Shown here in pieces: positions 1-64,000 of a stretch of DNA of 64,000 nt. The notes under the pieces are model-generated. The model had not been told where the DNA came from. It was given only the letters and a program-made list of their open reading frames with translations, and searched no databases. The position numbers and the translations under genes are program-made. Location: IMG/VR virus record IMGVR_UViG_2721755712_000001; one strand, given 5' to 3'. The stretch comes from a virus. Its lineage: Duplodnaviria > Heunggongvirae > Uroviricota > Caudoviricetes. Numbering within the stretch: position 1 is the first letter of the stretch; the number at the start of each line of letters is the position of its first letter.

Positions 1-717
1 AAGCTCTGTGACATGATTGGTGGCGTATGATTTGGCCTCTTGCTCTATCATCGGTAATTCGTTAGCAATCCTGACCACCTTCCAAGCAAATTCCGCCATT
101 ACGCCATCACATGCCTTCCCAGCATCAATAACGATATGCACCAGATCCAACTGGCTTTTGCACATGTCGCAAAGAGACGCATACTCACTCTCTCTGATTA
201 CATTTACGGCATCATTAGCCCCTTTATTAAGCAAGACTTCCAACAGATTTTTCGGGGTAACGAAATCTGCTTTCAGAGATAATGTCTTTTCACCACTTAT
301 CGAACGCAAGTACTCTTCGTAGTTATTCTTCATCAAACCGCTGCTGCGCATTGCTAGAACTGCTTCTTGAATGGCCGCTTCAATAGTTTCGTCGTTTGAA
401 AGACAAAAAACGGTATTTGTGTAGATCACTTTTCCATCCATCCATGCACCAACCTGCACTTTAAGACTGAGCGGGTTTTCTTTGCTAATAAAAACAACTA
501 ATGCAGAACGCCGTGAACAAGAAGGTTCACCCCATACGTGTAACTCAACTTTCAGATAAGGTAGCCCTGGTAGCGGGATCTCGACCAAACGAGTGGCGAT
601 ATGATCCATTGCTGTTTTTACGGCTTTTTCAATGATGTCTAGCCGATTGCTCTCGCTGATTTCTAAACCAGTTTTATCAATGATGTCGCAGGCTAATTTC
701 TGAATTTCGTCTTTCAT
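1..717 (-). CDS. hypothetical protein, N-terminal portion only (C-terminus lies beyond window start)
   Basis: Open minus-strand frame from ATG at 715-717 (MKDEIQKLACDII...), GGAG ~8 nt upstream; no stop inside window. Plus-strand ORF 17..322 is its antisense shadow. Confidence 0.45.
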   Translation of the reverse strand, partial: MKDEIQKLACDIIDKTGLEISESNRLDIIEKAVKTAMDHIATRLVEIPLPGLPYLKVELHVWGEPSCSRRSALVVFISKENPLSLKVQVGAWMDGKVIYTNTVFCLSNDETIEAAIQEAVLAMRSSGLMKNNYEEYLRSISGEKTLSLKADFVTPKNLLEVLLNKGANDAVNVIRESEYASLCDMCKSQLDLVHIVIDAGKACDGVMAEFAWKVVRIANELPMIEQEAKSYATNHVTEL

Positions 718-795
718 ACCAACTCCTAGCTAACAGATGAAAGTATTCTCACAGAAAGATAAGTAATCATCTACTTATTTTAAAGGTGATTGTTA

Positions 796-1974
796 TCATA
801 GAGCCTTAATGCCCAAAACCTTGCTTTGTAACTCCAACTGCTTGGTATACGGTTTTGCCCGATAATAGGCTTTGATGATTTGCTCTGGCGTTGCATCGCC
901 CGGGTCGAGTCCTTCCTCGCCCAAACACGCCACTTTGACATTAAGACCAATACTGGTCAGTCGCCTGGCTGCGGCCATCGTATTACGTATAGCTTGCTTT
1001 TCACTATCCCACATCATGATCACATTACGTAACCCACGCGCCTTGAGCGTCAGGAACGCGCCTAACTGATCTTCTGCATCCTGAGTGGTGTTACCAGATA
1101 GATGCATCCCGAACGTTCCTATTGGTTCCACGTAATCACGTAATGTTTCTTCGTCAAAAATAGCTCGTTTAACCCCCATAACATCGAACGCCCCCTCACA
1201 GACAACTACAGTCTGTTTGCCGACTGCATTATGGCCGTTGTAGAGAAACTTACCTGAAGCTGGAAGCTGCATAGGAAAGAGGTAGCGGCGTTCTGCTGTA
1301 CCGGTAATGTCTCGTCCCTGAAATGTCTTCATTACCCCATCCAGATCGTAAACCGGTATCAGTATTCGCATATCGAATATCTGTCCTTTAACCTGATCTG
1401 TATACGGATCTACATAGGCGTGCTTACCTTCGACGCAGTATCGTAGGTCAAAATACTTTGCCATTTCAGGCGATATGTTTCGTTCAACCAGATAGTCTGG
1501 AAGACGGCCATCTATAGGAAGTTCGTAATGACGAGGGAGTGCAAGTGGTCCCTCTAACTCGACTGTGCTTGCAAGCACTATCTCTTCTTTCTTTGGTGCC
1601 CACCCCTGGGAAAGAAGGGCGTTCTGCACATATTCCTCGAACTGTCGTCGTGATTTGCCGCTGTAGTGCTTGAGGAAGACCAGCTTATTGAACTGAATCT
1701 CTTCGGGATGATCACCAGCGAAGCATTTACCGACGCCACTGGTCAGATTGAAATATACCTTCCAGTTGGAGCTGCCGCATACCGGACACTCCTTGATATT
1801 CACTTCACGACCGCGAGCACTCACGCCTCCACGTCGATAAACGATACCTTCAGTGTCCAACCATTGTTCAAAATCTAATTCGGTAATTAGCTCTTTCAGC
1901 TCGCTCACGATAATTCCACTTTTAATAGGCAATATTGTGACCAACCTAAATGTTGATATAACATAAAGGCTCAT
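796..1974 (-). CDS. DNA primase (Cys-rich zinc-binding region + TOPRIM domain)
   Basis: CPVCGSSNW...CFAGDH zinc-ribbon-like motif, then TOPRIM-like VVVCEGAFDVMG. Start uncertain: ATG at 1974, or GTG at 2046 (track start). Directly downstream of the helicase gene. Confidence 0.7.
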   Translation of the reverse strand: MSLYVISTFRLVTILPIKSGIIVSELKELITELDFEQWLDTEGIVYRRGGVSARGREVNIKECPVCGSSNWKVYFNLTSGVGKCFAGDHPEEIQFNKLVFLKHYSGKSRRQFEEYVQNALLSQGWAPKKEEIVLASTVELEGPLALPRHYELPIDGRLPDYLVERNISPEMAKYFDLRYCVEGKHAYVDPYTDQVKGQIFDMRILIPVYDLDGVMKTFQGRDITGTAERRYLFPMQLPASGKFLYNGHNAVGKQTVVVCEGAFDVMGVKRAIFDEETLRDYVEPIGTFGMHLSGNTTQDAEDQLGAFLTLKARGLRNVIMMWDSEKQAIRNTMAAARRLTSIGLNVKVACLGEEGLDPGDATPEQIIKAYYRAKPYTKQLELQSKVLGIKAL

Positions 1975-2055
1975 GTGTTTTTCTTTTGTGGTTTGGCAAA
2001 AGAAAAGTTGTTTCACCAATGAATCAAGCGTGGAGGTGTTCTCCACGCTTATTTT

Positions 2056-3396
2056 TTAGGTAACGTCTAAGATTCGCTCAATGAAGCGCATTTGTTCGAG
2101 GTTTTGTTTAACGCGAATGCTGATCCCTCCCTGCTGGTTACGTGAACCAGCAAAGTAGAGACGAGCCTCTCCTTTCGCTTCTTCTTCTTCTGTTTTGTTG
2201 ATCGTTATTACCAGGTCAGCAATACGTACTTTTTCGATGTTGTCGGCAGCGTGCATCATTGTGGCAACTTCTGACGCGCCACCTTCACGGTTTGTTTGCG
2301 ATGCTGTGATACCAGCAACGTTGTGTTTGTCATAAAGAGCACGTAAGTCGGTATAGATACTACGTATGTTGGCGCGATCATCACGAAGGTCATAACTGGC
2401 ACGCATCAAATCTGCATAGTCGACAACAACCATGTCAGGCACCATGCCATTGGCTTTCATGCTGTTAAGCATACGATCCAGATCTGCCGGTGACATACTT
2501 CCTGACGGACGCTCAACAACCCACAAACTACCAATCCCCTTCGTGGCTCCCAACTCTGCCAACTTACGATGAACCTCATCGCGCCGTTCCACCAGCTTGG
2601 ACATTTCTGTCTCCGACAATCTTGCATCAAAACGGTCGGATAAAATGGTGGTGTGAACCTCCAGCGAGAGATACAGAACATTGTAGCCAGCAAGCGTTGC
2701 GTTTATGGAAAACTCACCCATTGCGGTCGATTTACCGGATTTAGCGAACCCCATGAAGAGCACCATTTCACGCTTCGCCCAGCCTTTTTGGTACAGCAAC
2801 CTATCGAGCAGAGGGAGTCCAGTTGTAATGCTGTTTGGCACATACTCCTCTGAAGCCTCATATTCACGCGCTTTCAATCGCTCACTTGCGGAGGTGTAGT
2901 AGTCATAGATTCCGGTCGCTTCGTTCGATCCAATCTGCTGAACCTTGGCCATGATTGCCATCGCCCCCTGAAAGTCGCCCTTCTCTTTCAGTTCAGCAGC
3001 CTTAATCAGAGCATCATCAAACGCTACGCTTTTTGCGAAGGTTGATACCTGGTCAACCATGTACGAGGTATCAGACAATTTTTCTGCAAGGATGCGCTTA
3101 AACGCAGCAACAACATCGGCGAATAGTTCCTCACGGATAGTCTTATCGCGTTTCGCACGCTTAAGCATATCCAGAATCGCAGATGAAGAGGGCGCGCTCT
3201 TGTACATACGGTAATAGCCCGAAACCATATTAACCAATATGGCATTGGCCGCATTGGCAAATTGGCTAGGTACAACCAGATCTCCAGCACGAGTAAGAAA
3301 CTCGTGATCACGACAAAAATAGGCCGTCAATCTGTTCTGAAAATCTTCATCAAACTCTTCGGACAGCCCGCGTCCTGTATGGCAAAGTTCGGTCAT
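2056..3396 (-). CDS. DnaB-like replicative DNA helicase
   Basis: ATG at 3394-3396; Walker A GFAKSGKST; RecA-like C-terminal helicase architecture typical of DnaB/T7 gp4 helicase domains. Confidence 0.8.
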   Translation of the reverse strand: MTELCHTGRGLSEEFDEDFQNRLTAYFCRDHEFLTRAGDLVVPSQFANAANAILVNMVSGYYRMYKSAPSSSAILDMLKRAKRDKTIREELFADVVAAFKRILAEKLSDTSYMVDQVSTFAKSVAFDDALIKAAELKEKGDFQGAMAIMAKVQQIGSNEATGIYDYYTSASERLKAREYEASEEYVPNSITTGLPLLDRLLYQKGWAKREMVLFMGFAKSGKSTAMGEFSINATLAGYNVLYLSLEVHTTILSDRFDARLSETEMSKLVERRDEVHRKLAELGATKGIGSLWVVERPSGSMSPADLDRMLNSMKANGMVPDMVVVDYADLMRASYDLRDDRANIRSIYTDLRALYDKHNVAGITASQTNREGGASEVATMMHAADNIEKVRIADLVITINKTEEEEAKGEARLYFAGSRNQQGGISIRVKQNLEQMRFIERILDVT

Positions 3397-3660
3397 GTGC
3401 TTTCCTTTGTTTTTTAAACAAATTGTTTTCTAGTATTAGTTAATTAGATAGGGGATCAATAAACCGCCGTGCTTCTTCCAGTTCTTCTGGAAAGTGGGCG
3501 GAAATAAGGCGCTCTGGAACGATTTCCATTAGCCAGATAGCGGAGAAAATTGCGCGTATGCGCTTGCTGCGGGGGATGGTGCGTAAACGCTCCAGAATCC
3601 ACTCAAAATAGCTTTCCTGAATCGGGTTGAACTGCATGTCTCCCATATGCTTAAAGCTAA

Positions 3661-5728
<2,068 letters not shown>

Positions 5729-6255
5729 CCGTCGTGCAGCTGCGGAAAGAACGGTGGAGATAAAGTAGTCGTATGAGCAGCAATAGCGGTCAGCAAACTG
5801 GCGTGCTTTCCATAGAGACGTTTTATTGGCAGTCGACAACTCCTGATAAGGCAGGCGTTTTAACCCGGTGGTGAACGGAGCTGTTTCAAAGTGTTCGCGA
5901 CCGTGCGTCAGCATGATATTTGAGTACTGACGTTTGTATGCCTCCGTAAAAAGACAGGTGGCCATGAGAGGATGCATGTCGCGGTAATCAAACCACTTCG
6001 TCTCGAAGAGTTCAGCCTCATCTTTACAGCGCGACAAACCAATGTTTTCAGCAACCCACTTGTCCATAACAGCGGTATTCCACTCTGTCATGAAGTCGTA
6101 CTGGTTGTTGTCGATGGTATCGAAAAAGATTTGGCTCATGTGGCTCACCTGGTAGGTAGTTACTTACTTATCACGATGAGCGGATGATAGCGACTGGTGG
6201 CAGTTTTTGGAAGTGGAAACGGAAGGGAGTTGTTCTGGTGGTGTCTTTTAAAAGA

Positions 6256-6310
6256 CCTGCTTCCGTATATATTTAATAAGTTACTTATTATTTATATATA
6301 CAGAAGCAGG
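6256..6310. repeat. 55-bp AT-rich palindromic element, copy 1 (identical copy at 37562..37616)
   Basis: CCTGCTTCCGTATATATTTAATAAGTTACTTATTATTTATATATACAGAAGCAGG, identical at both sites; GC clamp arms CCTGCTTC/GAAGCAGG; centre TAAGTTACTTA. Confidence 0.85.
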
Positions 6311-6421
6311 CATAACTTGTCGTCTTAGACGCCCAGAAGCTCTACACTTTGAGCCTGTTAAATTGATTAAAAACTTATGTGTAAAATAGAACGCATTAGT
6401 CAGTAGCAAAGAGATGCAATA

Positions 6422-7189
6422 ATGGACGATTTATCGGTATACGCGAGATCATTGGATAAGGCTAAATACTATGTTTACTGCCTCTATGATACAGAAGACA
6501 AGATGAAAAGACCGTTTTACATAGGAAAAGGCAAATCGACTCGTTGTCTCGATCACATCAAGTATCCCGATGACTCTCCCAAATCCATGCGGATCAAAGA
6601 ACTTTTGGCTAATAAAAAATTAGGCATAGATATTCTTCGTCATGGTATGGATGAAACCACAGCCAAACTTGTTGAGGCGACATGCATCGACCTTATGGGG
6701 GTCGGAGAGCTTACGAATAAGGTACGAGGAAGTGGTTCCATGATGGGCAGAATATCACTGGACGCCTACCATCACTTAGTGCTGCAAGAGGAAACTGAAA
6801 TTGCTCCTGAGCACGCCGGTCTTGCCTTCCTGCTAAACAGCACCTACAAGTCAGGAATGTCCGCTCTGGCATTATATGAAGCTACGCGTGGCGTATGGGC
6901 AAAGGTTCCAAGAGACGAGAATCTCAAATATGCCTACGCTACATATGGTGGGCTAATAATGGAAGTTTATCAGATTGAATGCTGGGTCAAAGCCGGTTCT
7001 CAGCAGTACTTTACAAGGGATATAGCTCTTGGCCCCGACACAAAACGTTATGAATTTGTTGGCAGAATAGCCGATGAGCATATTAGAAAACTGTATGTAG
7101 GCAAATTAATCAAGAAGCCACCAAGCTACGGTAGCCCTTTTGTGAAGGTTGGGGTGGTTAGGACTGAACATAGTGTTAGCGCGGCATAA
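6422..7189 (+). CDS. GIY-YIG domain nuclease (possible homing-endonuclease-like protein) with uncharacterised C-terminal domain
   Basis: N-terminus YYVYCLYD...PFYIGKGKSTRCLDH fits the GIY-YIG motif; only plus-strand gene in a minus-strand neighbourhood; bounded by the 55-bp palindrome and a bidirectional terminator. Confidence 0.65.
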   Translation: MDDLSVYARSLDKAKYYVYCLYDTEDKMKRPFYIGKGKSTRCLDHIKYPDDSPKSMRIKELLANKKLGIDILRHGMDETTAKLVEATCIDLMGVGELTNKVRGSGSMMGRISLDAYHHLVLQEETEIAPEHAGLAFLLNSTYKSGMSALALYEATRGVWAKVPRDENLKYAYATYGGLIMEVYQIECWVKAGSQQYFTRDIALGPDTKRYEFVGRIADEHIRKLYVGKLIKKPPSYGSPFVKVGVVRTEHSVSAA

Positions 7190-7204
7190 AGCTGACACTG
7201 TAGT

Positions 7205-7237
7205 TATGCATTGGCGCAATGTACGCGCCAATGCATA
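7205..7237. terminator. bidirectional stem-loop terminator between GIY-YIG gene and partition operon
   Basis: Perfect 13-bp inverted repeat TATGCATTGGCGC / GCGCCAATGCATA, 7-nt loop, flanked by A/T runs. Confidence 0.6.
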
Positions 7238-7241
7238 ATTT

Positions 7242-7601
7242 TTAACCTTTCTTCATCAACTCTCGTTTGATTTCATCGGTACGCATCGTGACATCGGCAG
7301 CGGTGATCGCCTCATTCAATTTCACGATGTCCTCGATTTCCTGCGGTGACTTCTCTGCCAGATGGAAAATGGCTGCTCGAATCACGTCAGAACGAGTGAA
7401 CTTCTCGAAGCGAGGGATGAACTTCATCATCTCCAGCAGTTCGAAGTATTCGTCCTCCAGTGACATTGTGCGGCTTTTAATTTTCTCTTTGCCACGAGTC
7501 GGGCGTCCCTGTGGTCTGACTGGTTGGCGCAAAGGAGTTGTGTTCTTAGCCGGTGCATCAGGCTCTTTGCGCTTTGCTAGGTCACCCATTTTCATGGACA
7601 T
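7242..7601 (-). CDS. small partition-associated protein (ParG/ParB-like centromere-binding candidate)
   Basis: 119 aa, basic N-terminus; start ATG overlaps parA stop (ATGA coupling); GGAGG RBS. Confidence 0.45.
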   Translation of the reverse strand: MSMKMGDLAKRKEPDAPAKNTTPLRQPVRPQGRPTRGKEKIKSRTMSLEDEYFELLEMMKFIPRFEKFTRSDVIRAAIFHLAEKSPQEIEDIVKLNEAITAADVTMRTDEIKRELMKKG

Positions 7602-8269
7602 TATTCTTCTTCCTCCAGACTCAACAGATAATCTACAAATTCTTCAAACTCGGCTTCCGCCTTTTTGTCGCGCTCGCTACCGGTCATTTCAAAGATAGAA
7701 CGACCAGACTCTTCCGCATCATCATAGACGTTGCGGTTATATAGATTGACTGGCGCAGACTCGATTCCAAACGTCTCAACAATCTCTTTAGCCGCCAGAA
7801 TGCGAGACACTTGTGATGGCAAAGCCGGGCACTGGTTCATGACCGCGCGGACCTTCACTTTATCGTTTACATTGCGAACATTGTCGATAATAGGATCGAT
7901 GTCACGTAAAGATTTCAAATCACGACGCTTAGGACGCAGCGGGATAATGATAACGTCAGCCATCAGCATCGCTTGTCGCTGAATTTCGGAGTCGAAGCCA
8001 CCAGCATCTACCACTACAAACTCAGCTCTACCCTGAAGCGATTTTAGGTGCTTAATGATGTCATCCTGAACGTATGCAAAAGGAATCAGCTCAAGGTCTT
8101 CGTTCTGTCGACGGTCTTCACACCAGCTCGTTGTCGTGCGCTGAATATCTATATCGGTAATATAAACCTTCTTCTTCTTTTTGACTTTCAGGCAAACGGC
8201 AATTTGCTGGGCAACGGTGGATTTGCCAGGCCCGCCCTTTGTGCCGCCAACCACAAAGATCTTGGTCAT
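7601..8269 (-). CDS. parA: ParA/ParF-type partition ATPase
   Basis: Deviant Walker A GGTKGGPGKST near N-terminus; 222 aa, size of type Ib ParA. Confidence 0.85.
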   Translation of the reverse strand: MTKIFVVGGTKGGPGKSTVAQQIAVCLKVKKKKKVYITDIDIQRTTTSWCEDRRQNEDLELIPFAYVQDDIIKHLKSLQGRAEFVVVDAGGFDSEIQRQAMLMADVIIIPLRPKRRDLKSLRDIDPIIDNVRNVNDKVKVRAVMNQCPALPSQVSRILAAKEIVETFGIESAPVNLYNRNVYDDAEESGRSIFEMTGSERDKKAEAEFEEFVDYLLSLEEEE

Positions 8270-8300
8270 TGGAGAGTTCCCTTTGCGTATATAATTATCG

Positions 8301-8320
8301 TCTGAAACAACTTGTTTTCT
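8301..8320 (-). promoter_or_regulatory. class I operator-like palindrome (AAACAACTTGTTTTCTT) upstream of parA, next to a GATAAT -10-like hexamer
   Basis: Member of a recurrent AACAA-N-TTGTT motif family; here the ATTATCG element lies on the other side of the core than at the other sites. Confidence 0.4.
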
Positions 8321-8448
8321 TATATGTGATATAGCCTAAATGCCTACGGCTGCGGTGTAAAGGTTAAATGGTAGGTTGTGATTAACAATTGGCAATCATA
8401 GCTTGTATTTGTCTGTTGAAAAAAGTAACAATGACCTCTATATTACAA

Positions 8449-8467
8449 GTACGGTGATATGCCGTAC
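8449..8467. promoter_or_regulatory. palindrome GTACGG-N7-CCGTAC upstream of the TA operon (candidate antitoxin operator)
   Basis: Perfect 6-bp arms ~80 bp upstream of the antitoxin start; TA promoters are commonly autoregulated via such palindromes. Confidence 0.3.
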
Positions 8468-8548
8468 ACAATTTGATAATGCACACGTAATGGGCTATAG
8501 CCTTTTAAAGTAATTTTTGAGTCGAAAACTCAGTTTGAACAGAGGAGA

Positions 8549-8857
8549 TTGATGGCCTTCCTACATCACGGCCATCAGGAGGAATACATGTCAGCACTAA
8601 AAAAGCAGCGCATCGATTTGAGATTAACCGATGACGATAAAAGCATCATCGAGGAAGCTGCCGCAATGTCTAACCAGAGCATTACTCAGTTTATGGTTAG
8701 CAGTGCATCTGAACGTGCCGTGAAAGTTATAGAGCAACACCGTAGACTAGTTCTGAATGAAGAATCCTGGAATCTGGTTATGGACGCTATAAGCAATCCT
8801 CCGGCACCGAACGACAAGCTGAAACGAGCTGCTGATCGTCTGAAAAGCATGGAGTAG
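8549..8857 (+). CDS. DUF1778-type (TacA/AtaR-like) antitoxin
   Basis: Small protein directly upstream of the GNAT toxin; alternative starts at 8552 (AGAGGAG RBS) or 8588 (AGGAGG RBS). Confidence 0.7.
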   Translation: MMAFLHHGHQEEYMSALKKQRIDLRLTDDDKSIIEEAAAMSNQSITQFMVSSASERAVKVIEQHRRLVLNEESWNLVMDAISNPPAPNDKLKRAADRLKSME

Positions 8858-8864
8858 TTTACTC

Positions 8865-9386
8865 GTGAGCAATACAACGATAGAGATTTTCTCTGGAGAG
8901 AAAGATTATGATCTAAACGGTTTTGATTGCGGCGAAGAGTCACTAAACGCCTTTTTAGCCAACCACTTAAAAAGGCAGCATGAGGGAAAAATTCTTCGTG
9001 CTTATGTGCTTTGCACTCAAGAAGAAAGGCCAAAAGTGTTAGGATATTACACTTTGTCAGGTAGTTGTTTTGAAAAGGAGTCCTTACCTTCAAGAAGCAA
9101 ACAAAAGAAGGTTCCTTATCGGAATGTTCCAAGTGTCACTTTGGGTAGGCTGGCTTTGGACAAGTCCCTTCAAGGTCAAGGATTTGGCTCAATGCTTGTA
9201 ACACATGCAATGCGCGTTGTGTACAATGCATCTCTTGCTGTAGGCATTCATGGGCTTTTCGTTGAGGCGTTAAATGACAAAGCCAAGGCGTTTTATAAAA
9301 GTTTAGGCTTTATCCAGCTGGTTGGTAACAACGAGCGTTCTTTGTTCTATCCTACAAAATCTATCGAAAAATTGTTCGAAGAATAA
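8865..9386 (+). CDS. GNAT acetyltransferase toxin (TacT/AtaT-like)
   Basis: 173 aa; resembles AtaT/TacT as recalled (YDLxxFDCGEE, ILRAYVLC, SVTLGRLA, GIHGLFVEALN); GTG start with GGAG RBS. Confidence 0.8.
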   Translation: MSNTTIEIFSGEKDYDLNGFDCGEESLNAFLANHLKRQHEGKILRAYVLCTQEERPKVLGYYTLSGSCFEKESLPSRSKQKKVPYRNVPSVTLGRLALDKSLQGQGFGSMLVTHAMRVVYNASLAVGIHGLFVEALNDKAKAFYKSLGFIQLVGNNERSLFYPTKSIEKLFEE

Positions 9387-9418
9387 TGTGTTCCCCTCAT
9401 TTGAGGGGAACTTCGACA

Positions 9419-9634
9419 TCACCAACCACAAACCCTCTCTCCCATCGTATTGTGAAAAAGGATTTGGCGTTCGGTTTCTTCAGTCATTACATCATTATTG
9501 CTGATATAGATAGGCTCAGCCCCATCGCAGAACAACACGCTGGCTGTTTGTGGTTTAATGACGCACCCACTTATCATACAACTCACGATGAACGGCAGAA
9601 GCATCTTTCTGACGTATTTTACTGCTCGTCTCAT
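9419..9634 (-). CDS. o-spanin (Rz1-like outer-membrane lipoprotein), overlapping the i-spanin gene
   Basis: Lipobox-like ...FIVSCMISGC; ORF overlaps the 3' end of the Rz-like gene in another frame, the classic overlapped spanin arrangement. Confidence 0.5.
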   Translation of the reverse strand: MRRAVKYVRKMLLPFIVSCMISGCVIKPQTASVLFCDGAEPIYISNNDVMTEETERQILFHNTMGERVCGW

Positions 9635-9806
9635 TCACCACTTTCACTGTGTTTTGAAGTCGTTTTCTGTCTTCCTGTTTTGCCTTCTCTTCCATTGCTC
9701 GTCGCGCCGCATTCCCGCCCATCGTGTAAGCGCCGACAAGAACGAAAAGAACGGCAGCCAGCGTAATCAAAGCAACTTTTAGCTTTGTCATCAGGCTGCC
9801 TAGCAT
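9555..9806 (-). CDS. i-spanin (Rz-like) with N-terminal transmembrane segment
   Basis: 83 aa; N-terminal hydrophobic helix LKVALITLAAVLFVLVGAY then charged region; sits after the lysis enzyme gene. Confidence 0.55.
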   Translation of the reverse strand: MLGSLMTKLKVALITLAAVLFVLVGAYTMGGNAARRAMEEKAKQEDRKRLQNTVKVVNETSSKIRQKDASAVHRELYDKWVRH

Positions 9807-9807
9807 A

Positions 9808-10527
9808 TTAGACCATCCCTTTCTGGTGTTTTCTTACCTGCGACCAGGCAATGAATCCTGCCACAACAATAGTGGCAATACCGAAGATGATGCGTACTGT
9901 ATCCCCGCTAGAGATATGACCTTGTGCTTTATCCATAGCAGCGGAAACCTGCGGCATAACATCGGCCAGCTGCGCCAGACCAATACCTGCTGTAACAGTT
10001 GCGCCTGCGGTTTCTTTAGTTACAGGAACAGCCTTCACGGTTTTCACCGGCTTAACAACGCCAGCTCGACGCAGACCTTCCTCAATAACTTCTGCCGCAT
10101 ACCAGGTGTTCAGCGTTTTTAGCGGGCCTCGGCCATTCTCGTGGCGAATGATTGCCTCAACCAAAGGTCGAAGGATGTCGTAATCATGCAGATCGATGAT
10201 CATGTCTGCGGTTACACCAACGGCTTTAGACACCTCATTAATGTAGGCGTCAGTATTGTTTTCATTCGGCGGTGCCCAGCGTTCAATAACTTCACGAATG
10301 GTATCGATACTTGTGCCGTCTTTTGCGCGACGTTTGTCGTGGTAGGTAATTAGAGTCACCGCCAGCGCACGAATCCCCCAAACAGGGTCTTTAAACGTGC
10401 AAAAGCGCGGTTCGTCTGGATTCGCAACCAGACCTTGCCACGGTGATCCTTTATCAAGATTACCGGGGTTATTATTACGAATGCCTCTCGGAGTCTTCAT
10501 CCTTGATCTCCTGTTATTGCAGTCCAT
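9808..10527 (-). CDS. putative lysis enzyme / peptidoglycan hydrolase-like protein with C-terminal membrane anchor
   Basis: Position between holin-like and spanin genes; conserved-looking IRNNNPGNL...DPVWGIRA N-terminus; C-terminal hydrophobic segment IIFGIATIVVAGFIAW. Catalytic class not determined. Confidence 0.4.
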   Translation of the reverse strand: MDCNNRRSRMKTPRGIRNNNPGNLDKGSPWQGLVANPDEPRFCTFKDPVWGIRALAVTLITYHDKRRAKDGTSIDTIREVIERWAPPNENNTDAYINEVSKAVGVTADMIIDLHDYDILRPLVEAIIRHENGRGPLKTLNTWYAAEVIEEGLRRAGVVKPVKTVKAVPVTKETAGATVTAGIGLAQLADVMPQVSAAMDKAQGHISSGDTVRIIFGIATIVVAGFIAWSQVRKHQKGMV

Positions 10528-10837
10528 TTTTTACGCCATACGCGGCTAACCCCAAAAGCAGTGCAGTAATAATGAACGACGTTATTTTAGAAACAATGCC
10601 GCCAAAGAACCCACTGGAGATGGAATCTAACCGGTTAAGGAGTTTGTCCAGATTGGAGTGTTGAATACTATGTTGCGCCGGGGTCATATCACCAAAGTAG
10701 GTTTTCAGCTGATCATTGACCTCCTGGCCAATTTCTTCACGTAGCTCTTTACCTAATTTACCAACAACCTCCCGAGCAACGATCGCGGCAATACGCTCAA
10801 CTTGCTCTGTTGTAACGCCCGCCATCTCGTTCGACAT
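10514..10837 (-). CDS. putative holin / small membrane protein
   Basis: ATG at 10835-10837 with GGAGG 5 nt upstream; C-terminal hydrophobic stretch FFGGIVSKITSFIITALLLGLAAYGV; first gene of the lysis block. Confidence 0.4.
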   Translation of the reverse strand: MSNEMAGVTTEQVERIAAIVAREVVGKLGKELREEIGQEVNDQLKTYFGDMTPAQHSIQHSNLDKLLNRLDSISSGFFGGIVSKITSFIITALLLGLAAYGVKNGLQ

Positions 10838-11039
10838 GTTTTCCTCCATGAAAAGTCAAATCGGGATGGCGGATTTATATCACATTTCACCCTTTTGTTG
10901 TAGGTGTGTACTTACCTATCTATGTATATACCGTTTAACGGCTGTTCAAATTCGTATCTAGTAACTCACTAATATATCCCTATGATTGCGGCTGTGAGAT
11001 CGCATTTTAAACCTCACAGCCATATAAATAATGTCTAAA

Positions 11040-14000
11040 TCAGTTACTTGTTGCCCCAACAGTACCGGCAAATTTCAGCCATTGACCTGACGGACTTCTA
11101 TTACTGCGGTAGTGATAAACGAGGATTGCGTTTGTCACTCCACCGTAATCAGCTTTATGTGACGTTGTTAAACGAATTGTATAATCACCGTTAGGTAGAT
11201 TAAAAACTTCGATTATAGATTCTGCTAATTCTACAGCACCAAATCCCGTTATATTGTTGATACTGCCAGCATTGAATCCCATAGCATCGCCAAAGCCAAT
11301 CCAATATCTTTTGCTAAACGCCCCATTTGATTTAAGGTGGCTAATGAATGTGGACAAACTCATGCCCATATCCCCACCTGAAATAGAGGAAGTTCGCACA
11401 GTCATGCTTGGAAGAGCACTGCTCTTCACATAGGAACTTAGAAGATTCGTTACCTCTGTTTTCGTATAAGCATTAAGGTTAGCCGCAGTCAAAGTAATAT
11501 CGGCAGAGCCATCAAACGCCACACCAGCAATTTTCCTTGCTGTCTGCAATTTTGTGGCGGTTGCTGCATTGCCAGTTGTATTCTGATTGCCAGTGGCATT
11601 CACACCAGGAATGGAGTCCCTTGATGTATATACCTGCGCCCACGCTGACCATGCCGCATCTGTGGTATCTCTTCGTGAGCGAATGAAAACTGGCGCATGT
11701 GCACCGCTCGTACCACTCCAGCCAATAAGCAACTCGCCCTCACCAGCAGCACTCGCACCTTTCATGTGCAATACGTTGCCATACGTGGTCGGGTAGCTAG
11801 TGCTGTACGCCTCGTACATTTGAATGCCAGCAGTGCCTTGAGTAGAGCCGCTTAACGCCGTAACTCGGCCACGAGATACCAATGTATTAATATTGATATC
11901 GCCTGAACCATCAAACTTAACACCATTGATGTTTCTCGCTGTTTGCAACTTCGTAGCAGTAGCCGCGTTGCCCGTTGTATTCTGATTACCTGCCGTATTT
12001 ACACCAGGCAAATTTATGTTCGCAGATCCATCGAAGGCCACGCCGCCGATAGTTCTTGCAGTCTGCAATTTCGTTGCTGTAGCAGCATTTCCTGAAAGAC
12101 TTGAAATAAATGGATGTGAACAGTAATAACCTCGTCCATTTTTAAAGTCCAAAATTATCTGTGCATTCGTACTTTCTGATAAAGGATCAGTTGCCCCCCA
12201 CTTATAAGTGGTTTGACCAACTGCATAATCAGCCGTTGGAACAATTACGTTCAAGCCCTCCTCAGCAAATATCTTGATAGGGAATGCTCTGGCTTCAACG
12301 TAAAATACACTACACAAATCGTCATCTTTCACACTTGAAATAATCGAGTGTATAGCTCGCTCAGCAGTAGAATATATTGAGAAAAAACCAGCCGCATATG
12401 AACCGCGATCAGACCAACCGCCAGGCATAACAAACCCATTAAATTCACAATTATTCATGGCGTATCCGCCAACTGAGGAACCAGTAGTTATCACAACTCG
12501 TGAGGCTAATTCATCGGTACTGCCTCTAGATCGGCGAAAGACTATAGGATACCACTTACCGCTTACTGCATTTGCAGGCGCTGAAAAAGTGTATTTTCTC
12601 ATCCCTTTTTTATTGTCTATTTCGCTTTTGCTGTATACGTCAAGGTTCGCAGGAGTCAGCGTTATGTCCGCAGAACCATCAAACTTAACACCGTTGATTG
12701 TACGCGCTGTCTGTAGTTTTGTAGCGGTTGCAGCATTGCCGGTAGTGCTCTGATTACCAGCCGTATTAACACCTGGCAAATTAATATTCGCAGTACCATC
12801 AAAGCTCACGCCGCCGATAGTTCTTGCCGTCTGAAGTTTTGTAGCAGTTGCAGCATTACCAGTGGTGTTCTGATTACCCGTAGTATTTACACCTGGAAGG
12901 TTGATATTTGCAGAACCGTCGAAACCAACTCCACCGATAGATCTTGCCGTCTGCAATTTCGTTGCTGTACTTGCATTACCATTTAATGTTCCGGTGATAC
13001 CACCAGTAACAGACAACGGACCTGAAACTGTTCCTCCGGTTGTTGGCAGTGCTCCAATATCTAACGGCGTCGGTTTCTGATGTGTGCTATACATCGTATA
13101 AACAACACCATCGGTAACGCTGGAAGGCTTACTCGCTGAATATGTTGGCGATGTATAAATAGAAACTGACGCATTTGCAGTACAATCCCAATGGATATTT
13201 ACACTCGTCGCATAATTGCCAATTTCAACGTAAATATCATATGTATCGCCGGATGTGTTGATCCAGGCGAAATTCGCTAATCCGACAGCTGTACGCTTCC
13301 ACAAAGCACCTGTAATTCCTTTGGGGTTTCCATTGCCTGCTCGTAGAACCAGTTCTGAAATGCCTGCCTGATGTGGGGAACCGACGTTGTAACCAGCGCC
13401 ACCAATCAATGCGATGTAAACGATGGAACTCGCTTGTGGCATGGTAACCGTAGCCAGTTTGAACCACCCTGCCCCGCCAGAGAAAGACATCGTTACTGAA
13501 TTTAAAGTACCAATATCTTTCGGCGTTAATGTGATATCCGCAGTCAGTGCTTTTCCGTTAACTTTTCGGTTAGATGGCACCCTGCTATTCGCATTGTCAT
13601 TGGCTGCTTTAACTGCTTTTGGCGTTGCGGCCAGCGATTCACTGGTGCTGTCGACAGCACTGCTAAGTTTCACAACACCTTTAGTTGTAAGGCTTGCGTC
13701 TTCCATCGCAACTGCACCGGCAATCTCTTCAGCACGATCAGCAGCAGCTTCCGCACGGGTCGCAGCGGATTCAGCAGCAGTTTTGCTCTGAGATGCTGCC
13801 GTCGCACTGCCTGCCGCCTCTGTTGCTTTCGTGGATGCCGTCGTGGCGCTGCCCTTCGCTGCTGACGCCTGTCTGGTCGCCTCATCTTTTGAAGCAGACG
13901 CCGATGATGCCGATGACGCCGCCGAACTGGCGGACGATGCGGCTGCCGTTTTTGAGGATTCTGCACGGTTTTCCGACGCTTTCGCGTTCGTTTCGGATGT

Positions 14001-15068
14001 CTTCGCTGCGGAAGCAGACCTCGCTGCTGCGCTGGCCTGTTCAGTGGCTTGGCCAGCCTTCGTTGTGGCTGTTGAAGCAGACGATGCGGCACTTTCTGCC
14101 GATTTTCCGGCGGCGGTGGCACTGGCTGAGGCCTGCCCGGCACTTGTTGACGCGGCACTGGCAGACGACGCAGCCGCTGTTTTTGAGCCTGCCGCAGCCG
14201 AGGCGCTCTGTCCCGCTGCCGTTTCAGAAGACCTGGCGTTCGTCTCGGACGTTTTTGCCGCCTTCGCGGAATTTCCTGCCGCCGTTGCCGAGGAAGCGGC
14301 ATTACTGGCGCTCGAGGCTGCGCTCGTTTCTGATGATTTCGCTGCCTCTTTTGAGGCCGCCGCATCCCGGGCTGAGGTGGCAGCTTCTGACGCCTTCGTG
14401 GTCGCGGTGGATGCAGAAGTGGCTGCAGATTTTTGTGACGCTGCAGCATTCGTTTCAGATTTTTTCGCAGCAGTTGCACTCGCACTTGCGGCACTTTGTG
14501 AGGATGCCGCAGCGGATGCACTTTGAGACGCTTGAGAGGCTTTTTCTCCAGCGGCATTGGCGCTTTTTGCTGCTGCGGCAGCACTGGCCGCCGCCTCACG
14601 AGCTTTGTCGCCAGCAGCATCAATCGCGTCAGTGTTATTTTTATACCACTCAACGTTTTCGTTGTGCTCGTTGACGATCTGCATTAGCGGCTTAACGGTC
14701 ACTTCTGTACCGTCTTCACGCTCGATTGTCACCTCATCCAGCGCAGTCAACCAACTGCGTATGGACTTGGAATCAGCCGACATACGCGACATTAGCGCAG
14801 TAAAGCGCGCGCTAAACTGTGTTAAGTCGCCTTCATAGGTCGTAATGATTCGGCACGGAACCTCAGACTGAGTTTCGCCGGTATAAGGTTCTGAGAGAAC
14901 AATATTCGTATCGCTTATTACGCGCTTGATCTCGTACAGCTTATTGTCGGGGCCAATGACGATCATCCCCGGCAACACACCATTAGCTGTTACGTTCCAG
15001 GCTGTCCCTGCCCCAACCAGAGTATTGCTACCCTGTGTAAATGTGATAGTACCTTCCCTGTACCACAT
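11040..15068 (-). CDS. side tail fibre protein (lambda Stf-like) with Ala/Ser-rich region and tandem Phage_fiber_2-type repeats
   Basis: 1342 aa; long Ala/Ser-rich tract resembling the lambda Stf conserved region (as recalled); at least 5 copies of GN.ATATKLQTAR.I.GV.FDGS..I.LPGVNT. Confidence 0.85.
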   Translation of the reverse strand: MWYREGTITFTQGSNTLVGAGTAWNVTANGVLPGMIVIGPDNKLYEIKRVISDTNIVLSEPYTGETQSEVPCRIITTYEGDLTQFSARFTALMSRMSADSKSIRSWLTALDEVTIEREDGTEVTVKPLMQIVNEHNENVEWYKNNTDAIDAAGDKAREAAASAAAAAKSANAAGEKASQASQSASAAASSQSAASASATAAKKSETNAAASQKSAATSASTATTKASEAATSARDAAASKEAAKSSETSAASSASNAASSATAAGNSAKAAKTSETNARSSETAAGQSASAAAGSKTAAASSASAASTSAGQASASATAAGKSAESAASSASTATTKAGQATEQASAAARSASAAKTSETNAKASENRAESSKTAAASSASSAASSASSASASKDEATRQASAAKGSATTASTKATEAAGSATAASQSKTAAESAATRAEAAADRAEEIAGAVAMEDASLTTKGVVKLSSAVDSTSESLAATPKAVKAANDNANSRVPSNRKVNGKALTADITLTPKDIGTLNSVTMSFSGGAGWFKLATVTMPQASSIVYIALIGGAGYNVGSPHQAGISELVLRAGNGNPKGITGALWKRTAVGLANFAWINTSGDTYDIYVEIGNYATSVNIHWDCTANASVSIYTSPTYSASKPSSVTDGVVYTMYSTHQKPTPLDIGALPTTGGTVSGPLSVTGGITGTLNGNASTATKLQTARSIGGVGFDGSANINLPGVNTTGNQNTTGNAATATKLQTARTIGGVSFDGTANINLPGVNTAGNQSTTGNAATATKLQTARTINGVKFDGSADITLTPANLDVYSKSEIDNKKGMRKYTFSAPANAVSGKWYPIVFRRSRGSTDELASRVVITTGSSVGGYAMNNCEFNGFVMPGGWSDRGSYAAGFFSIYSTAERAIHSIISSVKDDDLCSVFYVEARAFPIKIFAEEGLNVIVPTADYAVGQTTYKWGATDPLSESTNAQIILDFKNGRGYYCSHPFISSLSGNAATATKLQTARTIGGVAFDGSANINLPGVNTAGNQNTTGNAATATKLQTARNINGVKFDGSGDININTLVSRGRVTALSGSTQGTAGIQMYEAYSTSYPTTYGNVLHMKGASAAGEGELLIGWSGTSGAHAPVFIRSRRDTTDAAWSAWAQVYTSRDSIPGVNATGNQNTTGNAATATKLQTARKIAGVAFDGSADITLTAANLNAYTKTEVTNLLSSYVKSSALPSMTVRTSSISGGDMGMSLSTFISHLKSNGAFSKRYWIGFGDAMGFNAGSINNITGFGAVELAESIIEVFNLPNGDYTIRLTTSHKADYGGVTNAILVYHYRSNRSPSGQWLKFAGTVGATSN

Positions 15069-15090
15069 GTTGAATATGCTCCTTGATTTG

Positions 15091-15109
15091 GCGGGCTATC
15101 CTTGCCCGC
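15091..15109 (-). terminator. GC-rich hairpin between gene J stop and fibre gene start
   Basis: GGCGGGC-N5-GCCCGCC on the minus-strand transcript, between a class II motif and the fibre RBS (AAGGAG); no clear U-tract. Confidence 0.35.
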
Positions 15110-15112
15110 CAT

Positions 15113-15133
15113 TAAGTAATTACTTACCTATTC
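15113..15133 (-). promoter_or_regulatory. class II motif (TAAGTAATTACTTA palindrome; minus-strand ATAGGTAAGTAATTA) upstream of fibre gene
   Basis: One of ~11 instances of an ATAAGTA/TACTTAT inverted-repeat family placed 15-60 nt upstream of minus-strand gene starts. Confidence 0.45.
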
Positions 15134-15161
15134 TTACCGATATAAAATTTTTTTTCCACCA

Positions 15162-18100
15162 TCACAGACGGCCAATTCTTACTCGTAAGACGTTGTTATC
15201 GTCATAAACGTCAATCCGCTGACCATTTATAACCAATCGCCCATTGCCGCCGCTATTACCGTTGATCTCAAGCGTTCCATTTTTGCCGAACCGCCATCCA
15301 GATCTACCGCTAACAAAATTGGTAGATTGCAGATCGCCTACTTTTGCATTGGTGATTGTGCCATCCTTGATATACGCTCCATTCATATAGGCGATACTGT
15401 TTTCGATAACAAATGGCGTTGTGATCTTCCCGTTAACAGAGTTGACCAAACCAAACCTGTCCGCCTGAACCAAAAACTGAGATAGCCCAGTGGTGTCAAT
15501 ACCAAGCGCAATACCGGCAACATACTTCTGCCCTCCGCTCGTTGAAGTCTCCATTTTCAACGTCCACGCGGTTGATACTTTTTTGTTGGTATCAGCAATA
15601 GCTGTTGCCTGCTGTTGAATTGTCGCGGTATTTCCATCCACCTCTGCTTTCAGAGTATCGATTCGCCCACTCAGAGCATTATCTGCCTGCGTTCTCGCTG
15701 TCGTTTCAGTTGTTACCGCCGCGGAAATGTTGGCTGCCGTTTGAGACTCTAAGTTTGTGATTTGAGTCGCCAGTGCCGCATCTTGCTCTGTACGCGTTTT
15801 CGTTTCGGTTGCTACAGCCGCTTTAATATCCTCTTTGTATTGAGAGGTCAGCTTGGTGATCTGAGACGACAACGCCGAGTCAGCATCAGTTCGAGCCTGC
15901 GTTTCAACTGCAACGGCCGCACTAATATCTTTCGCAGTCTGTGCTTTTAAACTTGAAACCTCTTTTGTTAAAGCGGTATCACCATCTGCACGAGCCGTTG
16001 TTTCTCTGGCAAGAGATGCCTCAAGATCATTAGCTTTTGCTGTAAGAGACGTAATCTGAGTGGACAATGCACTATCGGCATCAGTCCTTGCTTTTGTCTC
16101 TACAGCAACCGCTGCGGCAATATCAGTTCCGGTTTGTGCTCGCAGGCTGTTAATTTCTCGTGAGAGCGCCTGGTCAGCACTTGCTCTGGCCTCCTGCTCC
16201 TGAGTGATGGCAGCGGATATATCACCGTCAACCTTTGACTGAAGCTGGTTTATTTGTTTGGCTAACGCAGAGTCCCCGCTTGCTCGGGCCTCCTGCTCAC
16301 TACGTATTGCAGCAGAAATATCATCATCAACCTTTGCCTGAAGTTGGGTGATCTGGCTTGCCAGAGCCGAATCTTCCGTTGCTCGGGCTTCTTGCTCTTC
16401 CTTAATAGCTGCGACGATATCGTTGCTTACTTTCGACTCAAGCTGAGTGATCTGTGTCGTCAGAGCTTCATCGGCAGATGTACGAGCCTCCTGCTCTGTA
16501 CTAATCGCCGCGCTGATATCTCCTTCAAACTTAGATTGCAGCTGAGTGACACGCTTTGCCAACGCTTCATCGCCATCGGCACGAGCGGTGGACTCTTCCA
16601 GAATACTGGCCTTAATGTCTTCGCCAATTTCTACGCGAATTTCCTCAACCTTCGTGGCCATTGCAGACATATCATCAGCAAAGGTTTTCTGTGTTGTTGC
16701 GATCTTCGCGTTATTGACCATCTGCTTGTGCTGGTCTTCATCTTGACGAAGAGCCAGGTCAATATTTGTTTTGGCCAACGCCTCAATGTTCGTAGTCAGT
16801 TCTGCACTGGCACGATCGACCTCTGCAACCGTCTTTTTCATTTCTTCAACGGCAGCGGAGCTTTCCTCTACCGTTGACTGCAACACTTCCAGTTGTTTAG
16901 CGTTTGCAGCATCGCCTTCAACACGAGCCTCGCTTTCCTTAGCAATAAGAGCCGCCGCTTCATCTCTTGCAGCCTTTATTGCCTCGACTGTATTAGCGAG
17001 AGCTTTATCGTGTTCAGATACGGTGTTTTCGATTTCAACAATTGCAGCATCAGTAGCATCAATTTTTTCAAACGCTTCATTGACCTTGTCGATCGTTGCC
17101 GAAACCTCACCTTTAAGCTCGGTTTGTGCGTTCTCCAAAGCATCGCTACGCTCGTTGAATTTTATTTCAAAATCCGCGAGGTTATCGCTGAACTGCTTAT
17201 CTAATTCAGCTATATCTTCCTTAACGTCGTTTACCGACCCCTCCAAAGATTCGACGCTCTGGTTGATATGCTCATTTAACTCGTCAACTGCTTCTTGAGA
17301 GGCTTTGCTGTTGATGTCCTCAAGCAGAGCCTGACCAAGCTCGGAAGATGTAATTTTGCCAGTCAGGAACGACAGTACATCGCGAGTTGTCGCCTCTGTA
17401 CCCAAGTTTGAGTTCGGAGGACTTAACATACCTCGCTTGTTCGATGCTCGAACCCAGTAATACCACGTTTCGCTATCCCCAAGACCAGCATGTGTAAAGG
17501 TGGTGCTTGCAGACTCTGCGATCAGTTTCGCCGTATCCAGATTGTTGGTCTGGGATGCGTAAACATTAATGTGATCAAGGTCCACCGAATCTGGATTAAC
17601 CCAATTCAGTATCACATTACGATAGTCTCCAACGGCCGTTAATGACGTTGGTGCATCCGGCGGTGTCATTGTGCCCAGCACCTGATAAACGGTACTGATA
17701 ATTTCTGTTTTTTTACCGTTGAATGAAACCGCATACAGTTGGAAGTCGTAGCGTCCATTCTCCGCGACATTAACGATTTCGTATTGCTCTTCGGTTACAC
17801 GCGCCGATTGCCAGTTCGATACATTGTTTTCATCAGAACGTCGCCAACTGATCCAATACTCTGGAGATTTCCCTTCCCATGTTGCAGTCAGTTTTACTGA
17901 CAGGTTGCCAGGGCTTGAGAGATAAGTCCCTTCGGTGATTTGCAAATTAGACGGCTTGGAGTAAGTCGGGTCCAATACCGTCGTATTTTGCGGGATAAGC
18001 GTTGCACCATTGTCGATCGCCTCATATTTAGACGGATTGTTCTCAACAGCGGTGATGTCAAAGCTACCCGGCGTTTCCCCCTGCGCGATGTTAACGATGC

Positions 18101-19895
18101 GAACGCGCATAGGTTCGAGGTCTGGTTCTGTAATAGTCCAGACGCCGTTCAAAACAGGCGTTTCAGCCGAAGACAGGGATTTTGAAAACGTAACTTTTGT
18201 TATATTTTCGCCAGTTTCAAGAACATCGCGTTCAACGATTTTGCCTTCCTGATTCAGTATTCGAATAAAGCAGCCGCCTTTGGCTAACGACACCGGCGCA
18301 TCGAGTGTGACGCTGTTTTTGGTAAACGCCACAATTCGACCTGAGTTACGTTTGCCTGCGCGATATTTGTTCTGAATCAGAACGGTTTCACCAGGCATCA
18401 GAAATGACGCGTCTAAGCCGGCAGTAAATGTAATTACATCCGACTCCATTCTGGCGGTATATAAAAGCCACAAACCAACTCGGTGAGCCTGCCCTCGGCT
18501 TGTACAGCCAAATGCTACGACTTCTGTCTTACGCTCACCATAACGGCGCATTGCGTCCTGATCTTCAACGTACTCGATGTTTTGCTTATAACCGTCCTCC
18601 TTGTTGTTGTAGGTTACGAGCGCAACGGATGGGCGATCTTTACGCGCAGAACCTTTATAGGTAAACAATCCATCTTTGACGTTAGAGTTGGTAAACATCA
18701 TTACCGGATCTGATGGGCTATCCTGCATGATGTTAACCATCCCACCAGCCCAAAACACCATGCCGCGGAATGCTCCAGCAATATCCTGAATTAGTCGGTA
18801 TGCGTCCTGTCGACTGGTGATCTGCGTATTGATTGCAAAGCGTTTCTCTTTGCCACCAAAGCCATCATCGACCTCTTCGTCACAATATCGACCAATCTGG
18901 TACAACTGGCCAAGGTCAATCATAGATTCCGACACATACTGACCAAGGCCATATCGAGCATTGGTCAGCAAATCAAAGAGAATCCACGCGGGGTTCGAAG
19001 AAGACAACAGCTTAAAAGTGCCATCCCATACCCCAGCGTAAGTGTTACTGGACTCGTTATAGTTTGAAGGTACTCGAATTTTTAGGCCACGCACCAGATA
19101 AGAGCGAGATGGCATGGTGCTGCCGAATTGCTCAGAGTTTACCTTCAATCCAACTAAAACAGAGTTTGGATAGTTCATCGGTGTATCGACAATTTCCCCG
19201 ATTGAATCCACCCATGTATCGTTATAGAGATACTGGCTACTGTTATCATCGGTAATACGGACTACACGAACCTTGTATGCGCGTCCAGGCTTAGGCAGCT
19301 TCAGCTCGTAGCTACGGTAATAAACGCCGGTCTTCTTTGCTGTTAGCTTAATGCCAACGCTTTTTTCACCTTCCGCGACCACATCTACAAATGTTGAGTC
19401 GCCATTTGCTATCTGGAACTTGTACTCAACAGTCGTACCGTTCGTGTCACCAGTTTTTTTATCTATGCTTCGCAAAGAAGGAAACTTCATGATGACACGA
19501 ACCCGATCAGCTTCATCGTTATCGATTGAAACCGTTACATAATGTGTTTTTTTTAACTGGATATTGACGGATTTAGGCGTTTCAACGAAATCAAAGCCAG
19601 ACATTGGAGTTTGGTCTTGCGAACCGTCGCGAAAATCCCATGTGATTCCGCTGAAGTTGGAGGAACCGTCTTCATTTACAATCGGCAGATCGTCGATAAA
19701 AATAGATCTTGCGCCATTTACTAAGCCGCCAATTACCCCTTCCCCAAGAAGATCGAGGATAGCGGCCATTGCACGAGAATTTACGGTATCGTCGGCTTCA
19801 ACCGGTGTACGGCTGGAGCTTTTGCTGCTTTTTTTACCACCCGCACCGGCAATAAACAGCGGTAGCTTTTTCTTCTTGAACTGTTCCATGTTCAA
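15162..19895 (-). CDS. host specificity / central tail fibre protein (lambda gpJ-like)
   Basis: 1577 aa; follows gpI-like gene in lambda order; long block of ~30-aa coiled-coil-like repeats (EQEARxxADxALxxQIxxLxSKVxxDIxAAI). Confidence 0.8.
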   Translation of the reverse strand: MNMEQFKKKKLPLFIAGAGGKKSSKSSSRTPVEADDTVNSRAMAAILDLLGEGVIGGLVNGARSIFIDDLPIVNEDGSSNFSGITWDFRDGSQDQTPMSGFDFVETPKSVNIQLKKTHYVTVSIDNDEADRVRVIMKFPSLRSIDKKTGDTNGTTVEYKFQIANGDSTFVDVVAEGEKSVGIKLTAKKTGVYYRSYELKLPKPGRAYKVRVVRITDDNSSQYLYNDTWVDSIGEIVDTPMNYPNSVLVGLKVNSEQFGSTMPSRSYLVRGLKIRVPSNYNESSNTYAGVWDGTFKLLSSSNPAWILFDLLTNARYGLGQYVSESMIDLGQLYQIGRYCDEEVDDGFGGKEKRFAINTQITSRQDAYRLIQDIAGAFRGMVFWAGGMVNIMQDSPSDPVMMFTNSNVKDGLFTYKGSARKDRPSVALVTYNNKEDGYKQNIEYVEDQDAMRRYGERKTEVVAFGCTSRGQAHRVGLWLLYTARMESDVITFTAGLDASFLMPGETVLIQNKYRAGKRNSGRIVAFTKNSVTLDAPVSLAKGGCFIRILNQEGKIVERDVLETGENITKVTFSKSLSSAETPVLNGVWTITEPDLEPMRVRIVNIAQGETPGSFDITAVENNPSKYEAIDNGATLIPQNTTVLDPTYSKPSNLQITEGTYLSSPGNLSVKLTATWEGKSPEYWISWRRSDENNVSNWQSARVTEEQYEIVNVAENGRYDFQLYAVSFNGKKTEIISTVYQVLGTMTPPDAPTSLTAVGDYRNVILNWVNPDSVDLDHINVYASQTNNLDTAKLIAESASTTFTHAGLGDSETWYYWVRASNKRGMLSPPNSNLGTEATTRDVLSFLTGKITSSELGQALLEDINSKASQEAVDELNEHINQSVESLEGSVNDVKEDIAELDKQFSDNLADFEIKFNERSDALENAQTELKGEVSATIDKVNEAFEKIDATDAAIVEIENTVSEHDKALANTVEAIKAARDEAAALIAKESEARVEGDAANAKQLEVLQSTVEESSAAVEEMKKTVAEVDRASAELTTNIEALAKTNIDLALRQDEDQHKQMVNNAKIATTQKTFADDMSAMATKVEEIRVEIGEDIKASILEESTARADGDEALAKRVTQLQSKFEGDISAAISTEQEARTSADEALTTQITQLESKVSNDIVAAIKEEQEARATEDSALASQITQLQAKVDDDISAAIRSEQEARASGDSALAKQINQLQSKVDGDISAAITQEQEARASADQALSREINSLRAQTGTDIAAAVAVETKARTDADSALSTQITSLTAKANDLEASLARETTARADGDTALTKEVSSLKAQTAKDISAAVAVETQARTDADSALSSQITKLTSQYKEDIKAAVATETKTRTEQDAALATQITNLESQTAANISAAVTTETTARTQADNALSGRIDTLKAEVDGNTATIQQQATAIADTNKKVSTAWTLKMETSTSGGQKYVAGIALGIDTTGLSQFLVQADRFGLVNSVNGKITTPFVIENSIAYMNGAYIKDGTITNAKVGDLQSTNFVSGRSGWRFGKNGTLEINGNSGGNGRLVINGQRIDVYDDNNVLRVRIGRL

Positions 19896-19906
19896 AAAAT
19901 CCTTGT

Positions 19907-20500
19907 TTACATTAGCTGGTCAATCGTGATTGAAGAACTCACAACCTGTGAGCCAACCAGAATTTCCTCGCCATAGATAAGTTGTACTGGGTTGCCCTGG
20001 TTTTCTGTATTTTGAGGGCCGTCGAAATAATAAGAGTTCGAGTTATCTGCCTGTCTCACACTTTCGTTAGTGGCTTGCGGCGATATGATTTGTGATATGC
20101 CGCCCATCATCAGTGACAAACCGAGAGGTGCTAAAGCAGGCATCACTACCGCCGATACAACCAACAAAGCGGCCCCTACTACCGTCTGAAACCACCCAAA
20201 AGCAGATCCACCGCTTCCTCGCGGAACAGGTGTAATGCGGATTTTGGCAATGTTGTCAGACTGCCCCATCATCTGATATTCACTTTCGTCAACAGACCAC
20301 TTGTGGCCCTGTTTATTGGTGATCTGGATGTGGTAACGGTCATAGGTTTTGATATTGCGCTTCATCCATGCTTTAAACCCAGGCTTGTTGGCCTCAATTA
20401 AATCCAGAGCCTGTTTTGTATTGCGCACCTTTAGATGCCAGTGGCGGCCAAAATGTTTGGCCATAGGGCCGCCAAGCTGCACATGAACTAACTCAGACAC
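19907..20500 (-). CDS. tail assembly protein (lambda gpI-like)
   Basis: 197 aa; C-terminal LIYGEEILVGSQVVSS resembles lambda I C-terminus as recalled; hydrophobic central segment; position between K-like and J-like genes. Confidence 0.7.
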   Translation of the reverse strand: MSELVHVQLGGPMAKHFGRHWHLKVRNTKQALDLIEANKPGFKAWMKRNIKTYDRYHIQITNKQGHKWSVDESEYQMMGQSDNIAKIRITPVPRGSGGSAFGWFQTVVGAALLVVSAVVMPALAPLGLSLMMGGISQIISPQATNESVRQADNSNSYYFDGPQNTENQGNPVQLIYGEEILVGSQVVSSSITIDQLM

Positions 20501-21312
20501 GTCTCATCTCCCTTGAGCAAGTCTCTGTGACGCAAGTGATGCGTCGTATGTTTCTGATACATTCCGCCGTAATAAGCACGACAACTAAGGCGGTCGATCT
20601 GGTGATGAAGAATCATTCCATCGCCGATATAAACCGCGCAGTGGTCAGGCATTTTCCCGTATTGGATAAAGAAGATGTCCCCACGTTGAGGCTCTGTTCC
20701 GGGCGCAAGACGCACCAATCCCTCGTTACGGTAGTTCTGATCGAGAATGTCGTTATCGCCGGTGTACCACGATGGAATATGCAGGTGTGCGTTCGGGTTT
20801 AGTTCGACGTTAAACTCACGCTTCAAATAGTCCCGACACAACATCCAGCAATCGAATACGCCAAATACATACGGTCTGCCCAGGTATGGCATTTCGAAAC
20901 CATCAGGTGTGATCACATTCATCTCGCTAAAATGGAAAGGGGCATCTCCCTCAACATTCTTGCGAATAGCCAGAATCATCCACGGAACTTCCGTCGCTTC
21001 GCAGCCTGCACGATCGGCATCAGATGCTTCTGCTGATTCATCAGTATGTGAATGCCAGATTGCGATAACATCACCCGCATCCTCTGCCGCCATAATGTCG
21101 TCAACGTGCATTACAAAAGTGTTCTGCGGGTTCTCCGAAACATTCCGCGCTTCCATAAAGCGATATTTGTCGCCATTAGTTCTAACCAGAAAGCCACACG
21201 CTTCATTAGGGTAGCGATTTATGGCGCAGAGATAGATTTGCTGCATAACGTCAGAGCCAAGCTCAGGGATTGCTTTATTACCCATACCGCGTAGCTCCAA
21301 TAAATCCGCCAA
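20488..21312 (-). CDS. tail assembly protein (lambda gpK-like; JAMM/MPN + NlpC/P60 domains)
   Basis: JAMM motif EACG...HSHTDESAEASDAD, then a Cys/His NlpC/P60-like region (GVFDCWML...H). Confidence 0.8.
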   Translation of the reverse strand: MADLLELRGMGNKAIPELGSDVMQQIYLCAINRYPNEACGFLVRTNGDKYRFMEARNVSENPQNTFVMHVDDIMAAEDAGDVIAIWHSHTDESAEASDADRAGCEATEVPWMILAIRKNVEGDAPFHFSEMNVITPDGFEMPYLGRPYVFGVFDCWMLCRDYLKREFNVELNPNAHLHIPSWYTGDNDILDQNYRNEGLVRLAPGTEPQRGDIFFIQYGKMPDHCAVYIGDGMILHHQIDRLSCRAYYGGMYQKHTTHHLRHRDLLKGDETCLS

Positions 21313-22009
21313 AATGGATCACACCGTCGGCAAAATAATTCCGACGCGCATTACAGGCGTCATAACGTTTTGTGCAGTAATCCGCACCAGACATAGACGT
21401 CTGCTGGTTATTTTTGTCGAAATATGGACCGGTATAGCCGCATTCTGGCCCTCGGTATTTCCACGGGCAGGTGTTTTTAATGATCTGACGATACGGCAGT
21501 TGCACCCCCATCAAATCGAACACACTAGACAATTCAAACTCGACAACCTGATGAGTTTCGAGAGTTTTCTGTTCGATAAACCACATTTCATCCGGGAAAT
21601 GTTGGTTTGGATCTGCTGTTGGGTTGCCGTCTTTAAAATTAACGGCATCGAGGAAGCGAGCCAGCGTCATCTTGCGAATAATGCGGCAGCCAACAAGATC
21701 GTCGTTTGCCTGAACTTCCGCAGAGACAGTTCCGGCAAAGTTCGATACCTGAATTTTTGGACGTGGCAACGTTCCCTGGCCAGTTTTGTCAAAGCCTGAT
21801 GCTTTGATTGGCCACGGCTCGTATGTCACTCCTTGCCAGACGACCGGTTGCATCAGTTCGTTTGTTCCGGCGTGGAAGAATAGCTTCCCCCCTGAAGTTG
21901 TGTTCGACATATCCAGTACGAACAACTCAATGAGTGCAGAGGGAGATAAGCTCTGAATATCAGCTTTAATTCCCATTGTTTCATCCTTGAAATAAGTAGG
22001 CGCTAACAT
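21278..22009 (-). CDS. minor tail protein (lambda gpL-like)
   Basis: 243 aa; Cys cluster CPWKYRGPECGYTG typical of gpL-family proteins; lambda order M-L-K-I-J preserved. Confidence 0.8.
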   Translation of the reverse strand: MLAPTYFKDETMGIKADIQSLSPSALIELFVLDMSNTTSGGKLFFHAGTNELMQPVVWQGVTYEPWPIKASGFDKTGQGTLPRPKIQVSNFAGTVSAEVQANDDLVGCRIIRKMTLARFLDAVNFKDGNPTADPNQHFPDEMWFIEQKTLETHQVVEFELSSVFDLMGVQLPYRQIIKNTCPWKYRGPECGYTGPYFDKNNQQTSMSGADYCTKRYDACNARRNYFADGVIHFGGFIGATRYG

Positions 22010-22058
22010 CCTGTCAGCGCCACAATGATAGTAAATTAGTACTTACTTATCCAGATGC

Positions 22059-22394
22059 TTAAGCCTCAAATACTTGTCTGAATGTAGCAGTTAAGACACA
22101 GTACCCCTGATATCGCTTGACCGTATGACTGTCACATACAACTACAATCCGTTTTCCTCTTTGATTAACCCAATAGAACGACTCAACGCCTGCTCGCTCA
22201 GTCAGGAAGTCATCGATTGCATTAATTTCGTTGTATGATCTGGTAAAGGTTAACGACCATTCTTCTTTAATACGATTAAGACCTTGAGCCTGTCGCTGCT
22301 CGTAGTCATCACCAAAATTAAGTATCGTTACATTCGGTTTTACGCTTTTTTCAGATTCGTAATCTGGATACCAATTAAACGTTTGTCTTTCCAT
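22059..22394 (-). CDS. minor tail protein (lambda gpM-like)
   Basis: 111 aa, immediately after the tape measure gene, as in lambda. Confidence 0.7.
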   Translation of the reverse strand: MERQTFNWYPDYESEKSVKPNVTILNFGDDYEQRQAQGLNRIKEEWSLTFTRSYNEINAIDDFLTERAGVESFYWVNQRGKRIVVVCDSHTVKRYQGYCVLTATFRQVFEA

Positions 22395-22436
22395 CTCACA
22401 TCCTTGTGAGACTGCCCCGGTCGGGGCAGTCGATAG

Positions 22437-25400
22437 TTAGTTACGTTGAGTGTTTGGGTTGAGTGATCCGCCAGGGCGTTTCTCTTGAGCGATAGTCTCA
22501 AGCGCGATTGCTTTCATCCGTTGAGCGGCATTGTTCCATATGCTTTCTGTATCGCCGGATTCAGTTGTGCTACCGTCACTATGGACGTTGATCTCAATTG
22601 ATACCGGAGAAAGAACATTTCCTCCTCCACTCATACCATCGGTACTGAGCGTTACAGGGATTGTTCGACCATCAGGCAATGGAACATACGCCTCATTCAT
22701 ATCGCCTTCCCCAAACAACGCCAATTGAGGTGAGTTGGCGATACCGCCTTTCTGGTATGCCCGGAGCGGGATCACGCCGTCTTTTCCGAATATGCCACCA
22801 TTTGCAAACTTCGGAATTGCAGGAATACCATTCGTGCCATCGGCAGCAGAACTGGTCAGATTGTTGAACCCGGAAGTTGAACCAGAAGAACCGGACATCA
22901 ATCCATCGAATCCACCACTAGCCCATACTGAAACCAAACCAGATGCAACTGTCGCGCCGAAATTCAACCACTTATTACCAGAGCCGGAAGCATTAGCTCC
23001 AAGCATTGCAAACGCGGCAGACAGCGCGCCGGTAACAGAACTGAGGTTCTGCATCGAGAAGATGGAGTCCTTCACGGCTTTTGTCTCGGCATCTTTGGCT
23101 TCAGTGCTATCAAATAGCCCTGATACCCAGCTACCAATCGCATTTGTTGCAGTGCCAATTGCGCTGGTGGTCTGCTGTGTTGTTTGCCCCAATCCAGTTA
23201 CCGAACTGGACGTCTCCTTCGTGGCTTCTCCTACCGACTTGTCGCCATTAACAGTGTTGCTTATGCGCACACCTTGATTGGCAACTGCGGAAGCAACCCC
23301 GGTGAGCAAATTACCACTCTGTGAACTACCAGCTGCGGTGGCTCCCATCCCCAACATGTTCATTAGAGGCAGCGTGATTTGCGACTTCACGACCATATTG
23401 GTGATATCTTTCAAAATGGACTGAGACAGGCTGGAGAAGCTCATCTTCCCGTTAATAACGAAATCAGTCAGGACATCAGTTAAGCCACTAAACAAATCAG
23501 TCCAGGTGCTTTCGATCTGCTCTGCCAGGTTTTCGTATTCCAGTGCCAACTTCTGCGTCGCAGTCCCCGTCTCTTTAATAAGCGCGGTATTGCCAGCAGC
23601 AATCAGTTGATTGATTTTCTTTGTATAAAGCGCCACAACTTTAGGATCAGACGCCTTATCACGAAGTTCTATCAACGCTTTGAGATTGCGGTTGTAGGTG
23701 TCTTCGAAATCAGCAACTTTATCTTCGCGAGACGGCGTATAGCCAGCACTAATAATGGAATCCGCCTTCGGTGCCCAAGTGGAGATCATCTGCTCAACAT
23801 TGCGGCGATTAAACATCTCGCGATATTCAGGTGTCGCATTTTTGAGGTCTTCAAGACGTTTTTTCGCCTTGTCGATCATCTCTTGAGTGATGAACTCGTT
23901 AGGAACCGCATTAGCCAAATCTGTCAGCGATTTCGTTGTATCGCGAAGAGACTGATCAAACGATACCGTAGCCTTAGAGCTTTCACCCATTTGCCCCATA
24001 AGCTGATCGGCTTTGTCCAGAGCCTTCTGGTATCCGGCTGCCAGTTTCTGTTGCGCTGCCTGTTCCTTCTTGGCCGCACGCTGCGAGGCGTTAGCTGATC
24101 GTTGGGCTGCTTTCTCGGCAGCTGCTGCATCCTGTTCACGAGCTTTAGTCAGTGCAGCAATGGCTGCGGCACGCTCTTCATCGCTCATTTTCTCCAGAGA
24201 GCTGGCGCTGGATGCTTTCTGCAAATTAAGCTGCGTCTTGAGTTGTTTAGGCCCAATAATCGGCTTACCTTCGAAGTCCATCATCGGAGTGCCGTCAGGC
24301 AAAGTACGTTGATAAGTCGCAGAATCCATCTGGTTTCGCATATATTGCGCCAGCGCCTTCTGAGCAGCTTTATCAGTTGTACCTAACCCAAGAACATCTC
24401 CATTGATTGACACTAAGCCATTACCACTTTTGGCCGCGTTATCCCTCTTAAACTCTGCCTGAGTCAGTTCCTGAGCAACGACTTCCAAATGCTCCTGATA
24501 GCCACGAATACTTCCTTGCAGTTTCTGAATCTGCTCGGTATTTCCTTCCTTTTTCGCTTTTTCAAGCTGATCATTAAGAGTCGCGATTTGCTTCTCGGTC
24601 GCATTCTTACGAGAAGAAAGTGAATCAACCAGTTTTTGCGCAGGCTCCAGATAGCTTTTGTTTACCGTTTCACGTAACGGTGCCAATAGCTTGTTCTTTT
24701 CGTCATCCGAAAGTGAACCGTCATCCTTGATTTTCTGGATTTTCTCCAGAGCCTCCTGACGAGCTTTCACGAACGTTGCCGCAAAGTCTCTATTCTCTTC
24801 GAGTATTTTCTCTATCTGGGATTCTGCCGTCTCTTTTGCCAGACGTTTGGCTACAGCCAAATCCCCTCTGGCAATAGTTTCATTGGTTTCATCGCGTTTC
24901 TTACGAAGTTCATTTAGCTCATTTTCTATTCGCTTACGTTCATCATGATTAATCTTTACTGTAGTTCCGGCCATACCCGGCCCATAAACCACCTTTTCGC
25001 CAGATTTTAACTCTTGTTCCTTTTGCGTGATTTGTTGCTCAAGACGCGCTTTATACTCGGCCATCTGTGCACGTTTAGCCGCCGTCATCGCTTCTGGTAT
25101 TTTCCTAATCTCGTCAACGACCTTTGAAGTTTCGCTACGAAGCATGGTCATATACGTGATTAAGCCAGCAACAGCGGTCATTGCAGCAGTGAAAACAAAA
25201 CCTATCGGATTCGCCGCAATAAACGCAGTCAGGCCAGCAAAAGCGCCTTTAAGCCCCGTAATCGCCCCACGGATGGCGAAAATAAGAGAGGGGATCGGAG
25301 CCAGCCCCATACGTGCCGCACGATTGAATCGGGTTACTGCTGTAGCGCCGAGGTTAAATGGAGTCTGTATGGCGGTCGCCATCGTGGCAAAGGTGCTAAC

Positions 25401-27035
25401 CATCTGGCTGCCTGCGCCAACTACCCCCATGATCCCTGCTCGCATCAGTTTGAACGCAACCATCGCGGCCACGACCTTACCGAGATTAATCACCAGCTCT
25501 TGGTTCTTTGCTAACCATTGAGCAAGCTGACGCAACCCATCGATTGCCGTTGTTAACCCCGAACCTAAAGAATTGGCAAACGAAATCCCTTCGGCGCTAT
25601 TCATGATTGAAGCCAGTTCTTTCATCCCCTTCGATAGAGAATCCAGATATCCGGCCTGACCAACCCGATCAGCAAATAACGAGAATGACGTCTGAAGTTG
25701 CGCCAGCGCACCTGTGTAGGTTTGCATCATGTCTTTCGCTGCGTTCTCATTCTCCGCACGCAGACCAACAAACATCAGAGACAACGCCTGTTTTGCCTCA
25801 ACCATACCGCTGGCAACGGCTTTAGTCAGTTCCCCCATAGTGATGCCTGCGGCGTCTGCCATTGCCTGCATCGCGTTAGGAACGGCTTCACCTAATTGCT
25901 GACGTAGCTCTTCCATTGACACAACGCCCTTACCGGACATCTGCTGAACGGCCACAGCCGCACGTTTCAACAGCTCACTATCACCACCAAAACGAGCAAC
26001 GGAGTCCACCAGCGCCTTCAGAGAACCATCGGTTGGATCTAAGCCAGCAGAACGAAACTTCACGAAGGAGTCTGTTAACGCCTGCATCGCGAACGGCGCA
26101 TTTTGAGCCATGTCTACGATGTACTTCATATCATCAGCGGCAGCCTGGCCCGGGTTGGACTTCTCCTTATTCAACCCTCGAAGCATCACCCGCATACGTT
26201 CCATTTCGGCCGCAGCTTCAACAATAGGCTTCTGCCACCCAAACATGATGTCAGTAACCGTTCTGGCTGCATCTCCGATCTCGCCAAGCAGGAAAATGTT
26301 GCCACGAAGGCCAGAGAACATACCTCCTTCGTTACTTTTACCGCTATGGCCAGAAGCGCCGCTACGCCGCCCGCTACCACCATCGCCACTTCCAGATGTA
26401 CGAACGCGTACCGGCTTGCTAATCAGTTGCTGACGTCCGATAACTTCGTCCATCTGCTCACGAACCTTTTTCAGTCCCTCGGCAGCCTGACTCGTTGTGA
26501 CACCCCAATTACTGAGTCGCTTCGTCGTGGTATTAAGGCGCGTATTCATGCCACTCACGGACGCAGAGGCTTCTTTGACCTCCGTACCAAAGCGGCTTGC
26601 GCTTTTGCTTGCATAGGTCGCCCAATCAGAGAAATCATTTAGCTCTGATTGCACTTTACGTAATGACGCGGTGAGTTTATCTACTGAAGAAGTTGTCGTA
26701 TCGACGCGCTCAATCAGGGCTTTAAGACCAGAATTGAGGCTGGTGATGTTGCCACGCATTTTACGCGTAGCATCTGAAGCAAGCTCAAAACCGGCAGCTA
26801 CATCCTGTAGTTTATCTGCCGTAGAATCGAGCTTGCTTTCCAGAACGCCAATGATACGGGCGACCGAACCCAAAGAGCGTTCAAAGGTTTGGATTTTTTG
26901 AGCAGGCTTTGTTACCTGCTCACCAAATCGAGTAAGCAGTTTCCCCGCACGATCGATTGACGCTGTAAACTGTTTGTCTTCCAGCGACAGGATAAACTCT
27001 ACGTTTTGTGACATTCCCTTGTCATCCTCTGCCAA
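22437..27035 (-). CDS. tail tape measure protein
   Basis: 1532 aa; long coiled-coil-like and Gly/Ala/Ser-rich hydrophobic stretches; sits between the G/T-like chaperone genes and gpM-like gene. Confidence 0.85.
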   Translation of the reverse strand: MAEDDKGMSQNVEFILSLEDKQFTASIDRAGKLLTRFGEQVTKPAQKIQTFERSLGSVARIIGVLESKLDSTADKLQDVAAGFELASDATRKMRGNITSLNSGLKALIERVDTTTSSVDKLTASLRKVQSELNDFSDWATYASKSASRFGTEVKEASASVSGMNTRLNTTTKRLSNWGVTTSQAAEGLKKVREQMDEVIGRQQLISKPVRVRTSGSGDGGSGRRSGASGHSGKSNEGGMFSGLRGNIFLLGEIGDAARTVTDIMFGWQKPIVEAAAEMERMRVMLRGLNKEKSNPGQAAADDMKYIVDMAQNAPFAMQALTDSFVKFRSAGLDPTDGSLKALVDSVARFGGDSELLKRAAVAVQQMSGKGVVSMEELRQQLGEAVPNAMQAMADAAGITMGELTKAVASGMVEAKQALSLMFVGLRAENENAAKDMMQTYTGALAQLQTSFSLFADRVGQAGYLDSLSKGMKELASIMNSAEGISFANSLGSGLTTAIDGLRQLAQWLAKNQELVINLGKVVAAMVAFKLMRAGIMGVVGAGSQMVSTFATMATAIQTPFNLGATAVTRFNRAARMGLAPIPSLIFAIRGAITGLKGAFAGLTAFIAANPIGFVFTAAMTAVAGLITYMTMLRSETSKVVDEIRKIPEAMTAAKRAQMAEYKARLEQQITQKEQELKSGEKVVYGPGMAGTTVKINHDERKRIENELNELRKKRDETNETIARGDLAVAKRLAKETAESQIEKILEENRDFAATFVKARQEALEKIQKIKDDGSLSDDEKNKLLAPLRETVNKSYLEPAQKLVDSLSSRKNATEKQIATLNDQLEKAKKEGNTEQIQKLQGSIRGYQEHLEVVAQELTQAEFKRDNAAKSGNGLVSINGDVLGLGTTDKAAQKALAQYMRNQMDSATYQRTLPDGTPMMDFEGKPIIGPKQLKTQLNLQKASSASSLEKMSDEERAAAIAALTKAREQDAAAAEKAAQRSANASQRAAKKEQAAQQKLAAGYQKALDKADQLMGQMGESSKATVSFDQSLRDTTKSLTDLANAVPNEFITQEMIDKAKKRLEDLKNATPEYREMFNRRNVEQMISTWAPKADSIISAGYTPSREDKVADFEDTYNRNLKALIELRDKASDPKVVALYTKKINQLIAAGNTALIKETGTATQKLALEYENLAEQIESTWTDLFSGLTDVLTDFVINGKMSFSSLSQSILKDITNMVVKSQITLPLMNMLGMGATAAGSSQSGNLLTGVASAVANQGVRISNTVNGDKSVGEATKETSSSVTGLGQTTQQTTSAIGTATNAIGSWVSGLFDSTEAKDAETKAVKDSIFSMQNLSSVTGALSAAFAMLGANASGSGNKWLNFGATVASGLVSVWASGGFDGLMSGSSGSTSGFNNLTSSAADGTNGIPAIPKFANGGIFGKDGVIPLRAYQKGGIANSPQLALFGEGDMNEAYVPLPDGRTIPVTLSTDGMSGGGNVLSPVSIEINVHSDGSTTESGDTESIWNNAAQRMKAIALETIAQEKRPGGSLNPNTQRN

Positions 27036-27291
27036 ATATTTGCATCAGTTGCTCTTTGGCGTCAGGGTCTGCCTTATCCTGGCTTGGATCGTAGACTTTA
27101 TCTGTTACGACTGGTCTTCCAATCCTGAGTTGCAAACCCTCCATGAACGCCTTCACAGCCTCGCCATCCGCCTGGGACGCACGAGCGACTTGTAAGTTGC
27201 GGACATCCTCTTCCGCACGCAGACGGTCTATATTGCGACTGAGCATCCAGAACATCGTGAGAGGAACGTTCAGTAGCTCTAATGGCGACAC
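27022..27291 (-). CDS. tail assembly chaperone, gpT-like -1 frame ORF (probable G-T frameshift product)
   Basis: Open in the -1 frame relative to the G-like ORF and across its stop; overlaps the tape measure start; mirrors lambda G/GT. Confidence 0.5.
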   Translation of the reverse strand: MSPLELLNVPLTMFWMLSRNIDRLRAEEDVRNLQVARASQADGEAVKAFMEGLQLRIGRPVVTDKVYDPSQDKADPDAKEQLMQIFGRG

Positions 27292-27371
27292 GGCGTAGTG
27301 AGCAACTACACGACTGAAATAGAATCCGAGATCTATTGAGACGGTCCTTGTCCCGGATTCATCGCGGGAAA

Positions 27372-27689
27372 TTACTTTGCCCCTTCGCCAGCCGCTTTTT
27401 CGTTTTCTTCATCAATCACTTCCATAGCGAAGGTGAAGATCTGCTGGAGTTGCGGAACAGTCAGTTTTTCAAGAACTTCGTCAGGTACTGAAGGGATAAC
27501 CTTACGAACCAGATCTGCATAAGCTGTCACTTGCTCAACAGGAGACATGTTCATGAGATCTTTGCCTTCCATCTGCTTGATGGAAACGAACAGACCTACC
27601 GTCATTTCAACGATGGGATATTCCTGACCGCCAAATTTGATGCTTTTCTTCGGAGGCAGAATGGAATCGAGATCGAGTAATTTGGTCAT
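27372..27689 (-). CDS. tail assembly chaperone (lambda gpG-like)
   Basis: 105 aa acidic protein between the major tail protein and tape measure genes. Confidence 0.6.
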   Translation of the reverse strand: MTKLLDLDSILPPKKSIKFGGQEYPIVEMTVGLFVSIKQMEGKDLMNMSPVEQVTAYADLVRKVIPSVPDEVLEKLTVPQLQQIFTFAMEVIDEENEKAAGEGAK

Positions 27690-27744
27690 TGGTTAAAATC
27701 CTTTTAAAAGAGAGGCCCATCCTGAGCCTCTGCTTAATTACTGA

Positions 27745-28527
27745 TTAATCTGCGGGGTTAATCGTTACTGACTTAGTTGCCTTCTTACCACCGCTATTGC
27801 TGGTGAAGGAAATATTTGTAGAACCCTGCGCCACACCACGTACCAGACCCGTTTGATCTACCGTGGCCTTTTCCTGGTCTTCGGATTCCCAAACACCGGT
27901 TTTGTCTGCGGCATCAGCTGGAGTGATTTCGGCTGTCAGTTGCACAGTTTCTCCAGCTTTTACGGTTGGAGATTCCGGTGAGATCGACACAGTTTTTACC
28001 GGTTTAGGACCGCTCATTTTGCCCAGAACGCCTTCATCATCCGGGTATGCGCTGAACTGAACAGAGAACACACGAACATCATCAGACTGGTAGGTCATAG
28101 TGAAGTTGCCCGCGGTTGCCGCTTTCGGGATGGTCAACACATAGTCGGTGGTGTCCTGCGGAGTCAGAACCAGCTCCTTCGCCACATCAATCAGGTTAAC
28201 GCCCTGTGCAGATGTGATCGTGACAGAGTTGTCATCTTCGCTCAGAGTAGAACCAGGCATCAGGTCAACCATGTTTTGGAGTACAGACTCAGCCAGAGGC
28301 GCGGTGATGGTAATGTTGCGCCCCTGAACTAATTCGGAAATTACGGTCTGCCCCAACTGATCGACGGTGACTTTCAGCGTTTCAGTGGCTACTTCAACCT
28401 GAACACCACCTTTGGTGTAACCCAAATCCACACCACCAAACGACACCTTACAGGCACCAAGTTTGATGTTTTTTACATGGGTATTAGACATTGATGGAAA
28501 ACTCCTTTTTCCGTTAATTCTACGCAT
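27745..28527 (-). CDS. major tail protein with C-terminal Ig-like (Big_2) domain (lambda gpV-like)
   Basis: 260 aa; C-terminal Ig-like region (TVSISPESPTVKAGETVQLTAEITPADA...); position before the G/T chaperones. Confidence 0.7.
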   Translation of the reverse strand: MRRINGKRSFPSMSNTHVKNIKLGACKVSFGGVDLGYTKGGVQVEVATETLKVTVDQLGQTVISELVQGRNITITAPLAESVLQNMVDLMPGSTLSEDDNSVTITSAQGVNLIDVAKELVLTPQDTTDYVLTIPKAATAGNFTMTYQSDDVRVFSVQFSAYPDDEGVLGKMSGPKPVKTVSISPESPTVKAGETVQLTAEITPADAADKTGVWESEDQEKATVDQTGLVRGVAQGSTNISFTSNSGGKKATKSVTINPAD

Positions 28528-28540
28528 TCATTGCGCTAAT

Positions 28541-28558
28541 AGTAAGTATATACTTACT
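28541..28558 (-). promoter_or_regulatory. class II motif, perfect palindrome AGTAAGTATATACTTACT, upstream of major tail gene
   Basis: 18-bp perfect dyad ~15 nt upstream of the major tail protein start. Confidence 0.45.
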
Positions 28559-28565
28559 AATTGAG

Positions 28566-28922
28566 TTAATTCAATAAATAGCCAGCAAATTCAACAGGAA
28601 TGCCTGCTTCTATTAATGCCCCATCATTTTTGGGATAAATGATTGGCATCGCCATCGGTCGTACAAGTCGAAAATAAACACCACCAGATTCCGTTTCCTC
28701 TACTGGAAACATCTCAATGATTTTATTGGCTTTCTCAACCGTCGTAGTAATTGACGAACCACGCACAATGATTGTGAATGATTCGAGATAAAAGCCCTGT
28801 AGCTCATGATCGATGCTGATACCGGTATTTGGGTTAATAAGCAGGACGCCAGATTTCACATTGGCAGGCAAGTAGTGACAGAAAATGTCAGTCCCGACCG
28901 TGCCAATCTTTGCCTTCTGCAT
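28566..28922 (-). CDS. head-tail joining / tail terminator-like protein
   Basis: Start set at the internal ATG to avoid a 120-nt overlap with the upstream gene; size and position fit a gpU/gpZ-like joining protein; no diagnostic motif. Confidence 0.35.
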   Translation of the reverse strand: MQKAKIGTVGTDIFCHYLPANVKSGVLLINPNTGISIDHELQGFYLESFTIIVRGSSITTTVEKANKIIEMFPVEETESGGVYFRLVRPMAMPIIYPKNDGALIEAGIPVEFAGYLLN

Positions 28923-28950
28923 CAAACTTGCAAACGCTTCAATAAACACA

Positions 28951-29424
28951 TTAACCTCTCGTAAATCCGGCTTTTCTGGCAGCCTCAAGAATCGCTTCTG
29001 AGAACTGCTTCTCGCTAATTTCCACCGCTCTTTCCAGAAAGTGTGGCCCAACACGGGGTTTAACACCGGCAATTGGTGGGTTTGTCACGTTCTTCATTCG
29101 AGAAAGATAACCGAGTCGGTATTTACCCAGCTCCATGTACTTAGCATAGTCACCTACTTCTACGCCCGGATGCCCCTGACGTGGTTTTGCTCCAGACACA
29201 GAAAGCTCAATACGCAGCCCTGAATAACCTTCTTTAATCACCCTGGCAAAGATGGCTGTCTCCAGAGATCCGGTTTCCAGCGGGGCCATTGCACGGCTGA
29301 GACGCTCAACCAAACGCGCCAGCTTTTCCATGTCCCGAATAAGATATCGCTTAAATGCTTTCTGGCTGTTGTTGAGTCGATTCCCCGCACGTTTGAACTG
29401 ATGCGCATCGTATTTCAGACCCAT
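28951..29424 (-). CDS. head-tail joining protein (hypothetical)
   Basis: 157 aa ORF in the head-tail connector block; overlaps neighbours by a few nt. Confidence 0.35.
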   Translation of the reverse strand: MGLKYDAHQFKRAGNRLNNSQKAFKRYLIRDMEKLARLVERLSRAMAPLETGSLETAIFARVIKEGYSGLRIELSVSGAKPRQGHPGVEVGDYAKYMELGKYRLGYLSRMKNVTNPPIAGVKPRVGPHFLERAVEISEKQFSEAILEAARKAGFTRG

Positions 29425-29855
29425 ATATTCGCCCCTACTTCAAGATGCCCAGGTCTTCCTCGTAGCCCCCAGCGGCGATGAACACTGGACACCTTTAATT
29501 TTTGACCTTCAAGGATCAGTACATCATCAAGTTGTACAGCCGCTTCCAAAGGGACAACTAACACAGCATCAAACAGCTCCAGACTCGCCTTACCACGACT
29601 ACCAGAGCTATCAGCACGAACTGACGATTTCTCATTACTCTGTTCGAACTTAACCACGCCGACATTCGTCTTCCTGACGAATTGTAATTGCGCCTCACCG
29701 TAAACGTTCTTTGCGCCAAAGCGGTAGATCGCAATTTCTGTTTGCCATGAAATATTCATGCTCTCTCCCTGTTGTTGTCGGTCGCTCTCATTACTGGCCA
29801 AAAACCCTTTAGACCAAAAGTAAATAATGCGACTGGCGTTACGCACGGCGAACAA
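29415..29855 (-). CDS. head-tail joining protein (hypothetical)
   Basis: Track ORF; true start may be the internal ATG near 29758; packed between structural genes. Confidence 0.3.
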   Translation of the reverse strand: MFAVRNASRIIYFWSKGFLASNESDRQQQGESMNISWQTEIAIYRFGAKNVYGEAQLQFVRKTNVGVVKFEQSNEKSSVRADSSGSRGKASLELFDAVLVVPLEAAVQLDDVLILEGQKLKVSSVHRRWGLRGRPGHLEVGANIWV

Positions 29856-30672
29856 TCATACGGTTGTTGATGTAACTGACCAGCAAGCGCCAGGTACTAC
29901 GAGCCACATGCACGTTTGCAGCTTTACCGGTACGGTACATGTTGGTTGTTTCACCGATTGACTCTGACAAAATACCATCCTCTCGTGCTGCGGCAACATC
30001 ATTGCCATTTGCGATCTCACACGCTTCGTTGACAACGGCAAGCATCAACGCTTCTTTGAAGTAGTCAGGGAACTCTTCAAACTTCTCCTGCGTCATCTTT
30101 TCCCAATCGACTAAATCATGCCGGTACGCTCCATCTGCTCCCCACGGAATGTCATACACATTCAGCATATTTTGAGGGCGATCGTATCGGTCAAAGTCGA
30201 TACGTAGAATTTTGCGGATTGAGAACGGTAAAGTTTTAATACGTCTGGTAGCCTCAATGAGACGCTTGCGCATTAAGCCTTCACCATCCGACAGCAAAGT
30301 GTCCCCATTCAGCATATCGATCGCCTGCATTTGAGCATCAGCGACAGTTGCAAACGACTGTTCTGGTATCGACAGTTCAAAAGTATTCAGCAGAACATAC
30401 ATTTGACGCTCTTCATGCGTCAGGCCCGATGCAACAGCCTTCACAATGACGTACCGCAGATCTCGCTCTTTCTCAGAGAGCTGGTTATATTCAGCCGACA
30501 CGACAACCGGAATCGACATTTGACCGTTGGTAATTTCTAGCGGCTCGCCATCAACGAGAATAGCCCCGGTACTGTCCTTTACTGTGTAGGTGGCAGATTC
30601 GATATCCAGCACGTTGAAGGCAAATGAAAGAGAAACAGCTTCACCGCTACGATACGAGTCGATCTGCGCCAT
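29839..30672 (-). CDS. structural protein (hypothetical, head completion/connector candidate)
   Basis: 277 aa, coupled to flanking structural genes; no recognisable catalytic motif. Confidence 0.35.
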   Translation of the reverse strand: MAQIDSYRSGEAVSLSFAFNVLDIESATYTVKDSTGAILVDGEPLEITNGQMSIPVVVSAEYNQLSEKERDLRYVIVKAVASGLTHEERQMYVLLNTFELSIPEQSFATVADAQMQAIDMLNGDTLLSDGEGLMRKRLIEATRRIKTLPFSIRKILRIDFDRYDRPQNMLNVYDIPWGADGAYRHDLVDWEKMTQEKFEEFPDYFKEALMLAVVNEACEIANGNDVAAAREDGILSESIGETTNMYRTGKAANVHVARSTWRLLVSYINNRMIVRRA

Positions 30673-31106
30673 TACTCACCACCTTGTGCTTTCAGGATGC
30701 CGTCAATCATTTCGACAATTCCTTTCGCTTTGACACCAACCTGATTACCAATAACTCGTAGACCGGCAATACCTTCGTTGTCTGCAATTGACTCCAGTTC
30801 TTCTCGTGTGAAAGTCTGGATCTGTTTGGCCGGTTCATCTGGTGTCCCACGTTTCATTGGCACAATGTCAGGCGCTGCTGGCTCGGTAATCAGGTCTGCT
30901 GTCAATTCACCACGATCACTGTATGCGGCAGACGGAGAAACATTTTTGCCCTCTACTGTTGACGCTCGCATTGAAGCACAAATCCTCTGCTGATCGATAA
31001 AAGGCAACTCCGCTACGGATACCCCGTTCTCGAACTGAACGCCACACAGCATTCCCGAATAACCGGAAAATTGCGGTTCTAATAAAACAATTTTTGCTGG
31101 TTTCAT
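30672..31106 (-). CDS. structural protein (hypothetical)
   Basis: 144 aa, immediately after the Ig-like decoration gene. Confidence 0.35.
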   Translation of the reverse strand: MKPAKIVLLEPQFSGYSGMLCGVQFENGVSVAELPFIDQQRICASMRASTVEGKNVSPSAAYSDRGELTADLITEPAAPDIVPMKRGTPDEPAKQIQTFTREELESIADNEGIAGLRVIGNQVGVKAKGIVEMIDGILKAQGGE

Positions 31107-31150
31107 AACGCTTTCTCTCCACTTGGGCGGCGAAAGCCGCCCAATATCAG

Positions 31151-32071
31151 TTATTCCTGTGCGGCAGTAACTTCTACAGTTGCTGTCGCTTTGTGGCTAC
31201 CATCTTGGGTAGTAACCTCGATTGTGGCAGTACCAGCCGCAACGCCAGTTACAACACCGGTTTCGCTATCCACCGTTGCAAACTCGGTATTTTTGGATTC
31301 CCAAGTAACGGTTTTATTTGTTGCTCCTGCCGGCTCGACATTTGCGGTCAGCTGAACAGTTTTGTTTGCCTCAACGGTTGTGCTATTTGGGTCGATTTCG
31401 ACGCCGGTAACAGCCACAACAGGCGCAGTTACTTCCACCGTTGCAGTTGCCTTTTTGCTGCCATCTTGGGAAACGATCTCAATCGTCGCAGTGCCAACTT
31501 CTACACCAGTAACGTTCCCGCTCTGGTCTACCGTTGCCTTATCTTCATTTTTTGAAGACCAGGTAACAGCCTTATTCGTCGCATTTGACGGCTGAACATT
31601 CACTTTCAGACTGACTGATTTCCCTTTCTCAACAGAGGTTGAGTCTGGCGTTACCGTTACGGATTGAACGGCTACCGGATTTACGGTGACTTCCACTGAC
31701 GCGGAAAGCTGGGTTTCCTGATCAGTTGCAGTAATTTTTACTTTGCCTGGTGATACGCCAGTTACTAATCCAGTGCCGTTAACGGTTGCAATTTGATCAT
31801 TCGCTGACTTCCAGGTGAATGAACTGGCACTCTTACCCATACTAATACCTGCACTAAGTTGAACAGTTTTCCCAACCAAAACTGACGGTGAAGCCGGGGT
31901 TATGTTTACGGATTGGGAGAGGGGAACCGCCTGCAAACAAGCAGATAGCTGACTTTGTTGCCGCTCGGTTAAAGGTTCATCGGAGATAGAATTGGTAAAT
32001 CCGGCGCGGCACATATGCCCCGTAAAATCCGAAAATGCCTCTTCCGTAATCTTCATCTTTTGTTCTGGCAT
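31151..32071 (-). CDS. Ig-like (Big_2 repeat) capsid decoration-type protein
   Basis: 306 aa; at least three Ig-like repeats (VTxVxVxPxSxTVxxGKxVQLxAxVxPxxATNKxVTWxS); follows the capsid gene after a terminator. Confidence 0.5.
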   Translation of the reverse strand: MPEQKMKITEEAFSDFTGHMCRAGFTNSISDEPLTERQQSQLSACLQAVPLSQSVNITPASPSVLVGKTVQLSAGISMGKSASSFTWKSANDQIATVNGTGLVTGVSPGKVKITATDQETQLSASVEVTVNPVAVQSVTVTPDSTSVEKGKSVSLKVNVQPSNATNKAVTWSSKNEDKATVDQSGNVTGVEVGTATIEIVSQDGSKKATATVEVTAPVVAVTGVEIDPNSTTVEANKTVQLTANVEPAGATNKTVTWESKNTEFATVDSETGVVTGVAAGTATIEVTTQDGSHKATATVEVTAAQE

Positions 32072-32083
32072 TTCTTGCTCCTA

Positions 32084-32113
32084 CAAAAAGGGTGGGCGTA
32101 TAGCCCACCCTTT
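32084..32113 (-). terminator. rho-independent terminator after the major capsid gene
   Basis: Minus-strand RNA AAAGGGUGGGC-UAUAC-GCCCACCC-UUUUU, just upstream of the decoration gene RBS (AGGAG). Confidence 0.6.
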
Positions 32114-32117
32114 AACA

Positions 32118-32135
32118 TAGATAATTACTTATCTA
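32118..32135 (-). promoter_or_regulatory. class II motif, perfect palindrome TAGATAAGTAATTATCTA, between capsid stop and terminator
   Basis: 7-bp arms TAGATAA/TTATCTA around GTAA; same family as other structural-gene upstream motifs. Confidence 0.45.
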
Positions 32136-32144
32136 CTGCACTGA

Positions 32145-33020
32145 TTAAATTTTTACATTGGTCAGTGCAGCGATAGCCTTATCGTGCTTATTCGCCAGAG
32201 AGCAGTACCACTTCACACGGGTACGTACTGCGTCTTTGTTCTGTACAGTGCCAATGTTTTCAACAACGATACCTGCGTTGTCGCCGCCATACAGACCAGT
32301 AACGCCGTTCTCTTCTGACAGGTGCAGGCAGTAGATGCTTGCTTTGCCAGAATCGGTCGGGATGAAGTCGTTGATGATGAACGGAACGCCGTTATGACAC
32401 AGCATCGGACGACCAAAGTTCTCCATCATGATTTCAGACGGACCTACGTTTACTGTACGCAGCAGCGCACGATAAGCACGCAGGTGCTCTGAACGCATCA
32501 TGATGCAGTCAGCACCAAGATCTTTCACCGCATCGACCAGTTCGTCGAACATAGAGAAAGTCATAGATGCACCGGCGATATCGATCTTCTGATCTGCGTG
32601 CATCAGGCGTGGAATGCCGTCAAACGCCTTGTTGTTGGAGCTGGAGTCACCCAAAATCAGGTTGCGACGGAACGCACGAGCCAGACCTTTAACTTTCTGA
32701 CGAACCTGAATAGCCAACTGGTTGTTGGTGTCGGCCATAGTGGTCGCCAGGAATTTATCAACGTCTACGTCACCAGCCAGAATACGCAGTTTCGCAACGC
32801 ATTCTTCGAAGGTTGCTGCACCTTCAGGGATGGTGTCGTTAACGTCGATGAAGGTAGCTTCACTCAGCGTTTTTTCACGGTTGTACAGATATGCCTTTGA
32901 ATTAATTTTCATAAAAGGCAGGATGGCAAACAGGTCATCGCGATCGATGATAGTTTCGATCACACCCTGTTCAAGTTCGTTGTTAGACAGCTTTTCAGCT
33001 TCTTCACGCAGTAATGGCAT
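32145..33020 (-). CDS. major capsid protein
   Basis: 291 aa; position after scaffold and before decoration gene; strong downstream terminator consistent with high expression. Fold not verified. Confidence 0.6.
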   Translation of the reverse strand: MPLLREEAEKLSNNELEQGVIETIIDRDDLFAILPFMKINSKAYLYNREKTLSEATFIDVNDTIPEGAATFEECVAKLRILAGDVDVDKFLATTMADTNNQLAIQVRQKVKGLARAFRRNLILGDSSSNNKAFDGIPRLMHADQKIDIAGASMTFSMFDELVDAVKDLGADCIMMRSEHLRAYRALLRTVNVGPSEIMMENFGRPMLCHNGVPFIINDFIPTDSGKASIYCLHLSEENGVTGLYGGDNAGIVVENIGTVQNKDAVRTRVKWYCSLANKHDKAIAALTNVKI

Positions 33021-33045
33021 CTATCAATTCCCTTTGATTTAGATG

Positions 33046-33933
33046 TTACTTAAGTCCAATTTTCCCCAGACCGGAGGCCAACTTATCCATAGTCGACTTG
33101 TTCTTCGGTCGGGATATTGTGTAGGTCGATTTGGAATGTGAGCCTACACCCTGCTTGGCTTCGCTACGCATCAATGCGTCAGCTTCCGGATCTGCCCGCA
33201 CAATGCGTTCAATCGCGGATTCAAACGGCAACGGCTTACCTTCACCGTCAACCAGAACAGCTCGTTCTTTGTGACCTGCCGGTTTGTCATAACCCACTAC
33301 GCTACCGTCTTCACCCACTTCAAAATGAGAACCGTAGATCACGCGGGCTTTTGCCGGGGTCATCAGAACTTTGTCACGTAGGAAGAGAGAGTTACTGAAG
33401 GAAGCGCCCACGGTCATCTCGACTAATTGAGATTTCAGTGATGCGTTTTCACTTTCCAGTGCTGCATAACGTTCGTCACGCTGTGCCAGCTCTGCCTGGT
33501 GTGCTTCGATCATCTGTTTTTTAACAGCATCGAACTCACCACGACGCTCCAGTTCAGCTTGCTCCGCCTCACGACGTGCGTTTTCTGCGGCTTGTTCAGC
33601 TTCTAAAAGCTGGCGAGCACGAGCCGGATCGATATCACCGTACTGAGCAAGCTGATCGGCCAATGTGCGCTCTTTCTCTTTGCGCTTCATGTTCTCCTTC
33701 AGCAGTTCAGCACCAGCTTTCTTGGTTTTACGAAGTTCGGCCAGTAACTCTTCCTGAGTCATGCCAGCGTATTCGTCATCGCCCTTCGGCTGCTCTTTTT
33801 GTTCACCCTGTTTGTCAGGATCTTGTGTACTCTGCTCATTATCAGCAGCTACACCGCCAGCGCCTCCACGCTCATGCGCTTCAGCGACATCCATCAGACC
33901 ACGACGGGCCAAAAGCATTTGCCACAGATTCAT
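33046..33933 (-). CDS. scaffolding protein
   Basis: 295 aa, highly charged alpha-helical/coiled-coil composition; between portal and capsid genes. Confidence 0.55.
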   Translation of the reverse strand: MNLWQMLLARRGLMDVAEAHERGGAGGVAADNEQSTQDPDKQGEQKEQPKGDDEYAGMTQEELLAELRKTKKAGAELLKENMKRKEKERTLADQLAQYGDIDPARARQLLEAEQAAENARREAEQAELERRGEFDAVKKQMIEAHQAELAQRDERYAALESENASLKSQLVEMTVGASFSNSLFLRDKVLMTPAKARVIYGSHFEVGEDGSVVGYDKPAGHKERAVLVDGEGKPLPFESAIERIVRADPEADALMRSEAKQGVGSHSKSTYTISRPKNKSTMDKLASGLGKIGLK

Positions 33934-33954
33934 AAAAATTCCTTTTGTTACTTA

Positions 33955-35529
33955 TCACTCGTTCTCTTGAGTAGATGAGTCCCCATTCCCTCGGGGTTGA
34001 TCTTGCCCGCTTTCTTGGGCTGCACCACGATCATAAGTAAGTACTGACTTATTTTCAAGGGTATTTAGATCATTTTTTGGAGGAAAATTCAAGAGATCTT
34101 TATCAAATTCCTTTTTCATCGCCTCAGTAATGTTCGGGAAAATCTTCTCAATAAGCATTTCCATCTGGTGACGACGTACAGAGTCCGGTGCCTGAAGTAA
34201 TGACAGTTTCTCGGCAACAGAAAATTCATCAGTAAGGCCACGAATATCGAAACTTTCTGGATACGCAATTAAAGAGTGGTCTTCGTCCAGATCTACCCCC
34301 ATCCATTTCGCAACCAGTAGCATGATTTGGCGTTCAGCCCTTTCCAGACGCTCTGCTTTTGTGACAAGCAAGCTATTTACACGCTGGAAGTCATACATTT
34401 TTGCGGCACCAGATGAGTTATCGATTCCCTGTGCGTTGTCCTGCTTCGTTCGCTCACCAGCTACACCAACTGAATGGTAGATTTCGTTAATCACCGTCTT
34501 AATCGTAGTGATGATCATCTGAGCTTGTTTCGGGTCTGGTGACAGATAAAACGGCTGGTTTCCACCTTCAGAATCGTAGGTGAAGACTCGCTTTGTGCCC
34601 ATTTCAAGCACTTTAGTGTGGTTTTCATCACCAGGTAAAAGCGACTGTACCGGTATAGCCAACTGGCTAAATGTCTGATCCTGAATAATGGCATCAAGGT
34701 TTGACAGATAGTTTGCAACCGCACGATCAAGATAAGCGATATCATCGATCAACGATGGGCTGAAATACGGTGATTCACTTTCTCCAATACAATCAACAGG
34801 AAATACAGGAACTACGCCGAGATTATGCGCGCCGCTGTCCTCTAAAATAACTTTTGCCTGACGACGACCTGCTCCACCAGCGCCCTTCTTCACTTCCTCA
34901 CGGAACAGATACCACTCGTTTTGTGTCCACAGACGATAACGTTGGTATTCCTGACCTGTAGAAGTAAAAGGATCTGCGTCATCGCGAGCGACTTCCACAA
35001 TTAACGCCCATAACATATTCCCGTCGTCGTCCCATGCCACATCCAGCATTTGCTGAGGTGAAATCCAGTAGGCGTAGGCGCGAGCATCTTTCTTTTTCTC
35101 GTCAGCTACTGACTCAACATCACCACTCATCGTGCTATCGACAACAACCCATATGCGACCGTAAATAGACGACTGCAAATCAATAGCGGCCATAAATGAG
35201 TCAATAGAGGCATTCTGGCGAGTCGCACGTTTCCAGAAATTGCGGATCTGCTCTGGTGCCTCTTCGATATTTCTATGAATGTCTTCTTTAAAGAGATATT
35301 TGTTGATGAGGTTTACCACCTCACGAGTGTGGTTGAAGCGATAAGCACGTTCAACTCGCTCCTTAAACTCCTGATCTCCCTCTTTAAAGTAACGAAAGAT
35401 ATTGTCTGTAAACCAACCACGCCCGCCAGCGTAAGTGCTGGCGAGGAAGTCCCAATGTTCTTTTTTCTTTTCGTATTCCGGGTGGCGTCGCGCCACCAGA
35501 TCCTTAATTTGTTTGTCGTTCAATTCCAT
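33955..35529 (-). CDS. portal protein
   Basis: 524 aa, immediately downstream of terL and upstream of scaffold, the canonical portal position. Confidence 0.6.
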   Translation of the reverse strand: MELNDKQIKDLVARRHPEYEKKKEHWDFLASTYAGGRGWFTDNIFRYFKEGDQEFKERVERAYRFNHTREVVNLINKYLFKEDIHRNIEEAPEQIRNFWKRATRQNASIDSFMAAIDLQSSIYGRIWVVVDSTMSGDVESVADEKKKDARAYAYWISPQQMLDVAWDDDGNMLWALIVEVARDDADPFTSTGQEYQRYRLWTQNEWYLFREEVKKGAGGAGRRQAKVILEDSGAHNLGVVPVFPVDCIGESESPYFSPSLIDDIAYLDRAVANYLSNLDAIIQDQTFSQLAIPVQSLLPGDENHTKVLEMGTKRVFTYDSEGGNQPFYLSPDPKQAQMIITTIKTVINEIYHSVGVAGERTKQDNAQGIDNSSGAAKMYDFQRVNSLLVTKAERLERAERQIMLLVAKWMGVDLDEDHSLIAYPESFDIRGLTDEFSVAEKLSLLQAPDSVRRHQMEMLIEKIFPNITEAMKKEFDKDLLNFPPKNDLNTLENKSVLTYDRGAAQESGQDQPRGNGDSSTQENE

Positions 35530-35540
35530 TTGAATAACCT

Positions 35541-35560
35541 TAGATAATTACTTACCTATC
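35541..35560 (-). promoter_or_regulatory. class II motif (minus-strand GATAGGTAAGTAATTATCTA) overlapping terL stop, 15 nt upstream of portal start
   Basis: Shares the core ATAGGTAAGTAATTA with the fibre-gene upstream site. Confidence 0.45.
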
Positions 35561-36812
35561 GAGAACCACCAAGAATAACACGGTTTTTGACTGGATACCT
35601 ACGATGTACTGGATAGCCCAATGCGTCTGCACTATGCTCAATGCCACCTGTCTTATCCATATCTCGTGTTCCAGGCTTGTAGATGACTTTTTCCAGTGAA
35701 TCAATCAAATGCTTGCACTTCGGATCGATATACAGCCGGATATCTCCAGATGCGGTCATCAGCATTCGGTTAACAGCATTAACACGATCCGCAATTGGCG
35801 GGTGCTTTTTCGAATAATCGACACGTAAGAATCCCTTCTCTTTGAATATGTCGACGTCAGACTCCCCGCGAGCATGTTGGCGATAAGCACCTGCCGGATC
35901 TGGAAATACCGTTATCTGTGATTTCCAGCGCCAGAAGCGTCTCTCAAGCTCATCACAAACCTCTGCCGTGTTAGAGGAAAAGAGCACCAATTCATCAATT
36001 GCCCATAGCTCACCATTTGGCTGAGGTTGCAAAATTACGGAAGACATCGGGTCAATGTTGAAGTCCTGCCCTACCCATATAGGCAACCGAGGGTTGAACT
36101 GAAGCGGTTTTACATGCACGTTACGATCAAACGGGTAGTAAACGCGCCCGGACATGTTCTCAAAGCTGGCCAGGTACTCCTGAGCGAACGATTTGGGGTC
36201 CATATCGTTCTTAGCAGCTTCAATTTCCGCCGTAGGTACAAACGGAGAATCGGCAGTTACAAACTGCCAGCTCTTCCACTGTCCCTTTCTTTGCAGCTCT
36301 ACGTTCTGGCCTATAGTCCACAGTTTGTGAAATTCCGAGAAGCCTTTTGGCGTACCAATGATCAGTGCACCGCCGCGTGTCGATGAAAGAGTAGGTCGTA
36401 ACACCTTGTACCAGGTGTCAGCCTTCATATCCTGAAATTCATCAAGCACTACAAAATGCAACGCTACGCCGCGCAGAGTGTCAGGCTTATCAGCACCTTT
36501 GAGGGCGATCTCCGAACCGTTCTTCAACACGATTGTCATCGTGGTGTCGTTCTTTTTCCTAACCCACTTACGAGGCAGAACTTCCTGTAGATCGTCCCAC
36601 AAAATCTGGCGAGCCATTTGGTAAGTAGGAGCGACATACCAGACCCTTTGCTTTTTTTCCTTTGCCGCCGCACGAATAATAGTGGAGATCGACAACCGGG
36701 ATTTTCCCCAGCGTCGACCAGCACAAACAACTTTAAATCGATGCGGAGACTGGAAGACTTTCATCTGTCCAGAATGCAGTTGCACAAGACTGAGCGAGGA
36801 CGGGATTGCCAT
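35556..36812 (-). CDS. terminase large subunit
   Basis: 418 aa; Walker A-like VVCAGRRWGKS near N-terminus, acidic nuclease-like C-terminal half; start overlaps terS stop. Confidence 0.8.
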   Translation of the reverse strand: MAIPSSLSLVQLHSGQMKVFQSPHRFKVVCAGRRWGKSRLSISTIIRAAAKEKKQRVWYVAPTYQMARQILWDDLQEVLPRKWVRKKNDTTMTIVLKNGSEIALKGADKPDTLRGVALHFVVLDEFQDMKADTWYKVLRPTLSSTRGGALIIGTPKGFSEFHKLWTIGQNVELQRKGQWKSWQFVTADSPFVPTAEIEAAKNDMDPKSFAQEYLASFENMSGRVYYPFDRNVHVKPLQFNPRLPIWVGQDFNIDPMSSVILQPQPNGELWAIDELVLFSSNTAEVCDELERRFWRWKSQITVFPDPAGAYRQHARGESDVDIFKEKGFLRVDYSKKHPPIADRVNAVNRMLMTASGDIRLYIDPKCKHLIDSLEKVIYKPGTRDMDKTGGIEHSADALGYPVHRRYPVKNRVILGGSR

Positions 36813-37444
36813 TATTCGTCCTCCTCTTCACTTCCATCATCTGTCGCATCAAATTCGCTTAGAGCTTCTTCTTCCAACGTCTCAAGCAATTCGTCATCGA
36901 TGATTTCAGGCTCGTCGTCTTCCTGACGTAATTTCGCCACCTGGGAAGGCGTAAGCTCACCAAATACCAGGTTCGGAATTTCTTCCTCGTCATTTTCCGC
37001 ATGATCCATGCCCAATGCTTTGGACGAAACTTCAAAGCATTTTGCAAGGGTATTACTGGCTCTCTGTAAGCTCTTGAGAGAATCCTCAATCGCCCCTAAA
37101 GGCTTACCCTCACGTTTGGCCGTAGTGACTTCGACCATCACCATCTGCCCCAACGCATACGCCCAGCCGTCATAACGTGTACGACGTTCTTCTATCTTTT
37201 CCGCACGGGCTTTAGCGCGAAGCTCTGCGTCAGATTTAAGAGACTCACGAACCATCTTCCCAACAGAGTCCGCACCTTTCTCTAATCCTCGCTTTTTGAA
37301 ATGTCTGGAGAGTGTTTCACGACGAATGCCGTACTCTTCCTCCAGCTTTGAGAGTGTATATTCGCCTGACGTCCATTTGGCTTCAGCTTCGGCCCACTCC
37401 GCTGGTGTCAGGCGAGTTTTTACCTCGTCTTTTTCGACCGTCAT
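36812..37444 (-). CDS. terminase small subunit (putative)
   Basis: 210 aa, HTH-like N-terminus, very acidic C-terminal tail, coupled to terL. Confidence 0.55.
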   Translation of the reverse strand: MTVEKDEVKTRLTPAEWAEAEAKWTSGEYTLSKLEEEYGIRRETLSRHFKKRGLEKGADSVGKMVRESLKSDAELRAKARAEKIEERRTRYDGWAYALGQMVMVEVTTAKREGKPLGAIEDSLKSLQRASNTLAKCFEVSSKALGMDHAENDEEEIPNLVFGELTPSQVAKLRQEDDEPEIIDDELLETLEEEALSEFDATDDGSEEEDE

Positions 37445-37454
37445 AGATCCCTCT

Positions 37455-37480
37455 AAAACACACAGAGCGCGTCCATGCGC
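37455..37480 (-). terminator. hairpin (AGAGCGC-ATGGAC-GCGCUCU then GUGUGUUUU) between promoter/operator region and terS start
   Basis: 7-bp GC-rich stem followed by a U-rich tract immediately upstream of the terS RBS (AGAGGGA); candidate attenuator/antitermination target. Confidence 0.4.
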
Positions 37481-37535
37481 TCTAAAACAACTTGTTTACT
37501 GAATCTGCTAACCAACTTGTTTTCTGGGGTGTTTA
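37481..37535 (-). promoter_or_regulatory. two adjacent class I operator-like palindromes upstream of terS
   Basis: AAAACAACTTGTTTAC and AACCAACTTGTTTTCTGG, followed by GGGGTGTTTAATTAG (minus strand CTAATTAAACACCCC), matching the class I leader consensus. Confidence 0.45.
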
Positions 37536-37561
37536 ATTAGGTCTGGGCATGTCTTATTAAG

Positions 37562-37616
37562 CCTGCTTCCGTATATATTTAATAAGTTACTTATTATTTA
37601 TATATACAGAAGCAGG
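37562..37616. repeat. 55-bp AT-rich palindromic element, copy 2 (identical to 6256..6310)
   Basis: Identical over 55 bp to copy 1, with similar imperfect flanks; lies between the wHTH gene and the terS regulatory region. Confidence 0.85.
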
Positions 37617-37640
37617 TCTTTAAATAAGCTCCCAGACCGA

Positions 37641-37907
37641 TTACATCACCAGTAACTTCGCTTTGGCTCGACCTAAAGTGGTTAACCCAAGAGTTCGGCG
37701 GTGATAGCGATTGTCACTGCGTTGGCGCGTATGCCCTTTCTCCACCAGCCCCTTTTTTATCAGAGCGCGAATTGAGAACTGGATACTTTGCTTGGTTGTC
37801 TTGTACGGCAAAACTTCAAGCAATTCGTCCAGATCAAGTAAATGACCTCGCTCATAACCGAGATTGAGCGTTTTGATGATGTCCTTTTGTTTATCGGTTA
37901 ACGTCAT
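37641..37907 (-). CDS. small winged-helix-like DNA-binding protein (putative regulator), last gene of the ParB/ATPase cassette
   Basis: 88 aa, basic C-terminus; AAGGA RBS 9 nt after the stop of the upstream gene. Confidence 0.4.
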   Translation of the reverse strand: MTLTDKQKDIIKTLNLGYERGHLLDLDELLEVLPYKTTKQSIQFSIRALIKKGLVEKGHTRQRSDNRYHRRTLGLTTLGRAKAKLLVM

Positions 37908-37916
37908 GGCAAATCC

Positions 37917-38807
37917 TTATGCCGGTAAAGCAATTTCTAACGGTTTATCCAAAGGTTGTTTGTCGAATGCCAGCAGTGGCAGCGTGTCAGGCAGCCGACG
38001 ACCAAAGTCAGGGTTTCGGTACACACCATACAACGGAGACGTAAAGCTCAGGTTGTGAATGTCCTTGAGCAGCTTCACAATGCTGGCCTCGTCCACCAGA
38101 CTGTCGGCAATGTCCTGAATCGTCGTGCCACGATTCCGCCCAGCTTTTGCCAGGGAACTGTTCTTGTGGTAGTCCGCTACCAGATCACGCAGTGCACGGC
38201 GACGACGAGACTCGCTCATTGCGAACAACTCTTTGACGATCGCCTCGTTATCACCCGGGTCGGAACGGAAATGGCGCTGGAATACACGCAGTGCACTTTC
38301 ATAGCTCTTCGGTCGCTCAGGGCGGATGAACTTAAACCCTGCTTTCATGGCGAAGGGATTGTATTTGCTCATCGAGGACTGGATCTCAATGATTGGCCGG
38401 TCATGCATCCTGCTAACCAGGTTAATCATTCGATAAGAGACGCCTACGCCACGATACTGAGTATCCACAACTGAGCGACTGATCACCGCAAAGTTGTTAT
38501 TCACGTACCGACCCCAGTACTGGTTAGCCACGGTGGTATTAGTGGTTGGTTTCAACTTAGGAAACATGCGGTGGCGAGGTGCCAACAGTAGTTTCGGGTA
38601 AGCCATAACCACGACGCCCACCAGACGGTCATCAAGTTCGCAGCGATAGTAAGTTGGCGCGAAAGGTTTGCCGTCTGTTTTGTAGTGAAGCGACTTAAGA
38701 GCGTGCCAGTCCTCTACAGTTCCCTTTGTGACAGTCATTCGCTCCAGAAAGTCCAGATGACGCGGAAACTCTTCAGGGCGGTAGCGTTTAATGATGATGT
38801 CCGTCAT
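37917..38807 (-). CDS. GNAT-fold acetyltransferase-like protein
   Basis: 296 aa; motif VVDTQYRGVGVSYRMINLV resembles GNAT motif A; start overlaps the ATPase stop (ATGA). Confidence 0.45.
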   Translation of the reverse strand: MTDIIIKRYRPEEFPRHLDFLERMTVTKGTVEDWHALKSLHYKTDGKPFAPTYYRCELDDRLVGVVVMAYPKLLLAPRHRMFPKLKPTTNTTVANQYWGRYVNNNFAVISRSVVDTQYRGVGVSYRMINLVSRMHDRPIIEIQSSMSKYNPFAMKAGFKFIRPERPKSYESALRVFQRHFRSDPGDNEAIVKELFAMSESRRRRALRDLVADYHKNSSLAKAGRNRGTTIQDIADSLVDEASIVKLLKDIHNLSFTSPLYGVYRNPDFGRRLPDTLPLLAFDKQPLDKPLEIALPA

Positions 38808-39469
38808 AAATGAACCTCATCATGACTACCATTGTGATATTCCACCTTCACGCGTTCTTTGTAGTGCTTGGTGATCTGCATATCCGGGCGCAGCGCGTTC
38901 TTCAGGTCTTCGTGAGTCGTCGCCACCATTACCGTCGCACCAACCTTTCGAGCGGCACGCTGGAGGTTAGATGCCACAACCTGAGCGGTTACACGGTCTA
39001 GAACAGCCCCGAACTCGTCAGCAGCCCACACTTTAGCGCCTGACTCAATCAGTTTGGCAATCTTGAGACGATATTTCTGGCCGTCTGACATTTCAGAAGG
39101 CTTGCGAACAAACAGATATGCATCGTTCAGACCAGCCATAGATAACAACCCAAGCGCATCACTGGTCGTTTTGCCCAACTGATCGATGACGTTAACCTCA
39201 TTATCGAAGGTAAAATCATCGATGGAGGCTACAGACAGCCCTTCATCCTTCATCTGTCGTTGCAACTCGCGCAGCACAACGGATTTGCCGGATCCGGATT
39301 GGCCGGTGATGTACACCACATCGCCCTGCTTCACTTCCAGCTCCAGATTGTCGTAAAGCGTCCACTCTTTTTCGTCCAGGCCAAGCCCGAACGACTCAGC
39401 GATTTCCAACGTGCGCGTGGTTTTATTTACGCGTGTCTGAAACGATACGTTGATGATGTATTTGCTCAT
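38804..39469 (-). CDS. ABC-type ATPase (soluble, no membrane domain)
   Basis: Walker A GQSGSGKS, signature-like MSDGQKYRL, Walker B VWAADEF, H-loop-like ATTHE; 221 aa; start overlaps upstream stop. Confidence 0.65.
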   Translation of the reverse strand: MSKYIINVSFQTRVNKTTRTLEIAESFGLGLDEKEWTLYDNLELEVKQGDVVYITGQSGSGKSVVLRELQRQMKDEGLSVASIDDFTFDNEVNVIDQLGKTTSDALGLLSMAGLNDAYLFVRKPSEMSDGQKYRLKIAKLIESGAKVWAADEFGAVLDRVTAQVVASNLQRAARKVGATVMVATTHEDLKNALRPDMQITKHYKERVKVEYHNGSHDEVHL

Positions 39470-40134
39470 GCAGCCATCTCCCCGGAAGAGATCTTCTCCG
39501 CATATGCCACAAATGCGTCTACCCCGCTTTCTCCTGTCATTTCTTCCATGTGGGCAAGCAAATCACCAACAACAATGGCAGAGCCAGCAGGGAGCGTTTT
39601 AAAGCCCAATACGTCGACAACACGTACTTCTTCCGCTGCAACTTCACGACTGATCTCGGTGTGTTCATCCTTCTGTCGTTTAGTTTCTTCGCCAAGATCG
39701 ATAACTAGCGAGTCGGTGTCCATTTCTTCTGTCATACTGCCAACGAGAACATTCAACTCACGCTCTTCAAAGCCGAAAACCTCGATATCGTCCAGAACAA
39801 GCGACTCAAGCTCTTTCTGTAGCTTAATTGCATCGTAATCAATGCTGGCTAGTCGGTTATCTTCAAGGCGCTTCGCACGAACCTCGTCATCACTGAGATC
39901 ATCGCGAACAATAACCGGTACGCGCTCAAGTCCAGCAAAAATTGCAGCCTCACGGCGGCCGTGGCCAGTAATAATTACGTCGTTCTTATCGACCGTAATT
40001 GGCTGGTCAAATCCGCGCTTTTTAATGGCTGCGGCCAGATCTCGGATCTGCTGTTCATCATGCTTTTTGGCATTCATCTCATAGGGAATAAGATCTGCCG
40101 GGTCGCGATATACGATTTCAAACTTTTTGGTCAT
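39466..40134 (-). CDS. ParB-like nuclease domain protein (paralogue 2)
   Basis: ParB/Srx-type motif IITGHGRREAA; acidic C-terminal half; TAATG overlap with upstream gene. Confidence 0.6.
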   Translation of the reverse strand: MTKKFEIVYRDPADLIPYEMNAKKHDEQQIRDLAAAIKKRGFDQPITVDKNDVIITGHGRREAAIFAGLERVPVIVRDDLSDDEVRAKRLEDNRLASIDYDAIKLQKELESLVLDDIEVFGFEERELNVLVGSMTEEMDTDSLVIDLGEETKRQKDEHTEISREVAAEEVRVVDVLGFKTLPAGSAIVVGDLLAHMEEMTGESGVDAFVAYAEKISSGEMAA

Positions 40135-40814
40135 TACATACGCTCCTTGTAGTAGTCGACCAGCCACACCAGAGCCTCACCAGCGTTCTCCATTTCATTA
40201 CCGGTGTTAATAGCCTGCTCTTTGATGATGTTTTTTATGGTTTCTGCAACGCGATCTGACGCATCGAAGGTTACTTTGAAGCGCATGGTCTGATGTTCCG
40301 CACCGACACGTTCGGTTTTCTCTCGTTTGTCGGTATCGACAGGCTCGTCACCGCCACGAGACAACGCCTCCAGTGCTTCAAGGTCGATTGCAGCCTCTTT
40401 TGCTAAAACCATCGAGATTTCGTCGTCATACGGGGCGATTTCAGACAGTTGATAGTCAAGTTCTGACTGAATTTCTTCAATGAAGCGTTGCAATGCGATT
40501 TGGTCGTCTTCACCGTATCGCTCGTTGTCCACCAGTGACATCTGTTTAGCTACGACATCGCTAATTTTGCCCACAGAAAGCACCGGAACCGTTGAAATTC
40601 CTTGCTCAATAGCAGCACGCCAGCGATGTTCGCCGCCGAGGATTTCAAAAAATCCATCTTCAAGTTCACGAGCCAAAATTGGCTTAAAAAAGCCCAATTT
40701 TTCGATAGAACCTTTCAGTTTTTCAAAATTCTGCGCACCAACCGAATTGGTGTTCCAGGTATTCGGGCGAAGGTTGGCAACATCAACCTGCAAAATCGTG
40801 ATTTTTACATCCAT
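40134..40814 (-). CDS. ParB-like nuclease domain protein (paralogue 1)
   Basis: ParB-box-like ILGGEHRWRAA; first gene of a five-gene coupled cassette; ATG at 40812-40814 preferred over the GTG at 40832. Confidence 0.6.
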   Translation of the reverse strand: MDVKITILQVDVANLRPNTWNTNSVGAQNFEKLKGSIEKLGFFKPILARELEDGFFEILGGEHRWRAAIEQGISTVPVLSVGKISDVVAKQMSLVDNERYGEDDQIALQRFIEEIQSELDYQLSEIAPYDDEISMVLAKEAAIDLEALEALSRGGDEPVDTDKREKTERVGAEHQTMRFKVTFDASDRVAETIKNIIKEQAINTGNEMENAGEALVWLVDYYKERM

Positions 40815-40833
40815 TTTATTGCTACAATCCACT

Positions 40834-40859
40834 AAGTAATCACTTACTTATTATAATAG
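40834..40859. promoter_or_regulatory. divergent promoter region: class II palindrome TAAGTAA-TCAC-TTACTTA plus TATAAT hexamers
   Basis: Between the ParB-like cassette (minus) and the SF2 helicase gene (plus); TATAAT readable on both strands at 40850-40857. Confidence 0.45.
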
Positions 40860-40896
40860 CCAAATAACATACAAAAGGCACTAAGGAAAGAGGTTT

Positions 40897-42456
40897 ATGA
40901 CTGTTCGGATTGTATCTAACGCAGTAAATGCGCTTATTTCTGGCGCAGATGACAAGGTAAAGCAAATGGTGCAACAGATGTTGAGCTACGAAGTCGAGAC
41001 TGGCGACTGGAAGGGCACAAGCACGATGTTCAACTGGAGTAAAAACTCGTTCCCTGCTGGCTTTGCCAAGCCTGTAGCGGCGAACTTGAACAAGGCGGGC
41101 ATCAAATGTGTTCATATCCGCAAAGACAAAGCCCCGGCGCTTGGTAAACCAAATCCGGCGGTTAACCCATTCCCATACAATCCTGATTATGCGTATCAGG
41201 ATCAGACTGTGGAAACACTGGTTCGAGAGGGAATGATGATTGCGCAGATCGCTACTGGTGGCGGGAAATCTAATGTTGCCTGCAAAGCAGCTGCACGTAT
41301 CGGTCGAATGACATTATTTTTAACAACCCGCTCTGTTCTGATGTTTCAAATGGCCGAAAACTTCCAGAGATCCATCGACTACCGCGCCAAAAATGGCGAA
41401 CCGTGGTTAAAAGACCAAAAGGTTGGAGTCATTGGCTCGGGTGAGTTCCAGGTATCACGACATATCAACGTCGCTACAGTTCAAACTCTTGCAAGTTTCC
41501 TCGAAGAACCACCACGCGATGCAACACCAGATAAGAAAAGCTACCACCTCAAACGTCGGGACTTGGTGAAACGCTTCCTTTCAAGTGTGTCTCTGCTTAT
41601 TCTGGAAGAGGCGCATGAGTCTTCAGGTTCTAATTTCTATGACATTGCCAGATTATGTGTGAACGCAGACTATCGTCTGGCACTTACGGCCACGCCGTTC
41701 ATGAAGGATTCTACAGAAGCCAACATGCGTCTGATGGCTGTGGCTGGGCGAATTGAAATCAAAGTCACAGAAAAGTACCTGATTGATCGAGGCATTCTGG
41801 CAAAACCGTACTTCCTTTATCATAAAGTTGCCTACAAGCCAGACGAGGCCAGAATCAAGGCCGAACTTGCCAACAAACACCTCAATTTTAGAGTTGGTAT
41901 GAGCACCGCCTACCAAAAGGCTTATCAGTTGGGGATCGTGTATAATTTGGGACGTAACGAGGCCATTGTGCGCGAAGCATTGCTCTATAAGCAACATTCT
42001 CTCAATTGCATGACTCTGGTTCGTCTTAAACGCCACGGGCAAATCCTGATGGAAATGATGAAAGAGTCCGGCCTTAGAGTTGACTTCATTTATGGGGAAT
42101 CGAACCAGTCGACAAGGCAAGCAAAGCTGAACAGTTTAGCGTCTGGTGAAATAGATGTTTTAATAGGCTCGACTATTCTGGATGTTGGTGTTGATGTGCC
42201 AAGCGTTGGTGCGGTCATTCTTGCTGGTGGTGGGAAAGCAGAAGTTGAAATGAGACAGCGTGTCGGTCGTGGCTTACGAGCCAAGAAGAATCAGGCAAAC
42301 GTGTGTTTTATCACTGATTTCATTGACATTAGCAACAAATACCTGTTGTCTCACTCTTATGAGCGAAAACACATCATCGACACCACACCTGGCTTTGCAG
42401 AAGGTGTATTGCCTATTGATGGCGCATTCGATTTTGGAGTTCTGAAACGAGATTAG
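40897..42456 (+). CDS. superfamily 2 DEAD/DEAH-box DNA helicase (UvsW-like)
   Basis: Walker A ATGGGKS, DEAH-like LILEEAH, motif III LTATP, C-terminal helicase-domain motifs (GSTILDVGVDVP, RQRVGRGLR). Confidence 0.75.
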   Translation: MTVRIVSNAVNALISGADDKVKQMVQQMLSYEVETGDWKGTSTMFNWSKNSFPAGFAKPVAANLNKAGIKCVHIRKDKAPALGKPNPAVNPFPYNPDYAYQDQTVETLVREGMMIAQIATGGGKSNVACKAAARIGRMTLFLTTRSVLMFQMAENFQRSIDYRAKNGEPWLKDQKVGVIGSGEFQVSRHINVATVQTLASFLEEPPRDATPDKKSYHLKRRDLVKRFLSSVSLLILEEAHESSGSNFYDIARLCVNADYRLALTATPFMKDSTEANMRLMAVAGRIEIKVTEKYLIDRGILAKPYFLYHKVAYKPDEARIKAELANKHLNFRVGMSTAYQKAYQLGIVYNLGRNEAIVREALLYKQHSLNCMTLVRLKRHGQILMEMMKESGLRVDFIYGESNQSTRQAKLNSLASGEIDVLIGSTILDVGVDVPSVGAVILAGGGKAEVEMRQRVGRGLRAKKNQANVCFITDFIDISNKYLLSHSYERKHIIDTTPGFAEGVLPIDGAFDFGVLKRD

Positions 42457-42458
42457 TT

Positions 42459-42737
42459 ATGAGCGAAAAGAAAACAACTTATTGCCAGGTGGCATTGTCT
42501 GATAAGGCCAATGAAAAACTTGGAAAATTCCAAATAAAACTCAAAGAGAAAAAAATCAAGATGTCTAAGGCTGAAGTTATCAATGCCATTCTGGAGACGA
42601 TGACTATGGCTGAATTTGACAAAGTCACATCTGCCGTTGGGGTTTCCGCTAAGACGCGTGAGAAAATCATGCGCATCTATGAAAACTCCAATATGACAAA
42701 AAAAGATCTAGAGGAAATACTGAGCAGGTTGCCGTAA
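42459..42737 (+). CDS. hypothetical protein
   Basis: 92 aa, ATG 3 nt after the helicase stop (operon); Lys-rich. Confidence 0.4.
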   Translation: MSEKKTTYCQVALSDKANEKLGKFQIKLKEKKIKMSKAEVINAILETMTMAEFDKVTSAVGVSAKTREKIMRIYENSNMTKKDLEEILSRLP

Positions 42738-42802
42738 CATTTCATATTTACCCCCTATCTACTAATTCTATGATGTGCTCACTTGTTAGAAAGGAGCACA
42801 TC

Positions 42803-43369
42803 ATGAGTTGGTTAAAAGAATTATCATTTGTTGACACCACTGGCGCTAAGAAAAATCATTCTTTCTGGAAAGTCAGCGATCCTTCTGATTTTCTTGTTGG
42901 TGCTAATGCTGCTTTTGAATTGCTTAACTTTTATCAACGTTATCCAGAAATGAAACACAGTCCACTCCTGTACAGAATAACAAACGATATGAATAGGTCT
43001 GGTTTATTATCAAGTGAGTCAGCGAAAGGCTTTTTTAGCAAAATTACGCCTCACATATCATTCGATGCAACAAACGAAATTGATTATCTATCCACGAAAT
43101 CTCAAGAACAATTATCTGTACCACCTGAGAAAAAAGAAAGACGAATTGCCAGCATTGAAAATATATCGAAAGAGCTTCGCACAACAACGTTGAGGCTGCT
43201 GAACTTTCTTACGCTGCTTAATTGGATAGATGATCAAACATTGATTCCATCAACAGATGCGTTGGATAACAGAGTCCTTAGGCTGAACAAAAAATCGCAA
43301 TTTGGTTTTGTGTTCACCAAAAAAGGTGAAGATTTAATCAAAAGAAAATATAGATTATTGAATGATTAA
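42803..43369 (+). CDS. hypothetical protein
   Basis: Start at ATG 42803 with AAGGAG RBS; the RBS lies inside a perfect 9-bp hairpin (42772-42802); strong terminator hairpin at 43378-43406. Confidence 0.4.
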   Translation: MSWLKELSFVDTTGAKKNHSFWKVSDPSDFLVGANAAFELLNFYQRYPEMKHSPLLYRITNDMNRSGLLSSESAKGFFSKITPHISFDATNEIDYLSTKSQEQLSVPPEKKERRIASIENISKELRTTTLRLLNFLTLLNWIDDQTLIPSTDALDNRVLRLNKKSQFGFVFTKKGEDLIKRKYRLLND

Positions 43370-43508
43370 TAGTCTACATGCAGGTGTATGAGAGCACCTG
43401 CATGTGACATTCATCACATTTTTGAATGTATATACCTTCGGCTGAAAAAGATCTTGATAGGCTGAATGATATTTGTAGGCTTCGCCTCCGAAGAAATTCG
43501 GAGGATAT

Positions 43509-43607
43509 ATGCGACAATTTATAAAAACGTGTGACCTAAGAAATATAGTAGATGATATTGCATGTGATGAAATTAGCAAAAAAGAGAAGAACAAAAACGC
43601 CAATTAA
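43509..43607 (+). CDS. small ORF (32 aa) with GGAGG RBS sequestered in a hairpin
   Basis: ATG 43509 five nt after GGAGG; RBS lies in the 3' arm of CCTCCGAA-GAAA-TTCGGAGG; coding status uncertain. Confidence 0.25.
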   Translation: MRQFIKTCDLRNIVDDIACDEISKKEKNKNAN

Positions 43608-43753
43608 CGCTATCTACCTATAAATCTGAAGAGTTCAATAGGATGCATATCTGAAACACGCCCTCGACAATACCAAAAAGATTTGTCGAGGGCGTCGGGC
43701 TTTCCCTATGTCTGAACGATTAAATTTTACAGCAATTAAATATTTTGTATATG

Positions 43754-44554
43754 TTATTCTTCTGGTGGCACGACAAAATCATCGAGCTTATTCTTTTCGT
43801 CTCGAAGCAACTTGATTTCTTCTTCTGTTATACATTTGTCATAATCTGTTTGTTCAGAATGGCACAGTGTAACCGCGAATGGATAGCCGGTATAAGACAG
43901 TCCCCTAACAGGTTCTAGTTCACCGTTGTCTTTTTTCCTAAATTTGTAAAAGTCAGGAGTGTCATAATTGGTGACGCTAACAAGAGCATATTTATCATTT
44001 TCTCTTGCATACACTTCACTAACACCTCTCGATTCGCCCAACTCTCTACTCACATATGTCGAATCACTTGCAGCATCAAACACAGCCTGACCTAATGGAG
44101 TTTTTTTTAAATCATCTATTTTCTCTTTTTCCTTCCTGATTTTAGATTCGTTTTCCAGATAAAGTTTCACACCGTTTTCTTTGCATGCTAGATTTTGGCG
44201 TTCAAAACGTAATCGTTCTCTTGCCGAGTTGGTACTTTTATCCATTGTAACGAATACAATCGGGTTACGTTCACGAACATCAAAGATGTGCGCATTGAAT
44301 GCGGTCGCACCTGTATAGGCATTCAAGACGTTTTTGCCATTCACCTCTCCACATACCATATATGAATAGCTATTTTCACCTAACTGAATAGCTCGCATAT
44401 TCGTGAACCGACCAGCATCAGGATCTAGCAGTGTAGAGCGAATATCCTTTTCAACTAGATCTATGGCTCGCTCTTCGTCAGAATCACAACCTGTTAATAG
44501 TAAAGCCGCTATTAACAATGCTAATGAGTATTTTTTATTCACCCCATTCTTCAT
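43754..44554 (-). CDS. lipoprotein (signal peptide + lipobox LLTGC)
   Basis: MKNGVNKKYSLALLIAALLLTGCDSDE...: basic n-region, hydrophobic core, lipobox; 12-bp-stem terminator downstream at 43661-43700. Confidence 0.6.
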   Translation of the reverse strand: MKNGVNKKYSLALLIAALLLTGCDSDEERAIDLVEKDIRSTLLDPDAGRFTNMRAIQLGENSYSYMVCGEVNGKNVLNAYTGATAFNAHIFDVRERNPIVFVTMDKSTNSARERLRFERQNLACKENGVKLYLENESKIRKEKEKIDDLKKTPLGQAVFDAASDSTYVSRELGESRGVSEVYARENDKYALVSVTNYDTPDFYKFRKKDNGELEPVRGLSYTGYPFAVTLCHSEQTDYDKCITEEEIKLLRDEKNKLDDFVVPPEE

Positions 44555-44656
44555 GAAACTTATTCCATAATCAATTTTTGGTGGAATGTACGGTTAGTCT
44601 GTCTACGCATCATAGAGATGTATATAATGACCAAAAAAGACTTAAAAAGGTAGACT

Positions 44657-45178
44657 ATGGTTAAAGACATCACCTACGGCATACCGGCTGAAGTCTGGCC
44701 GCGAGACTACGAACATGCTGAAAACATACTTATGTTCTGGCGGAAGAACAACATTCCTGTAAGAGTCACGCTTGAAGACGGTCAGGTGTTTTGCATGTAC
44801 GTTCAGGGGACAATGCCTTCCCGCAATAAGCTAGATTTATGCCCGCTTCCATATGATAAAGAAAATCGTATAAGACTCCCACTTGAGCGCATTAGCACAA
44901 TTGAATCAGGTGTAATCGATGGCATTGCTCGCGAGTTCAAAGGTAGGCTAACAATACATCCAGACTATGTTGACAATCAGCCATCACGCCGTGACTTTTT
45001 TGCGATATGTCGCAAGGCTTATCAAAACGACCAATCTATAAGGGTCTACATGACAGACGGTCGTGAAATAGAAGGGGTGTCAAGAGGCGTTGATGCTTGC
45101 CAGGTCACTCTTAAGTTAGAAGACGGCAGAAAAATACTTGTTTTCTTCGATTGGGTTGAACGAATCCTTCCATTTTAA
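44657..45178 (+). CDS. hypothetical protein (internal duplication of a ~45-aa segment)
   Basis: 173 aa; two related segments (VRVTLEDGQVFCMYVQG / VTLKLEDGRKILVFFDW). Confidence 0.4.
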   Translation: MVKDITYGIPAEVWPRDYEHAENILMFWRKNNIPVRVTLEDGQVFCMYVQGTMPSRNKLDLCPLPYDKENRIRLPLERISTIESGVIDGIAREFKGRLTIHPDYVDNQPSRRDFFAICRKAYQNDQSIRVYMTDGREIEGVSRGVDACQVTLKLEDGRKILVFFDWVERILPF

Positions 45179-45473
45179 ATCTATAAGGGTAATAACCGGC
45201 TAAGCCCGGTTATTATTTTACATGCCATTCGTTTAAAACTCTTTCAATGTCACTCTGTATAAATATATAAGGTTAAAAGCCCGAATTGATTATTTATTTA
45301 GGGAACACCTTCGACGATCTCGCTTTTATTTCTAGGACTTTCATCCCTGCAGAAAATTTAAAAAAAATACTTGCAATCTTTTTTCACGTATCGATAATTG
45401 AACTCGTCGAAAGCGAGCTAGCTAACGACAGTAAAAAATAAATTCATTTTAATTTTTCGTAAGGATGTCCATC

Positions 45474-46124
45474 ATGACTAACATTATCATTTCTAAAAAG
45501 TCCATCATTGAAGCTGCTGCCATTGTATCCGACGAGCTGCGCGAAAAAGCAGATCTGGCAACTCAAACATATAACGAACATTATAAAAATGGTACGCACA
45601 CAAAAGCAGACAAAGCAAATATGCAAGCTGCAACCACTAAACTTGCTTACTTCATCAACAACGTTGTAAACGCTGTAGAAGACGAAAAATTGTGCTCTGT
45701 TTTCTACTATGCGATCAAAGCAAGCAAACAAGCGCCAGAAGTATTTTTCCGTGATGCAATGACTAATAGTTATTCTCTGGAAAAACTGGTTTATCTGGTT
45801 AAATCCATTAAAGCTGGAAAGTGTGTTTATTCCGTCGCTGATATGTCCGGATCTCGTGTATTCGCATTAATCGATATGATTAACGACGAGATCGACACGT
45901 TCACCAATGGCGCTGTTTTCGATTTAATGAATGAAGCGAAAAAAGCGTGCGAAATTAAATTGGACGCTGGCTATACTCAAGCCAACCAGTTGATCAATCT
46001 TTGCGAACGTCTTGGACTTGTTGAAAAAGTCAAAGGAGCTGGGAGCGCGAAAGCTGGTACTCAGCAATATCGCTTCATTAAAAATGATTTCTATAACTAT
46101 CTGGCTGATGCTTTCAAAGCGTAA
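45474..46124 (+). CDS. hypothetical protein
   Basis: ATG 45474 with AAGGA RBS; sigma70-like promoter upstream (TTGCAA ... CGATAAT near 45370-45395); AT-rich codon usage. Confidence 0.4.
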   Translation: MTNIIISKKSIIEAAAIVSDELREKADLATQTYNEHYKNGTHTKADKANMQAATTKLAYFINNVVNAVEDEKLCSVFYYAIKASKQAPEVFFRDAMTNSYSLEKLVYLVKSIKAGKCVYSVADMSGSRVFALIDMINDEIDTFTNGAVFDLMNEAKKACEIKLDAGYTQANQLINLCERLGLVEKVKGAGSAKAGTQQYRFIKNDFYNYLADAFKA

Positions 46125-46137
46125 TTAATGGAATCTT

Positions 46138-46158
46138 GCGCCCACTATGGGCGCTTTT
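46138..46158 (+). terminator. hairpin terminator GCGCCCA-CTA-TGGGCGC + T-tract (copy 1 of 2 identical)
   Basis: Identical 17-bp hairpin recurs at 46409-46431; the two copies bracket the small gene 46172..46402. Confidence 0.55.
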
Positions 46159-46171
46159 AAGGAGCTTAATC

Positions 46172-46402
46172 ATGTTTATTCTTATCGCTGGCGTTAACGT
46201 ACGTAATGAATATTTTGTCAATCGCATCGCTGGGATCGCTGGTTACGCTGGGCGCGCAGTCGAGTTTATCGATGAAACGACGCGCAAAATTGACTTATTG
46301 AGCGACCAGGAGCGAAAAAAAGCAGACGTGAATGACGCTGATATATTTTTAATGTTAAAAGCGTTTGTAGAAATGGGATTTGAAATCAGTTTACATAAAT
46401 AA
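46172..46402 (+). CDS. small hydrophobic/charged protein (hypothetical)
   Basis: ATG 46172 with AAGGAG RBS; N-terminal hydrophobic segment MFILIAGV; flanked by identical terminators. Confidence 0.35.
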   Translation: MFILIAGVNVRNEYFVNRIAGIAGYAGRAVEFIDETTRKIDLLSDQERKKADVNDADIFLMLKAFVEMGFEISLHK

Positions 46403-46408
46403 AATCGA

Positions 46409-46431
46409 GCGCCCACTATGGGCGCTTTTTT
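46409..46431 (+). terminator. hairpin terminator GCGCCCA-CTA-TGGGCGC + T6 (copy 2)
   Basis: Identical to the 46138-46158 hairpin; further terminator-like hairpins follow at ~46447-46480 and ~46511-46545. Confidence 0.55.
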
Positions 46432-46893
46432 CGTTTCCAATACTTCCACCATAACGCGCCAATGATGGCGCTTTTTTTATTGTCTTTGACTCAAGCCAAC
46501 AACATAAAAATAAGCGCCAAAATAACGCCATAGACGCGCTTTTATATCCTTACCAGTACATACCCATTACTTAGCGCATTAACGCGCTTAAATCGCGTTA
46601 TATTGCGTTATGGTGTATGGTTAATCATTGGCTTTTATTCTTGCTATGTGATCCGCGTTTAATTGTCGGCTCGGATCGGCATTTTGTTTTGTTCCGTATC
46701 CGCTCGCGTATTATGTGCGCGTGATTTTTCACATAATCACACCACTTAATCACATATGTGATTACGCTACGAAAGAAATCTGGATGTCTCAGGCGACGAA
46801 AGTCATCATAATTTTCCCCGCTCACCTGTCCGACAACCGCTGGTTGGATTCCACCAGCTTCCCGATGTTTTTTCTATATAAAGGCGAATGCAG

Positions 46894-47009
46894 CCGTTTC
46901 CCGAAAAAATCCTGGCCGTTTCCCGTCGGCTCATGAATACGTTCCTCGCCGTTTCTGAAAATTTCCCTGCGGCAGCTGGTTGCTATATAGAAAGGGCCGT
47001 TTCTGGCCC
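46894..47009. repeat. iteron-like direct repeat cluster A (CCGTTTCCCGAAAA-type units, ~4 copies)
   Basis: CCGTTTCCCGAAAAAATCC, CCGTTTCCCGTCGG, CCGTTTCTGAAAATTTCCC, CCGTTTCTGGCCC; same unit family as cluster B at 50311-50640. Confidence 0.6.
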
Positions 47010-47018
47010 TCTTCTCAG

Positions 47019-47501
47019 TTACACGCCATCAAGGATGTGGATGCGGTTGCTGGCGTATACATTCAGCATAAAGTTAGCGCAAAACAGTTTCCATGTATCA
47101 ACGCCAGCGGTATACGTAATGTTTTTGCATTTAATCGCATTGTTGGCGATCCGCATCCCCTGCGATACTGCTTCATCGTCGGAAAATTTGAACGACGATT
47201 GAGTTTTAATCCAGACAGAAATCTGCGTAGCGAACTCAATCAGCTTGGACTGGCAGAATCGCCCGGAGCGCACCGGAAAGACGAACGTTCCGAATCCAGA
47301 ATTTACCACATACGCTTTCTCAAATACCCGCGAGTAACGACGATTGCCAATGATGTCGCGTGCAATAATGCATTTTTCTTGTGCTGACAGTTCTACCGTC
47401 TCATTGTCGCGCCATGCACCAAGTACTCGTTTTTCAATGTCAGAGAACGTTACAGCGATATTGCCATGTGCGGGTGCGTTTACAGTAGCGATAAAATTCA
47501 T
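47019..47501 (-). CDS. hypothetical early protein
   Basis: 160 aa; class I promoter/operator upstream; iteron cluster A just downstream. Confidence 0.45.
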   Translation of the reverse strand: MNFIATVNAPAHGNIAVTFSDIEKRVLGAWRDNETVELSAQEKCIIARDIIGNRRYSRVFEKAYVVNSGFGTFVFPVRSGRFCQSKLIEFATQISVWIKTQSSFKFSDDEAVSQGMRIANNAIKCKNITYTAGVDTWKLFCANFMLNVYASNRIHILDGV

Positions 47502-47520
47502 GATTATTTCCTTATCGTAA

Positions 47521-47555
47521 ATAACAAATTGTTTTCTTGTTGGTGTTAATTATCG
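47521..47555 (-). promoter_or_regulatory. class I promoter/operator (minus strand CGATAAT-TAACACCAACAAGAAAACAATTTGTT)
   Basis: -10-like GATAAT with TTGACG 15 nt upstream, then a conserved leader ending in the AACAA-A-TTGTT palindrome. Confidence 0.5.
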
Positions 47556-47705
47556 TTGTACGAATAAGGCGTCAAAGTGGAAAGTTGCGGTAGCCGGACG
47601 AGAACAGGTGGGTTTGTCGGTTGCCTGGAGGTAAGAGGTTGGTGTTTTTAGCCTGCGGGAAACAGGATGGTCATTTAAGGCCACCAGCATTGGTGGCCTT
47701 AGTCT

Positions 47706-47993
47706 TTAGTGGAGCAGACCGATGTCGATGGTATCCCCTGAATCATCCACACGGATCATCAGCATGGCGAAGGCGTTTAGTGGATAGCTTGCGTGCCATT
47801 CAGGGAAGCGGTCATCTCGCATGAAGTCGGCAATGTCGTAAACGCAGCCCTCAAAGTGGAAGAATCGCGTGCTTACCTGCTCGTCATATTCCACATGATC
47901 CATTTCTTGCTGTTCTGTTTCCGGCAAGTCCAGCCATGATTCAAGGAATACATTTTGTGCTTTAGGGGTAATGGTGAAATCAGTCATGAGCAT
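47706..47993 (-). CDS. small acidic early protein (hypothetical; anti-defence/DNA-mimic candidate)
   Basis: ATG 47991-47993 with GAGGA RBS; 95 aa, strongly acidic; class I promoter upstream. Function is speculative. Confidence 0.45.
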   Translation of the reverse strand: MLMTDFTITPKAQNVFLESWLDLPETEQQEMDHVEYDEQVSTRFFHFEGCVYDIADFMRDDRFPEWHASYPLNAFAMLMIRVDDSGDTIDIGLLH

Positions 47994-48006
47994 ATCCTCA
48001 CTGCGT

Positions 48007-48040
48007 AAACATATTGTTTTCTTGTTGGTGTAATTATCGC
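48007..48040 (-). promoter_or_regulatory. class I promoter/operator (CGATAAT-TACACCAACAAGAAAACAATATGTTT)
   Basis: Same architecture as the 47521-47555 site. Confidence 0.5.
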
Positions 48041-48322
48041 AGTGTAGATAAGGCATAAAAGAAGTTAATACAGGCTGAATACACAAGAAAGGTTCTGGAA
48101 GTTGATAGCCAGGTTTCAAACTAACCTTCGGTTATTAAAAGTCATTTAAGACCACCAATGCTGGTGGCCTTAATAATTATCGCCCGATTACGCTAAGGAT
48201 CTTTTCCTCAACTGATTTGTTGTTGCGACTAAACTGCCTTGCGTATCTGATGACAGAAGAGGCGTTTTGCTTTCTGACCATCTCGGCTCTTTCCTTCAGG
48301 CGTTTCTTGAAATCGCCCATAT

Positions 48323-48697
48323 TTACCACCAGGCGCAGAAGGTCAGTCTGTTATTGTGAAAGTCGTGGTTCTTAATCAGATCTTCCACAAGCTCTTTCAA
48401 CTCCCCCACATCATGCCAGTAACCTTCATCGTACTCCTGACTGCCGAAGAAAAAACCTTCCCGGGTAGGCAAGTACTCTTCGCAATTACTTTCGTTTATG
48501 TGCATCAAATGAGCCTTCAGAAAACAAATGTCATTCATCGTTAATTCTAAAAGCTCACAATTTTCGACTTCACCTACGTTGCGCTCCATCCACCCAACGA
48601 GCGCATTGAACTTACGGAAGTAAGCAACCTGCTTTCTGGATGCCTCGTTATTCAGATCGTTTTTAGGCTGTGTCTCGATATAGATATCAAGTCCCAT
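48323..48697 (-). CDS. hypothetical early protein
   Basis: ATG 48695-48697 with AAGGAAA RBS; 124 aa; class I-like palindrome upstream at 48757-48773. Confidence 0.45.
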   Translation of the reverse strand: MGLDIYIETQPKNDLNNEASRKQVAYFRKFNALVGWMERNVGEVENCELLELTMNDICFLKAHLMHINESNCEEYLPTREGFFFGSQEYDEGYWHDVGELKELVEDLIKNHDFHNNRLTFCAWW

Positions 48698-48814
48698 GAT
48701 GGTTTCCTTATTAAGTTGCTTCAGTGAAATCATTTTCACAAATCAGATAAGGCAGAAAACAAATTGTTATCGGGTATAAGAAAATGGCGCGGTTTACGCG
48801 CCATTTAAAGAGGA

Positions 48815-49210
48815 TTAAGCGAATACGCTTTCAGGGATTAAGGTGTCGGCAGGAATGCCAGAGGTAATGCGCAGACCGTACTGGCCAATCCAGGTGGTGC
48901 TGGTGTTCAGGCTGGAGGCGAATACGGTGTTAACCATATTCATCATGGTTTCAAACACCTCTTCATCAACCTGGCGGAAGTAGTTCTCGATTTTCAGCAG
49001 CAGAGGGTCAGTTGCATCGAGAATGGACTGGTATTGAGTCGCGTACTCGCCGCCGGAGGCATCACCTTTACGCACGATCGTACTGGCCTGGACTTCGGCA
49101 CCAGTTTCGGTGTTGTACGTAACAACGGTGATTTTTGCCACATTCTTACCTTCGGCGGTTTCAGAGGCATAGTAAACATCAACTGTCAGTTTTTCGCGTT
49201 TAACGGTCAT
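48815..49210 (-). CDS. hypothetical protein
   Basis: ATG 49208-49210 with GGAGAG RBS; 131 aa; class II motif upstream at 49253-49269. Confidence 0.45.
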   Translation of the reverse strand: MTVKREKLTVDVYYASETAEGKNVAKITVVTYNTETGAEVQASTIVRKGDASGGEYATQYQSILDATDPLLLKIENYFRQVDEEVFETMMNMVNTVFASSLNTSTTWIGQYGLRITSGIPADTLIPESVFA

Positions 49211-49336
49211 TTCACTCTCCGTAGTGTATTGGTTATTTTTATATTCTATGATCGTAAGTATGTACTTACAATACAAAAAAGCCCCGTAAGGATGGCGGGG
49301 CTGTCGTACTGTCGACTAATTACCACTTGCACATTA

Positions 49337-49648
49337 TCAGGCTATTGCCATCACTGATGCTCTCTGAATTTCTTGCTGGGCCACGCGGTTAACTTCCATC
49401 AAGGCCAGTTCGAGCTGATGTTCCGGCCACATTCTTTGAAATGCCACCCATCCTTTTCCACGCTGGCGACGAACATTCATTACATAACGAGTAAAGGTGT
49501 TTTTATCGAAAGACACCGCTGTTTCACGGAACAGACGAATAGAAGTTCCATTGGCAACGATGTCTAGCAAAGTTAATTGAGCAACCAGTGCAGGCTTCTC
49601 TTTTCTCTTCTGGTCTTTGTCCAGACCAAGAACCAATGATTTTTTCAT
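49337..49648 (-). CDS. hypothetical early protein
   Basis: ATG 49646-49648 with GGAG RBS; 103 aa; class I palindrome AACAACTTGTTTTC at 49661-49674. Confidence 0.4.
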   Translation of the reverse strand: MKKSLVLGLDKDQKRKEKPALVAQLTLLDIVANGTSIRLFRETAVSFDKNTFTRYVMNVRRQRGKGWVAFQRMWPEHQLELALMEVNRVAQQEIQRASVMAIA

Positions 49649-49801
49649 CACAACTCCGTAAACAACTTGTTTTCTCAATGGCGTAAATAATACCAGTAAG
49701 AAAACGGCTACAAAGCATAATGATCAGGTGCATGATCGATATGCAGGTTCCTCCCAGCGGCTATAGAGAAATTAAGCCAGCAATGCTGGCTTTGGTTGGG
49801 A

Positions 49802-50131
49802 TTACGCGAATACCTCAAGAAACTCCTGAACGTCCCAATGCTGGACGAGGTGAAGATAGACCTTAGAAATCACGTCATTTTCGCTATCGCATGTGAAGTA
49901 GTACTTCTGGCTGCGGTTGTATGTGTCCACACAAAATTCGCTCATATCCATAAAGTCAGCATCTTCACCCATGTCGCAAATCATCAAAGCAGGTGCGTCA
50001 TCACGAGTCATCAGCTCAAGCACCCACCGCGAATTGATCAGAGTGGAAGACCAACCTTCTAACTCATAAAACTGATCAAACTCTTTTTGAGTTAATTTCT
50101 TGATTTGGTTGATGTCGATATTTGCAAACAT
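49802..50131 (-). CDS. small acidic early protein (hypothetical; anti-defence candidate)
   Basis: ATG 50129-50131 with AAGGA RBS; 109 aa acidic; class I promoter/operator at 50144-50177 (the track's upstream ATG lies inside the operator). Confidence 0.45.
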   Translation of the reverse strand: MFANIDINQIKKLTQKEFDQFYELEGWSSTLINSRWVLELMTRDDAPALMICDMGEDADFMDMSEFCVDTYNRSQKYYFTCDSENDVISKVYLHLVQHWDVQEFLEVFA

Positions 50132-50310
50132 AAAGCAATCCTTAAACAACATGTTTTCTTGATGGTGTTATTATCGCAATAACGCACAGGCGAAAAAGGA
50201 TTTTATTCCGGTGAATGTGGTTTTGGCAGTGAGTTTTCAGGTTCAGTACCGAGTACACTTTTTACATTATTCTGATTTAGTGGCCGAAAGTGGCTGGTGG
50301 GCAGAATAAT

Positions 50311-50640
50311 CCTCTCCCCGAAAACCTACTGAAATCGATTGTGACCCGTTGGCTGTCTGGCACAATTACGCTGTAGCTGGGCATTCAGAGGGAATCCAGC
50401 GGTAAGCAAGTCCGCCTACGTGAGCGCCTCTCTTCTTCCCGCACATTACAGGTGGGTAGCCGCAACTCTCCCTCTCGCTATACCGGTACGCCACCGTTCC
50501 TGAACCGGCATCGAGCCTTCTCCCGAAATCCACACAGGCAACTCGACCGTTTCCCTGAAAACCTCCAGCCGTTCCCCGAAGGCAACCCAGCCGTTTCTGT
50601 AGCGGGATGCAGCCTTTTCCCTGTATGGACCGAAGGCTGA
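50311..50640. repeat. iteron-like direct repeat cluster B (~7 degenerate 22-bp units, consensus CCGTTTCCC-GAAAA...CAGC)
   Basis: e.g. CGTTTCCCTGAAAACCTCCAGC / CGTTCCCCGAAGGCAACCCAGC / CGTTTCTGTAGCGGGATGCAGC in register at 22-bp spacing; non-coding (track ORFs here are low-complexity artefacts). Confidence 0.6.
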
Positions 50641-50779
50641 CCGTAGGGGTGTTACGGGGGATAAAATCAGGAGTTGAATAAATACGAAAAAGGAGGCGAC
50701 ACCCCTCCTTCCCTCTCCACTTATACATACCTGGCTTCTTCGCTATACATGTTGTGTTTTCTTCGTGTTTTATCTGTCT

Positions 50780-51570
50780 CAACCTCTCTATAGGCGTTAA
50801 TGCTCACTCCTTCCAGAACGTTCTATACGGCGACTATTTCTGTTGGTGAATTGGGTGTGTTGTTTTCTCTGTCGGTGTATGTGGTTTCGTTAGTTTTGCG
50901 GTGATTCTTCTATGGGGTGTTCTCGTCGTTTTGGTGATTGTTCTTCTCCGTGTATGGAGTAATGGCAGGTGGGCGATTGCTTTCGTTATTGTGTTTGAGT
51001 TGTTTGTCTGGAGTGTGTGAAAGGCTTTTGTAGTTATTCGTGTATTGGGTAATGGCGTTTCCCGTGATTGTTACGCTTCGTGTCTTTTGGGATTGAGAGA
51101 AACCTTGCGGTTACAGGCTTCGTTGGGGTTTCAGCGGTTCAGGTGTTTCTTCGCTGTTTGGGTAATGGCGTGTCGTGGGTATCGCGCGTATGAATGTTTT
51201 CGGATTGCCTGTGAAAGTTAGGTTGGTTGTCCGGTAGCCTGAGAAGAAGAGGTGGGTCTTTTCGGTAGCCTGCCATAAAGAGGTTGGTTGTTATGGGGAA
51301 TGGCATATGTGTTATTTAGTTGTTTTGTTATAGCTGAAAATAAGTTGTTTATATAGTTATGTAACGCAATGGGAGTGATTTTGAGCGTGTGTTTTTGTTG
51401 GTAGTGTGTTGGGTCGTCTGTGGTGAAAATTGGACGCTGTGGCGCTGTCTGCTGCGTAGAATTACGGGTATAAGAAGTGATGTGTGAATACGTCAATTTT
51501 TTAGACCAAATCGGGTGAAAGCGTTGACGTTTCGTTGATCTGTTATTTAGTTGTTTTCTTATTGGTATAA
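50780..51570. repeat. GT-skewed non-coding tract (~800 bp) with several degenerate direct-repeat families
   Basis: Plus strand almost only G/T; repeated GGGTAATGGCG-type units (50951, 51041, 51150, 51290), CGGTAGCCTG x2 (51230-51275), TGTTATTTAGTTGTTTT x2 (51311, 51541); no credible ORF. Confidence 0.6.
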
Positions 51571-51703
51571 ACAACGTTAACCTATTGATATTTAAAGGTG
51601 TGATTGCAGGTATGGAAGAAGAGTAGTGGCGATCAACGGATTCTTATAGAAAAGAATCAAATTGTGACCGCCATTATCAACTGATTGATTAAGCTAATTA
51701 CAC

Positions 51704-52894
51704 TCAAACATCCCCGTTCTTAATCCACTGCCTGACTTGCTCGTCTTGTGCGACTTCTTTCTCATGTTTGGCAATATACAAGTCTGGCAATAGGGGTGGA
51801 GCGAATTCAGGCTCTGTCGCACGCCACTTTTCATATGCGTCACGCATGGATTTCTCAACATTCCAATGCTCCAACTCTTGGTATTCAATCGGCCAGTTAT
51901 CCTGCAATCTCTTCACTGCATTAGCCAGGTCGTATCGGAAGTAAGGATTAAGACCAATGAAATTACCAGCCAGCATGTCATCAACCTCCTTCACTCTGGC
52001 AATCTTAGAAAACTTACCAATAGCAATGTTGAGGTCCCAATCTGACACGAACAACAAAAGTGCTGCAAATGCCAGAAACTTAGCTTCCCCGTATGCTCTG
52101 TCGCTAACCGTTTTTGTCTGAAACTCAATGTAATTGCCCATCACAAAACTAGTAAGCTTACAGGTCTTACTTATCTCGTCCTCCAAATGCGATGGATCGA
52201 GAATTGTGCGGTCACGATTATTGTTTATGTGTTCTAAGATTACAGCAATGTCTCTATGTGAGACTGAAATTTCACGCAATTGCTGGAGAGTCTTGATGTG
52301 AACTCTTAGCACCTCTTTGTCAATCGCACGCTTCCAAGAAAAACCAGGCACAGTAACCTGAATGGGCGCGAAAGGTAGAATATCAGGAGTTGTCCATGCT
52401 AGATATGCATCACGTAACCCACTAATATAATAAAGCCAGTCTAAATGCTCGCTTTCTAACCATATTTCAAATGTGGAATCCTTTCGCTTATTGAAGAACC
52501 ATTCCCTCATCTGCCACATTTTTTCTTGAGTAAATATCCCTTCCTGTATGCCGGCACAGACCAGCTTTCGTATTACCTGCGAATACTTTGTTCGATCTTT
52601 TGTGAATGAGACAAGGTGCTGCTTCACCTCAGATGTTAGTCTATCTCCATAGAAATCACATGATGGATGATGGCCTTGACCATCTTCACCGGTAAATCTG
52701 AAATGCGCCTTCTTGTGATAGCCACCATTCCTAGTGGCTCTAACGAACGAACCACCTCCAACTTTGCAAATGGGGCAGATGATATCGTCACGGGCAATAG
52801 CATGAACCGAGCTGTCATCTAAATTCTTTAGCGCCAAGTACTGCTCAGGATCGACTTCTTTTTGTAACGATTTTGAAAAAGCGGTATCAGTCAT
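51704..52894 (-). CDS. hypothetical protein with N-terminal Cys/His zinc-ribbon-like motif (candidate replication initiator or DNA-binding protein)
   Basis: CPICK...HHPSC cluster near N-terminus; ~396 aa from ATG 52892-52894 (GGAG RBS); directly adjacent to the iteron/GT-rich region. Function inferred from context only. Confidence 0.45.
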   Translation of the reverse strand: MTDTAFSKSLQKEVDPEQYLALKNLDDSSVHAIARDDIICPICKVGGGSFVRATRNGGYHKKAHFRFTGEDGQGHHPSCDFYGDRLTSEVKQHLVSFTKDRTKYSQVIRKLVCAGIQEGIFTQEKMWQMREWFFNKRKDSTFEIWLESEHLDWLYYISGLRDAYLAWTTPDILPFAPIQVTVPGFSWKRAIDKEVLRVHIKTLQQLREISVSHRDIAVILEHINNNRDRTILDPSHLEDEISKTCKLTSFVMGNYIEFQTKTVSDRAYGEAKFLAFAALLLFVSDWDLNIAIGKFSKIARVKEVDDMLAGNFIGLNPYFRYDLANAVKRLQDNWPIEYQELEHWNVEKSMRDAYEKWRATEPEFAPPLLPDLYIAKHEKEVAQDEQVRQWIKNGDV

Positions 52895-53064
52895 TCCAAG
52901 CTCCGAGCAAGGGGTTATTTGTTCAATTATCATTCGGAATTATTTACTGTCTCGCCCAGTTTCACGTCATTTTATTCCCTAGTCTAGCTTTTCTAGGGTA
53001 TACAGCTTATTACAAGCTCCTCATTATTAACTGTTTCCGTAACTCATTGATCCGCTTATACACT

Positions 53065-53364
53065 CTACCAACACCAGCACTCAAGCCCTTCAACGATCGG
53101 CGCACCACAATCAAAATGTACAGAGTCAAAGCCTACATCAAGTACTTTCTGAATGTTAGCAATCGCGCCTTCGGATATACCATATCGACGCAAGTCGTCT
53201 TTCCAGACATCATCCTGTAACCCGGCGTGGACAATACAACCGCCATCAATTTGTGAAACCCAATCCAGCTCATTGCTTGCGATCATGAATCGGCGAGCAT
53301 CTTCCTCTGATGTATGAGATGAACTGATCAATGCCACCTGGTAGGCTTGGGTAATGTTCAACAT
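53065..53364 (-). CDS. hypothetical protein (last element-type gene before the chromosomal junction)
   Basis: ATG 53362-53364 with GGAGTGG RBS; two class I palindromes upstream (53378-53392, 53427-53442). Confidence 0.4.
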   Translation of the reverse strand: MLNITQAYQVALISSSHTSEEDARRFMIASNELDWVSQIDGGCIVHAGLQDDVWKDDLRRYGISEGAIANIQKVLDVGFDSVHFDCGAPIVEGLECWCW

Positions 53365-53376
53365 TTCAACCACTCC

Positions 53377-53445
53377 GAAACAATTTGTTTTCTTATGTGG
53401 CTTATTATCTCAATCAACAAAAGGTAGAAAACAAATTGTTTTAGG
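53377..53445 (-). promoter_or_regulatory. tandem class I operator-like palindromes (GAAACAATTTGTTTTC and GAAAACAAATTGTTTT) with GAGATAAT -10-like element between
   Basis: Two copies of the AACAA-N-TTGTT dyad 35 bp apart upstream of gene 53065..53364. Confidence 0.5.
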
Positions 53446-53479
53446 GCTTGTGTAAATCAGGAGGGATTGTGTCTATATG

Positions 53480-53512
53480 AAAATGCCCAGCGTGTTGCCG
53501 GGCATTGCGAAC
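53480..53512 (-). terminator. metG terminator (stem-loop with one mismatch + T-run)
   Basis: Minus-strand ATGCCCGGCAACACGCTGGGCAT followed by TTTCAT, ~15 nt after the metG stop. Confidence 0.5.
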
Positions 53513-53525
53513 AGAGGTTGCTTAA

Positions 53526-55559
53526 TTACTTAACCTGGTGGCCAGGTTTAGCACCAGCATCCGGGCTTAACAGGAAGATATCTTTCCCGCCGGGGCCAGC
53601 AGCCATCACCATACCTTCGGAGATGCCGAAGCGCATCTTACGCGGAGCCAGGTTAGCCACCATAATGGTGTGACGACCAATCAGTGCCTGTGGGTCTGGA
53701 TAAGCAGAACGGATGCCTGAGAAGACATTGCGTTTTTCACCGCCGAGATCCAGCGTCAGGCGCAGCAGTTTGTCAGAACCTTCAACAAACTCTGCGTTTT
53801 CGATCAGTGCCACGCGCAGGTCAACTTTGGCAAAGTCGTCAAAGGTGATGGTTTCCTGAATCGGGTCGTCTGCCAGCGGGCCAGTAACTGGCGCGGCAGT
53901 AGCTTTCACTTCTTCTTTAGACGCTTCCACCAATGCTTCCACCTGTTTCATGTCGATACGGTTATACAGTGCTTTGAACGGATTCACTTTATGGCCCAGC
54001 AGCGGTTGCTGGATGCCATCCCAGGTCAGTTCCGTATTCAGGAATGCTTCCGCACGTTCTGTCAGTTTCGGCAGTACCGGTTTCAGGTAAGTCATCAGCA
54101 CGCGGAACAGGTTGATGCCCATTGAGCAAATCGCCTGCAGGTCAGCATCGCGACCTTCCTGTTTTGCGACTACCCAAGGAGCCTGCTCGTCGACATAGCG
54201 GTTAGCCAGGTCAGCCAGTGCCATGATTTCACGGATAGCTTTACCAAATTCGCGGCTTTCCCACGCTTCACCAATCACTTCAGCGGCATCAGTGAAGGTT
54301 TTGTACAACTGCGGGTCAGCCAGCTCGCTTGCCAGCACACCGTCAAAACGCTTATTGATAAAGCCAGCGTTACGGGACGCCAGGTTAACCACTTTGTTCA
54401 CGATATCGGCATTCACACGCTGAACGAAATCCTCCAGGTTGAGATCGATATCATCAATGCGCGAAGAGAGTTTCGCAGTGTAGTAGTAACGCAGGCTGTC
54501 AGCGTCAAAATGATTCAACCAGGTGCTGGCTTTAATAAAGGTGCCGCGAGACTTGGACATCTTCGCGCCGTTCACCGTCACATAGCCGTGAACAAACAGG
54601 TTGGTCGGCTTGCGGAAGTTGCTGCCTTCCAGCATGGCAGGCCAGAACAGGCTGTGGAAGTAAACGATATCTTTACCGATGAAGTGGTACAGCTCGGCGG
54701 TGGAGTCTTTCTTCCAGTATTCATCGAAGCTGGTAGTGTCGCCGCGCTTGTCGCACAGATTCTTGAAGGAACCCATGTAGCCAATCGGTGCGTCCAGCCA
54801 GACGTAGAAATATTTACCCGGCGCGTTCGGAATTTCAAAACCGAAGTAAGGTGCGTCGCGGGAGATATCCCACTGTTGCAGACCAGATTCAAACCACTCC
54901 TGCATTTTGTTTGCCACCTGCTCCTGCAACGCACCGCTGCGGGTCCATGCCTGCAACATTTCGCTGAAAGAGGGCAGATCAAAGAAGAAGTGTTCAGAAT
55001 CACGCATTACCGGGGTAGCACCAGAAACCACCGATTTCGGCTCGATCAGTTCAGTCGGGCTGTAGGTCGCGCCGCAAACTTCACAGTTATCGCCGTATTG
55101 ATCTGGCGCTTTACATTTCGGGCAGGTGCCTTTCACAAAACGATCCGGCAGGAACATGCCTTTTTCCGGGTCGTACAACTGAGAGATAGTGCGATTTTTA
55201 ATAAAACCGTTCTCTTTCAGGCGAGTATAGATAAGCTCAGACAACTGACGGTTCTCTTCGCTGTGCGTCGAGTGATAGTTGTCATAGCTGATGTTAAAGC
55301 CTGCGAAATCAGTCTGGTGTTCCTGACTCATTTCGCCAATCATCTGCTCCGGTGTGATACCAAGTTGCTGTGCTTTCAGCATGATCGGCGTACCGTGGGC
55401 ATCGTCGGCACAGATGAAATTAACCTCGTGGCCGCGCATTCGCTGGTAACGAACCCAGACATCAGCCTGGATGTGCTCCAGCATATGGCCGAGGTGGATT
55501 GAGCCGTTAGCGTACGGCAGCGCGCACGTCACCAGAATTTTCTTCGCGACTTGGGTCAT
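53526..55559 (-). CDS. metG: methionyl-tRNA synthetase
   Basis: 677 aa from ATG 55557-55559 ([29 protein letters not shown]...); HIGH-type and KMSKS motifs; matches Escherichia-type MetG as recalled. Confidence 0.97.
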
Positions 55560-55716
55560 AGTAGGCATTACTTCTTTGTAGTGAAAAGGGGCTTGATAGT
55601 AACAAAATGGCCTTATGTCTGCCATGTGATAACAGCATTTCTCATAAATGATTAAATGTCGCAGCTGGAGTACACTACAAGGCGACAATTGCGCAAATTA
55701 AAATAAAGGAGACGGG

Positions 55717-56817
55717 ATGAGCGAGTCCAAATCGCCGGATGCCCTGAGAGCAATGGTAGCCGGTACGCTGGCTAATTTTCAGCACCCAACCCTGAAACAC
55801 AACCTGACTACGCTTAAAGCGTTACACCATGTTGCGTTGATGGATGACACACTGCATGTCGAACTAATCATGCCTTTCGTGTGGAATAAGCCTTTTGAAG
55901 ACCTGAAAGAGCAATGTAGTGGTGATCTGCTCCGTATCACTGGCGCAAAGGCTATTGACTGGAAGCTGTCGTACAACATTGCCACGCTTAAGCGCGTCAA
56001 AAACCAACCAGGCATTAATGGTGTTAAGAATATTATCGCCGTAAGCTCAGGCAAGGGCGGTGTAGGCAAATCGTCCACAGCAGTAAACTTGGCACTGGCT
56101 TTGGCTGCTGAAGGTGCGAAAGTTGGTATTTTGGATGCCGATATCTATGGTCCATCAATTCCAACCATGCTGGGCGCGGAAAACCAACGTCCAACCTCAC
56201 CTGACGGTACTCACATGGCACCTATCATGTCTCATGGCCTGGCAACCAACTCTATTGGTTATCTGGTCACCGACGACAATGCAATGGTGTGGCGTGGACC
56301 GATGGCCAGCAAGGCGCTGATGCAGATGTTGCAGGAAACTCTATGGCCTGATCTGGACTATCTCGTTCTCGATATGCCGCCGGGCACTGGTGATATTCAG
56401 TTGACGCTGGCGCAGAACATTCCTGTAACTGGTGCGGTTGTGGTAACTACGCCGCAAGACATCGCGCTGATCGATGCGAAGAAAGGCATTGTGATGTTCG
56501 AAAAAGTCGAAGTGCCGGTACTGGGTATCGTCGAAAACATGAGTGTGCATATTTGCAGTAACTGCGGTCATCACGAGCCAATTTTTGGCACCGGTGGCGC
56601 ACAGAAACTGGCCGAGAAATACAACACGCAGTTGTTAGGCCAAATGCCACTTCATATCTCTCTTCGTGAAGATCTGGATAACGGAACACCAACCGTTATT
56701 AGTCGTCCAGATAGCGAATTTACGGCTATTTATCGTGACCTCGCAGATCGCGTTGCTGCCCAAATGTATTGGCAAGGTGAAGTAATACCTGGCGAAATCG
56801 CATTCCGCGCAGTGTGA
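55717..56817 (+). CDS. apbC: Fe-S cluster carrier ATPase ApbC/Mrp
   Basis: 366 aa; Walker A SGKGGVGKSS; C-terminal CxxC (CSNCGHHEP); divergent from metG as in enterobacterial chromosomes. Confidence 0.95.
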   Translation: MSESKSPDALRAMVAGTLANFQHPTLKHNLTTLKALHHVALMDDTLHVELIMPFVWNKPFEDLKEQCSGDLLRITGAKAIDWKLSYNIATLKRVKNQPGINGVKNIIAVSSGKGGVGKSSTAVNLALALAAEGAKVGILDADIYGPSIPTMLGAENQRPTSPDGTHMAPIMSHGLATNSIGYLVTDDNAMVWRGPMASKALMQMLQETLWPDLDYLVLDMPPGTGDIQLTLAQNIPVTGAVVVTTPQDIALIDAKKGIVMFEKVEVPVLGIVENMSVHICSNCGHHEPIFGTGGAQKLAEKYNTQLLGQMPLHISLREDLDNGTPTVISRPDSEFTAIYRDLADRVAAQMYWQGEVIPGEIAFRAV

Positions 56818-56820
56818 TAA

Positions 56821-56845
56821 AAAGGCGGTGCATTGCACCGCCTAA
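56821..56845. terminator. bidirectional terminator between apbC and the umuD'-like gene
   Basis: GGCGGTGCA-T-TGCACCGCC hairpin flanked by A-run and T-containing flank. Confidence 0.55.
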
Positions 56846-56854
56846 TCAGTTCTC

Positions 56855-57244
56855 CTACATCACGGGACAATCATCAAACTCGCCACTTCTTGCGTCGTTG
56901 ATAATGTGAGTGATCACACCAAACACGGCATTGCTGCTCGTGCATCCATCGTCATCCTTTGGCAATGCTTCCTTCTTACCGGTTCTTAAATCCTCCAGAT
57001 GCTGACGTGGATACTTCCGGTATCTTTTTACGCGATATTCCCCATCCAGAGCGCATACAAGCAGAGAACCATCAACCGGGGTAAGTGAGGAATCGACCAC
57101 CAGCAATGCACCCTGTAATATTCCCTCACGATGATGACTATCAGCTGCCCTCATGAAGTAGGTCGCTGAAGGATGTCTAATTATCTGCTGATCAAGAGAA
57201 ATACGGCTCTCAGCATAATCCGCCGCAGGAGAAGGGAAGCCCAT
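56855..57244 (-). CDS. UmuD'-like S24 peptidase-family protein (begins at the position equivalent to the UmuD autocleavage site; no umuC partner)
   Basis: MGFPSPAADY... aligns with UmuD from Gly25 onward as recalled; Ser (AADSH) and Lys (EYRVKRYRK) at the expected catalytic positions; LexA box 19 nt upstream; divergent extended C-terminus. Confidence 0.65.
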   Translation of the reverse strand: MGFPSPAADYAESRISLDQQIIRHPSATYFMRAADSHHREGILQGALLVVDSSLTPVDGSLLVCALDGEYRVKRYRKYPRQHLEDLRTGKKEALPKDDDGCTSSNAVFGVITHIINDARSGEFDDCPVM

Positions 57245-57262
57245 AGCGTTTTCACCTCAGAA

Positions 57263-57282
57263 TACTGTTTATCCATACAGTA
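57263..57282 (-). promoter_or_regulatory. LexA (SOS) box TACTGTATGGATAAACAGTA upstream of the umuD'-like gene
   Basis: CTGT-N8-ACAG matching the SOS-box consensus TACTGT(AT)4ACAGTA; GAGGTGA RBS between box and ATG. Confidence 0.7.
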
Positions 57283-57408
57283 TACATTAAAGATGCTTGA
57301 AGTGTGCAATAGCGCGATGCTTTGCGCTCGCCTGGTGGTGCGTTATTTTTTGGCTATATCTTCTTTCTGATATACCGGATCGTTTCCTTTTGGCAGCAGG
57401 AGGCTTAA

Positions 57409-57594
57409 CTACCGGTAGTGCCGTAGCCGTTCCATGAAATAGGTGCGCAGGTTCTCAGGTTGCTCACGGGCTAGCTGTTCCGCTATGACGGGTATGTTCA
57501 ATCGCTCTTTGTAGGCAACCCCCCTGGCAGCCAGGTCAACGTTAACTTTATTCCTTTCTTCCTGGCTTTTGGCTGCTATGTTCCAGTTGCTCAT
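57409..57594 (-). CDS. hypothetical small protein (61 aa)
   Basis: ATG 57592-57594, 2 nt after the stop of the upstream small ORF; charged/helical composition. Confidence 0.3.
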
Positions 57595-57596
57595 GT

Positions 57597-57812
57597 TTAA
57601 GGCTCACATTTCCAGATGGTATTCTGAACACCCGAACCGGGCGTAAGATGAGGGTTAGCGTTCGCACTATGCTGATATACAGCTTTGGACTTTCCATATT
57701 GCTGACAGGCTTTATCTGCGGTTTTTTGCAGGCAGTCCAGCCCATACCAGCCATCTGACTGGATGCTAACATTTTCGCCGTCATTGTATTGCACCATCGC
57801 ACACCCAGACAT
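57597..57812 (-). CDS. hypothetical small Cys-rich protein, possible lipoprotein remnant
   Basis: In-frame upstream extension encodes a signal-peptide-like stretch ([16 protein letters not shown]) with no in-frame start, suggesting a damaged lipoprotein gene. Confidence 0.25.
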
Positions 57813-57945
57813 AGCTAAAATCGCACCGACAATACCGCTTTTACAAAAAGCTCTAATTAGGTCATTCGTTACCTAATGTCCGAACTGCTAAAGCATCCAA
57901 GTTGCTGTAGAATCACATCCAATTACTTAAACCTGAAATAAGTGG

Positions 57946-59508
57946 ATGAAAATGACAAGTATTCAACAACGTGCAGAGCTTCATCGCCAGATCTGGCAAA
58001 TTGCTAACGATGTCAGGGGTTCAGTCGATGGATGGGATTTTAAGCAGTACGTTTTGGGCGCGCTTTTTTACCGTTTTATCAGCGAAAATTTTTCCAGTTA
58101 TATTGAAGCCGGTGATGACAGTATCTGTTATGCGAAACTGGATGACAGCGTAATTACTGATGACATTAAAGACGATGCCATCAAAACTAAAGGCTACTTC
58201 ATCTACCCCAGTCAGCTTTTCTGCAACGTAGCTGCGAAAGCAAATACTAATGACAGACTGAATGCAGATTTAAACAGCATCTTCGTTGCTATCGAAAGTT
58301 CTGCTTACGGTTATCCTTCAGAAGCTGACATCAAAGGTTTGTTTGCTGATTTCGATACCACCAGTAACCGCCTGGGTAACACCGTTAAAGATAAAAATGC
58401 CCGCTTGGCTGCGGTTCTGAAAGGGGTTGAAGGGCTAAAACTTGGTGACTTCCATGAACATCAGATTGACCTGTTCGGTGACGCCTATGAGTTCCTGATT
58501 TCTAACTATGCGGCGAATGCCGGTAAGTCCGGCGGCGAGTTCTTTACACCGCAGCACGTCTCTAAGCTGATTGCACAACTGGCTATGCACGGGCAGACCC
58601 ACGTTAACAAAATCTACGACCCGGCAGCAGGCTCCGGTTCGCTGTTGTTGCAGGCGAAAAAACAGTTTGATGACCATATCATCGAAGAAGGTTTTTTTGG
58701 TCAGGAAATCAACCATACGACCTATAACCTGGCGCGTATGAACATGTTTTTGCACAACATCAACTACGACAAGTTTGATATCAAGCTGGGTAATACACTG
58801 ACTGAGCCGCACTTCAGAGATGAAAAACCGTTTGATGCCATCGTTTCTAACCCGCCGTATTCGGTGAAATGGATTGGCAGCGATGACCCGACGCTGATTA
58901 ACGATGAACGTTTTGCCCCGGCTGGCGTTCTGGCCCCCAAATCCAAAGCTGACTTTGCGTTTGTATTACATGCGCTGAACTATCTTTCGGCCAAAGGTCG
59001 CGCTGCGATTGTCTGCTTCCCAGGCATTTTTTACCGTGGCGGCGCGGAGCAGAAAATCCGTCAGTATCTGGTCGACAATAACTATGTCGAAACCGTGATT
59101 TCACTGGCACCGAATCTGTTCTTTGGCACCACTATTGCCGTCAATATTCTGGTGCTGTCTAAACATAAAACGGATACCAAAGTTCAGTTTATTGATGCCA
59201 GCGAACTGTTCAAAAAAGAGACTAACAACAACATTCTGACCGATGCTCATATCGAACAGATTATGCAGGTATTTGCCAGCAAGGAAGATGTTGCTCATCT
59301 GGCGAAATCTGTTGCGTTTGAGACTGTTGTCGCGAATGACTATAACCTGTCGGTGAGCAGCTATGTGGAAGCGAAAGATACTCGCGAAATTATCGATATC
59401 GCTGAGCTGAATGCTGAGCTGAAAACCACGGTCAGCAAAATCGACCAGTTGCGTAAAGATATTGATGCGATTGTTGCTGAGATTGAAGGTAGCGAGGTAC
59501 AGGCATGA
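57946..59508 (+). CDS. hsdM: type I restriction-modification system methyltransferase subunit (type IC, EcoR124-like)
   Basis: 520 aa, [26 protein letters not shown]...; N6-adenine MTase motifs (NPPY in SNPPYS, AdoMet motif DPAAGSGS); near-identical to EcoR124I HsdM as recalled. Confidence 0.95.
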
Positions 59509-60752
59509 GCGAGCTGAGTTATCTGGAAAAACTGCTGGATGGGGCTGAGGTTGAGTGGGTAGCATTAAATAAATTAGCAACTTTTTTAAAAGGGAAGTCT
59601 TTACCTAAAGAAAAAATAACTCCAGATGGCAATAGATATTGTATTCATTACGGTGAGCTTTTCACTCATTATGGTCCCATAATTGACAAAGTATGCTCAA
59701 AAACAAACCAAGCAATCAATGAGTCAATTCTATCTGAAAAAAATGATGTTCTAATGCCAACGTCAGACGTTACACCAAGAGGTTTGGCTACAGCTAGTTG
59801 CATTCAAGAAAGTGGCGTTATTTTAGGCGGCGATATTTTGATTATTAGATGCTCTGGTGTTGATGGTAGATATCTAAGTAATTTCATAATAAATAACAAA
59901 AAAAAGATATTGCAAATGGTTAAAGGTTCTACTGTTTATCATTTGTATGCTAAAGATATAGGTAAATTACTTATCCCCATCCCTTGCCCCAACAACCCGG
60001 AAAAGTCGCTGGCTATCCAGTCTGAAATCGTCAGGATTCTGGATAAATTTACTGCGCTTACCGCTGAGCTTACCGCTGAGCTTAGCATGCGTAAAAAACA
60101 ATACAACTACTATCGCGACCAGTTGTTGAGTTTTAAAGAGGGTGAGGTTGAGTGGAAAGCTTTGGGGGAAATTGGTGAAGTTCGTATGTGTAAACGAATC
60201 CTAAAATCACAAACATCTTCTGAGGGAGAGATTCCATTTTATAAAATTGGGACATTTGGTAAGGAACCCGATTCCTATATATCTAGAAAACTATTTAATG
60301 AATTTAAAGAAAAATATAGTTATCCTAAAGTTGGCGAAGTATTGATTTCTGCCAGTGGGACCATCGGCAGGACTGTTATATTTGATGGTAGGGAATCATA
60401 TTTCCAGGATAGCAATATTGTCTGGATTGAAAATAATGAAAAAATAGTTTTAAATAAATATTTATTCTATTTCTATAAAATAGCAAAATGGGGAATATCT
60501 GAAGGTGGAACTATTAAAAGACTTTATAATGATAACTTAAGAAAACTTATGATACCAGTACCATTTCCTGATTCTCCTGAAAGATCGCTAGTTGAACAAC
60601 AAAAAATAGTGAAATTACTGGATAAATTTGATGCTTTGACCAATTCCATCACCGAAGGTCTTCCGCGTGAAATCGAGTTGCGCCAGAAACAATACGAGTA
60701 CTATCGTGATTTACTGTTCAGTTTTCCCAAACCTGAAACTATCAGTAACTAA
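59505..60752 (+). CDS. hsdS: type I R-M specificity subunit (type IC) with two TAEL repeats in the central spacer
   Basis: 415 aa; two target-recognition domains with AT-rich codon usage; central conserved region with LTAELTAEL (12-bp tandem repeat at 60056-60079); ATGA overlap with hsdM. Confidence 0.9.
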
Positions 60753-60873
60753 TTGACCATTGCTACCGACCGGATCACCTTAACATCCGGTCTATATAGA
60801 GACTATTTTTTACACGCCGGAAGTCGCCCTTAAAGCCCTTCCGGCCCTTGCCAGACGGCACAAAGGATGCGCT

Positions 60874-63800
60874 ATGACTCATCAGACACACACCATTGCT
60901 GAATCCAATAACTTTATCGTTCTTGATAAGTACATCAAAGCCGAGCAAACAGGCGACAGCTACCAGAGCGAATCGGACCTGGAACGTGAACTGATTCAGG
61001 ATCTGCGGAATCAGGGCTATGAATTTATTTCCGTAAAATCTCAGTCGGCGATGCTGGCCAACGTTCGGGAACAGCTTCAGAACCTCAATGGTGTGGTGTT
61101 TAATGACAGCGAATGGCGGCGTTTCACGGAGCAGTATCTGGATAACCCGAGCGATGGCATCCTGGATAAGACCCGTAAAATCCATATCGACTATATTTGC
61201 GACTTTATTTTTGATGACGAGCGTCTTGAGAACATCTATTTGATAGATAAAAAGAATCTCATGCGCAACAAGGTGCAGATTATCCAGCAGTTTGAACAGA
61301 CGGGTTCTCATGCTAACCGTTATGACGTCACGATCCTGGTTAATGGCTTACCGCTGGTACAAATCGAACTGAAAAAGCGCGGCGTGGCGATTCGTGAGGC
61401 CTTTAACCAGATACATCGTTACAGCAAAGAGAGTTTTAACAGCGAAAATTCTCTGTTTAAGTATCTGCAACTGTTTGTCATTTCCAACGGCACCGATACC
61501 CGTTACTTTGCCAACACGACAAAGCGCGATAAAAACAGTTTTGACTTCACCATGAATTGGGCGAAATCAGACAACACGCTGATTAAAGACCTCAAAGACT
61601 TTACCGCCACCTTTTTCCAGAAACATACCCTGCTTAATGTCTTAGTGAACTACAGCGTATTCGATGTTAGCCAAACGCTACTGGTGATGCGACCGTACCA
61701 GATTGCCGCCACTGAGCGCATTCTGTGGAAAATTAAGAGTTCCTTTACAGCGAAGAACTGGTCAAAACCGGAAAGCGGTGGGTATATCTGGCACACTACC
61801 GGTTCAGGTAAAACCCTCACCAGCTTTAAAGCCGCGCGTCTGGCAACAGAGCTGGACTTTATTGATAAAGTCTTCTTCGTGGTCGACAGGAAAGACCTCG
61901 ATTACCAGACCATGAATGAATATAAGCGTTTTTCGCCAGACAGCGTCAACGGCTCGGAAAATACCGCAGGTCTTAAACGCAATCTGGATAAGGACGATAA
62001 CAAAATTATCGTCACCACTATTCAGAAACTTAATAACCTGATGAAAGCAGAAAGCGACCTGCCTGTATACAATCAGCAAGTGGTGTTTATATTTGATGAA
62101 TGTCACCGCAGCCAGTTTGGAGAAGCGCAGAAAAACCTGAAGAAGAAATTCAAACGCTATTATCAGTTTGGTTTTACCGGCACACCTATTTTCCCGGAAA
62201 ACGCCTTAGGCTCAGAAACGACCGCCAGCGTATTTGGTCGTGAATTGCATTCGTATGTAATTACCGATGCGATTCGTGATGAAAAAGTGCTCAAATTCAA
62301 GGTGGACTACAACGATGTGCGGCCACAGTTTAAATCTTTAGAGACAGAAACCGACGAGAAAAAACTGAGTGCGGCTGAAAATCAGCAGGCATTTCTTCAT
62401 CCCATGCGTATACAGGAAATTACGCAATATATTCTGAATAACTTCCGCCAGAAGACCCACCGTACTTTCCCAGGTTCCAAAGGCTTTAATGCCATGCTGG
62501 CAGTGAGTAGCGTGGATGCCGCGAAAGCCTATTACGCGACGTTTAAACGGTTACAAGAGGAAGCAGCTAATAAATCGGCTACCTATAAACCGCTGCGTGT
62601 TGCAACAATCTTCTCCTTTGCCGCCAATGAAGAACAAAATGCCATTGGTGAAATTTCCGATGAAACTTTTGATACCAGCGCAATGGACAGCAGTGCTAAA
62701 GAGTTTCTTGACGCTGCAATTCGTGAGTATAACAGCTATTTTAAAACTAACTTCAGCACCGACAGTAACGGTTTTCAGAACTACTATCGTGATTTAGCCC
62801 AACGGGTTAAAAATCAGGATATCGATCTGTTAATTGTCGTTGGGATGTTTTTAACCGGCTTCGACGCTCCAACATTGAACACGCTATTCGTCGATAAAAA
62901 CTTGCGTTTTCACGGCCTGATGCAGGCATTCTCCCGTACCAACCGCATTTATGACGCTACTAAAACCTTCGGTAACATCGTCACTTTTCGGGATCTGGAA
63001 CGCTCAACCATTGATGCCATAACGCTGTTTGGTGATAAAAATACTAAAAATGTGGTGTTAGAAAAGAGTTATGCTGAGTATATGGAAGGCTTTACAGATG
63101 CTGCCACTGGTGAAGCTAAACGCGGCTTTATGGCAGTAGTTTCAGAACTGGAACAACGGTTCCCTGACCCTGCCAGTATTGAAAGTGAAAAAGAGAAGAA
63201 AGACTTCGTAAAACTGTTTGGTGAATACCTGCGTGCCGAGAACATCCTGCAAAACTATGATGAATTTGCCACGCTGAAAGCCCTGCAACAAATCGATCTT
63301 AGCGATCCTGTTGCGGTAGAAAAATTCAAAGCAGAACATTATGTGGATGATGAAAAGTTCGCTGAATTGCAAACAATTCGTCTCCCTGCTGAACGCAAGA
63401 TTCAGGATTATCGTTCTGCCTATAACGATATTCGCGACTGGCAGCGCCGTGAGAAAGAAGCTGAGAAAAAAGAGAAATCAACCACTGACTGGGATGACGT
63501 AGTTTTTGAGGTCGATTTGCTGAAGTCTCAGGAAATAAACCTGGATTATATCCTTGGACTGATTTTCGAACACAACAGACAAAATAAAGGCAAGGGCGAA
63601 ATGATCGAAGAGGTCAAACGCTTAATTCGTTCAAGCCTGGGGAACCGGGCGAAAGAGGGCCTGGTGGTCGATTTTATTCAGCAAACGAACCTGGATGATT
63701 TACCAGACAAAGCCAGTATCATTGAGGCATTCTTTACGTTTGCTCAACGCGAACAGCAACGTGAAGCAGAAGCATTGATAAAAGAAGAAAATCTCAATGA

Positions 63801-63990
63801 AGAGGCGGCGAAACGCTATATTCGCACGTCTTTAAAACGCGAATACGCCACCGAAAATGGCACAGAATTAAACGAGACATTACCAAAACTTAGTCCGTTA
63901 AACCCGCAATATAAAACGAAAAAACAGACCGTTTTCCAGAAAATCGTCACGTTTATTGAAAAGTTCAAAGGAGTAGGTGGACAGATATAG
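60874..63990 (+). CDS. hsdR: type I R-M restriction endonuclease/translocase subunit (type IC, EcoR124-like)
   Basis: 1038 aa; SF2 motor motifs (GSGKT Walker A, DECHRSQ DEAH-like) and N-terminal nuclease region; length and sequence match EcoR124I HsdR as recalled. Confidence 0.95.
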
Positions 63991-64000
63991 TGTATTAATC

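Follow-up and report, generated by a model that had tools for sequence, protein, structure and literature searches.

Duplicated terminator-like hairpins as probable boundaries of small-gene cassettes in an SSU5-type phage-plasmid

Introduction

Why does one and the same hairpin stand on both sides of a 76-aa gene, at a place where the plus- and minus-strand genes of a virus converge, and what is the role of the noncoding DNA that lies beyond it? We consider it fairly probable that the hairpins are duplicated intrinsic terminators at a zone of convergent transcription, and that they would double as recombination boundaries for small-gene cassettes. Throughout, the window refers to the whole 64-kb stretch of DNA that was analysed.

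Between 45.4 and 47.6 kb, the window shares 97.7% identity with Escherichia phage Cyrano (pLF82 of E. coli LF82) and ~81% with Salmonella phage SSU5. Judged by its sequence, the window is a member of the SSU5/pHCM2/pMT1 phage-plasmid family, a type that is common in clinical Enterobacteriaceae. This segment matches 737 plasmid records, whose hosts include Klebsiella, Escherichia, Enterobacter, Yersinia (pMT1), Salmonella (pHCM2), and Citrobacter; the hairpin region is present in 783 plasmid records and, among complete E. coli genomes, in 238 of 5,426, only on plasmids. The noncoding architecture of the region is unannotated in all records examined, bar an occasional small hypothetical ORF. No relevant literature was found on the exact sequences of the region, and literature searches on the origins of SSU5, pHCM2, and pMT1 turned up no account of it.

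Hairpins at the convergence zone

The hairpins and the genes that flank them are:

45465–46124, plus strand: 219-aa gene of phrog_1513, a family of unassigned function; it always precedes hairpin copy 1
46138–46158, plus strand: hairpin copy 1, GCGCCCA-CTA-TGGGCGC, exact match with a short T4 tail (-13.2 kcal/mol)
46160–46402, plus strand: AAGGAG ribosome-binding site (46160–46165) and 76-aa gene (ORF 46172–46402) of phrog_1585, the putative cassette cargo
46409–46431, plus strand: hairpin copy 2 with a T6 tract (-15.5 kcal/mol, z -3.65), terminator-like on both strands
46456–46478, plus strand: hairpin 3, GCGCCA-ATGA-TGGCGC (46456–46471) followed by T7 (-10.7 kcal/mol, z -3.0)
46985–47012, minus strand: facing terminator hairpin of the 160-aa gene (-14.7 kcal/mol, z -3.1)
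47019–47501, minus strand: 160-aa gene of phrog_1641, with which the minus-strand block ends

Exact matches to the 17-mer GCGCCCACTATGGGCGC lie at 46138–46154 and 46409–46425 and nowhere else in the window, a count that was reached in 0 of 100 shuffles. The tails that follow the 2 copies are unlike—i.e. TTTT then A after copy 1, and TTTTTT then C after copy 2—so that it is the hairpin that is identical, and not the whole of hairpin plus T-tract (T4 vs T6) as the earlier note on this DNA had claimed. Copy 1 begins 13 nt past the stop codon of the 219-aa gene, an offset shared by 14 of 14 relatives, and ends 5 nt before the AAGGAG site; copy 2 lies 6 nt past the stop codon of the 76-aa gene. These positions behind stop codons are direct observations, and they place both copies where intrinsic terminators are found, namely where a transcription unit ends. 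The small ORF between the hairpins is a real gene, as had been proposed: it has its own AAGGAG site, is annotated in Cyrano as CYRAN_112, and matches phrog_1585 (E 3e-38).

Intrinsic terminators consist of a GC-rich stem of ~5–14 bp and a U-rich tract. Copy 2 presents a stem of 7–9 bp and its T6, hairpin 3 a stem of 6 bp and its T7, and copy 1 resembles a terminator more weakly, with T4 in the window and 2–7 T in relatives. We predict that copy 2 works as a canonical intrinsic terminator and marks the right edge of the cassette, and its palindrome could also end minus-strand transcripts; copy 1 probably marks the left edge and acts as a leaky terminator or attenuator. The T-tract pattern is seen directly in relatives. 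Specifically, the copy 2 tail TTTTTTCGTTTC is essentially invariant and trails the last copy throughout 14 plasmid and phage relatives, and the last copy has 5–7 T in the following 8 nt in 69 of 69 distinct relatives (~70 architectures), with 2–7 T in the same interval after non-last copies. The copy 1 hairpin is kept even where the tail of a lineage is not T-rich (GCGCTTATTCAAA, GCGCTATAAAGGA).

The stem of hairpin 3 is invariant and its loop varies freely (ATGA, TTGA, TTGT, ACAA, TAGT, and TCAT). Three relatives (L044, L083, and L116) carry an exact third copy of the 17-mer ~47 bp past the second, after a similar T-tract. We take hairpin 3 to be a putative back-up terminator and a diverged paralogue of the same ~46-bp hairpin unit, and we treat the third copies as equivalent to it in position, although these 3 relatives do not align with the window there. 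The plus-strand genes stop at 46402 and the minus-strand 160-aa gene stops at 47019, in agreement with the suggestion that the region is the boundary between the 2 strands.

Variable gene content between the copies

The content of the slot was compared in 14 plasmid and phage relatives. The copies enclose a 231-nt gene in the window, Cyrano, S56, and JH51 (spacing 271/274), a 204-nt gene of phrog_6145 in SSU5, Enterobacter, and Klebsiella (spacing 247), both genes in pECAZ155_2 and A320 (spacing ~496), and a 228-nt phrog_1585 gene in pMT1, pHCM2, and Citrobacter (spacing 307). Thus, 2 tiny families supply the cargo: phrog_1585, which is also the family of the 75-aa gene of pMT1 and pHCM2, and phrog_6145, whose 67-aa gene replaces or joins the phrog_1585 gene in relatives. 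An IS5 has inserted between the copies in Klebsiella HKC1, and Buttiauxella has an empty site, with no gene and exactly 1 hairpin left.

A scan of IMG/VR for the 17-mer returned 104 loci, nearly all homologous to the window region. In ~70 distinct architectures, the spacings of the copies fall into classes of 247, 271/274, 307, ~496, 270+271, and 44–48 bp. The 270+271 class (L042 and L093) has duplicated cassettes, with 2 diverged phrog_1585 paralogues that each lie behind the same hairpin and an identical ribosome-binding site, and the 44–48 bp class consists of gene-less tandem hairpins, up to 3 in series. Relatives thus carry 1–3 hairpin copies, always at a single locus. The 3-nt loop reads CTA in 114 copies and is inverted to TAG in 15 (15 of 139 copies flipped), which is what a palindromic stem is expected to produce.

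The same arrangement is seen with a second hairpin family. An unrelated hairpin, AAGGCCACCA-GCAT-TGGTGGCCTT, is found at 47677–47700 and, with its loop flipped, at 48148–48171, within a pair (47675–47702 and 48146–48173) that brackets a 93-aa gene (47706–47987). E. coli plasmid S56 (EcS56) lacks exactly that 471-bp segment and carries a single hairpin, with flanks identical to the outer flanks in the window. Given this empty site and that of the first family, both families occur in 2 states—i.e. hairpin-cargo-hairpin or single hairpin. The idea of an insulated cassette is therefore supported by slots that hold no gene, 1, 2, or duplicated genes in relatives, by an empty site that retains 1 hairpin, and by a second pair that behaves alike. 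The hairpins are not the sole breakpoints, since the loss of the 204-nt gene in the window maps to repeated AAGGAGCTT ribosome-binding sites and not to the hairpins.

Proposed mechanism

The 17-nt hairpin would be the core of a short intergenic unit that is present in 1–3 repeats at the 3′ end of the rightward operon in SSU5-family phage-plasmids. At the RNA level, the last copy (T6) and hairpin 3 (T7) would form tandem intrinsic terminators that stop plus-strand transcription before it reaches the convergent minus-strand block, and copy 1, presumably leaky because its U-tract is short or absent, would let some transcripts through to the small gene behind it. At the DNA level, identical copies would be substrates for recombination or replication slippage, and such events would add, remove, or duplicate the small genes that lie between copies. 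Because the copies would recombine or slip, each tiny gene would behave as a hairpin-bounded cassette, whose loss leaves a single hairpin behind. We infer the termination efficiency of the copies, as well as the recombination mechanism, from these patterns.

Iteron-like arrays in the noncoding region

Four further features lie rightward of the hairpins:

46505–46529, minus strand: weak terminator-like site that faces hairpin 3, with a counterpart at the matching position of SSU5
46556–46570, no strand assigned: block GTACATACCCATTAC, conserved across genera, function unassigned
46648–46764, no strand assigned: GTGATY cluster, with an 18-bp palindrome (46747–46764) and the family-wide core TTCACATAATCACA (46728–46741)
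46857–47010, plus strand: iteron-like array A, with aGCCGTTTCCCgaaa at 46892, 46914, 46947, and 46995 and a degenerate repeat at ~46857 (5 matches vs 0.46 expected)

Array A lies just outside the span that had been flagged in the earlier note, in the same noncoding region, and with its twin, described below, it is the feature for which we have the poorest explanation.

Could this DNA be a protein-read cis-acting element—i.e. a lytic replication origin or a looping/handcuffing site—for which arrays A and B and the GTGATY sites would be the candidate binding sites? We regard this as possible, if doubtful. It applies to sequence beyond the hairpins, on their right, and can hold alongside the terminator-cassette explanation. 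The case for it starts with a twin, array B, which lies at 50514–50626, 3.6 kb from array A, in the same orientation and also with five aGCCGTTTCCCgaaa repeats. The repeats are mostly spaced by 22 bp (22 and 33 bp in array A; 22, 22, and 22 bp in array B), and a position-weight-matrix scan found no further aGCCGTTTCCCgaaa clusters in the window or in another 47 kb of Cyrano. Array A is conserved in all relatives, both arrays are conserved in SSU5, and the array in EcA320 has gained 1 extra exact 22-bp unit. Each array follows a minus-strand terminator, and arrays A and B have nothing in common beyond the iterons. The arrays look like phased protein-binding sites, and conservation in the region, which consists of short sequence blocks separated by variable spacers, also speaks for a cis-acting element. 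They are not RepA iterons: a distance of 38 kb separates them from RepA, around which the position-weight matrix gives no hits.

The search for the rest of an origin argues against this possibility. Iteron origins combine direct, helically phased repeats, of which the gain of exactly 22 bp in array A is an instance, with an adjacent initiator gene, an AT-rich unwinding element, and DnaA boxes. By our reading, the sequence has no strong AT-rich block, no conserved DnaA box, and no enrichment of GATC; the sole DnaA-box-like site, TTTTTCACA at 46725–46733, is, by the same reading, lineage-specific. No initiator or binding protein was found, and the neighbouring proteins show no Rep-like family or fold. 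The adjacent 160-aa protein yields an AlphaFold2 model with a mean pLDDT of 85.9 that has no meaningful fold match in structure searches, and a sequence search of a library of solved structures with both flanking proteins found nothing. Furthermore, array B has been lost in pMT1, and some pMT1 plasmids have an IS in the region.

Phage P4 offers a parallel. Its ori and crr are 2 clusters of one iteron that lie several kb apart, and both are needed in cis. Arrays A and B are similar in that a phage-plasmid carries 2 same-orientation clusters of a short repeat, separated by a few kb; they differ in that the repeat sequence is unrelated and no alpha-type primase-helicase gene is found beside the arrays. 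The comparison with P4 is thus an analogy and does not imply membership.

Nowhere else in the window are GTGATY sites as dense as in 46648–46763, with 5 sites vs 0.15 expected per 120 bp, which also counts in favour of a cis-acting element. The nested palindrome that had been described here is real: TAATCACATATGTGATTA at 46747–46764 is a perfect 18-mer palindrome, it is unique in the window, and its fold reaches only -6.1 kcal/mol. Its interpretation as a repressor operator fared less well. The perfect form is present in ~6 of ~27 distinct sequences of the window's lineage, most of which carry the imperfect CACGTATGTG, and other lineages have no palindrome; these share only the core TTCACATAATCACA, some lacking even that, and in several lineages unrelated small hairpins occupy the same position. 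Palindromic repressor operators are conserved repeats that overlap a promoter and usually recur in further copies, and in the window neither a promoter overlapping the palindrome nor a second copy of it was found. The classical operator reading of this predicted site is therefore weak.

Invariance of the hairpin

The 7+7 stem is unchanged in 172 copies from 92 distinct relatives, in which the upstream protein is 48–100% identical. Stem variants number only 5, with 0 compensatory changes. By contrast, the facing minus-strand terminator (46985–47012) covaries across relatives, with GC, CG, GU, and AU pair types. If the hairpin were nothing but a structural terminator, we would expect drift like that of the facing hairpin, and the invariance thus counts against a terminator-only reading. 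In 596 Gb of reference genomes, 2 copies of the 17-mer are found only in SSU5-type contigs (plus 1 overlapping pair), and the 80-odd singletons, mostly from unrelated bacteria, approximate the number estimated for chance; as far as these genomes indicate, the 17-mer is specific to the SSU5 family. Two features are left unexplained by the terminator reading, namely that the hairpin is absolutely invariant and that the iteron arrays are paired.

Stem invariance, family specificity of the 17-mer, and a probable winged-helix protein encoded upstream keep a sequence-specific binding role in play. The 17-bp palindrome might be mainly a DNA site bound by a dimer, e.g. an operator or centromere-like repeat, for which termination is secondary, an explanation we find unlikely. 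The candidate binder would most simply be the phrog_1513 protein encoded immediately upstream, as a winged-helix domain is predicted for the C-terminal ~90 of its 219 residues. A DNA site would account for a stem that does not covary next to a terminator that does, for hairpins kept where the tail is not T-rich, for loop inversions, which a symmetric site would tolerate, and for tandem arrays of 2–3 copies at 44–48 bp. However, placement right after stop codons and the invariant T-tract of the last copy are hallmarks of terminators, Foldseek gave no match for the phrog_1513 protein at E ≤ 0.001, and a winged helix alone proves neither DNA binding nor specificity. Moreover, in gene-level RNA-seq of the LF82 lysogen, the plus-strand genes CYRAN_112 and CYRAN_113 do not rise over background, and CYRAN_111 does so slightly (PMC9928086, supplementary table). 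With both plus-strand genes silent, the protein would be absent from the lysogen and could not act there, e.g. in plasmid maintenance.

The 2 proposals could be combined. Rather unlikely as we hold it to be, the palindrome may be more than a terminator, recognised by the winged-helix protein, and form, with the conserved 560-bp noncoding zone and the twin iteron arrays, an undescribed cis-acting control or replication module of this phage-plasmid family. Such a module could work as a lytic origin whose partner site is distant, or as a loop bridged by protein around the small-gene operon. If the hairpin and the iteron arrays were protein-binding sites, they would mark an unrecognised origin or control region, which, if true, would be useful for plasmid typing, curing, or engineering.

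Small RNAs and other candidates

The earlier note had suggested that the DNA behind the hairpins (46440–46620) could hold small RNA genes. The noncoding gap of ~560 bp (46440–46990) is ~66% identical across genera, with short conserved blocks and variable spacers, and holds no conserved ORF, as reading frames break between relatives. A 50-aa frame from the ATG at 46784, sometimes annotated by PGAP, was rejected on these grounds, since it breaks among relatives, close ones included. The claim of further GC hairpins with T-runs and no ORF in 46440–46620 is thus upheld for the missing ORF and for hairpin 3. It does not extend to other hairpins: the remaining GC clusters between 46500 and 46700 fold no better than shuffles and form no stable or conserved hairpins.

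A small, read-through, or 3′-UTR-derived RNA encoded in 46440–46990 would fit this conservation without an ORF, and the candidate would be a minus-strand RNA ending at 46529–46505, where terminator-like sites are found at matching places in the window and SSU5. In other lineages, a GAAA-loop hairpin near 46766–46782 also keeps its pairing through G-U changes on the plus strand. We nonetheless judge an RNA gene improbable. A small RNA gene would have its own promoter, a defined terminator, and either a conserved structure or a known family. Rfam searches of 45.0–48.5 kb and 49.5–52.5 kb at E ≤ 1 gave only 2 chance-level hits. No conserved sigma-70-like promoter was found and promoter-like counts are not above shuffles, the single sites of the window and SSU5 being at different places and on different strands. 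The putative terminator at 46529–46505 folds (46529–46513) no better than shuffles (z -0.45), in a block, AAAAATAAGCGCCA, that is itself strongly conserved.

A comparison of RNA structure across relatives, among the checks that the earlier note had called for, did not favour RNA genes either. Consensus folding of the whole gap on both strands, for which column-shuffle z-scores are inflated by palindromes, recovered beyond the terminators only small or lineage-restricted helices, and no helix other than the terminator hairpins is conserved across lineages. For example, a stem able to enclose GTACATACCCATTAC is found in some lineages only, which makes the conservation of this block one of sequence and not of structure, and the window's own lineage has neither this stem nor the hairpin with the GAAA loop. 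Hairpin 3 is itself better seen as a diverged terminator copy. Size-selected RNA-seq of Y. pestis identified pMT1 sRNAs only at 98.1 and 105.8 kb, and none at the homologous 36.0–36.6 kb (PMC3770706). In addition, IS1541 lies inside the region in some Y. pestis plasmids, e.g. that of Pestoides F.

Other candidates were considered for the region. P1-type parS was one, given the many GCGCCA hexamers here; in the P1 family, parS directly follows parB (PMC10999674), whereas the region has no adjacent P1-type parB and no box A heptamer, so that parS was rejected. A Xer/dif-like site, a sigma-54 promoter, an IHF site, DnaA boxes, and a P1-like pac were likewise rejected, as inspection by eye found only partial, non-conserved matches.

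Two genes upstream, at 44657–45178, lies the gene for a 173-aa FljA-like protein that matches PF03614 (repressor of phase-1 flagellin; E 1e-80) and gives a faint Hfq-like signal. The known target of FljA is the fliC mRNA, in its 5′ untranslated region, and copy 1 lies close to the ribosome-binding site of the 76-aa gene, but an RNA operator that lets this protein control translation of the small gene is very improbable, because the last copies and the gene-less tandem copies have no ribosome-binding site behind them and loop inversion turns the RNA loop CUA into UAG in 15 copies, and nothing ties the protein to the hairpin.

Comparison with known systems

With the terminator-cassette explanation preferred, the PeSL (promoter-early stem-loop) of T4-type phages comes closest among described systems. 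In it, repeated intergenic motifs made of a promoter and a stem-loop flank small orphan genes (Arbiol et al. 2010, PMC2839356; Comeau et al. 2014, PMC4122927). Recombination between PeSL copies explains insertions, deletions, and replacements in close relatives, and the motif includes a strong sigma-70-like early promoter and is present in ~50 copies scattered over hyperplastic regions, with excised mini-circles as a further trait of the system (PMC2839356; PMC4122927). The window shares with this system repeated intergenic terminator stem-loops around small genes, as well as filled and empty sites bounded by repeats, here in 2 hairpin families (e.g. the empty sites of Buttiauxella and EcS56 and the duplications in L042 and L093). 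Going by its sequence features, however, the element of the window is not a PeSL. Its 35-nt repeated unit comprises only the hairpin and its flanks, and neither hairpin unit has a promoter-like site in or beside it, with promoter-like counts below shuffles; 1–3 copies lie at one locus, 2 of them exact in the window, vs the ~50 scattered PeSLs; its 17-mer is sequence-invariant across genera; and it resides in a temperate siphovirus-type phage-plasmid rather than a T4-type phage.

We therefore class the feature as a predicted promoter-less, locus-restricted variant of terminator repeats that serve as cassette boundaries. This would extend the PeSL idea, minus the promoter, from T4-type lytic phages to a temperate phage-plasmid. 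Terminator repeats that mark the entry and exit of tiny genes would also provide a simple and checkable rule for the small-scale mosaicism of these phage-plasmids.

In lambdoid phages, morons are genes with their own promoter and terminator inserted between 2 other genes, and they are typically expressed from the prophage. The window resembles them in that a small extra gene lies between conserved neighbours, ends in a terminator, and is variably present in relatives. It differs from them in that no promoter of its own was found and the genes are at background in the Cyrano lysogen. Tandem or bidirectional intrinsic terminators at the ends of convergent operons are a general feature of bacteria and phages, and the window has their GC-rich stem and T-tract past stop codons, their back-up hairpin, and a facing terminator on the opposite strand. 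Ordinary terminators of this kind drift by compensatory change, whereas the hairpin of the window keeps its sequence across relatives.

Paired arrays and a second hairpin pair

Two iteron-like arrays, each of about five aGCCGTTTCCCgaaa repeats, lie on either side of a block of small minus-strand genes, and a minus-strand terminator immediately precedes each of them.

46857-47005, iteron-like array A
50514-50626, iteron-like array B

The arrays share one orientation, have a repeat spacing of mostly 22 bp, and are separated by 3.6 kb. No further aGCCGTTTCCCgaaa clusters were found in the window or in 47 kb of phage Cyrano, and SSU5 keeps both arrays. A second pair of hairpins, AAGGCCACCA...TGGTGGCCTT, with the loop inverted between the two copies, encloses a 93-aa gene.

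47675-47702 and 48146-48173, second hairpin pair
47706-47987, 93-aa gene

The exact empty site of this gene is present in the Escherichia coli plasmid S56, where a single hairpin is left.

Variation of the hairpin and gap locus among relatives

The SSU5, pMT1, and Klebsiella lineages carry four to five repeats centred on ACGTG/CACGT (forms GCGTGATCG, GACGTGATCC, GGGACGTGTCGGC, and GCGACGTGTACGC) in place of the window's GTGATY sites, and these fall in the same part of the conserved noncoding gap (e.g. 6217-6320 of the SSU5 locus, L003, and relatives). Specifically, 5 such sites are observed vs. 0.9 expected in 635 bp.

Some relatives also have insertion sequences at the hairpin and gap locus, including several Yersinia pestis strains with IS1541 within the gap (about 700-1400 of L122, the Pestoides F pMT locus) and one Klebsiella plasmid with IS5 between both hairpin copies (861-1829 of L005, the K. 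pneumoniae HKC1 locus). An IS21-type pair is found in the window itself, and the phage-plasmid copy represented here therefore holds an insertion sequence.

3861-5662, 340-aa transposase (rve domain) and 260-aa IstB ATPase (E 8e-112)

An ORF-poor stretch and a FljA homologue

No credible ORF was found across 1.5 kb at 50153-51703, and the stretch has no Rfam match; its Cyrano annotation consists of two CDS, CYRAN_103 and CYRAN_104, both doubtful. The plus strand is strongly G+T-rich over 50730-51580, and a short motif recurs, embedded in GGGTAATGGCG at 51050 and 51163.

50960, 51050, and 51163, TAATGGC
about 51300, variant GAATGGC
51704-52933, minus strand, next gene (409 aa; no Pfam match)

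Elsewhere, the window encodes a protein homologous to FljA, which represses phase-1 flagellin.

44657-45178, 173-aa FljA homologue (PF03614, E 1e-80)

This protein gives a faint Hfq-like signal and is kept throughout the SSU5/pHCM2/pMT1 family, Y. pestis pMT1 among them.

Follow-up and report, generated by a model that had tools for sequence, protein, structure and literature searches.

Two phased motif arrays at the flanks of an early-gene block in SSU5/pHCM2-like phage-plasmids

Introduction

Among described systems, the closest in layout is the ori/crr pair of phage P4, in which octamer repeats bound by the alpha protein form two clusters separated by about 4.5 kb. Direct repeats phased at 22 bp are also found in lambdoid origins, located in the O gene, and with Rep_3 initiators; there, the iterons are conserved over nearly their full length and lie in or beside the initiator gene. 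Direct-repeat arrays of the P1 incC/incA and RepFIB kinds occur on phage-plasmids as well. A different organization is seen at T4 oriF and oriG and at ColE1-type R-loop origins, where a promoter stands next to a long G-rich non-template stretch, to our knowledge with no iteron arrays. Other phages offer further comparisons: in the phage-plasmid N15 the centromere sites are scattered and distant from sopAB, in T7 the SRL and SRR repeat arrays stand next to the terminal repeat, and pre-early or host-takeover genes are located in the terminal repeats of T5 and SPO1.

Here we describe two arrays of a 9-base motif, CC(G/T)TTTCCC, that recur at a 22-base spacing at both flanks of an early-gene block in a 64,000-nucleotide stretch of viral DNA (IMGVR_UViG_2721755712_000001; hereafter the window). 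As in P4, the core is short, the spacers are variable, and two non-coding clusters are separated by a few kb in a phage-plasmid-like element; however, the motif is unrelated to TGTTCACC, and no P4 alpha-like primase-helicase with a DNA-binding domain was found here. Direct repeats and 22-bp phasing are shared with the lambdoid and Rep_3 iterons, but the units here are conserved over 9-10 bp, are intergenic, and belong to an element that encodes no O- or Rep_3-like protein. The element has a RepFIB-type replicon, yet its repA, with ATCCACTATAGAGAG-type iterons, is elsewhere, and the CCGTTTCCC arrays are constant across replicon types. Promoter-like boxes by a G-rich stretch and T4-like replication genes recall the T4 and ColE1-type origins, although an R-loop and its transcription are presumed here. 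We found no mention of the repeats in the literature searched.

Results

The arrays and their units

The two arrays are real, and their clustering is far above chance. The string CCGTTYCY has 11 matches in the 64-kb window, 8 of them inside the two clusters and all 8 on the + strand. For the looser pattern CC[GT]T[TC][TC]C[CT] there are up to 7 same-strand matches per 350 bp, against a mean of 1.9 and a maximum of 3 in 300 first-order Markov simulations, which bears out the earlier note's description of iteron-like repeats. No other motif cluster occurs anywhere in the 112-kb reference plasmid, and the two share one orientation. The units are direct repeats without palindromic symmetry. They have the helical phasing of 17-22-bp iteron-type direct repeats, 22 bp being the dominant distance, with only 9-10 bp conserved per unit; because conservation is confined to this 9-10-nt core, Tandem Repeats Finder reports neither array. 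Neither cluster is coding, in agreement with the earlier note: overlapping ORFs are unconserved, and relatives, when aligned, differ by indels whose lengths are not divisible by three.

The earlier note counted about four units in array A and about seven in array B, of which three and six hold, with one doubtful unit in each (Table 1). Counting the doubtful one, array A would extend over 46894-47004. This motif-like stretch, at 46997, forms the loop in the hairpin that terminates gene 47019-47501, and the most diverged relative, from K. ozaenae, has a different hairpin at this terminator, without the motif; 46997 is probably not a true unit. The motif copies of array B fall within 50494-50621; the first unit that the earlier note gave for it, at 50311, is degenerate. 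The three in-register 22-bp units previously noticed in array B are correct and belong to a longer run.

Table 1. Features in and around the two arrays (window coordinates)
Feature	Coordinates	Strand	Description
Conserved non-coding region left of array A	46403..46893	.	two terminators, GCGC/ACGCG-containing repeats, GATC sites, dyad symmetries, conserved box TTTTCTAYATAAAGGC
Array A	46894..46970	+	three units CCGTTTCCCGAAAA / CCGTTTCCCGTCGG / CCGTTTCTGAAAATTTCCCTGCGG; starts 46894, 46916, 46949; spacing 22, 33 (then 48 if doubtful unit 46997 is included)
Terminator hairpin of gene 47019-47501	46990..47015	-	GGGCC-GTTTCT-GGCCC on + strand; compensatory stem changes in relatives
Early-type block	47019..50152	-	six main small genes (160, 93, 124, 131, 103, 109 aa) and a 50-aa ORF
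Chi site and degenerate unit	50293..50329	+	Chi GCTGGTGG at 50293-50300, then CCTCTCCCCGAAAACC at 50311; kept only in E. coli and Klebsiella lineages
Array B	50494..50634	+	six units CC(G/T)T(T/C)(T/C)CC(C); starts 50494, 50516, 50547, 50569, 50591, 50613; spacing 22, 31, 22, 22, 22
Conserved junction	50635..50740	.	GGCTGACCGTAGGGGTGTTACGGGGGAT...CTTGAATAAATACG...CACTTATAC; minus-strand terminator-like hairpin at 50713-50686
Conserved non-coding segment, about 0.9 kb	50750..51650	+	extreme G+T excess on + strand
Near-invariant right end of non-coding region	51651..51703	.	relatives' consensus ...GGCGATCAACGGAYTCTTATAGAAA..CAAWTTGTGACCGCCAATGTCAAC; window ends GCCATTATCAAC; adjoins variable accessory region
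409-aa accessory gene	51704..52933	-	other, unrelated genes in its place in many relatives keeping the arrays

Conservation among relatives

The window belongs to the SSU5/pHCM2-like phage-plasmids and shares 97-98% identity with E. coli plasmid pM-199-4197 and phage Cyrano. With its ParA-like gene and toxin-antitoxin module it is an autonomously replicating element, one of the two possibilities to which the earlier note had pointed. Both arrays are kept at the same position and in the same orientation in relatives from E. coli, Klebsiella, Enterobacter, Citrobacter, Cronobacter and Buttiauxella, in S. Typhi pHCM2 and in phage SSU5, the architecture of array B being the same in SSU5, pHCM2 and Cronobacter; Y. 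pestis pMT1 has array A and lacks array B. Across more than 10 diverged relatives, including SSU5, the cores are constant and the spacers variable, and 11 diverged relatives have an identical first unit of array A, flank included (AGCCGTTTCCCGAAA). Across 55 distinct arrays of the family, neighbouring units are 22 bp apart in 105 cases, 31-34 bp in 37 and 44-48 bp in 13. These distances are whole helical turns and fit recognition of duplex DNA rather than of RNA. About 770-840 PLSDB records match these regions, among them plasmids with CTX-M genes.

The flanked block and the adjacent non-coding DNA

The repeats do bracket a block of small early-type genes. Its products are mostly acidic, and none has a Pfam domain; each gene has a promoter-like box, and a terminator-like hairpin follows most of them. 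Gene content differs between relatives, and the 3.6-kb block is probably devoted to anti-defence. Array B lies 270-430 bp upstream of the first early promoter and array A just beyond the last terminator. A Chi site follows array A in most relatives and is mutated to GCTGGTTG in the window.

Array B is part of a 1.5-kb non-coding region with 66-72% identity across genera, whose strand asymmetry is kept across relatives (GC skew +0.15 to +0.37; 14-30 runs of three or more G against 1-9 such runs of C). Its 0.9-kb segment contains GTAATGGC repeats at 50959, 51049 and 51162, a CGGTAGCCTG-N6-AGAGGTGGGT pair at 51232 and 51263 that occurs again at 47588 and 47618, and two AT-rich promoter-like boxes (51307-51364 and 51538-51595), which, at 51305 and 51537, are the least stable duplex of the region and rank in the top 0.1-0.3% of the window. 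Neither strand of the segment folds better than shuffled sequence (fold z-scores +1.39 and -0.09).

Relation to the plasmid replicon

The earlier note took the arrays for a plasmid origin with its copy-control array, and this does not hold. A RepFIB-type repA and ATCCACTATAGAGAG-type iteron sets with DnaA-box-like sequences lie at 1-1540 and 111.8-112.4 kb of the reference plasmid, about 30 kb from the arrays and outside the window, and these iterons are unrelated in sequence to CCGTTTCCC. An iteron-type plasmid replicon of the P1 incC/incA or RepFIB kind is thus rejected: the adjacent 409-aa gene has no Rep domain, and the arrays do not match the replicon iterons. Nor do they co-vary with the replicon, the core being the same in relatives typed IncFIB, rep_cluster_763 and rep_cluster_2469. 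The gene at 51704-52933, formerly proposed as Rep, is a variable accessory gene that does not belong to the array element; it has no Pfam domain and is replaced by unrelated genes in array-bearing relatives. On this sequence evidence the arrays are independent of the plasmid replicon, and they should not be annotated as a plasmid oriV or incompatibility determinant.

Discussion

A predicted lytic-cycle origin

The reading we prefer, with a probability of roughly one in three (about 0.35), is that the arrays are helically phased predicted sites for a phage-encoded protein and mark a lytic-cycle origin or cis-acting replication region. By analogy, a role in lytic replication resembling that of P4 ori/crr is possible. 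Protein binding to the arrays, the identity of the binder and any role in replication are what we infer. Both arrays would act in cis and be bound by a single sequence-specific DNA-binding protein, whose gene most likely belongs to the conserved SSU5/pHCM2-type phage backbone; each site would be a 9-10-bp core, CC(G/T)TTTCCC(T)G, with all cores facing the same side of the helix. An early protein would oligomerise on the 22-bp-phased sites of arrays B and A, in an arrangement like P4 ori/crr or SPP1 oriL/oriR, and the adjacent conserved non-coding DNA (AT-rich boxes and the 0.9-kb G-rich unstructured segment) may serve for strand opening or transcript priming. The replisome would then be the element's T4-like set, comprising a DnaB-like helicase (beside which lies a weakly gp59-like protein), primase, gp32-like SSB, RNase H and a UvsW-like helicase, whose gene lies 4.4 kb from array A.

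In unrelated IMG/VR phages, the 8-mer CCGTTTCC occurs at 22-bp phasing where origin iterons normally sit. In one case the CCGTTTCC iterons are in the O-position gene of a lambdoid replication module, beside a GATC/AT-rich stretch; in another they are directly upstream of a Rep_3 initiator gene. A tblastn search with these O-position and Rep_3 initiators gave no match in the phage-plasmid, in which we found no initiator or binder for the arrays. The conservation of 9-10 bp, versus 17-22 bp in typical iterons, is a point against an origin, and we know of no T4-type origins with iterons. No AT-rich, easily unwound element adjoins the arrays: there is no DUE-like, strongly unstable segment directly beside either of them, and boxes 51305 and 51537 are 0.7-0.9 kb from array B. 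Cumulative GC skew over the whole plasmid shows no feature at the array locus.

The position around the early block would suit a regulatory or architectural role equally well.

Alternative functions

A tentative alternative, which we consider somewhat unlikely, is that an early or lysogeny protein binds the two arrays and bridges them, so that the 3.6-kb early block is looped out or insulated and thereby silenced or protected from read-through, in a manner comparable to the lambda CI OL-OR loop and to long-range silencing of the KorB type. The arrays stand exactly at both borders of the block, point the same way and have a two-unit module (D7) in common. A basic, conserved 103-aa protein is encoded within the block and is its best-conserved product in the most diverged relative (52% identity). 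In addition, a minus-strand transcript of the 0.9-kb segment, being C-rich, G-poor and unstructured, would be an ideal Rho-loading zone and would shield the block from upstream transcription. However, the early genes have individual promoters, each with a palindromic AACAA-N-TTGTT operator-like box that about 12 other promoter regions also contain, so that repression needs no flanking arrays. Moreover, repressors seldom use direct, non-palindromic repeats, and pMT1 has array A without array B and without the 103-aa protein.

The lytic-origin reading can be extended to a hitherto undescribed composite origin of SSU5-type phage-plasmids, made up of the arrays and the 1.5-kb non-coding region, though we think this unlikely. 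Such an origin would combine an iteron-like binding array with a 0.9-kb R-loop zone, G-rich and unstructured, served by the element's RNase H, UvsW-like helicase and possible gp59-like loader, and the second array, 3.6 kb off, would be its cis enhancer or its partner in handcuffing.

The centromere that the earlier note offered as an alternative is weakened by the comparisons and now seems improbable. The arrays would be dispersed parS-like sites of the partition system formed by the ParA-like ATPase (7601-8269) and its 119-aa partner (7242-7601). No repeat array is found beside the par operon itself, and the 119-aa protein is 90-100% conserved in most of the family, in parallel with the invariant motif. 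A single base separates the core GTTTCCC from the half-site of parS (GTTTCAC) and likewise from that of the Noc NBS (ATTTCCC), which makes it a one-base hybrid of the two, and the element encodes two ParB_N-domain proteins (39466-40832). The complete sites are parS TGTTTCAC-GTGAAACA and NBS TATTTCCC-GGGAAATA (PMC7383237), but the array units are direct half-site-like repeats rather than palindromes. In the ParB_N proteins we recognised neither a GKxR motif nor, on alignment to Spo0J, a ParB-type HTH; the parS-like core therefore cannot be tied to them, and a palindromic site for a ParB HTH is rejected. Co-variation of the repeats with a centromere-binding protein likewise fails, since the motif is unchanged in the K. 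ozaenae relative, whose 119-aa protein is 48% identical, and pMT1 retains array A without this par pair. Finally, type Ib centromeres are normally at the par promoter, where a candidate pair (ATGTGATATAGCCT / ATGGGCTATAGCCT) is present.

Very unlikely, in our view, are packaging or genome-end signals, that is, TerS sites or the borders of a direct terminal repeat over first-injected early genes. A direct-orientation motif array at each border of strongly promoted small early genes would agree with this, and phased sites on one face suit wrapping round an oligomeric TerS; however, terS and terL are 9.5-13 kb from the arrays, TerL is nearest to the T4 gp17 / P74-26 type rather than to T7 or T5, the records deposited for SSU5 and Cyrano open between an 88-aa gene and terS, and none of the deposited SSU5-like phage records begins at the arrays.

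Least probable of all are RNA-level units (a sponge or leader with sites for an FljA-like or other RNA-binding protein), for which one could cite the location of all units of both arrays on one strand, an FljA-like protein of full length (Pfam Flag1_repress, E 1e-80) whose gene lies 1.7 kb from array A, the strong strand asymmetry of the adjacent 0.9-kb region, which points to some single-strand-level function, and a + strand gene reading toward array B in pHCM2- and SSU5-type relatives, but against which stand the tracking of the DNA helical repeat by the unit spacing, the lack of a clear promoter and terminator framing either array, an FljA-like protein only 34% identical in a relative with unchanged motif, and the rejection of a known RNA family or structured RNA by Rfam (no match at gathering score or E below 1), RNAalifold (no conserved structure or covariation on either strand except the gene terminator) and the fold z-scores.

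Implications

SSU5/pHCM2-type phage-plasmids are common in clinical Enterobacteriaceae, and our result corrects a tempting mis-annotation of their repeats as a plasmid oriV. A conserved, unannotated cis element by the early genes offers a handle on the switch from low-copy plasmid maintenance to lytic replication: the arrays could show where the lytic origin is, or by what means the early genes, likely anti-defence, are regulated. The composite origin, if true, would be a second replicon besides the RepFIB origin in a family to which S. Typhi pHCM2, Y. pestis pMT1 and many resistance plasmids belong.

Two phased repeat arrays in the phage backbone

We are confident that the two groups of CC(G/T)TTTCCC direct repeats bracketing the early-gene block (arrays A and B) are conserved, helically phased sites of the phage backbone, predicted to bind a protein and unrelated to the plasmid replicon. 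The clustering reported in the earlier note is real: 8 of the 11 matches to CCGTTYCY in the 64 kb fall in the two clusters, on the + strand throughout, and a looser pattern gives up to seven same-strand matches per 350 bp vs a simulated mean of 1.9 and maximum of 3. These clusters are the sole ones in the whole of the 112-kb Escherichia coli plasmid pM-199-4197, our reference plasmid; Tandem Repeats Finder reported neither. Two of the units first described were reassessed. The fourth unit assigned to A (46997) proved to be the terminator loop of gene 47019-47501; the terminator stem has compensatory changes, and in the most diverged relative another hairpin takes its place and the motif is missing. 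The first unit assigned to B (50311) is degenerate and lineage-restricted, and the other B units stand.

The 9-10-nt core, CC(G/T)TTTCCC(T)G, is kept, and the spacers of ~13 nt vary. Across 55 distinct arrays the spacings are 22 bp (105 cases), 31-34 bp (37) and 44-48 bp (13), and in Cronobacter there are four perfect CCGTTTCCC units at exact 22-bp spacing. Because these distances are whole helical turns, they point to recognition of one face of duplex DNA.

Both arrays occupy the same positions and orientation in a 72%-identical E. coli lineage, in E. fergusonii, Enterobacter, S. Typhi pHCM2, Citrobacter, Klebsiella, Cronobacter and Buttiauxella, and in the diverged K. ozaenae element and phage SSU5 itself. 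Y. pestis pMT1 retains array A, the DNA past gene 3 being replaced, beside an IS1541.

Coordinates of features in the window
Feature	Position	Strand	Remarks
Pieces of interrupted 246-aa gene	3440-3808 and 5672-6148	-	
IS21-family element	3861-5662	+	IstA-like (340 aa), IstB (260 aa)
Operon upstream of terS	37641-40832	-	
Two ParB_N proteins of the operon	39466-40832		
FljA-like protein	44657-45178	+	
Array A	46894, 46916, 46949 (unit starts)	+	three good units
Early-gene block	47019-50152	-	six main small genes
CGGTAGCCTG-N6-AGAGGTGGGT repeats	47588-47676 and 51220-51293		pairs ~30 bp apart
Array B	50494-50613 (unit starts)	+	six units, spacing 22, 31, 22, 22, 22
Skewed segment	50750-51650		0.9 kb
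Gene proposed as Rep	51704-52933		
metG	53526-55688	-	
apbC/mrp	~55.8-56.9 kb	+	
Lowest-stability DNA	59865-60560		
AACAAnTTGTTTTCT boxes	3417, 8306, 37486-37525, 42469, 47523, 48008, 48754, 49661, 50145, 53379, 53426		
Chi, examples	47681 (-), 48160 (+), 50293 (+)		

Identity of the element

The region 46500-51800 matches ~190 E. coli plasmids of 105-115 kb at 97-98% identity over its full length, with no match in an E. coli chromosome. It also matches plasmids of Klebsiella, Enterobacter, Salmonella, Yersinia, Citrobacter and Cronobacter, nearly all of the matching plasmids being typed as non-mobilizable, as well as phage Cyrano and other SSU5-like phages. Judged from the annotation of pM-199-4197 and Cyrano, the element is an SSU5/pHCM2-type phage-plasmid. 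Its gene content comprises tail, head and terminase genes, a RepFIB-type repA and a T4-like DNA-metabolism set (DnaE, DnaB-like helicase, primase, ligase, NrdAB, RNase H, gp32-like SSB and UvsW-like helicase, with Pfam confirmation). An IS21-family element splits a 246-aa gene beside the DnaB-like helicase that is uninterrupted in pM-199-4197, and the copy in the window may be defective for lytic replication. By homology to pM-199-4197 and Cyrano, the lineage also has its own copies of two host genes, metG (methionyl-tRNA synthetase) and apbC/mrp. The lowest-stability and most AT-rich DNA of the whole window, by nearest-neighbour profile, lies to the right of these genes.

The arrays and the plasmid replicon

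In the earlier note, the arrays were read as a plasmid origin with its copy-control array, and the gene to the right of array B as the candidate Rep. That there are iteron-like repeats on an autonomous element holds; the assignment to oriV and copy control, and of the neighbouring gene as Rep, does not. The repA gene occupies positions 1-1056 of the reference plasmid; on its flanks are two sets of ATCCACTATAGAGAG-type iterons, together with DnaA-box-like sequences, all outside the window and with iterons unrelated in sequence to the array motif. Moreover, the arrays are unchanged among relatives typed as IncFIB, rep_cluster_763 and rep_cluster_2469. The proposed Rep has no Pfam domain; relatives with the arrays have unrelated genes in its place, which marks the right flank as an accessory-gene hotspot. 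The distant and unrelated repA iterons, the constancy of the arrays across replicon types and the variable neighbouring gene together rule out the arrays as the plasmid replicon.

The early-gene block and its flanks

The products of the early genes are mostly acidic and have no known domain, and the set of genes differs between relatives. Every gene of the block has a promoter-like box containing the palindrome AACAA-N-TTGTT, and most of the genes have a terminator-like hairpin after them. The palindrome belongs to an operator-like box, AACAAnTTGTTTTCT, present across the window at ~12 promoter regions (26 matches at two mismatches or fewer vs 5.6 expected). The helicase, parA, terS and each of the early genes have it upstream, and it probably serves a global regulator as operator or is a phage promoter element. 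The gene 1.7 kb to the left of array A, kept in all relatives, encodes a full-length FljA-like protein (Pfam Flag1_repress, E 1e-80; weak Hfq-like C-terminus). The early genes have 5′ leaders (...GATAAGGAAAnnATCATG) that resemble the Salmonella fliC leader, to which FljA binds, and the FljA-like protein may control early-gene translation. Chi sites (GCTGGTGG) number 13 in the whole window vs 1.6 expected, an eight-fold excess reached in none of 100 shuffles; several lie within early-gene terminator hairpins, and in most relatives one adjoins each array.

Array A is inside a conserved 0.6-kb non-coding region with convergent genes on either side. Array B stands at the start of a 1.5-kb non-coding region with 66-72% identity between genera and an almost invariant right end; a fragment of it occurs in large Klebsiella plasmids, inside an IS-flanked mosaic. 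The 1.5-kb region carries GTAATGGC repeats, and its lowest-stability duplex segments are two AT-rich promoter-like boxes. The CGGTAGCCTG-N6-AGAGGTGGGT repeats have one copy before the promoter of gene 47019-47501 and another within the long non-coding region; the latter copy suggests a promoter-associated site with no ORF downstream of it. The region also includes a segment whose + strand is extremely rich in G+T (GC skew reaching +0.5, AT skew reaching -0.57), a skew kept in every relative, with 14-30 runs of G3+ vs 1-9 of C3+. It holds no conserved ORF, folds no better than shuffled sequence on either strand (z +1.39 and -0.09), and would give a minus-strand RNA nearly without structure; it may serve for R-loop formation or for Rho loading.

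Candidate binding proteins

Searches of Pfam, PHROGs and PDB with the block proteins and their neighbours gave no DNA-binding domain, and no binder of the array motif was established. The foremost candidates are a 103-aa protein (49337-49648), the 119-aa partner of the ParA-like ATPase (7242-7601), a 219-aa protein (45465-46124), and the 88-aa protein (37641-37907) and two ParB_N proteins described below. The core GTTTCCC is one base away from the parS half-site and from the Noc NBS half-site (PMC7383237). The resemblance is real, but we rejected a ParB/Noc assignment, as the two ParB_N proteins of the element have no recognisable HTH when aligned to Spo0J. They belong to an operon upstream of terS, conserved and kept even in pMT1, with a small ABC-type ATPase, a 296-aa protein (annotated as an ABC-ATPase/acetyltransferase fusion in the Cyrano record) and, last, an 88-aa protein with a winged-helix look by eye. 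This operon may act in DNA modification or in packaging.

Possible functions of the arrays

Our favoured reading, held tentatively at a probability of about one in three, is that the arrays are a lytic-cycle origin or cis-replication region. In its favour are the iteron-like phasing, the T4-like replication genes, an analogy with other phage origins, and the large stretch of conserved non-coding DNA, where promoter-like boxes accompany a G-rich segment without structure. A scan of IMG/VR for CCGTTTCC-N14-CCGTTTCC gave at least 120 loci; among the matches listed, about half were SSU5-like and about half came from unrelated phages. In the unrelated phages examined, the repeats occupy the usual place of origin iterons: in one, ATTCGGC-N6-GCCGTTTCC units lie within a gene at the O position of a lambdoid replication module, next to a GATC/AT-rich stretch, and in another the repeats immediately precede a Rep_3 gene. 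The phage-plasmid has no homologue of either the O-like or the Rep_3 initiator, and the likeness is an analogy, not homology. Against a lytic origin, the initiator was not found and the duplex-stability profile gives no unwinding element beside the arrays; the cumulative GC skew of the whole plasmid is monotonic and uninformative.

That the arrays loop or insulate the early block, which they bracket, is somewhat unlikely. We think it improbable that the arrays form a dispersed centromere: the ParA-like ATPase has a 119-aa partner that most of the SSU5-type family keeps at 90-100% conservation, but that has diverged to 48% identity in the K. ozaenae element, although the motif there is unchanged, and is missing from pMT1. 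Packaging or terminal-repeat signals are very doubtful, since deposited phage records begin elsewhere than at the arrays. Repeats acting at the RNA level have slightly less chance still: there is no Rfam match at gathering or E-value thresholds, RNAalifold on array A found no structure on either strand except the terminator, and whole-turn spacing points to duplex DNA.

The literature, as far as it could be searched, holds no description of these repeats, and the SSU5-type phage-plasmid family that carries them is widespread and clinically relevant.

Follow-up and report, generated by a model that had tools for sequence, protein, structure and literature searches.

Small, separately transcribed genes of an SSU5-like phage-plasmid as candidate entry genes

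Introduction

Phage P1 is a plasmid prophage in which a single operator sequence, that of C1, is scattered over many promoters in separate operons, while a second, inverted-repeat class of Lpa-dependent promoters serves the late genes. In RK2, the KorB operators are 13-bp palindromes of 6-1-6 form. They are found at many promoters, among them those of partition genes and of the anti-restriction gene klcA, and may cover the −35 or take another position; the genes under kor control are briefly expressed on entry and then shut off. T7 Ocr (PF08684) and ArdA (PF07275) are small, very acidic proteins made at DNA entry that inhibit type I restriction as DNA mimics, their fold, usually dimeric, presenting carboxylates in the manner of B-DNA. 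The anti-defence clusters of conjugative elements, finally, are rows of small genes expressed on entry, as in the leading-region islands that hold ArdA, ArdB/KlcA and ArdC (PMC11541004).

The window analyzed here, a stretch of 64,000 nucleotides, is an SSU5-like phage-plasmid with 98% identity to Escherichia phage Cyrano, and a block of small genes at 47019-50131 resembles each of these systems in part. One sequence, motif A, recurs at many promoters beside a second, inverted-repeat class that probably serves late genes, much as in P1, although the C1 operator is asymmetric whereas motif A is a symmetric 13-bp palindrome. Transient expression on entry, as in the RK2 kor regulon, is the scheme that we propose for the motif A genes, but the operator sequence is not that of motif A, and a ParB-like role at motif A would be an analogy. 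Three block proteins (g2, g3, and g6) have a size range and net charge like those of Ocr and ArdA, yet no sequence similarity to either was found, and they represent three unrelated families, in one of which, that of g2, acidity is not conserved. In many ICE loci, homologues of g3 with 37-54% identity are immediate same-strand neighbors of the Ard genes; g3 itself, however, resides in a phage-plasmid with no Ard gene nearby, and its link to these clusters is one of neighborhood. We propose, with a probability of roughly 45%, that the block consists of small "arrival" cassettes, most of them with a single gene, lined up in the accessory arm of this SSU5-type phage-plasmid and gated by a repressor, and that their products act on the host after entry.

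Gene content and conservation of the block

The block comprises seven small genes, all on the minus strand. Six of them had been described in an earlier note made by eye from the sequence, and these open reading frames are indeed present and agree with the RefSeq and Cyrano annotations; the seventh, g2b (48177-48320; 47 aa, basic), whose start overlaps the g3 stop, had been missed. As that note also held, each of the six has a good ribosome-binding site, a Shine-Dalgarno-like sequence 6-8 nt 5′ of the ATG, and the genes are individually regulated, forming separate transcription units with a promoter and a terminator for each gene. The terminator hairpin after g2 (47675-47702, minus strand) is near-identical to that after g2b (48146-48173).

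None of the proteins had been recognizable by eye, and database searches bear this out. Compared with the Pfam, NCBIfam, and PADLOC models, the seven proteins gave no match, those of Ocr, ArdA, and ArdB/KlcA (PF03230) included, a PHROGs scan returned "unknown function" PHROGs exclusively, and sequence and profile searches of the PDB, including those with the g2, g6, and g3 families, found nothing. The family scans gave no DNA-binding or enzymatic domain for any block protein, and homology to structural or replication proteins, which would have spoken against the earlier note, was seen in neither the family databases nor the PDB. As no block protein matches a known anti-defence, structural, or replication family, function has to be read from context. 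Two apparent leads were discarded: the NCBI name "ABC transporter" for g2 is a misnomer for a 93-aa protein without such a domain, and CARF/Csm6-like matches of g4 (E 0.02-0.05) fall far below curated cut-offs and come from three interrelated models. An Rfam scan of 44-54 kb gave no match, no tandem repeats occur in 50.1-51.75 kb, and a putative repeat family, D4, whose copies lie in the g1-g2 interval and at 51.2 kb, proved no better than chance. In the literature, the block proteins are not mentioned by accession in any paper, nor is there a description of SSU5 operators.

The two basic proteins besides g2b are lineage-specific core proteins. The g1 gene (47019-47501, minus strand) encodes 160 aa with a pI of 9.2 and belongs to PHROG 1641 (function unknown); it is a core gene of the SSU5 group, found among phage records in that group only, and is 68-82% identical in SSU5 and the Klebsiella phage-plasmids. 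The g5 gene (49337-49648, minus strand; 103 aa, pI 10.5) is likewise an SSU5-group core gene. Purifying selection is evident in all four block genes compared across genera, with dN/dS of 0.07-0.2 for g1, g2, and g5 against their Salmonella and Klebsiella homologues. By contrast with these core genes, g3 and g6 are variable cassettes: the orphan g6 is almost confined to E. coli-type phage-plasmids, its slot holding two ~70-aa genes in SSU5 and Klebsiella. Outside the SSU5 group, g6, g1, and g5 have no relatives. The block had been thought relevant to a type I restriction-modification system nearby, but this type IC system, encoded by hsdMSR at 57946-63990, is not linked to it: Cyrano carries the block at 98% identity and has no hsd genes in its annotation.

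A palindromic operator class at five genes

The "class I" element of the earlier note pairs an extended −10 promoter with a 13-bp palindrome, AAACAA-N-TTGTTT, here called motif A. The pattern AGAAAACAAnnTGTTT has 21 matches in the window where 1.25 would be expected, a 17-fold enrichment over shuffles, of which 0 of 100 reach 21. Within the block it overlaps the promoters of g1, g2, g3, g5, and g6, and it is absent from g4, so that the claim of a class I element at every gene holds canonically for four genes and in a different layout for g3, and fails for g4. The canonical layout, in fixed orientation, is a −10 (GATAAT or TATTAT) followed after 10-11 nt by motif A at about +1. All on the minus strand, these sites are at g1 (47522-47554; −10 GATAAT 47549-47554, motif A 47522-47537), where motif A is kept 5′ of the g1 homologues in L005-L008; g2 (48007-48041; extended −10 TGcGATAAT 48033-48041, motif A 48007-48022); g5 (49660-49695; TGgTATTAT 49687-49695, motif A 49660-49675); and g6 (50144-50178; TGcGATAAT 50170-50178, motif A 50144-50159). 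At g3 (48732-48772, minus strand), motif A (48754-48772) is instead centered ~38 bp 5′ of the transcription start, over the −35 position, separated by a 16-nt spacer from TGtGAAAAT (48732-48740), and this layout recurs in a metagenomic relative (L026). A standard sigma-70 scan misses motif A promoters because they are of the extended −10 type without a −35 hexamer.

Beyond the block, in Cyrano, motif A precedes terS, parA, the replicative helicase and RNR beta subunit genes, and further genes for small acidic proteins. The first gene behind a motif A site encodes a strongly acidic protein more often than the remaining genes do (5/14 vs. 4/103, Fisher p = 0.001). The order A/A/B/A/A of motifs 5′ of homologous genes, with B the second motif described below, is kept in SSU5, in three Klebsiella elements, and also in a distant metagenomic relative.

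By sequence, these promoters are of the extended −10, sigma-70 type, and motif A, at the start site or over the −35, would be the operator for a dimeric repressor of the element's own. The genes that carry it would then stay silent as long as the plasmid is resident and be switched on by entry of the DNA into a repressor-free cell, or by induction. Published RNA-seq of Cyrano lysogens (PMC9928086, S1 table), which concerns a 98%-identical element and not the window itself, fits the first part of this scheme: where the median is 9.8 normalized reads and the cut-off 49, the six genes are near background, with 12.8 for g6, 12.2 for g5, 17.0 for g4, 5.7 for g3, 6.7 for g2, and 25.5 for g1. The putative repressor gene has 96 normalized reads, and g2b (CYRAN_109), transcribed in lysogens at 57.9, is the exception within the block. 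Against the repressor model counts parA, whose expression in Cyrano lysogens is moderate in spite of its motif A. In macrophage data, g6 and g1 peak at 1 h, and g4 is up at 6 h like the capsid gene.

A second promoter class at g4

The g4 gene (48815-49210, minus strand) encodes a fast-evolving protein of 131 aa with a net charge of −7 and 35-54% identity to its homologues. In place of motif A it stands under motif B, GTAAGTAnnTACTTAC, which matches 15 times vs. 1.48 expected and is common to virion and lysis genes, most of the other sites lying just 5′ of genes of the structural module. The g4 promoter (49243-49271, minus strand; TTGTAA-17-TAGAAT) carries in its spacer the perfect palindrome GTAAGTACATACTTAC at 49254-49269. 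Motif B is kept 5′ of the g4 homologues in Salmonella and Klebsiella relatives (L005-L008), and within the block it is found upstream of g4 alone. Thus, g4 is probably a late gene, in a class shared with virion and lysis genes, a timing that we infer from its promoter.

The acidic proteins g2 and g6

The earlier note had singled out g2 and g6 as very acidic, and rightly so: g2 (47706-47987, minus strand; 93 aa, with a better start codon at 47987 than the one previously taken at 47993) has a net charge of −15, g6 (49802-50131, minus strand; 109 aa) one of −13, and they rank second and fifth, respectively, in negative charge density among the 117 Cyrano proteins. A third acidic block protein, g3 (−12 in 124 aa), had been overlooked. 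The segment containing D-F-M that g2 and g6 were said to share, on the other hand, is a four-residue coincidence; with an hhalign probability of 0.2-0.4% the two proteins are unrelated, and a profile-profile comparison of g3 with g2 likewise shows no relationship.

The g2 protein is a member of a wider phage family of proteins of ~95 aa and has no Pfam or PDB match. The net charges of its 58 members span +1 to −18 (median −7), and conservation is highest at aromatic or hydrophobic residues (FMR, WHG, AFSG) rather than at acidic ones. Neighborhoods of the family in other phages, consisting of hypothetical proteins, are uninformative; for some members, replication genes are found among the neighbors. 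The AF2 models (mean pLDDT 57.7 for g2 and 55.5 for g6) are of too low confidence to be used; Foldseek with the low-confidence g6 model (g6 only) against the PDB gave no match at an E of 0.001 or better. Both g2 and g6 are acidic proteins, and an anti-defence reading of the two is unsupported beyond charge.

The Ard neighborhood of g3

The context of g3 (48323-48697, minus strand; 124 aa) is more telling. Its start codon is better placed at 48697, all homologues beginning MGLD. The family, acidic and ~120 aa long, bears the signature MGLD...YFRKxN...GFFFGSxEYD...WW, its invariant parts being the N-terminal MGLD, YFRKxNxL, LLPTxxGFFFGSxEYD, and the C-terminal WW. Conjugative-element loci with ArdA, ArdB, or ArdC next to a g3 homologue number at least 15, a linkage limited to a proteobacterial ICE clade in which several loci are interrelated and not independent; of the 14 closest proteobacterial genome loci, 12 have ArdC and/or ArdB on the same strand, abutting the g3 homologue or within ~460 nt of it. 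The partners are ArdA (L009-L013, L022), ArdB (L015/16, L028, L033), and ArdC (11 loci), and in three family loci looked up they are ArdA, ArdB with MPTase-PolyVal, and ArdA with ArdC. More distant homologues occur in phage DNA-metabolism clusters, as in large phages, where they are flanked by dUTPase/dCTP deaminase genes on one side and DNA ligase genes on the other, or in mixed mobile-element contexts. Within the block, recurrent close linkage to known anti-defence genes is a feature of g3 alone, and in or around the block of the window there is no Ard gene.

Since the g3 family recurrently adjoins ArdA, ArdB/KlcA, and ArdC in ICEs, it likely helps against restriction or another defence, and an anti-defence reading of g3 is plausible; judged by this neighborhood, g3 would most likely help the incoming DNA to escape. 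A bolder extension, which we offer tentatively and would not expect to hold in full, is that the g3 proteins form a novel family, of wide distribution, that counters restriction or another defence and is common to ICEs (with ArdA, ArdB, or ArdC) and phage-plasmids, and that the motif A regulon is a dispersed set of repressor-gated entry genes with further candidate counter-defence proteins, namely g2, g6, a DUF5983 protein (53065-53364), and CYRAN_58/59.

Alternative explanations

It is possible, though unlikely in our estimate, that no lysogeny repressor acts at motif A. The motif might instead serve a global regulator of the KorB/ParB kind with a link to partition, bind an activator, or work as RNA, in the 5′ UTR, as a target of the element's FljA-like protein; in each case the timing assumed above, early and silent in lysogeny, would be wrong. 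The form that motif A shares with the dispersed KorB operators of RK2, its presence at the parA promoter, and the two ParB-like proteins encoded by the element suit a partition regulator, and no motif A occurs in the intergenic region that adjoins CYRAN_45, annotated as the repressor gene. A site at +1, however, could not activate transcription, and the near-background reads of motif A genes in lysogens are at odds with this family of explanations. The RNA variant finds favor in the fixed orientation of the motif within the 5′ UTR of most units and in an FljA homologue encoded 2 kb away, but as RNA the motif would fold into no more than a weak 5-bp A-U hairpin. Motif A sites also come in pairs ~50 or ~25 bp apart; the position of some of these, 5′ of the promoter, suggests that the motif acts as DNA, as do second copies outside the transcript at 53429, at 37510, and at the Klebsiella g2 promoter.

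What the products do is a separate question. If the arrival reading is right, they would be soluble binding or inhibitor proteins acting on the host just after entry, and the two basic, lineage-specific core proteins, g1 and g5, may bind nucleic acid. Alternatively, and this we place on the doubtful side, the block genes have no part in counter-defence and work in development of the element itself or in taking over the host, be it as small regulators, as helpers in replication or recombination, or by inhibiting transcription, the nucleoid, or division of the host cell. The strong purifying selection on g1 and g5, both basic and conserved core genes, speaks for such roles, as do the helicase, RNR, parA, and terS genes under the same operator class, the DNA-metabolism surroundings of distant g3 homologues in large phages, and the replication genes near g2-family members; the lack of any DNA-binding or enzymatic domain match in the block, the variability of g3 and g6, which would be unusual for core developmental functions, and the tight linkage of the closest g3 relatives to three different anti-restriction families all weigh the other way. 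The earlier note had favored Ocr/ArdA-type DNA mimicry by g2 and g6, here directed at type I restriction enzymes, and this we consider very unlikely. Both are small, have motif A promoters, and are among the top five of 117 proteins in negative charge density, and their size and charge are in the range of small mimic proteins such as Ugi. Nothing beyond net charge links them to mimicry: neither protein matches the Ocr, ArdA, or Antirestrict models of Pfam, NCBIfam, PADLOC, or the PDB, the two are not related to each other, the g2 family varies in charge and its best-conserved positions are not acidic, and the AF2 models are unusable, with no PDB match at E < 0.001 in the Foldseek search of the g6 model.

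Conclusion

Clinical E. coli, Shigella, Salmonella, Klebsiella, and Yersinia commonly carry SSU5-type phage-plasmids, and these elements spread across hosts with many defence systems despite few recognizable anti-defence genes, such known genes being reported as scarce in the SSU5 group (bioRxiv 10.1101/2025.09.12.675607). The arrival reading of the block supplies a list of candidates, with g3 first and g2 and g6 after it. The two promoter/operator classes constitute a regulatory code that could be used to find the remaining entry genes and the regulators of the switch between plasmid and phage. If the g3 family is a counter-defence factor, this would annotate an uncharacterized gene in many conjugative elements.

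Gene content of the block

The region 46900-50300 matches Escherichia phage Cyrano (phage-plasmid pLF82) at 98.3% identity and many ~110 kb E. coli IncFIB plasmids at 99%, with weaker matches to Klebsiella, Salmonella (SSU5), Yersinia, Enterobacter and Citrobacter elements; on these sequence matches the window is assigned to an SSU5-type phage-plasmid, of which it is part. The block comprises six small minus-strand genes, g1 (47019-47501; 160 aa, pI 9.2), g2 (47706-47987; 93 aa, net charge -15), g3 (48323-48697; 124 aa, net -12), g4 (48815-49210; 131 aa, net -7), g5 (49337-49648; 103 aa, pI 10.5) and g6 (49802-50131; 109 aa, net -13), along with a basic 47-aa minus-strand reading frame, g2b (48177-48320), which is annotated only in Cyrano. 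The earlier note's observation of this block is largely right, with corrections that include the regulation of g4 and the segment said to be common to g2 and g6. Good ribosome-binding sites are indeed present, with an AAGGA, GAGGA or GGAG box 6-8 nt 5' of the ATG in 6/6 genes, and no block protein is recognisable by a Pfam, NCBIfam, PADLOC or PDB match. We set the g3 start at 48697 because all 44 aligned homologues (44/44) open with MGLD; the longer RefSeq start falls within the predicted -10 element.

Block genes are labelled 'hypothetical protein' in every annotated record, except g2, which is an 'ABC transporter' in several. That label, carried by NCBI and PLSDB records for 47706-47987, is ruled out for a 93-aa protein without a Pfam domain, and on the g2 family it is a widespread, propagated misannotation. 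Homologues of g1, g2, g4 and g5 are found in SSU5 and three Klebsiella elements, at identities of 68-82% (g1), ~80% (g2), 62-64% (g5) and just 35-54% (g4); dN/dS values of 0.07-0.2 mark g1, g2 and g5 as real coding genes.

Two classes of regulatory motif

Our firmest result concerns regulation, where sequence analysis delineates two classes of conserved motif, of which one is a putative operator dispersed over many sites. The core of this element, motif A, is a 13-bp palindrome, AAACAA-N-TTGTTT, and the pattern AGAAAACAAnnTGTTT has 21 matches in the window against 1.25 expected, a number reached by no shuffle. At g1, g2, g5, g6 and a DUF5983 gene, motif A begins 10-11 nt 3' of a GATAAT or TATTAT hexamer, mostly with TGn in front as in an extended -10, spans the predicted start of transcription and stops 11-20 nt short of the ATG. 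A consensus sigma-70 scan did not detect these promoters because the -35 hexamer is absent. At g3 the palindrome lies 16 nt 5' of TGtGAAAAT, its centre near -38, a layout repeated in a distant metagenomic relative; both positions are filled at 53378 with 53429, at 37485 with 37510, and in the Klebsiella g2 promoter. The proposal that each of the six genes has its own class I promoter/operator thus holds for g1, g2, g5, g6 and, with the palindrome near -38, g3, and fails for g4, upstream of which motif A is absent and motif B is found.

The second sites, lying outside the transcript, and the dyad symmetry point to a dimeric DNA-binding protein acting at motif A, rather than an RNA element. From the position of motif A at +1 and the low expression of these genes in lysogens, we infer that the binder is a repressor; the region adjoining the annotated repressor gene CYRAN_45 of Cyrano has no motif A. 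In Cyrano, copies of motif A stand upstream of terS, parA, the replicative helicase, cobT, RNR beta, a TciA-like gene and further small genes, each copy oriented with its gene. Sites outside the block (window 3416, 8305 and 37485/37510; Cyrano 43102, 58592, 70323, 80546 and 81275) are followed by the replicative helicase, parA, terS (two sites), cobT, CYRAN_58, RNR beta, the TciA-like gene and CYRAN_87. The gene after CYRAN_58, CYRAN_59, encodes the element's most acidic protein. By sequence, the regulon also includes the DUF5983 gene (53065-53364, minus strand), which encodes a small acidic protein of 99 aa with a C-terminal DUF5983 domain and has motif A at 53378-53393 and 53429-53444, flanking its promoter. 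Such a dispersed regulon in a phage-plasmid is reminiscent of P1 C1 or RK2 KorB.

The g4 promoter, TTGTAA-17-TAGAAT, holds within its spacer a perfect palindrome, GTAAGTACATACTTAC. Motif B (GTAAGTAnnTACTTAC, often with ATAA or ATAG in front) has 15 matches against 1.48 expected, including window sites at 763, 6152, 10900, 15112, 22031, 28542, 34033, 35540, 40832 and, for g4, 49254; most non-g4 sites lie directly 5' of structural-module genes (portal, tail and others), with another at 763. SSU5 and 3/3 Klebsiella elements keep motif B 5' of their g4 homologues, despite protein identity down to 35%, and the site order along the block is constant across genera: A-(g6 slot), A-g5, B-g4, A(A)-g2, A-g1. 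In SSU5-type phage-plasmids, motif B probably serves the late genes, as their promoter or as an activator site.

Expression in the sister element

Expression values come from the LF82/Cyrano study (PMC9928086, S1 table) as normalised counts from overnight LB culture, and describe the sister element Cyrano, not the window's own. Lysogen counts are 12.8 for g6, 12.2 for g5, 17.0 for g4, 5.7 for g3, 57.9 for g2b, 6.7 for g2 and 25.5 for g1, against a prophage median of 9.8, a 'moron' cut-off of 49 and 96 for the putative repressor gene (PMC9928086). In macrophages, g6 and g1 peak at 1 h (log2 ~7.6) and are down by 6 h, while g4 rises from 6.2 to 7.2, as the capsid gene does from 4.0 to 7.6 (PMC9928086); these profiles fit two temporal classes, indirectly, through Cyrano. 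Separately, g2b (CYRAN_109) stands ~6-fold over background in Cyrano lysogens and g3, whose stop overlaps the g2b start, is silent; the g2b signal may come from its own promoter inside g3 or from a small RNA.

Cassette exchange

On sequence comparison, g3 with g2b, and g6, are variable cassettes. Among SSU5 and three Klebsiella elements, g3 is present in 1/4, a Klebsiella element, where it is fused into the g2 unit, and the g6 slot in SSU5 and Klebsiella holds two genes of ~70 aa. Each block gene has its own hairpin terminator; those 3' of g2 and g2b are near-identical (47670-47708 and 48141-48179; repeat family D10, inverted repeat I1), and the g2 and g3 promoters are homologous in their upstream halves (48033-48066 and 48732-48765; repeat family D3). 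The g3-g2b insertion is flanked by duplicated terminator and promoter modules, which we read as a trace left by cassettes exchanging between repeated regulatory modules. Together with the position of g3 inside the Klebsiella g2 unit, this suggests that recombination between such modules brings small genes in and takes them out.

Acidic proteins and the anti-defence hypothesis

Among 117 Cyrano proteins, g2 ranks 2nd, g6 5th and g3 12th in negative charge per residue, and first genes after motif A are strongly acidic in 5/14 cases versus 4/103 others (p = 0.001). The D-F-M segment said to be common to g2 and g6 does not relate them: hhalign pairs 'ADFM' only, at 0.2% probability, and a wider g2 profile gives 0.4%. 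Relatives of g6 number ten in the databases, the named ones all from E. coli. Relatives of g2 at first seemed limited to SSU5-like elements; an exhaustive profile search added ~80 clusters of 85-105 aa proteins (consensus ..TN..R.L..W.DL...EQ.EFDY...FFRY.G..YD...FMR...WHG...AFSG.LI...GD.V.VG), and by tblastn members turn up in virulent phages that infect Pseudomonas, Edwardsiella, Vibrio, Marinobacter, Erwinia, Pectobacterium and Rhodococcus, where their neighbours are hypothetical proteins throughout. Since family members span net charges of +1 to -18 and conservation falls chiefly on aromatic or hydrophobic positions, the alignment argues against a conserved DNA-mimic surface. AF2 models are of low confidence (pLDDT 58 for g2, 56 for g6), and Foldseek with that g6 model returned no significant match.

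The g3 family has 79 database relatives sharing invariant motifs, is acidic throughout (median net charge -12) and matches nothing in Pfam or the PDB. In an E. coli chromosomal ICE the homologue lies two genes 5' of ArdA, and LPD29 and DUF1281 genes are nearby; in a second ICE, where TraG and TraI are near, an ArdB/KlcA (PF03230) gene and an MPTase-PolyVal gene follow it after 12 nt; in a third contig it is immediately 3' of ArdA, with ArdC two genes further on. Scanning one genome per species gave 67 loci. Of 135 ORFs neighbouring the 19 closest loci, ten have ArdC domains and two or three an Antirestrict domain, and in 12/14 of the closest proteobacterial loci ArdC and/or ArdB is on the same strand, abutting the g3 homologue or within ~460 nt, several of these ICEs being related to each other and so partly non-independent. 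Because linkage persists while the Ard partner (ArdA, ArdB or ArdC) and gene order vary, the pattern is that expected of genes in one process. More remote homologues, from Firmicutes, Bacteroidota and large phages, occupy mixed mobile-element or DNA-metabolism contexts without an Ard gene.

The earlier note also held the nearby type I restriction-modification system relevant. A complete type IC (EcoR124-like) hsdM-hsdS-hsdR locus does lie at 57946-63990 on the plus strand, but the block is 98% identical in Cyrano, for which no hsd genes are annotated, so the system is uninformative on block function.

Other features of the window are recorded here in their own right. The ~1.5 kb at 50200-51700 lacks a convincing gene (none is annotated in RefSeq, and Cyrano ORFs there look doubtful), has local repeats at 50944, 51034, 51147 and 51307/51538 and a motif-A-like site at 51335, and gives no Rfam match or tandem repeat. 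A FljA homologue (44657-45178, plus strand; PF03614, E = 1e-80) is conserved in SSU5-type elements; FljA is the Salmonella repressor of phase-1 flagellin, and the homologue may change how the host expresses flagellin or may target mRNAs of the element itself. The minus strand carries a full methionyl-tRNA synthetase gene (53526-55688) and a UmuD-like S24 peptidase without a DNA-binding domain (56855-57244), high in Cyrano lysogens at 148 normalised reads.

The anti-defence reading of the block is thus a reasonable hypothesis, with real support from the Ard neighbourhood for g3 only and nothing beyond charge for g2 and g6. Because recognisable anti-defence genes were few when the SSU5 group was surveyed (bioRxiv 10.1101/2025.09.12.675607), the block is a sensible place to seek new ones.

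Follow-up and report, generated by a model that had tools for sequence, protein, structure and literature searches.

What is the function of a short palindrome that recurs in front of many genes of this phage? The window, by which we mean the whole stretch of 64,000 nucleotides analysed here, comes from an SSU5/pHCM2-type phage-plasmid with 97% identity to Escherichia phage Cyrano. The first-pass annotation had described, at ten sites, a GATAAT hexamer followed by a dyad, and had taken the combination for a regulon-wide operator or leader element; all ten sites are indeed present. The 13-base palindrome, AAACAAnTTGTTT, lies at a set spacing to the -10 box and heads about 12 transcription units of the element. 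Searching for AAACAAnTTGTTT/AAACAANTTGTTT with at most one mismatch found 12 sites in the window, compared with 0.49 ± 0.71 (maximum 3) in 200 shuffles, and GAAAACAANTTGTT with at most two mismatches gave 25 strand-hits, whereas dinucleotide shuffles averaged 3.7 ± 1.9 and stayed below 25 in all 100 runs. Eleven of the 12 dyad sites are non-coding, in a window that is 11% non-coding. The comparison with shuffled non-coding sequence proposed in the annotation, which predicts 0.08 such sites, thus came out clearly in favor of the motif. The result is a short, symmetric and conserved site that is over-represented at promoters across the replicon, as expected of dispersed repressor operators. The sites are as follows, with "cassette" marking those of the promoter type.

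3410..3450, minus strand: dnaB cassette, exact dyad AAACAATTTGTTT, centre 3422, R1 profile score 27.1 bits (E 1.4e-06), ahead of the gene for the DnaB-like helicase (2056-3396); shared with Cyrano, with SSU5 and pJN2-26 matches upstream of dnaB
8299..8337, minus strand: parA cassette, centre 8311, serving parA (7601-8269) and the downstream 119-aa gene; orthologous parA-upstream sites in SSU5 (L004 30429-30465) and pJN2-26 (L008 21813-21849)
37505..37545, minus strand: cassette of terS and the virion operon, with AAACAAGTTGGTT as its first dyad (centre 37516); kept before terS in Cyrano, SSU5 and pJN2-26
37485..37497, minus strand: second dyad, also in the terS leader, centred at 37491 and 25 bp downstream from the other one
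47520..47557, minus strand: cassette of the 160-aa gene 47019-47501, GATAAT-TAACACCAACAAG-AAAACAATTTGTTA, centre 47528
48001..48042, minus strand: cassette of 47706-47987, TGCGATAAT...AAAACAATATGTTT, centre 48013 (36.9 bits)
48757..48769, minus strand: upstream dyad of the 48323-48700 promoter, centre 48763 (about -38), 26 nt upstream of TGTGAAAAT; the arrangement has an orthologous counterpart in a metagenomic relative
49653..49693, minus strand: cassette of 49337-49648, TGGTATTAT...AAAACAAGTTGTTTACGGAG, centre 49666
50138..50179, minus strand: cassette of 49802-50131, TGCGATAAT...AAAACATGTTGTTT, centre 50150 (36.0 bits)
53374..53413, minus strand: cassette of 53065-53364 (DUF5983), TGAGATAAT...AAAACAAATTGTTT, centre 53384
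53429..53441, minus strand: second, upstream dyad of the 53065-53364 promoter, centre 53435 (about -38), with GATAAT 26 nt downstream of it and the dyad at 53384 at a distance of 51 bp
51549..51576, minus strand: variant with promoter and AAGAAAACAA leader, right arm absent, upstream of 51218-51574 (15.2 bits, model positions 5-32); this type also occurs in the relative L022

The eight cassettes share the order (TGn)GATAAT, an A/C-rich start ACACCAACAAG and AAAACAAnTTGTTT, and stand ahead of the minus-strand genes dnaB, parA and terS and five small genes. In five of the eight, 20-21 nt separate the end of a -10-like hexamer from the dyad centre downstream, and four of these five canonical sites have the TG of an extended -10 box (TG at -15/-14). 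TG is combined with GATAAT, TATTAT or GAAAAT at 48013, 48763, 49666, 50150, 53384 and 53435, while the 47528 site has GATAAT without TG, and the boxes are weaker at dnaB, parA and terS (TAATTA or TATATC). A at -11, T at -7 and TGn before the hexamer are the features of a sigma-70 extended -10 promoter. A standard -35/-10 scan did not pick up the cassette promoters, as is expected of promoters of the extended -10 class. Relative to the predicted start, the dyad centre of the leader type lies at about +13. In the two upstream dyads (48763 and 53435), the hexamer begins exactly 26 nt past the dyad centre, which places the centre at about -38. Both registers overlap the region bound by RNA polymerase, as repressor operators do.

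These positions support the description of a regulon-wide, promoter-tied element that marks the starts of transcription units. The small genes are laid out as promoter, gene and terminator hairpin, with near-identical terminators. For 47706-47987, the ATG at 47987 has the better ribosome-binding site (GAGGA), and the longer ORF annotated in Cyrano would run across the promoter. Other parts of the annotation need adjustment. Its placement of the dyad in the 5' leader holds for most sites of the window, but not for 48757-48773 and 53427-53442, which lie 26 nt upstream of TGnGAAAAT or TGnGATAAT, nor for most sites of a divergent relative, where the dyad is at about -38. What was listed as one site at 37483-37523 contains the element twice, as a pair of dyads spaced by 25 bp. 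For the interval between dyad and start codon, 20-40 nt had been given; measured from dyad centre to ATG it is 18-27 nt at six sites, but reaches 42 nt at parA and 72 nt at terS. The label "early" is not supported, because the same element heads the terS virion operon and the parA partition operon, and in Cyrano also cobT and nrdB.

Most likely, the dyad is the binding site of a putative repressor that quiets replication and virion genes in the plasmid state. On balance, we favor the fuller reading that this is a family-specific promoter-operator cassette of SSU5-like phage-plasmids, bound by the repressor in the plasmid-prophage state. Host sigma-70 RNA polymerase would start at the extended -10 element TGnGATAAT, with no usable -35 box, and the transcript would open with an unstructured A/C-rich leader, ACACCAACAAGAAAACAA. 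The last six bases of this leader and nTTGTTT would together form the 13-bp palindrome, which would serve as a DNA operator and takes either of two fixed registers. In the register at about +13, the operator would lie inside the RNA polymerase footprint and could block open-complex formation or promoter escape, and in that at about -38 it would overlap the position of the would-be -35 box; certain promoters have dyads in both registers, 51 bp apart. A dimeric repressor encoded by the element is proposed to fill about 15-20 operators per genome in the plasmid-prophage state, and its occupancy would hold down replication, nucleotide-metabolism and virion units and many small accessory ones, in a mode likened to that of P1 C1 or RK2 KorA/KorB with their dispersed operators. 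We infer both that transcription starts at the cassettes and that the regulator represses rather than activates.

The likeness to P1 C1 lies in a plasmid prophage in which one repressor would serve scattered units, including replication functions, through more than 15 promoter-overlapping operators. C1 is a known protein with asymmetric 17-bp operators, whereas here the operator is a 13-bp palindrome in two registers and the repressor is putative. RK2 KorA/KorB also act through short palindromic operators over replication, partition and other operons, the KorB site being 6-1-6 as well; some RK2 operators are centred about -39/-40 from the start, and the regulators are linked to partition genes. 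The sequence differs from that of the RK2 sites, however, and the two ParB-N proteins of the phage element are silent in the lysogen; apart from ParB_N, no DNA-binding domain could be recognised in them. The window element also gives no sign of operators that act at a distance, as in RK2.

Does the dyad act as DNA or as RNA? The annotation had also considered a translational regulator, which would require an RNA target, but the hairpin that the dyad can form is weak (-0.4 to -0.7 kcal/mol), and shuffled sequences fold as well as the leaders do: seven of the eight have z between -0.4 and +1.0, and the z of -2.1 of the terS leader is due to a separate GC-rich hairpin. The leaders had no Rfam match at the gathering score. 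The dyad arms never vary, so covariation is not assessable. The -38 dyads are upstream of the predicted start and hence outside the predicted transcript. The two fixed registers, the lack of a stable hairpin and the lack of an Rfam match argue for a DNA operator on sigma-70 extended -10 promoters, and an operator of a dimeric DNA-binding regulator, as the annotation also proposed, is the best fit among these predictions.

The strongest rival is control at the RNA level through the following protein.

44657..45178, plus strand: FljA-family protein, 173 aa, full-length match to PF03614 (1e-80), with two tandem Sm/Hfq-like domains predicted

The shared leader, alone or together with the weak AAACA/UGUUU hairpin, would be the target of this protein, which would thereby repress translation or destabilise the mRNAs. 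Salmonella FljA represses via the fliC leader, and the window resembles that system in encoding a full-length homologue, in having most of its sites in mRNA leaders and in sharing the octamer CAAGTTGT, the core of the G-centred dyads, with the Salmonella fliC leader. In all, 834 plasmid records contain the homologue. Its range of hosts matches that of the motif and includes the non-flagellate Klebsiella and the non-motile Yersinia pestis, so host fliC is not its general target. In addition, the A-rich left part AAGAAAACAA is retained where the right arm is missing. However, the fliC leaders of Salmonella, Citrobacter and E. coli do not match the profile significantly, and a search of 32.6 kb around fliC with R1 found none in the leader and nothing below E ~1. 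Dyad spacing is fixed to the -10 box and not to the start codon or ribosome-binding site (18-72 nt from the ATG), many dyads lie upstream of the predicted start, and the dyad stays the same even where the identity of the FljA-like protein drops to 34%. RNA-level control is therefore unlikely as the explanation of the dyad, although such control could apply to the A-rich leader in addition to a DNA operator, and the FljA-family protein is possibly an RNA-level regulator of that leader. According to a citation in PMC2652032, FljA acts on the translation of fliC mRNA.

The expression of the motif-headed units was assessed in RNA-seq data from the LF82 lysogen, which carries Cyrano (PMC9928086, table S1; per-gene values only). 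Twelve of the 15 first genes behind the motif are at 5-13, compared with a background median of 9.8, a correlative observation; the exceptions are parA (50), dnaB (21) and CYRAN_111 (25). Low expression in the lysogen could reflect absent activation instead of repression, and the -38 site is also a classical activator position. A phage-encoded dimer might recruit RNA polymerase at the dyad and switch the units on in lytic growth. The missing -35 boxes, the silence of the motif units in the lysogen, the proximity of -38, where most pfekpn2511-2 dyads lie, to the positions of class II activators and the existence of lysogen-silent small winged-helix-like proteins (the 88-aa protein and CYRAN_37) agree with this. 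Most dyads of the window and its close relatives are at +13, however, a position from which one would not expect activation. The TGn extended -10 boxes come close to the consensus and ought to function without help, and the same site stands at parA, which the plasmid needs in lysogeny. We consider activation very unlikely and retain repression.

Conservation of the cassette follows this phage family. A profile built from the window and Cyrano sites, the latter heading at least 15 units, had its best matches in SSU5 and pJN2-26 (Klebsiella), upstream of orthologous genes and in sense orientation every time, and also detected sites before orthologous genes of the metagenomic relative. The cassette was found in 781 records of plasmids, among them Yersinia pestis pMT1, and in 13 of SSU5-group phages; a Xanthomonas phage gave one short, non-significant match (E 0.2). 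In 42 non-redundant sites there is hardly any variation in either arm, and the centre is unconstrained. The left-flank AG of AGAAAACAA is conserved like the arms, and its symmetric partner is absent. In an alignment of five orthologous upstream regions of 49337-49648, the cassette is the sole conserved island. The divergent Klebsiella plasmid pfekpn2511-2 keeps the dyad, with seven sites at -38 and two at +13, including a 51-bp pair (74844, 74895), while the candidate regulatory proteins compared share only 34-78% identity with those of the window. The one Pectobacterium relative examined, Drgb1, keeps promoter and leader and has no dyad. Because this relative and some sites lack the right arm, the conservation belongs partly to the promoter and leader and not to the operator.

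The dyad is invariant across elements of Escherichia, Salmonella, Klebsiella, Enterobacter, Citrobacter, Cronobacter and Yersinia while the element-encoded candidates diverge, and it is missing from the Pectobacterium relative. Both points would suit a conserved Enterobacteriaceae transcription factor or nucleoid protein that ties expression to host physiology. We know of no enterobacterial factor with this consensus, though, the IHF, KdgR, PhoP and LacI-family sites being different, and regard a host factor as highly improbable. Least probable of all is that no trans-acting factor exists and that a cassette with a functionless palindrome was duplicated before newly acquired small genes: many carriers are small accessory promoter-gene-terminator units with near-identical terminators, and leader-only variants exist, but the right arm is conserved like the -10 box across the 42 sites of three genomes (about 79-82% DNA identity where alignable) with divergent flanks, the dyad alone also occurs in a second exact register, and the core genes dnaB, parA, terS, cobT and nrdB carry it.

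We compared candidates for the putative repressor by fold, phyletic pattern and lysogen expression, and none of them combined all three. Two of them are as follows.

37641..37907, minus strand: protein of 88 aa with the sequence pattern of a winged helix, present in 797 plasmid records
7242..7601, minus strand: 119-aa protein after parA, with a ParG-type ribbon-helix-helix-like sequence pattern, found in 796 plasmid records

The 88-aa protein, the annotation's example of a regulator, is not favored: its expression in the LF82 lysogen does not exceed background (7.8, median 9.8), and its putative recognition helix is kept in the dyad-less Drgb1. The 119-aa protein resembles ParG-type ribbon-helix-helix proteins in sequence pattern, and searches of Pfam and PDB with it gave no match. 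Its own operon bears the dyad, and expression of the Cyrano counterpart in the lysogen stands at 89 (background 9.8); the protein is absent from Yersinia, including the pMT1 plasmids, which retain the motif. Omega of pSM19035 and ParG of TP228 are ribbon-helix-helix partition proteins that are also transcriptional repressors, and the 119-aa protein shares with them a small size, a position after a small ParA, and a promoter of its own bearing the site. It differs in that the region upstream of parA has no repeat array (a search of 8230-8600 for parC/parS-type centromere repeats found the single dyad), in that motif-bearing pMT1 lacks it, and in that its fold is assigned by pattern only.

A combined scheme, in which the ParG-like protein binds the palindrome as a global lytic repressor and the FljA-family protein binds the leader AAGAAAACAA, seems about as improbable as activation. 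If true, the former would couple the decision between lysis and the plasmid state to partition or copy number, the latter would set the translation of the same regulon via the common leader, and the FljA family would gain a function beyond flagellar phase variation, in hosts without flagella.

The other candidates for the dyad binder have weak points as well: the two ParB-like proteins are silent in the lysogen, the control region of the CYRAN_45 repressor has a different dyad and SSU5 lacks this repressor, and the FljA-like protein has no DNA-binding fold. Silence in the lysogen is also seen for CYRAN_37, which, like the 88-aa protein, is small and winged-helix-like.

All sites listed in the first-pass annotation were found in the window, where the dyad, a 13-bp AACAA-type inverted repeat, is far more frequent than in shuffled sequence: GAAAACAANTTGTT at up to two mismatches gave 25 strand-hits, against 3.7 ± 1.9 in shuffles, and AAACAANTTGTTT at up to one mismatch gave 12 sites, against 0.49 ± 0.71 expected. 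Eleven of these 12 are in non-coding DNA, which makes up 11% of the window and in which 0.08 sites were expected. Alignment on the minus strand revealed a cassette of about 40 nt common to eight sites, in the order (TGn)GATAAT, 1-2 bases, ACACCAACAAG and the dyad AAAACAAnTTGTTT, which frequently runs directly into the Shine-Dalgarno sequence. Variants consisting of the leader only occur in the window (51549-51576) and also in relatives. Translation of the orthologues of 47706-48056 and 49802-50152 from the starts annotated in Escherichia phage Cyrano, the closest relative, would run through the promoter-operator; more probable starts are the ATGs further downstream at 47987 and 50131, each preceded by a proper ribosome-binding site.

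The region 47000-54000 is 97.5% identical to Cyrano (the pLF82 phage-plasmid), whose annotation follows the typical SSU5 layout, and 79-97% identical to other SSU5-group phage-plasmids. Most of the lytic-programme genes in the window are on the minus strand. Several local features were noted in addition.

3861-5662, IS21-family insertion sequence, encoding IstA (3861-4883) and IstB (4880-5662)
3440-3808 and 5672-6148, the two parts into which this element divides a phrog_2500 gene (homologue of the Cyrano gene CYRAN_31), just upstream of the dnaB promoter site
51704-52933, 409-aa ORF (phrog_12525) without a Pfam match, in the position of CYRAN_102; here a gene has been locally replaced as compared with Cyrano
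50750-51450, long G+T-rich stretch without a convincing gene, in which TRF detected no tandem repeat and Rfam gave no match

The cassette is real and strongly conserved, and it defines the main regulon of the SSU5-like phage-plasmids. A profile built from the eight window sites and two Cyrano sites scored highest in SSU5 and Klebsiella phage pJN2-26, neither of which had been used for building it, and in both the matches without exception had the sense orientation and preceded orthologous genes, namely parA, dnaB, terS, cobT, nrdB, the DUF4942 methylase gene and many small genes. The label of early genes, which the first-pass annotation had attached to these units, was not supported. When the upstream regions of one orthologous gene from five elements were compared, they aligned only across the cassette. 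In an alignment of 42 non-redundant sites, whose fitting to the profile model favours similar sites, both arms were nearly invariant, the centre was free, the positions adjoining it were slightly less strict, and an AG in the left flank was conserved as well, without a symmetric partner. A 42-nt cassette query matched 14 phage records, 13 of them from the SSU5 group and the other a short match in Xanthomonas phage SU1 (E 0.2), together with 781 plasmid records, including Yersinia pestis pMT1, almost all of which are non-mobilizable replicons of 105-115 kb.

We then evaluated the position of the dyad relative to the promoter. At five canonical sites the dyad centre follows the end of the -10 hexamer at a distance of 20-21 nt, with TG at the extended -10 position in four of the five, which would place the centre near +13 if transcription starts about 7 nt after the hexamer. 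The dyads at 48763 and 53435 instead precede a TGnGAAAAT or TGnGATAAT box by exactly 26 nt, corresponding to a centre near -38 relative to the inferred start, and the earlier claim that the element always lies in the leader is therefore not supported. A single promoter has both the 53435 and the 53384 dyad, at a spacing of 51 bp, and the terS leader carries two dyads 25 bp apart. Since the dyad may be as near as 18 nt or as far as 72 nt from the start codon, the element is anchored to the promoter and not to the ribosome-binding site. A plain -35/-10 scan of the window picked up none of these cassette promoters because they lack a -35 box. The same scan detected terminator hairpins between the small genes, and each cassette therefore begins its own unit. 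Two of these hairpins, at 47675-47702 and 48146-48173, are near-identical (TTAAGGCCACCAGCATTGGTGGCCTTA) and follow neighbouring small genes, which are thus organized as promoter, gene and terminator.

The divergent Klebsiella plasmid pfekpn2511-2 retains the dyad sequence unchanged, with seven sites in the -38 register, two in the +13 register and one pair again 51 bp apart. In the distant SSU5-like Pectobacterium plasmid Drgb1, no dyad was found at up to one mismatch in 88 of 108 kb; ATAAT-TACATCAATAAGAAAA is still present there at four promoters, followed by a different sequence. Because leader-only variants exist in the window and its relatives, the Drgb1 leader occurs without the dyad, and the dyad is re-registered in pfekpn2511-2, the element consists of two layers, one comprising the promoter and the A-rich leader, and the other the palindrome, for which the end of the leader serves as left arm. 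Drgb1 also encodes its own Hfq homologue, adjoining dnaB (L026 10310-10531, L026 being the handle for this plasmid).

The dyad could act as a double-stranded DNA operator or as a structure in the leader RNA. The only structure that the palindrome can form is a 5-bp A-U-rich stem with a 3-nt loop (-0.4 to -0.7 kcal/mol), and seven of eight leaders fold no better than shuffles (z -0.4 to +1.0); the eighth, that of terS, reaches z -2.1 owing to another hairpin, GC-rich and situated after the dyads. Rfam gave no match anywhere in the window. This weak hairpin, the lack of an Rfam match and the two exact -10 registers, one of which precedes the inferred start, favour a DNA operator, in support of the operator reading of the first-pass annotation. 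The GC-rich terS hairpin, with a U-run behind it, lies at about 37455-37482, after the dyads and before the start of terS; it may act as an attenuator, in which case the virion operon would need antitermination. A centromere, replication iterons and a pac site were rejected, as the sites are single, dispersed and promoter-locked.

Published per-gene RNA-seq of Cyrano in an overnight culture of its lysogen LF82 (background median 9.8; PMC9928086, table S1) gave the following values for the first genes behind the motif.

Lysogen expression of the first genes behind the motif (PMC9928086)
At background: terS 7.1; cobT 7.8; CYRAN_58 5.7; nrdB 12.9
At background, continued: CYRAN_85 7.0; CYRAN_87 7.1; CYRAN_101 7.5; CYRAN_103 5.0
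At background, continued: CYRAN_105 12.8; CYRAN_106 12.2; CYRAN_108 5.7; CYRAN_110 6.7
Exceptions above background: parA 50; dnaB 21; CYRAN_111 25.5

Because near-consensus extended -10 promoters are silent in the lysogen, the motif units are, most simply, repressed there, a reading that is correlative.

None of the candidate binders fits on all counts. The 119-aa protein encoded after parA (7242-7601), which had no Pfam or PDB match, resembles ParG-type ribbon-helix-helix proteins in our own reading of its sequence. It has a dyad in its own operon and is expressed in the lysogen (89); its core is conserved wherever the dyad occurs and also in Drgb1, and its gene is missing from the Yersinia plasmids. 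CYRAN_37, outside the window, encodes a 71-aa winged-helix-like protein that is silent in the lysogen and was not detected in Drgb1. The 88-aa protein at 37641-37907, winged-helix by sequence pattern and proposed earlier as the regulator, occurs in 797 records and is 78% identical in pfekpn2511-2. That proposal was not supported, as the protein is at background in the lysogen (7.8) and its putative recognition helix is almost unchanged in the dyad-less Drgb1. CYRAN_117 (42459-42737; ribbon-helix-helix-like by pattern and expressed in the lysogen, 114) is an unlikely binder, since pfekpn2511-2 has the same dyad but a different version of the strand that is presumed to contact DNA. The two ParB-N proteins are silent in the lysogen and showed no recognisable DNA-binding domain beyond ParB-N. 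The Xre-type 'putative repressor' CYRAN_45 was rejected because its own divergent control region contains GGTAAGtgCTTACC and no AACAA dyad, and because SSU5, in which the motif is retained, has neither this protein nor the adjoining integrase. The conserved 103-aa protein h106 (49337-49648), encoded behind one of the best motif sites, was rejected as a helix-turn-helix regulator, its model having four long beta strands and a long C-terminal helix, with only weak structural matches, NTF2-like and PUR-alpha-like; it may bind single-stranded nucleic acid. The consensus sites of IHF, KdgR, PhoP, the LacI family, 434 and Fur are not known to fit the palindrome.

The FljA-like protein at 44657-45178 matches PF03614 over its full length (1e-80), a family with no sequence relative in the PDB. 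Its structural model contains two tandem Sm/Hfq-like domains and no helix-turn-helix, which rules it out as a binder of the DNA dyad and points to a binder of RNA or single strands. This agrees with the block of fliC mRNA translation by FljA, as cited in PMC2652032. A metagenomic relative, with 57% identity in its FljA-like protein, has the same cassette, and the protein is found in 834 plasmid records, including Klebsiella and Y. pestis elements. Since Klebsiella and Y. pestis lack functional flagella, the protein must have some other target. Phage-plasmids of such hosts carry it as a core gene, which raises the question of the role of a conserved FljA-family, Hfq-like protein where there is no flagellin gene. 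The Salmonella fliC leader contains the CAAGTTGT octamer, as confirmed from its sequence; a search of this leader with the motif profile gave no significant match, and with the octamer alone in common it is not supported as a homologous target. Regulation of the A-rich leader, and not of the dyad, is a possible function of the FljA-like protein.

In its logic the cassette resembles two known systems, P1 with its scattered C1 operators and RK2 with its KorA/KorB regulon, without membership in either being claimed; KorB sites share the 6-1-6 palindromic layout and also include a class at -39/-40. Neither the motif nor the transcriptional control of SSU5-type elements was found described in the literature searched, which omits most subscription journals. 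Clinical Enterobacteriaceae commonly carry phage-plasmids of the SSU5/pHCM2/pMT1 type (about 800 PLSDB records, including Y. pestis pMT1), and their switch between plasmid maintenance and lytic growth is, to our knowledge, essentially unstudied. With the motif, their transcription units can be mapped concretely and the regulator can be sought with a single short DNA probe carrying AGAAAACAAGTTGTTTA; it offers the first point of entry to the regulation of mobile elements of this widespread and clinically relevant family. Phage-plasmids have been reported in the literature to carry antibiotic-resistance genes.

The motif also sets the AACAA-dyad regulon apart from a GTAAG..CTTAC type of dyad, which probably makes up an operator class of its own under the Xre-type repressor. 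A dyad of this second type, GTAAGTAcaTACTTAC, lies at 49236-49262 inside a canonical TTGTAA-17-TAGAAT promoter upstream of 48815-49210(-), and the type was also noted at about 40833-40850. In Cyrano the related GGTAAGtgCTTACC separates CYRAN_45 from CYRAN_46, while the divergent parB-like/uvsW region contains TAAGTaatcACTTA.
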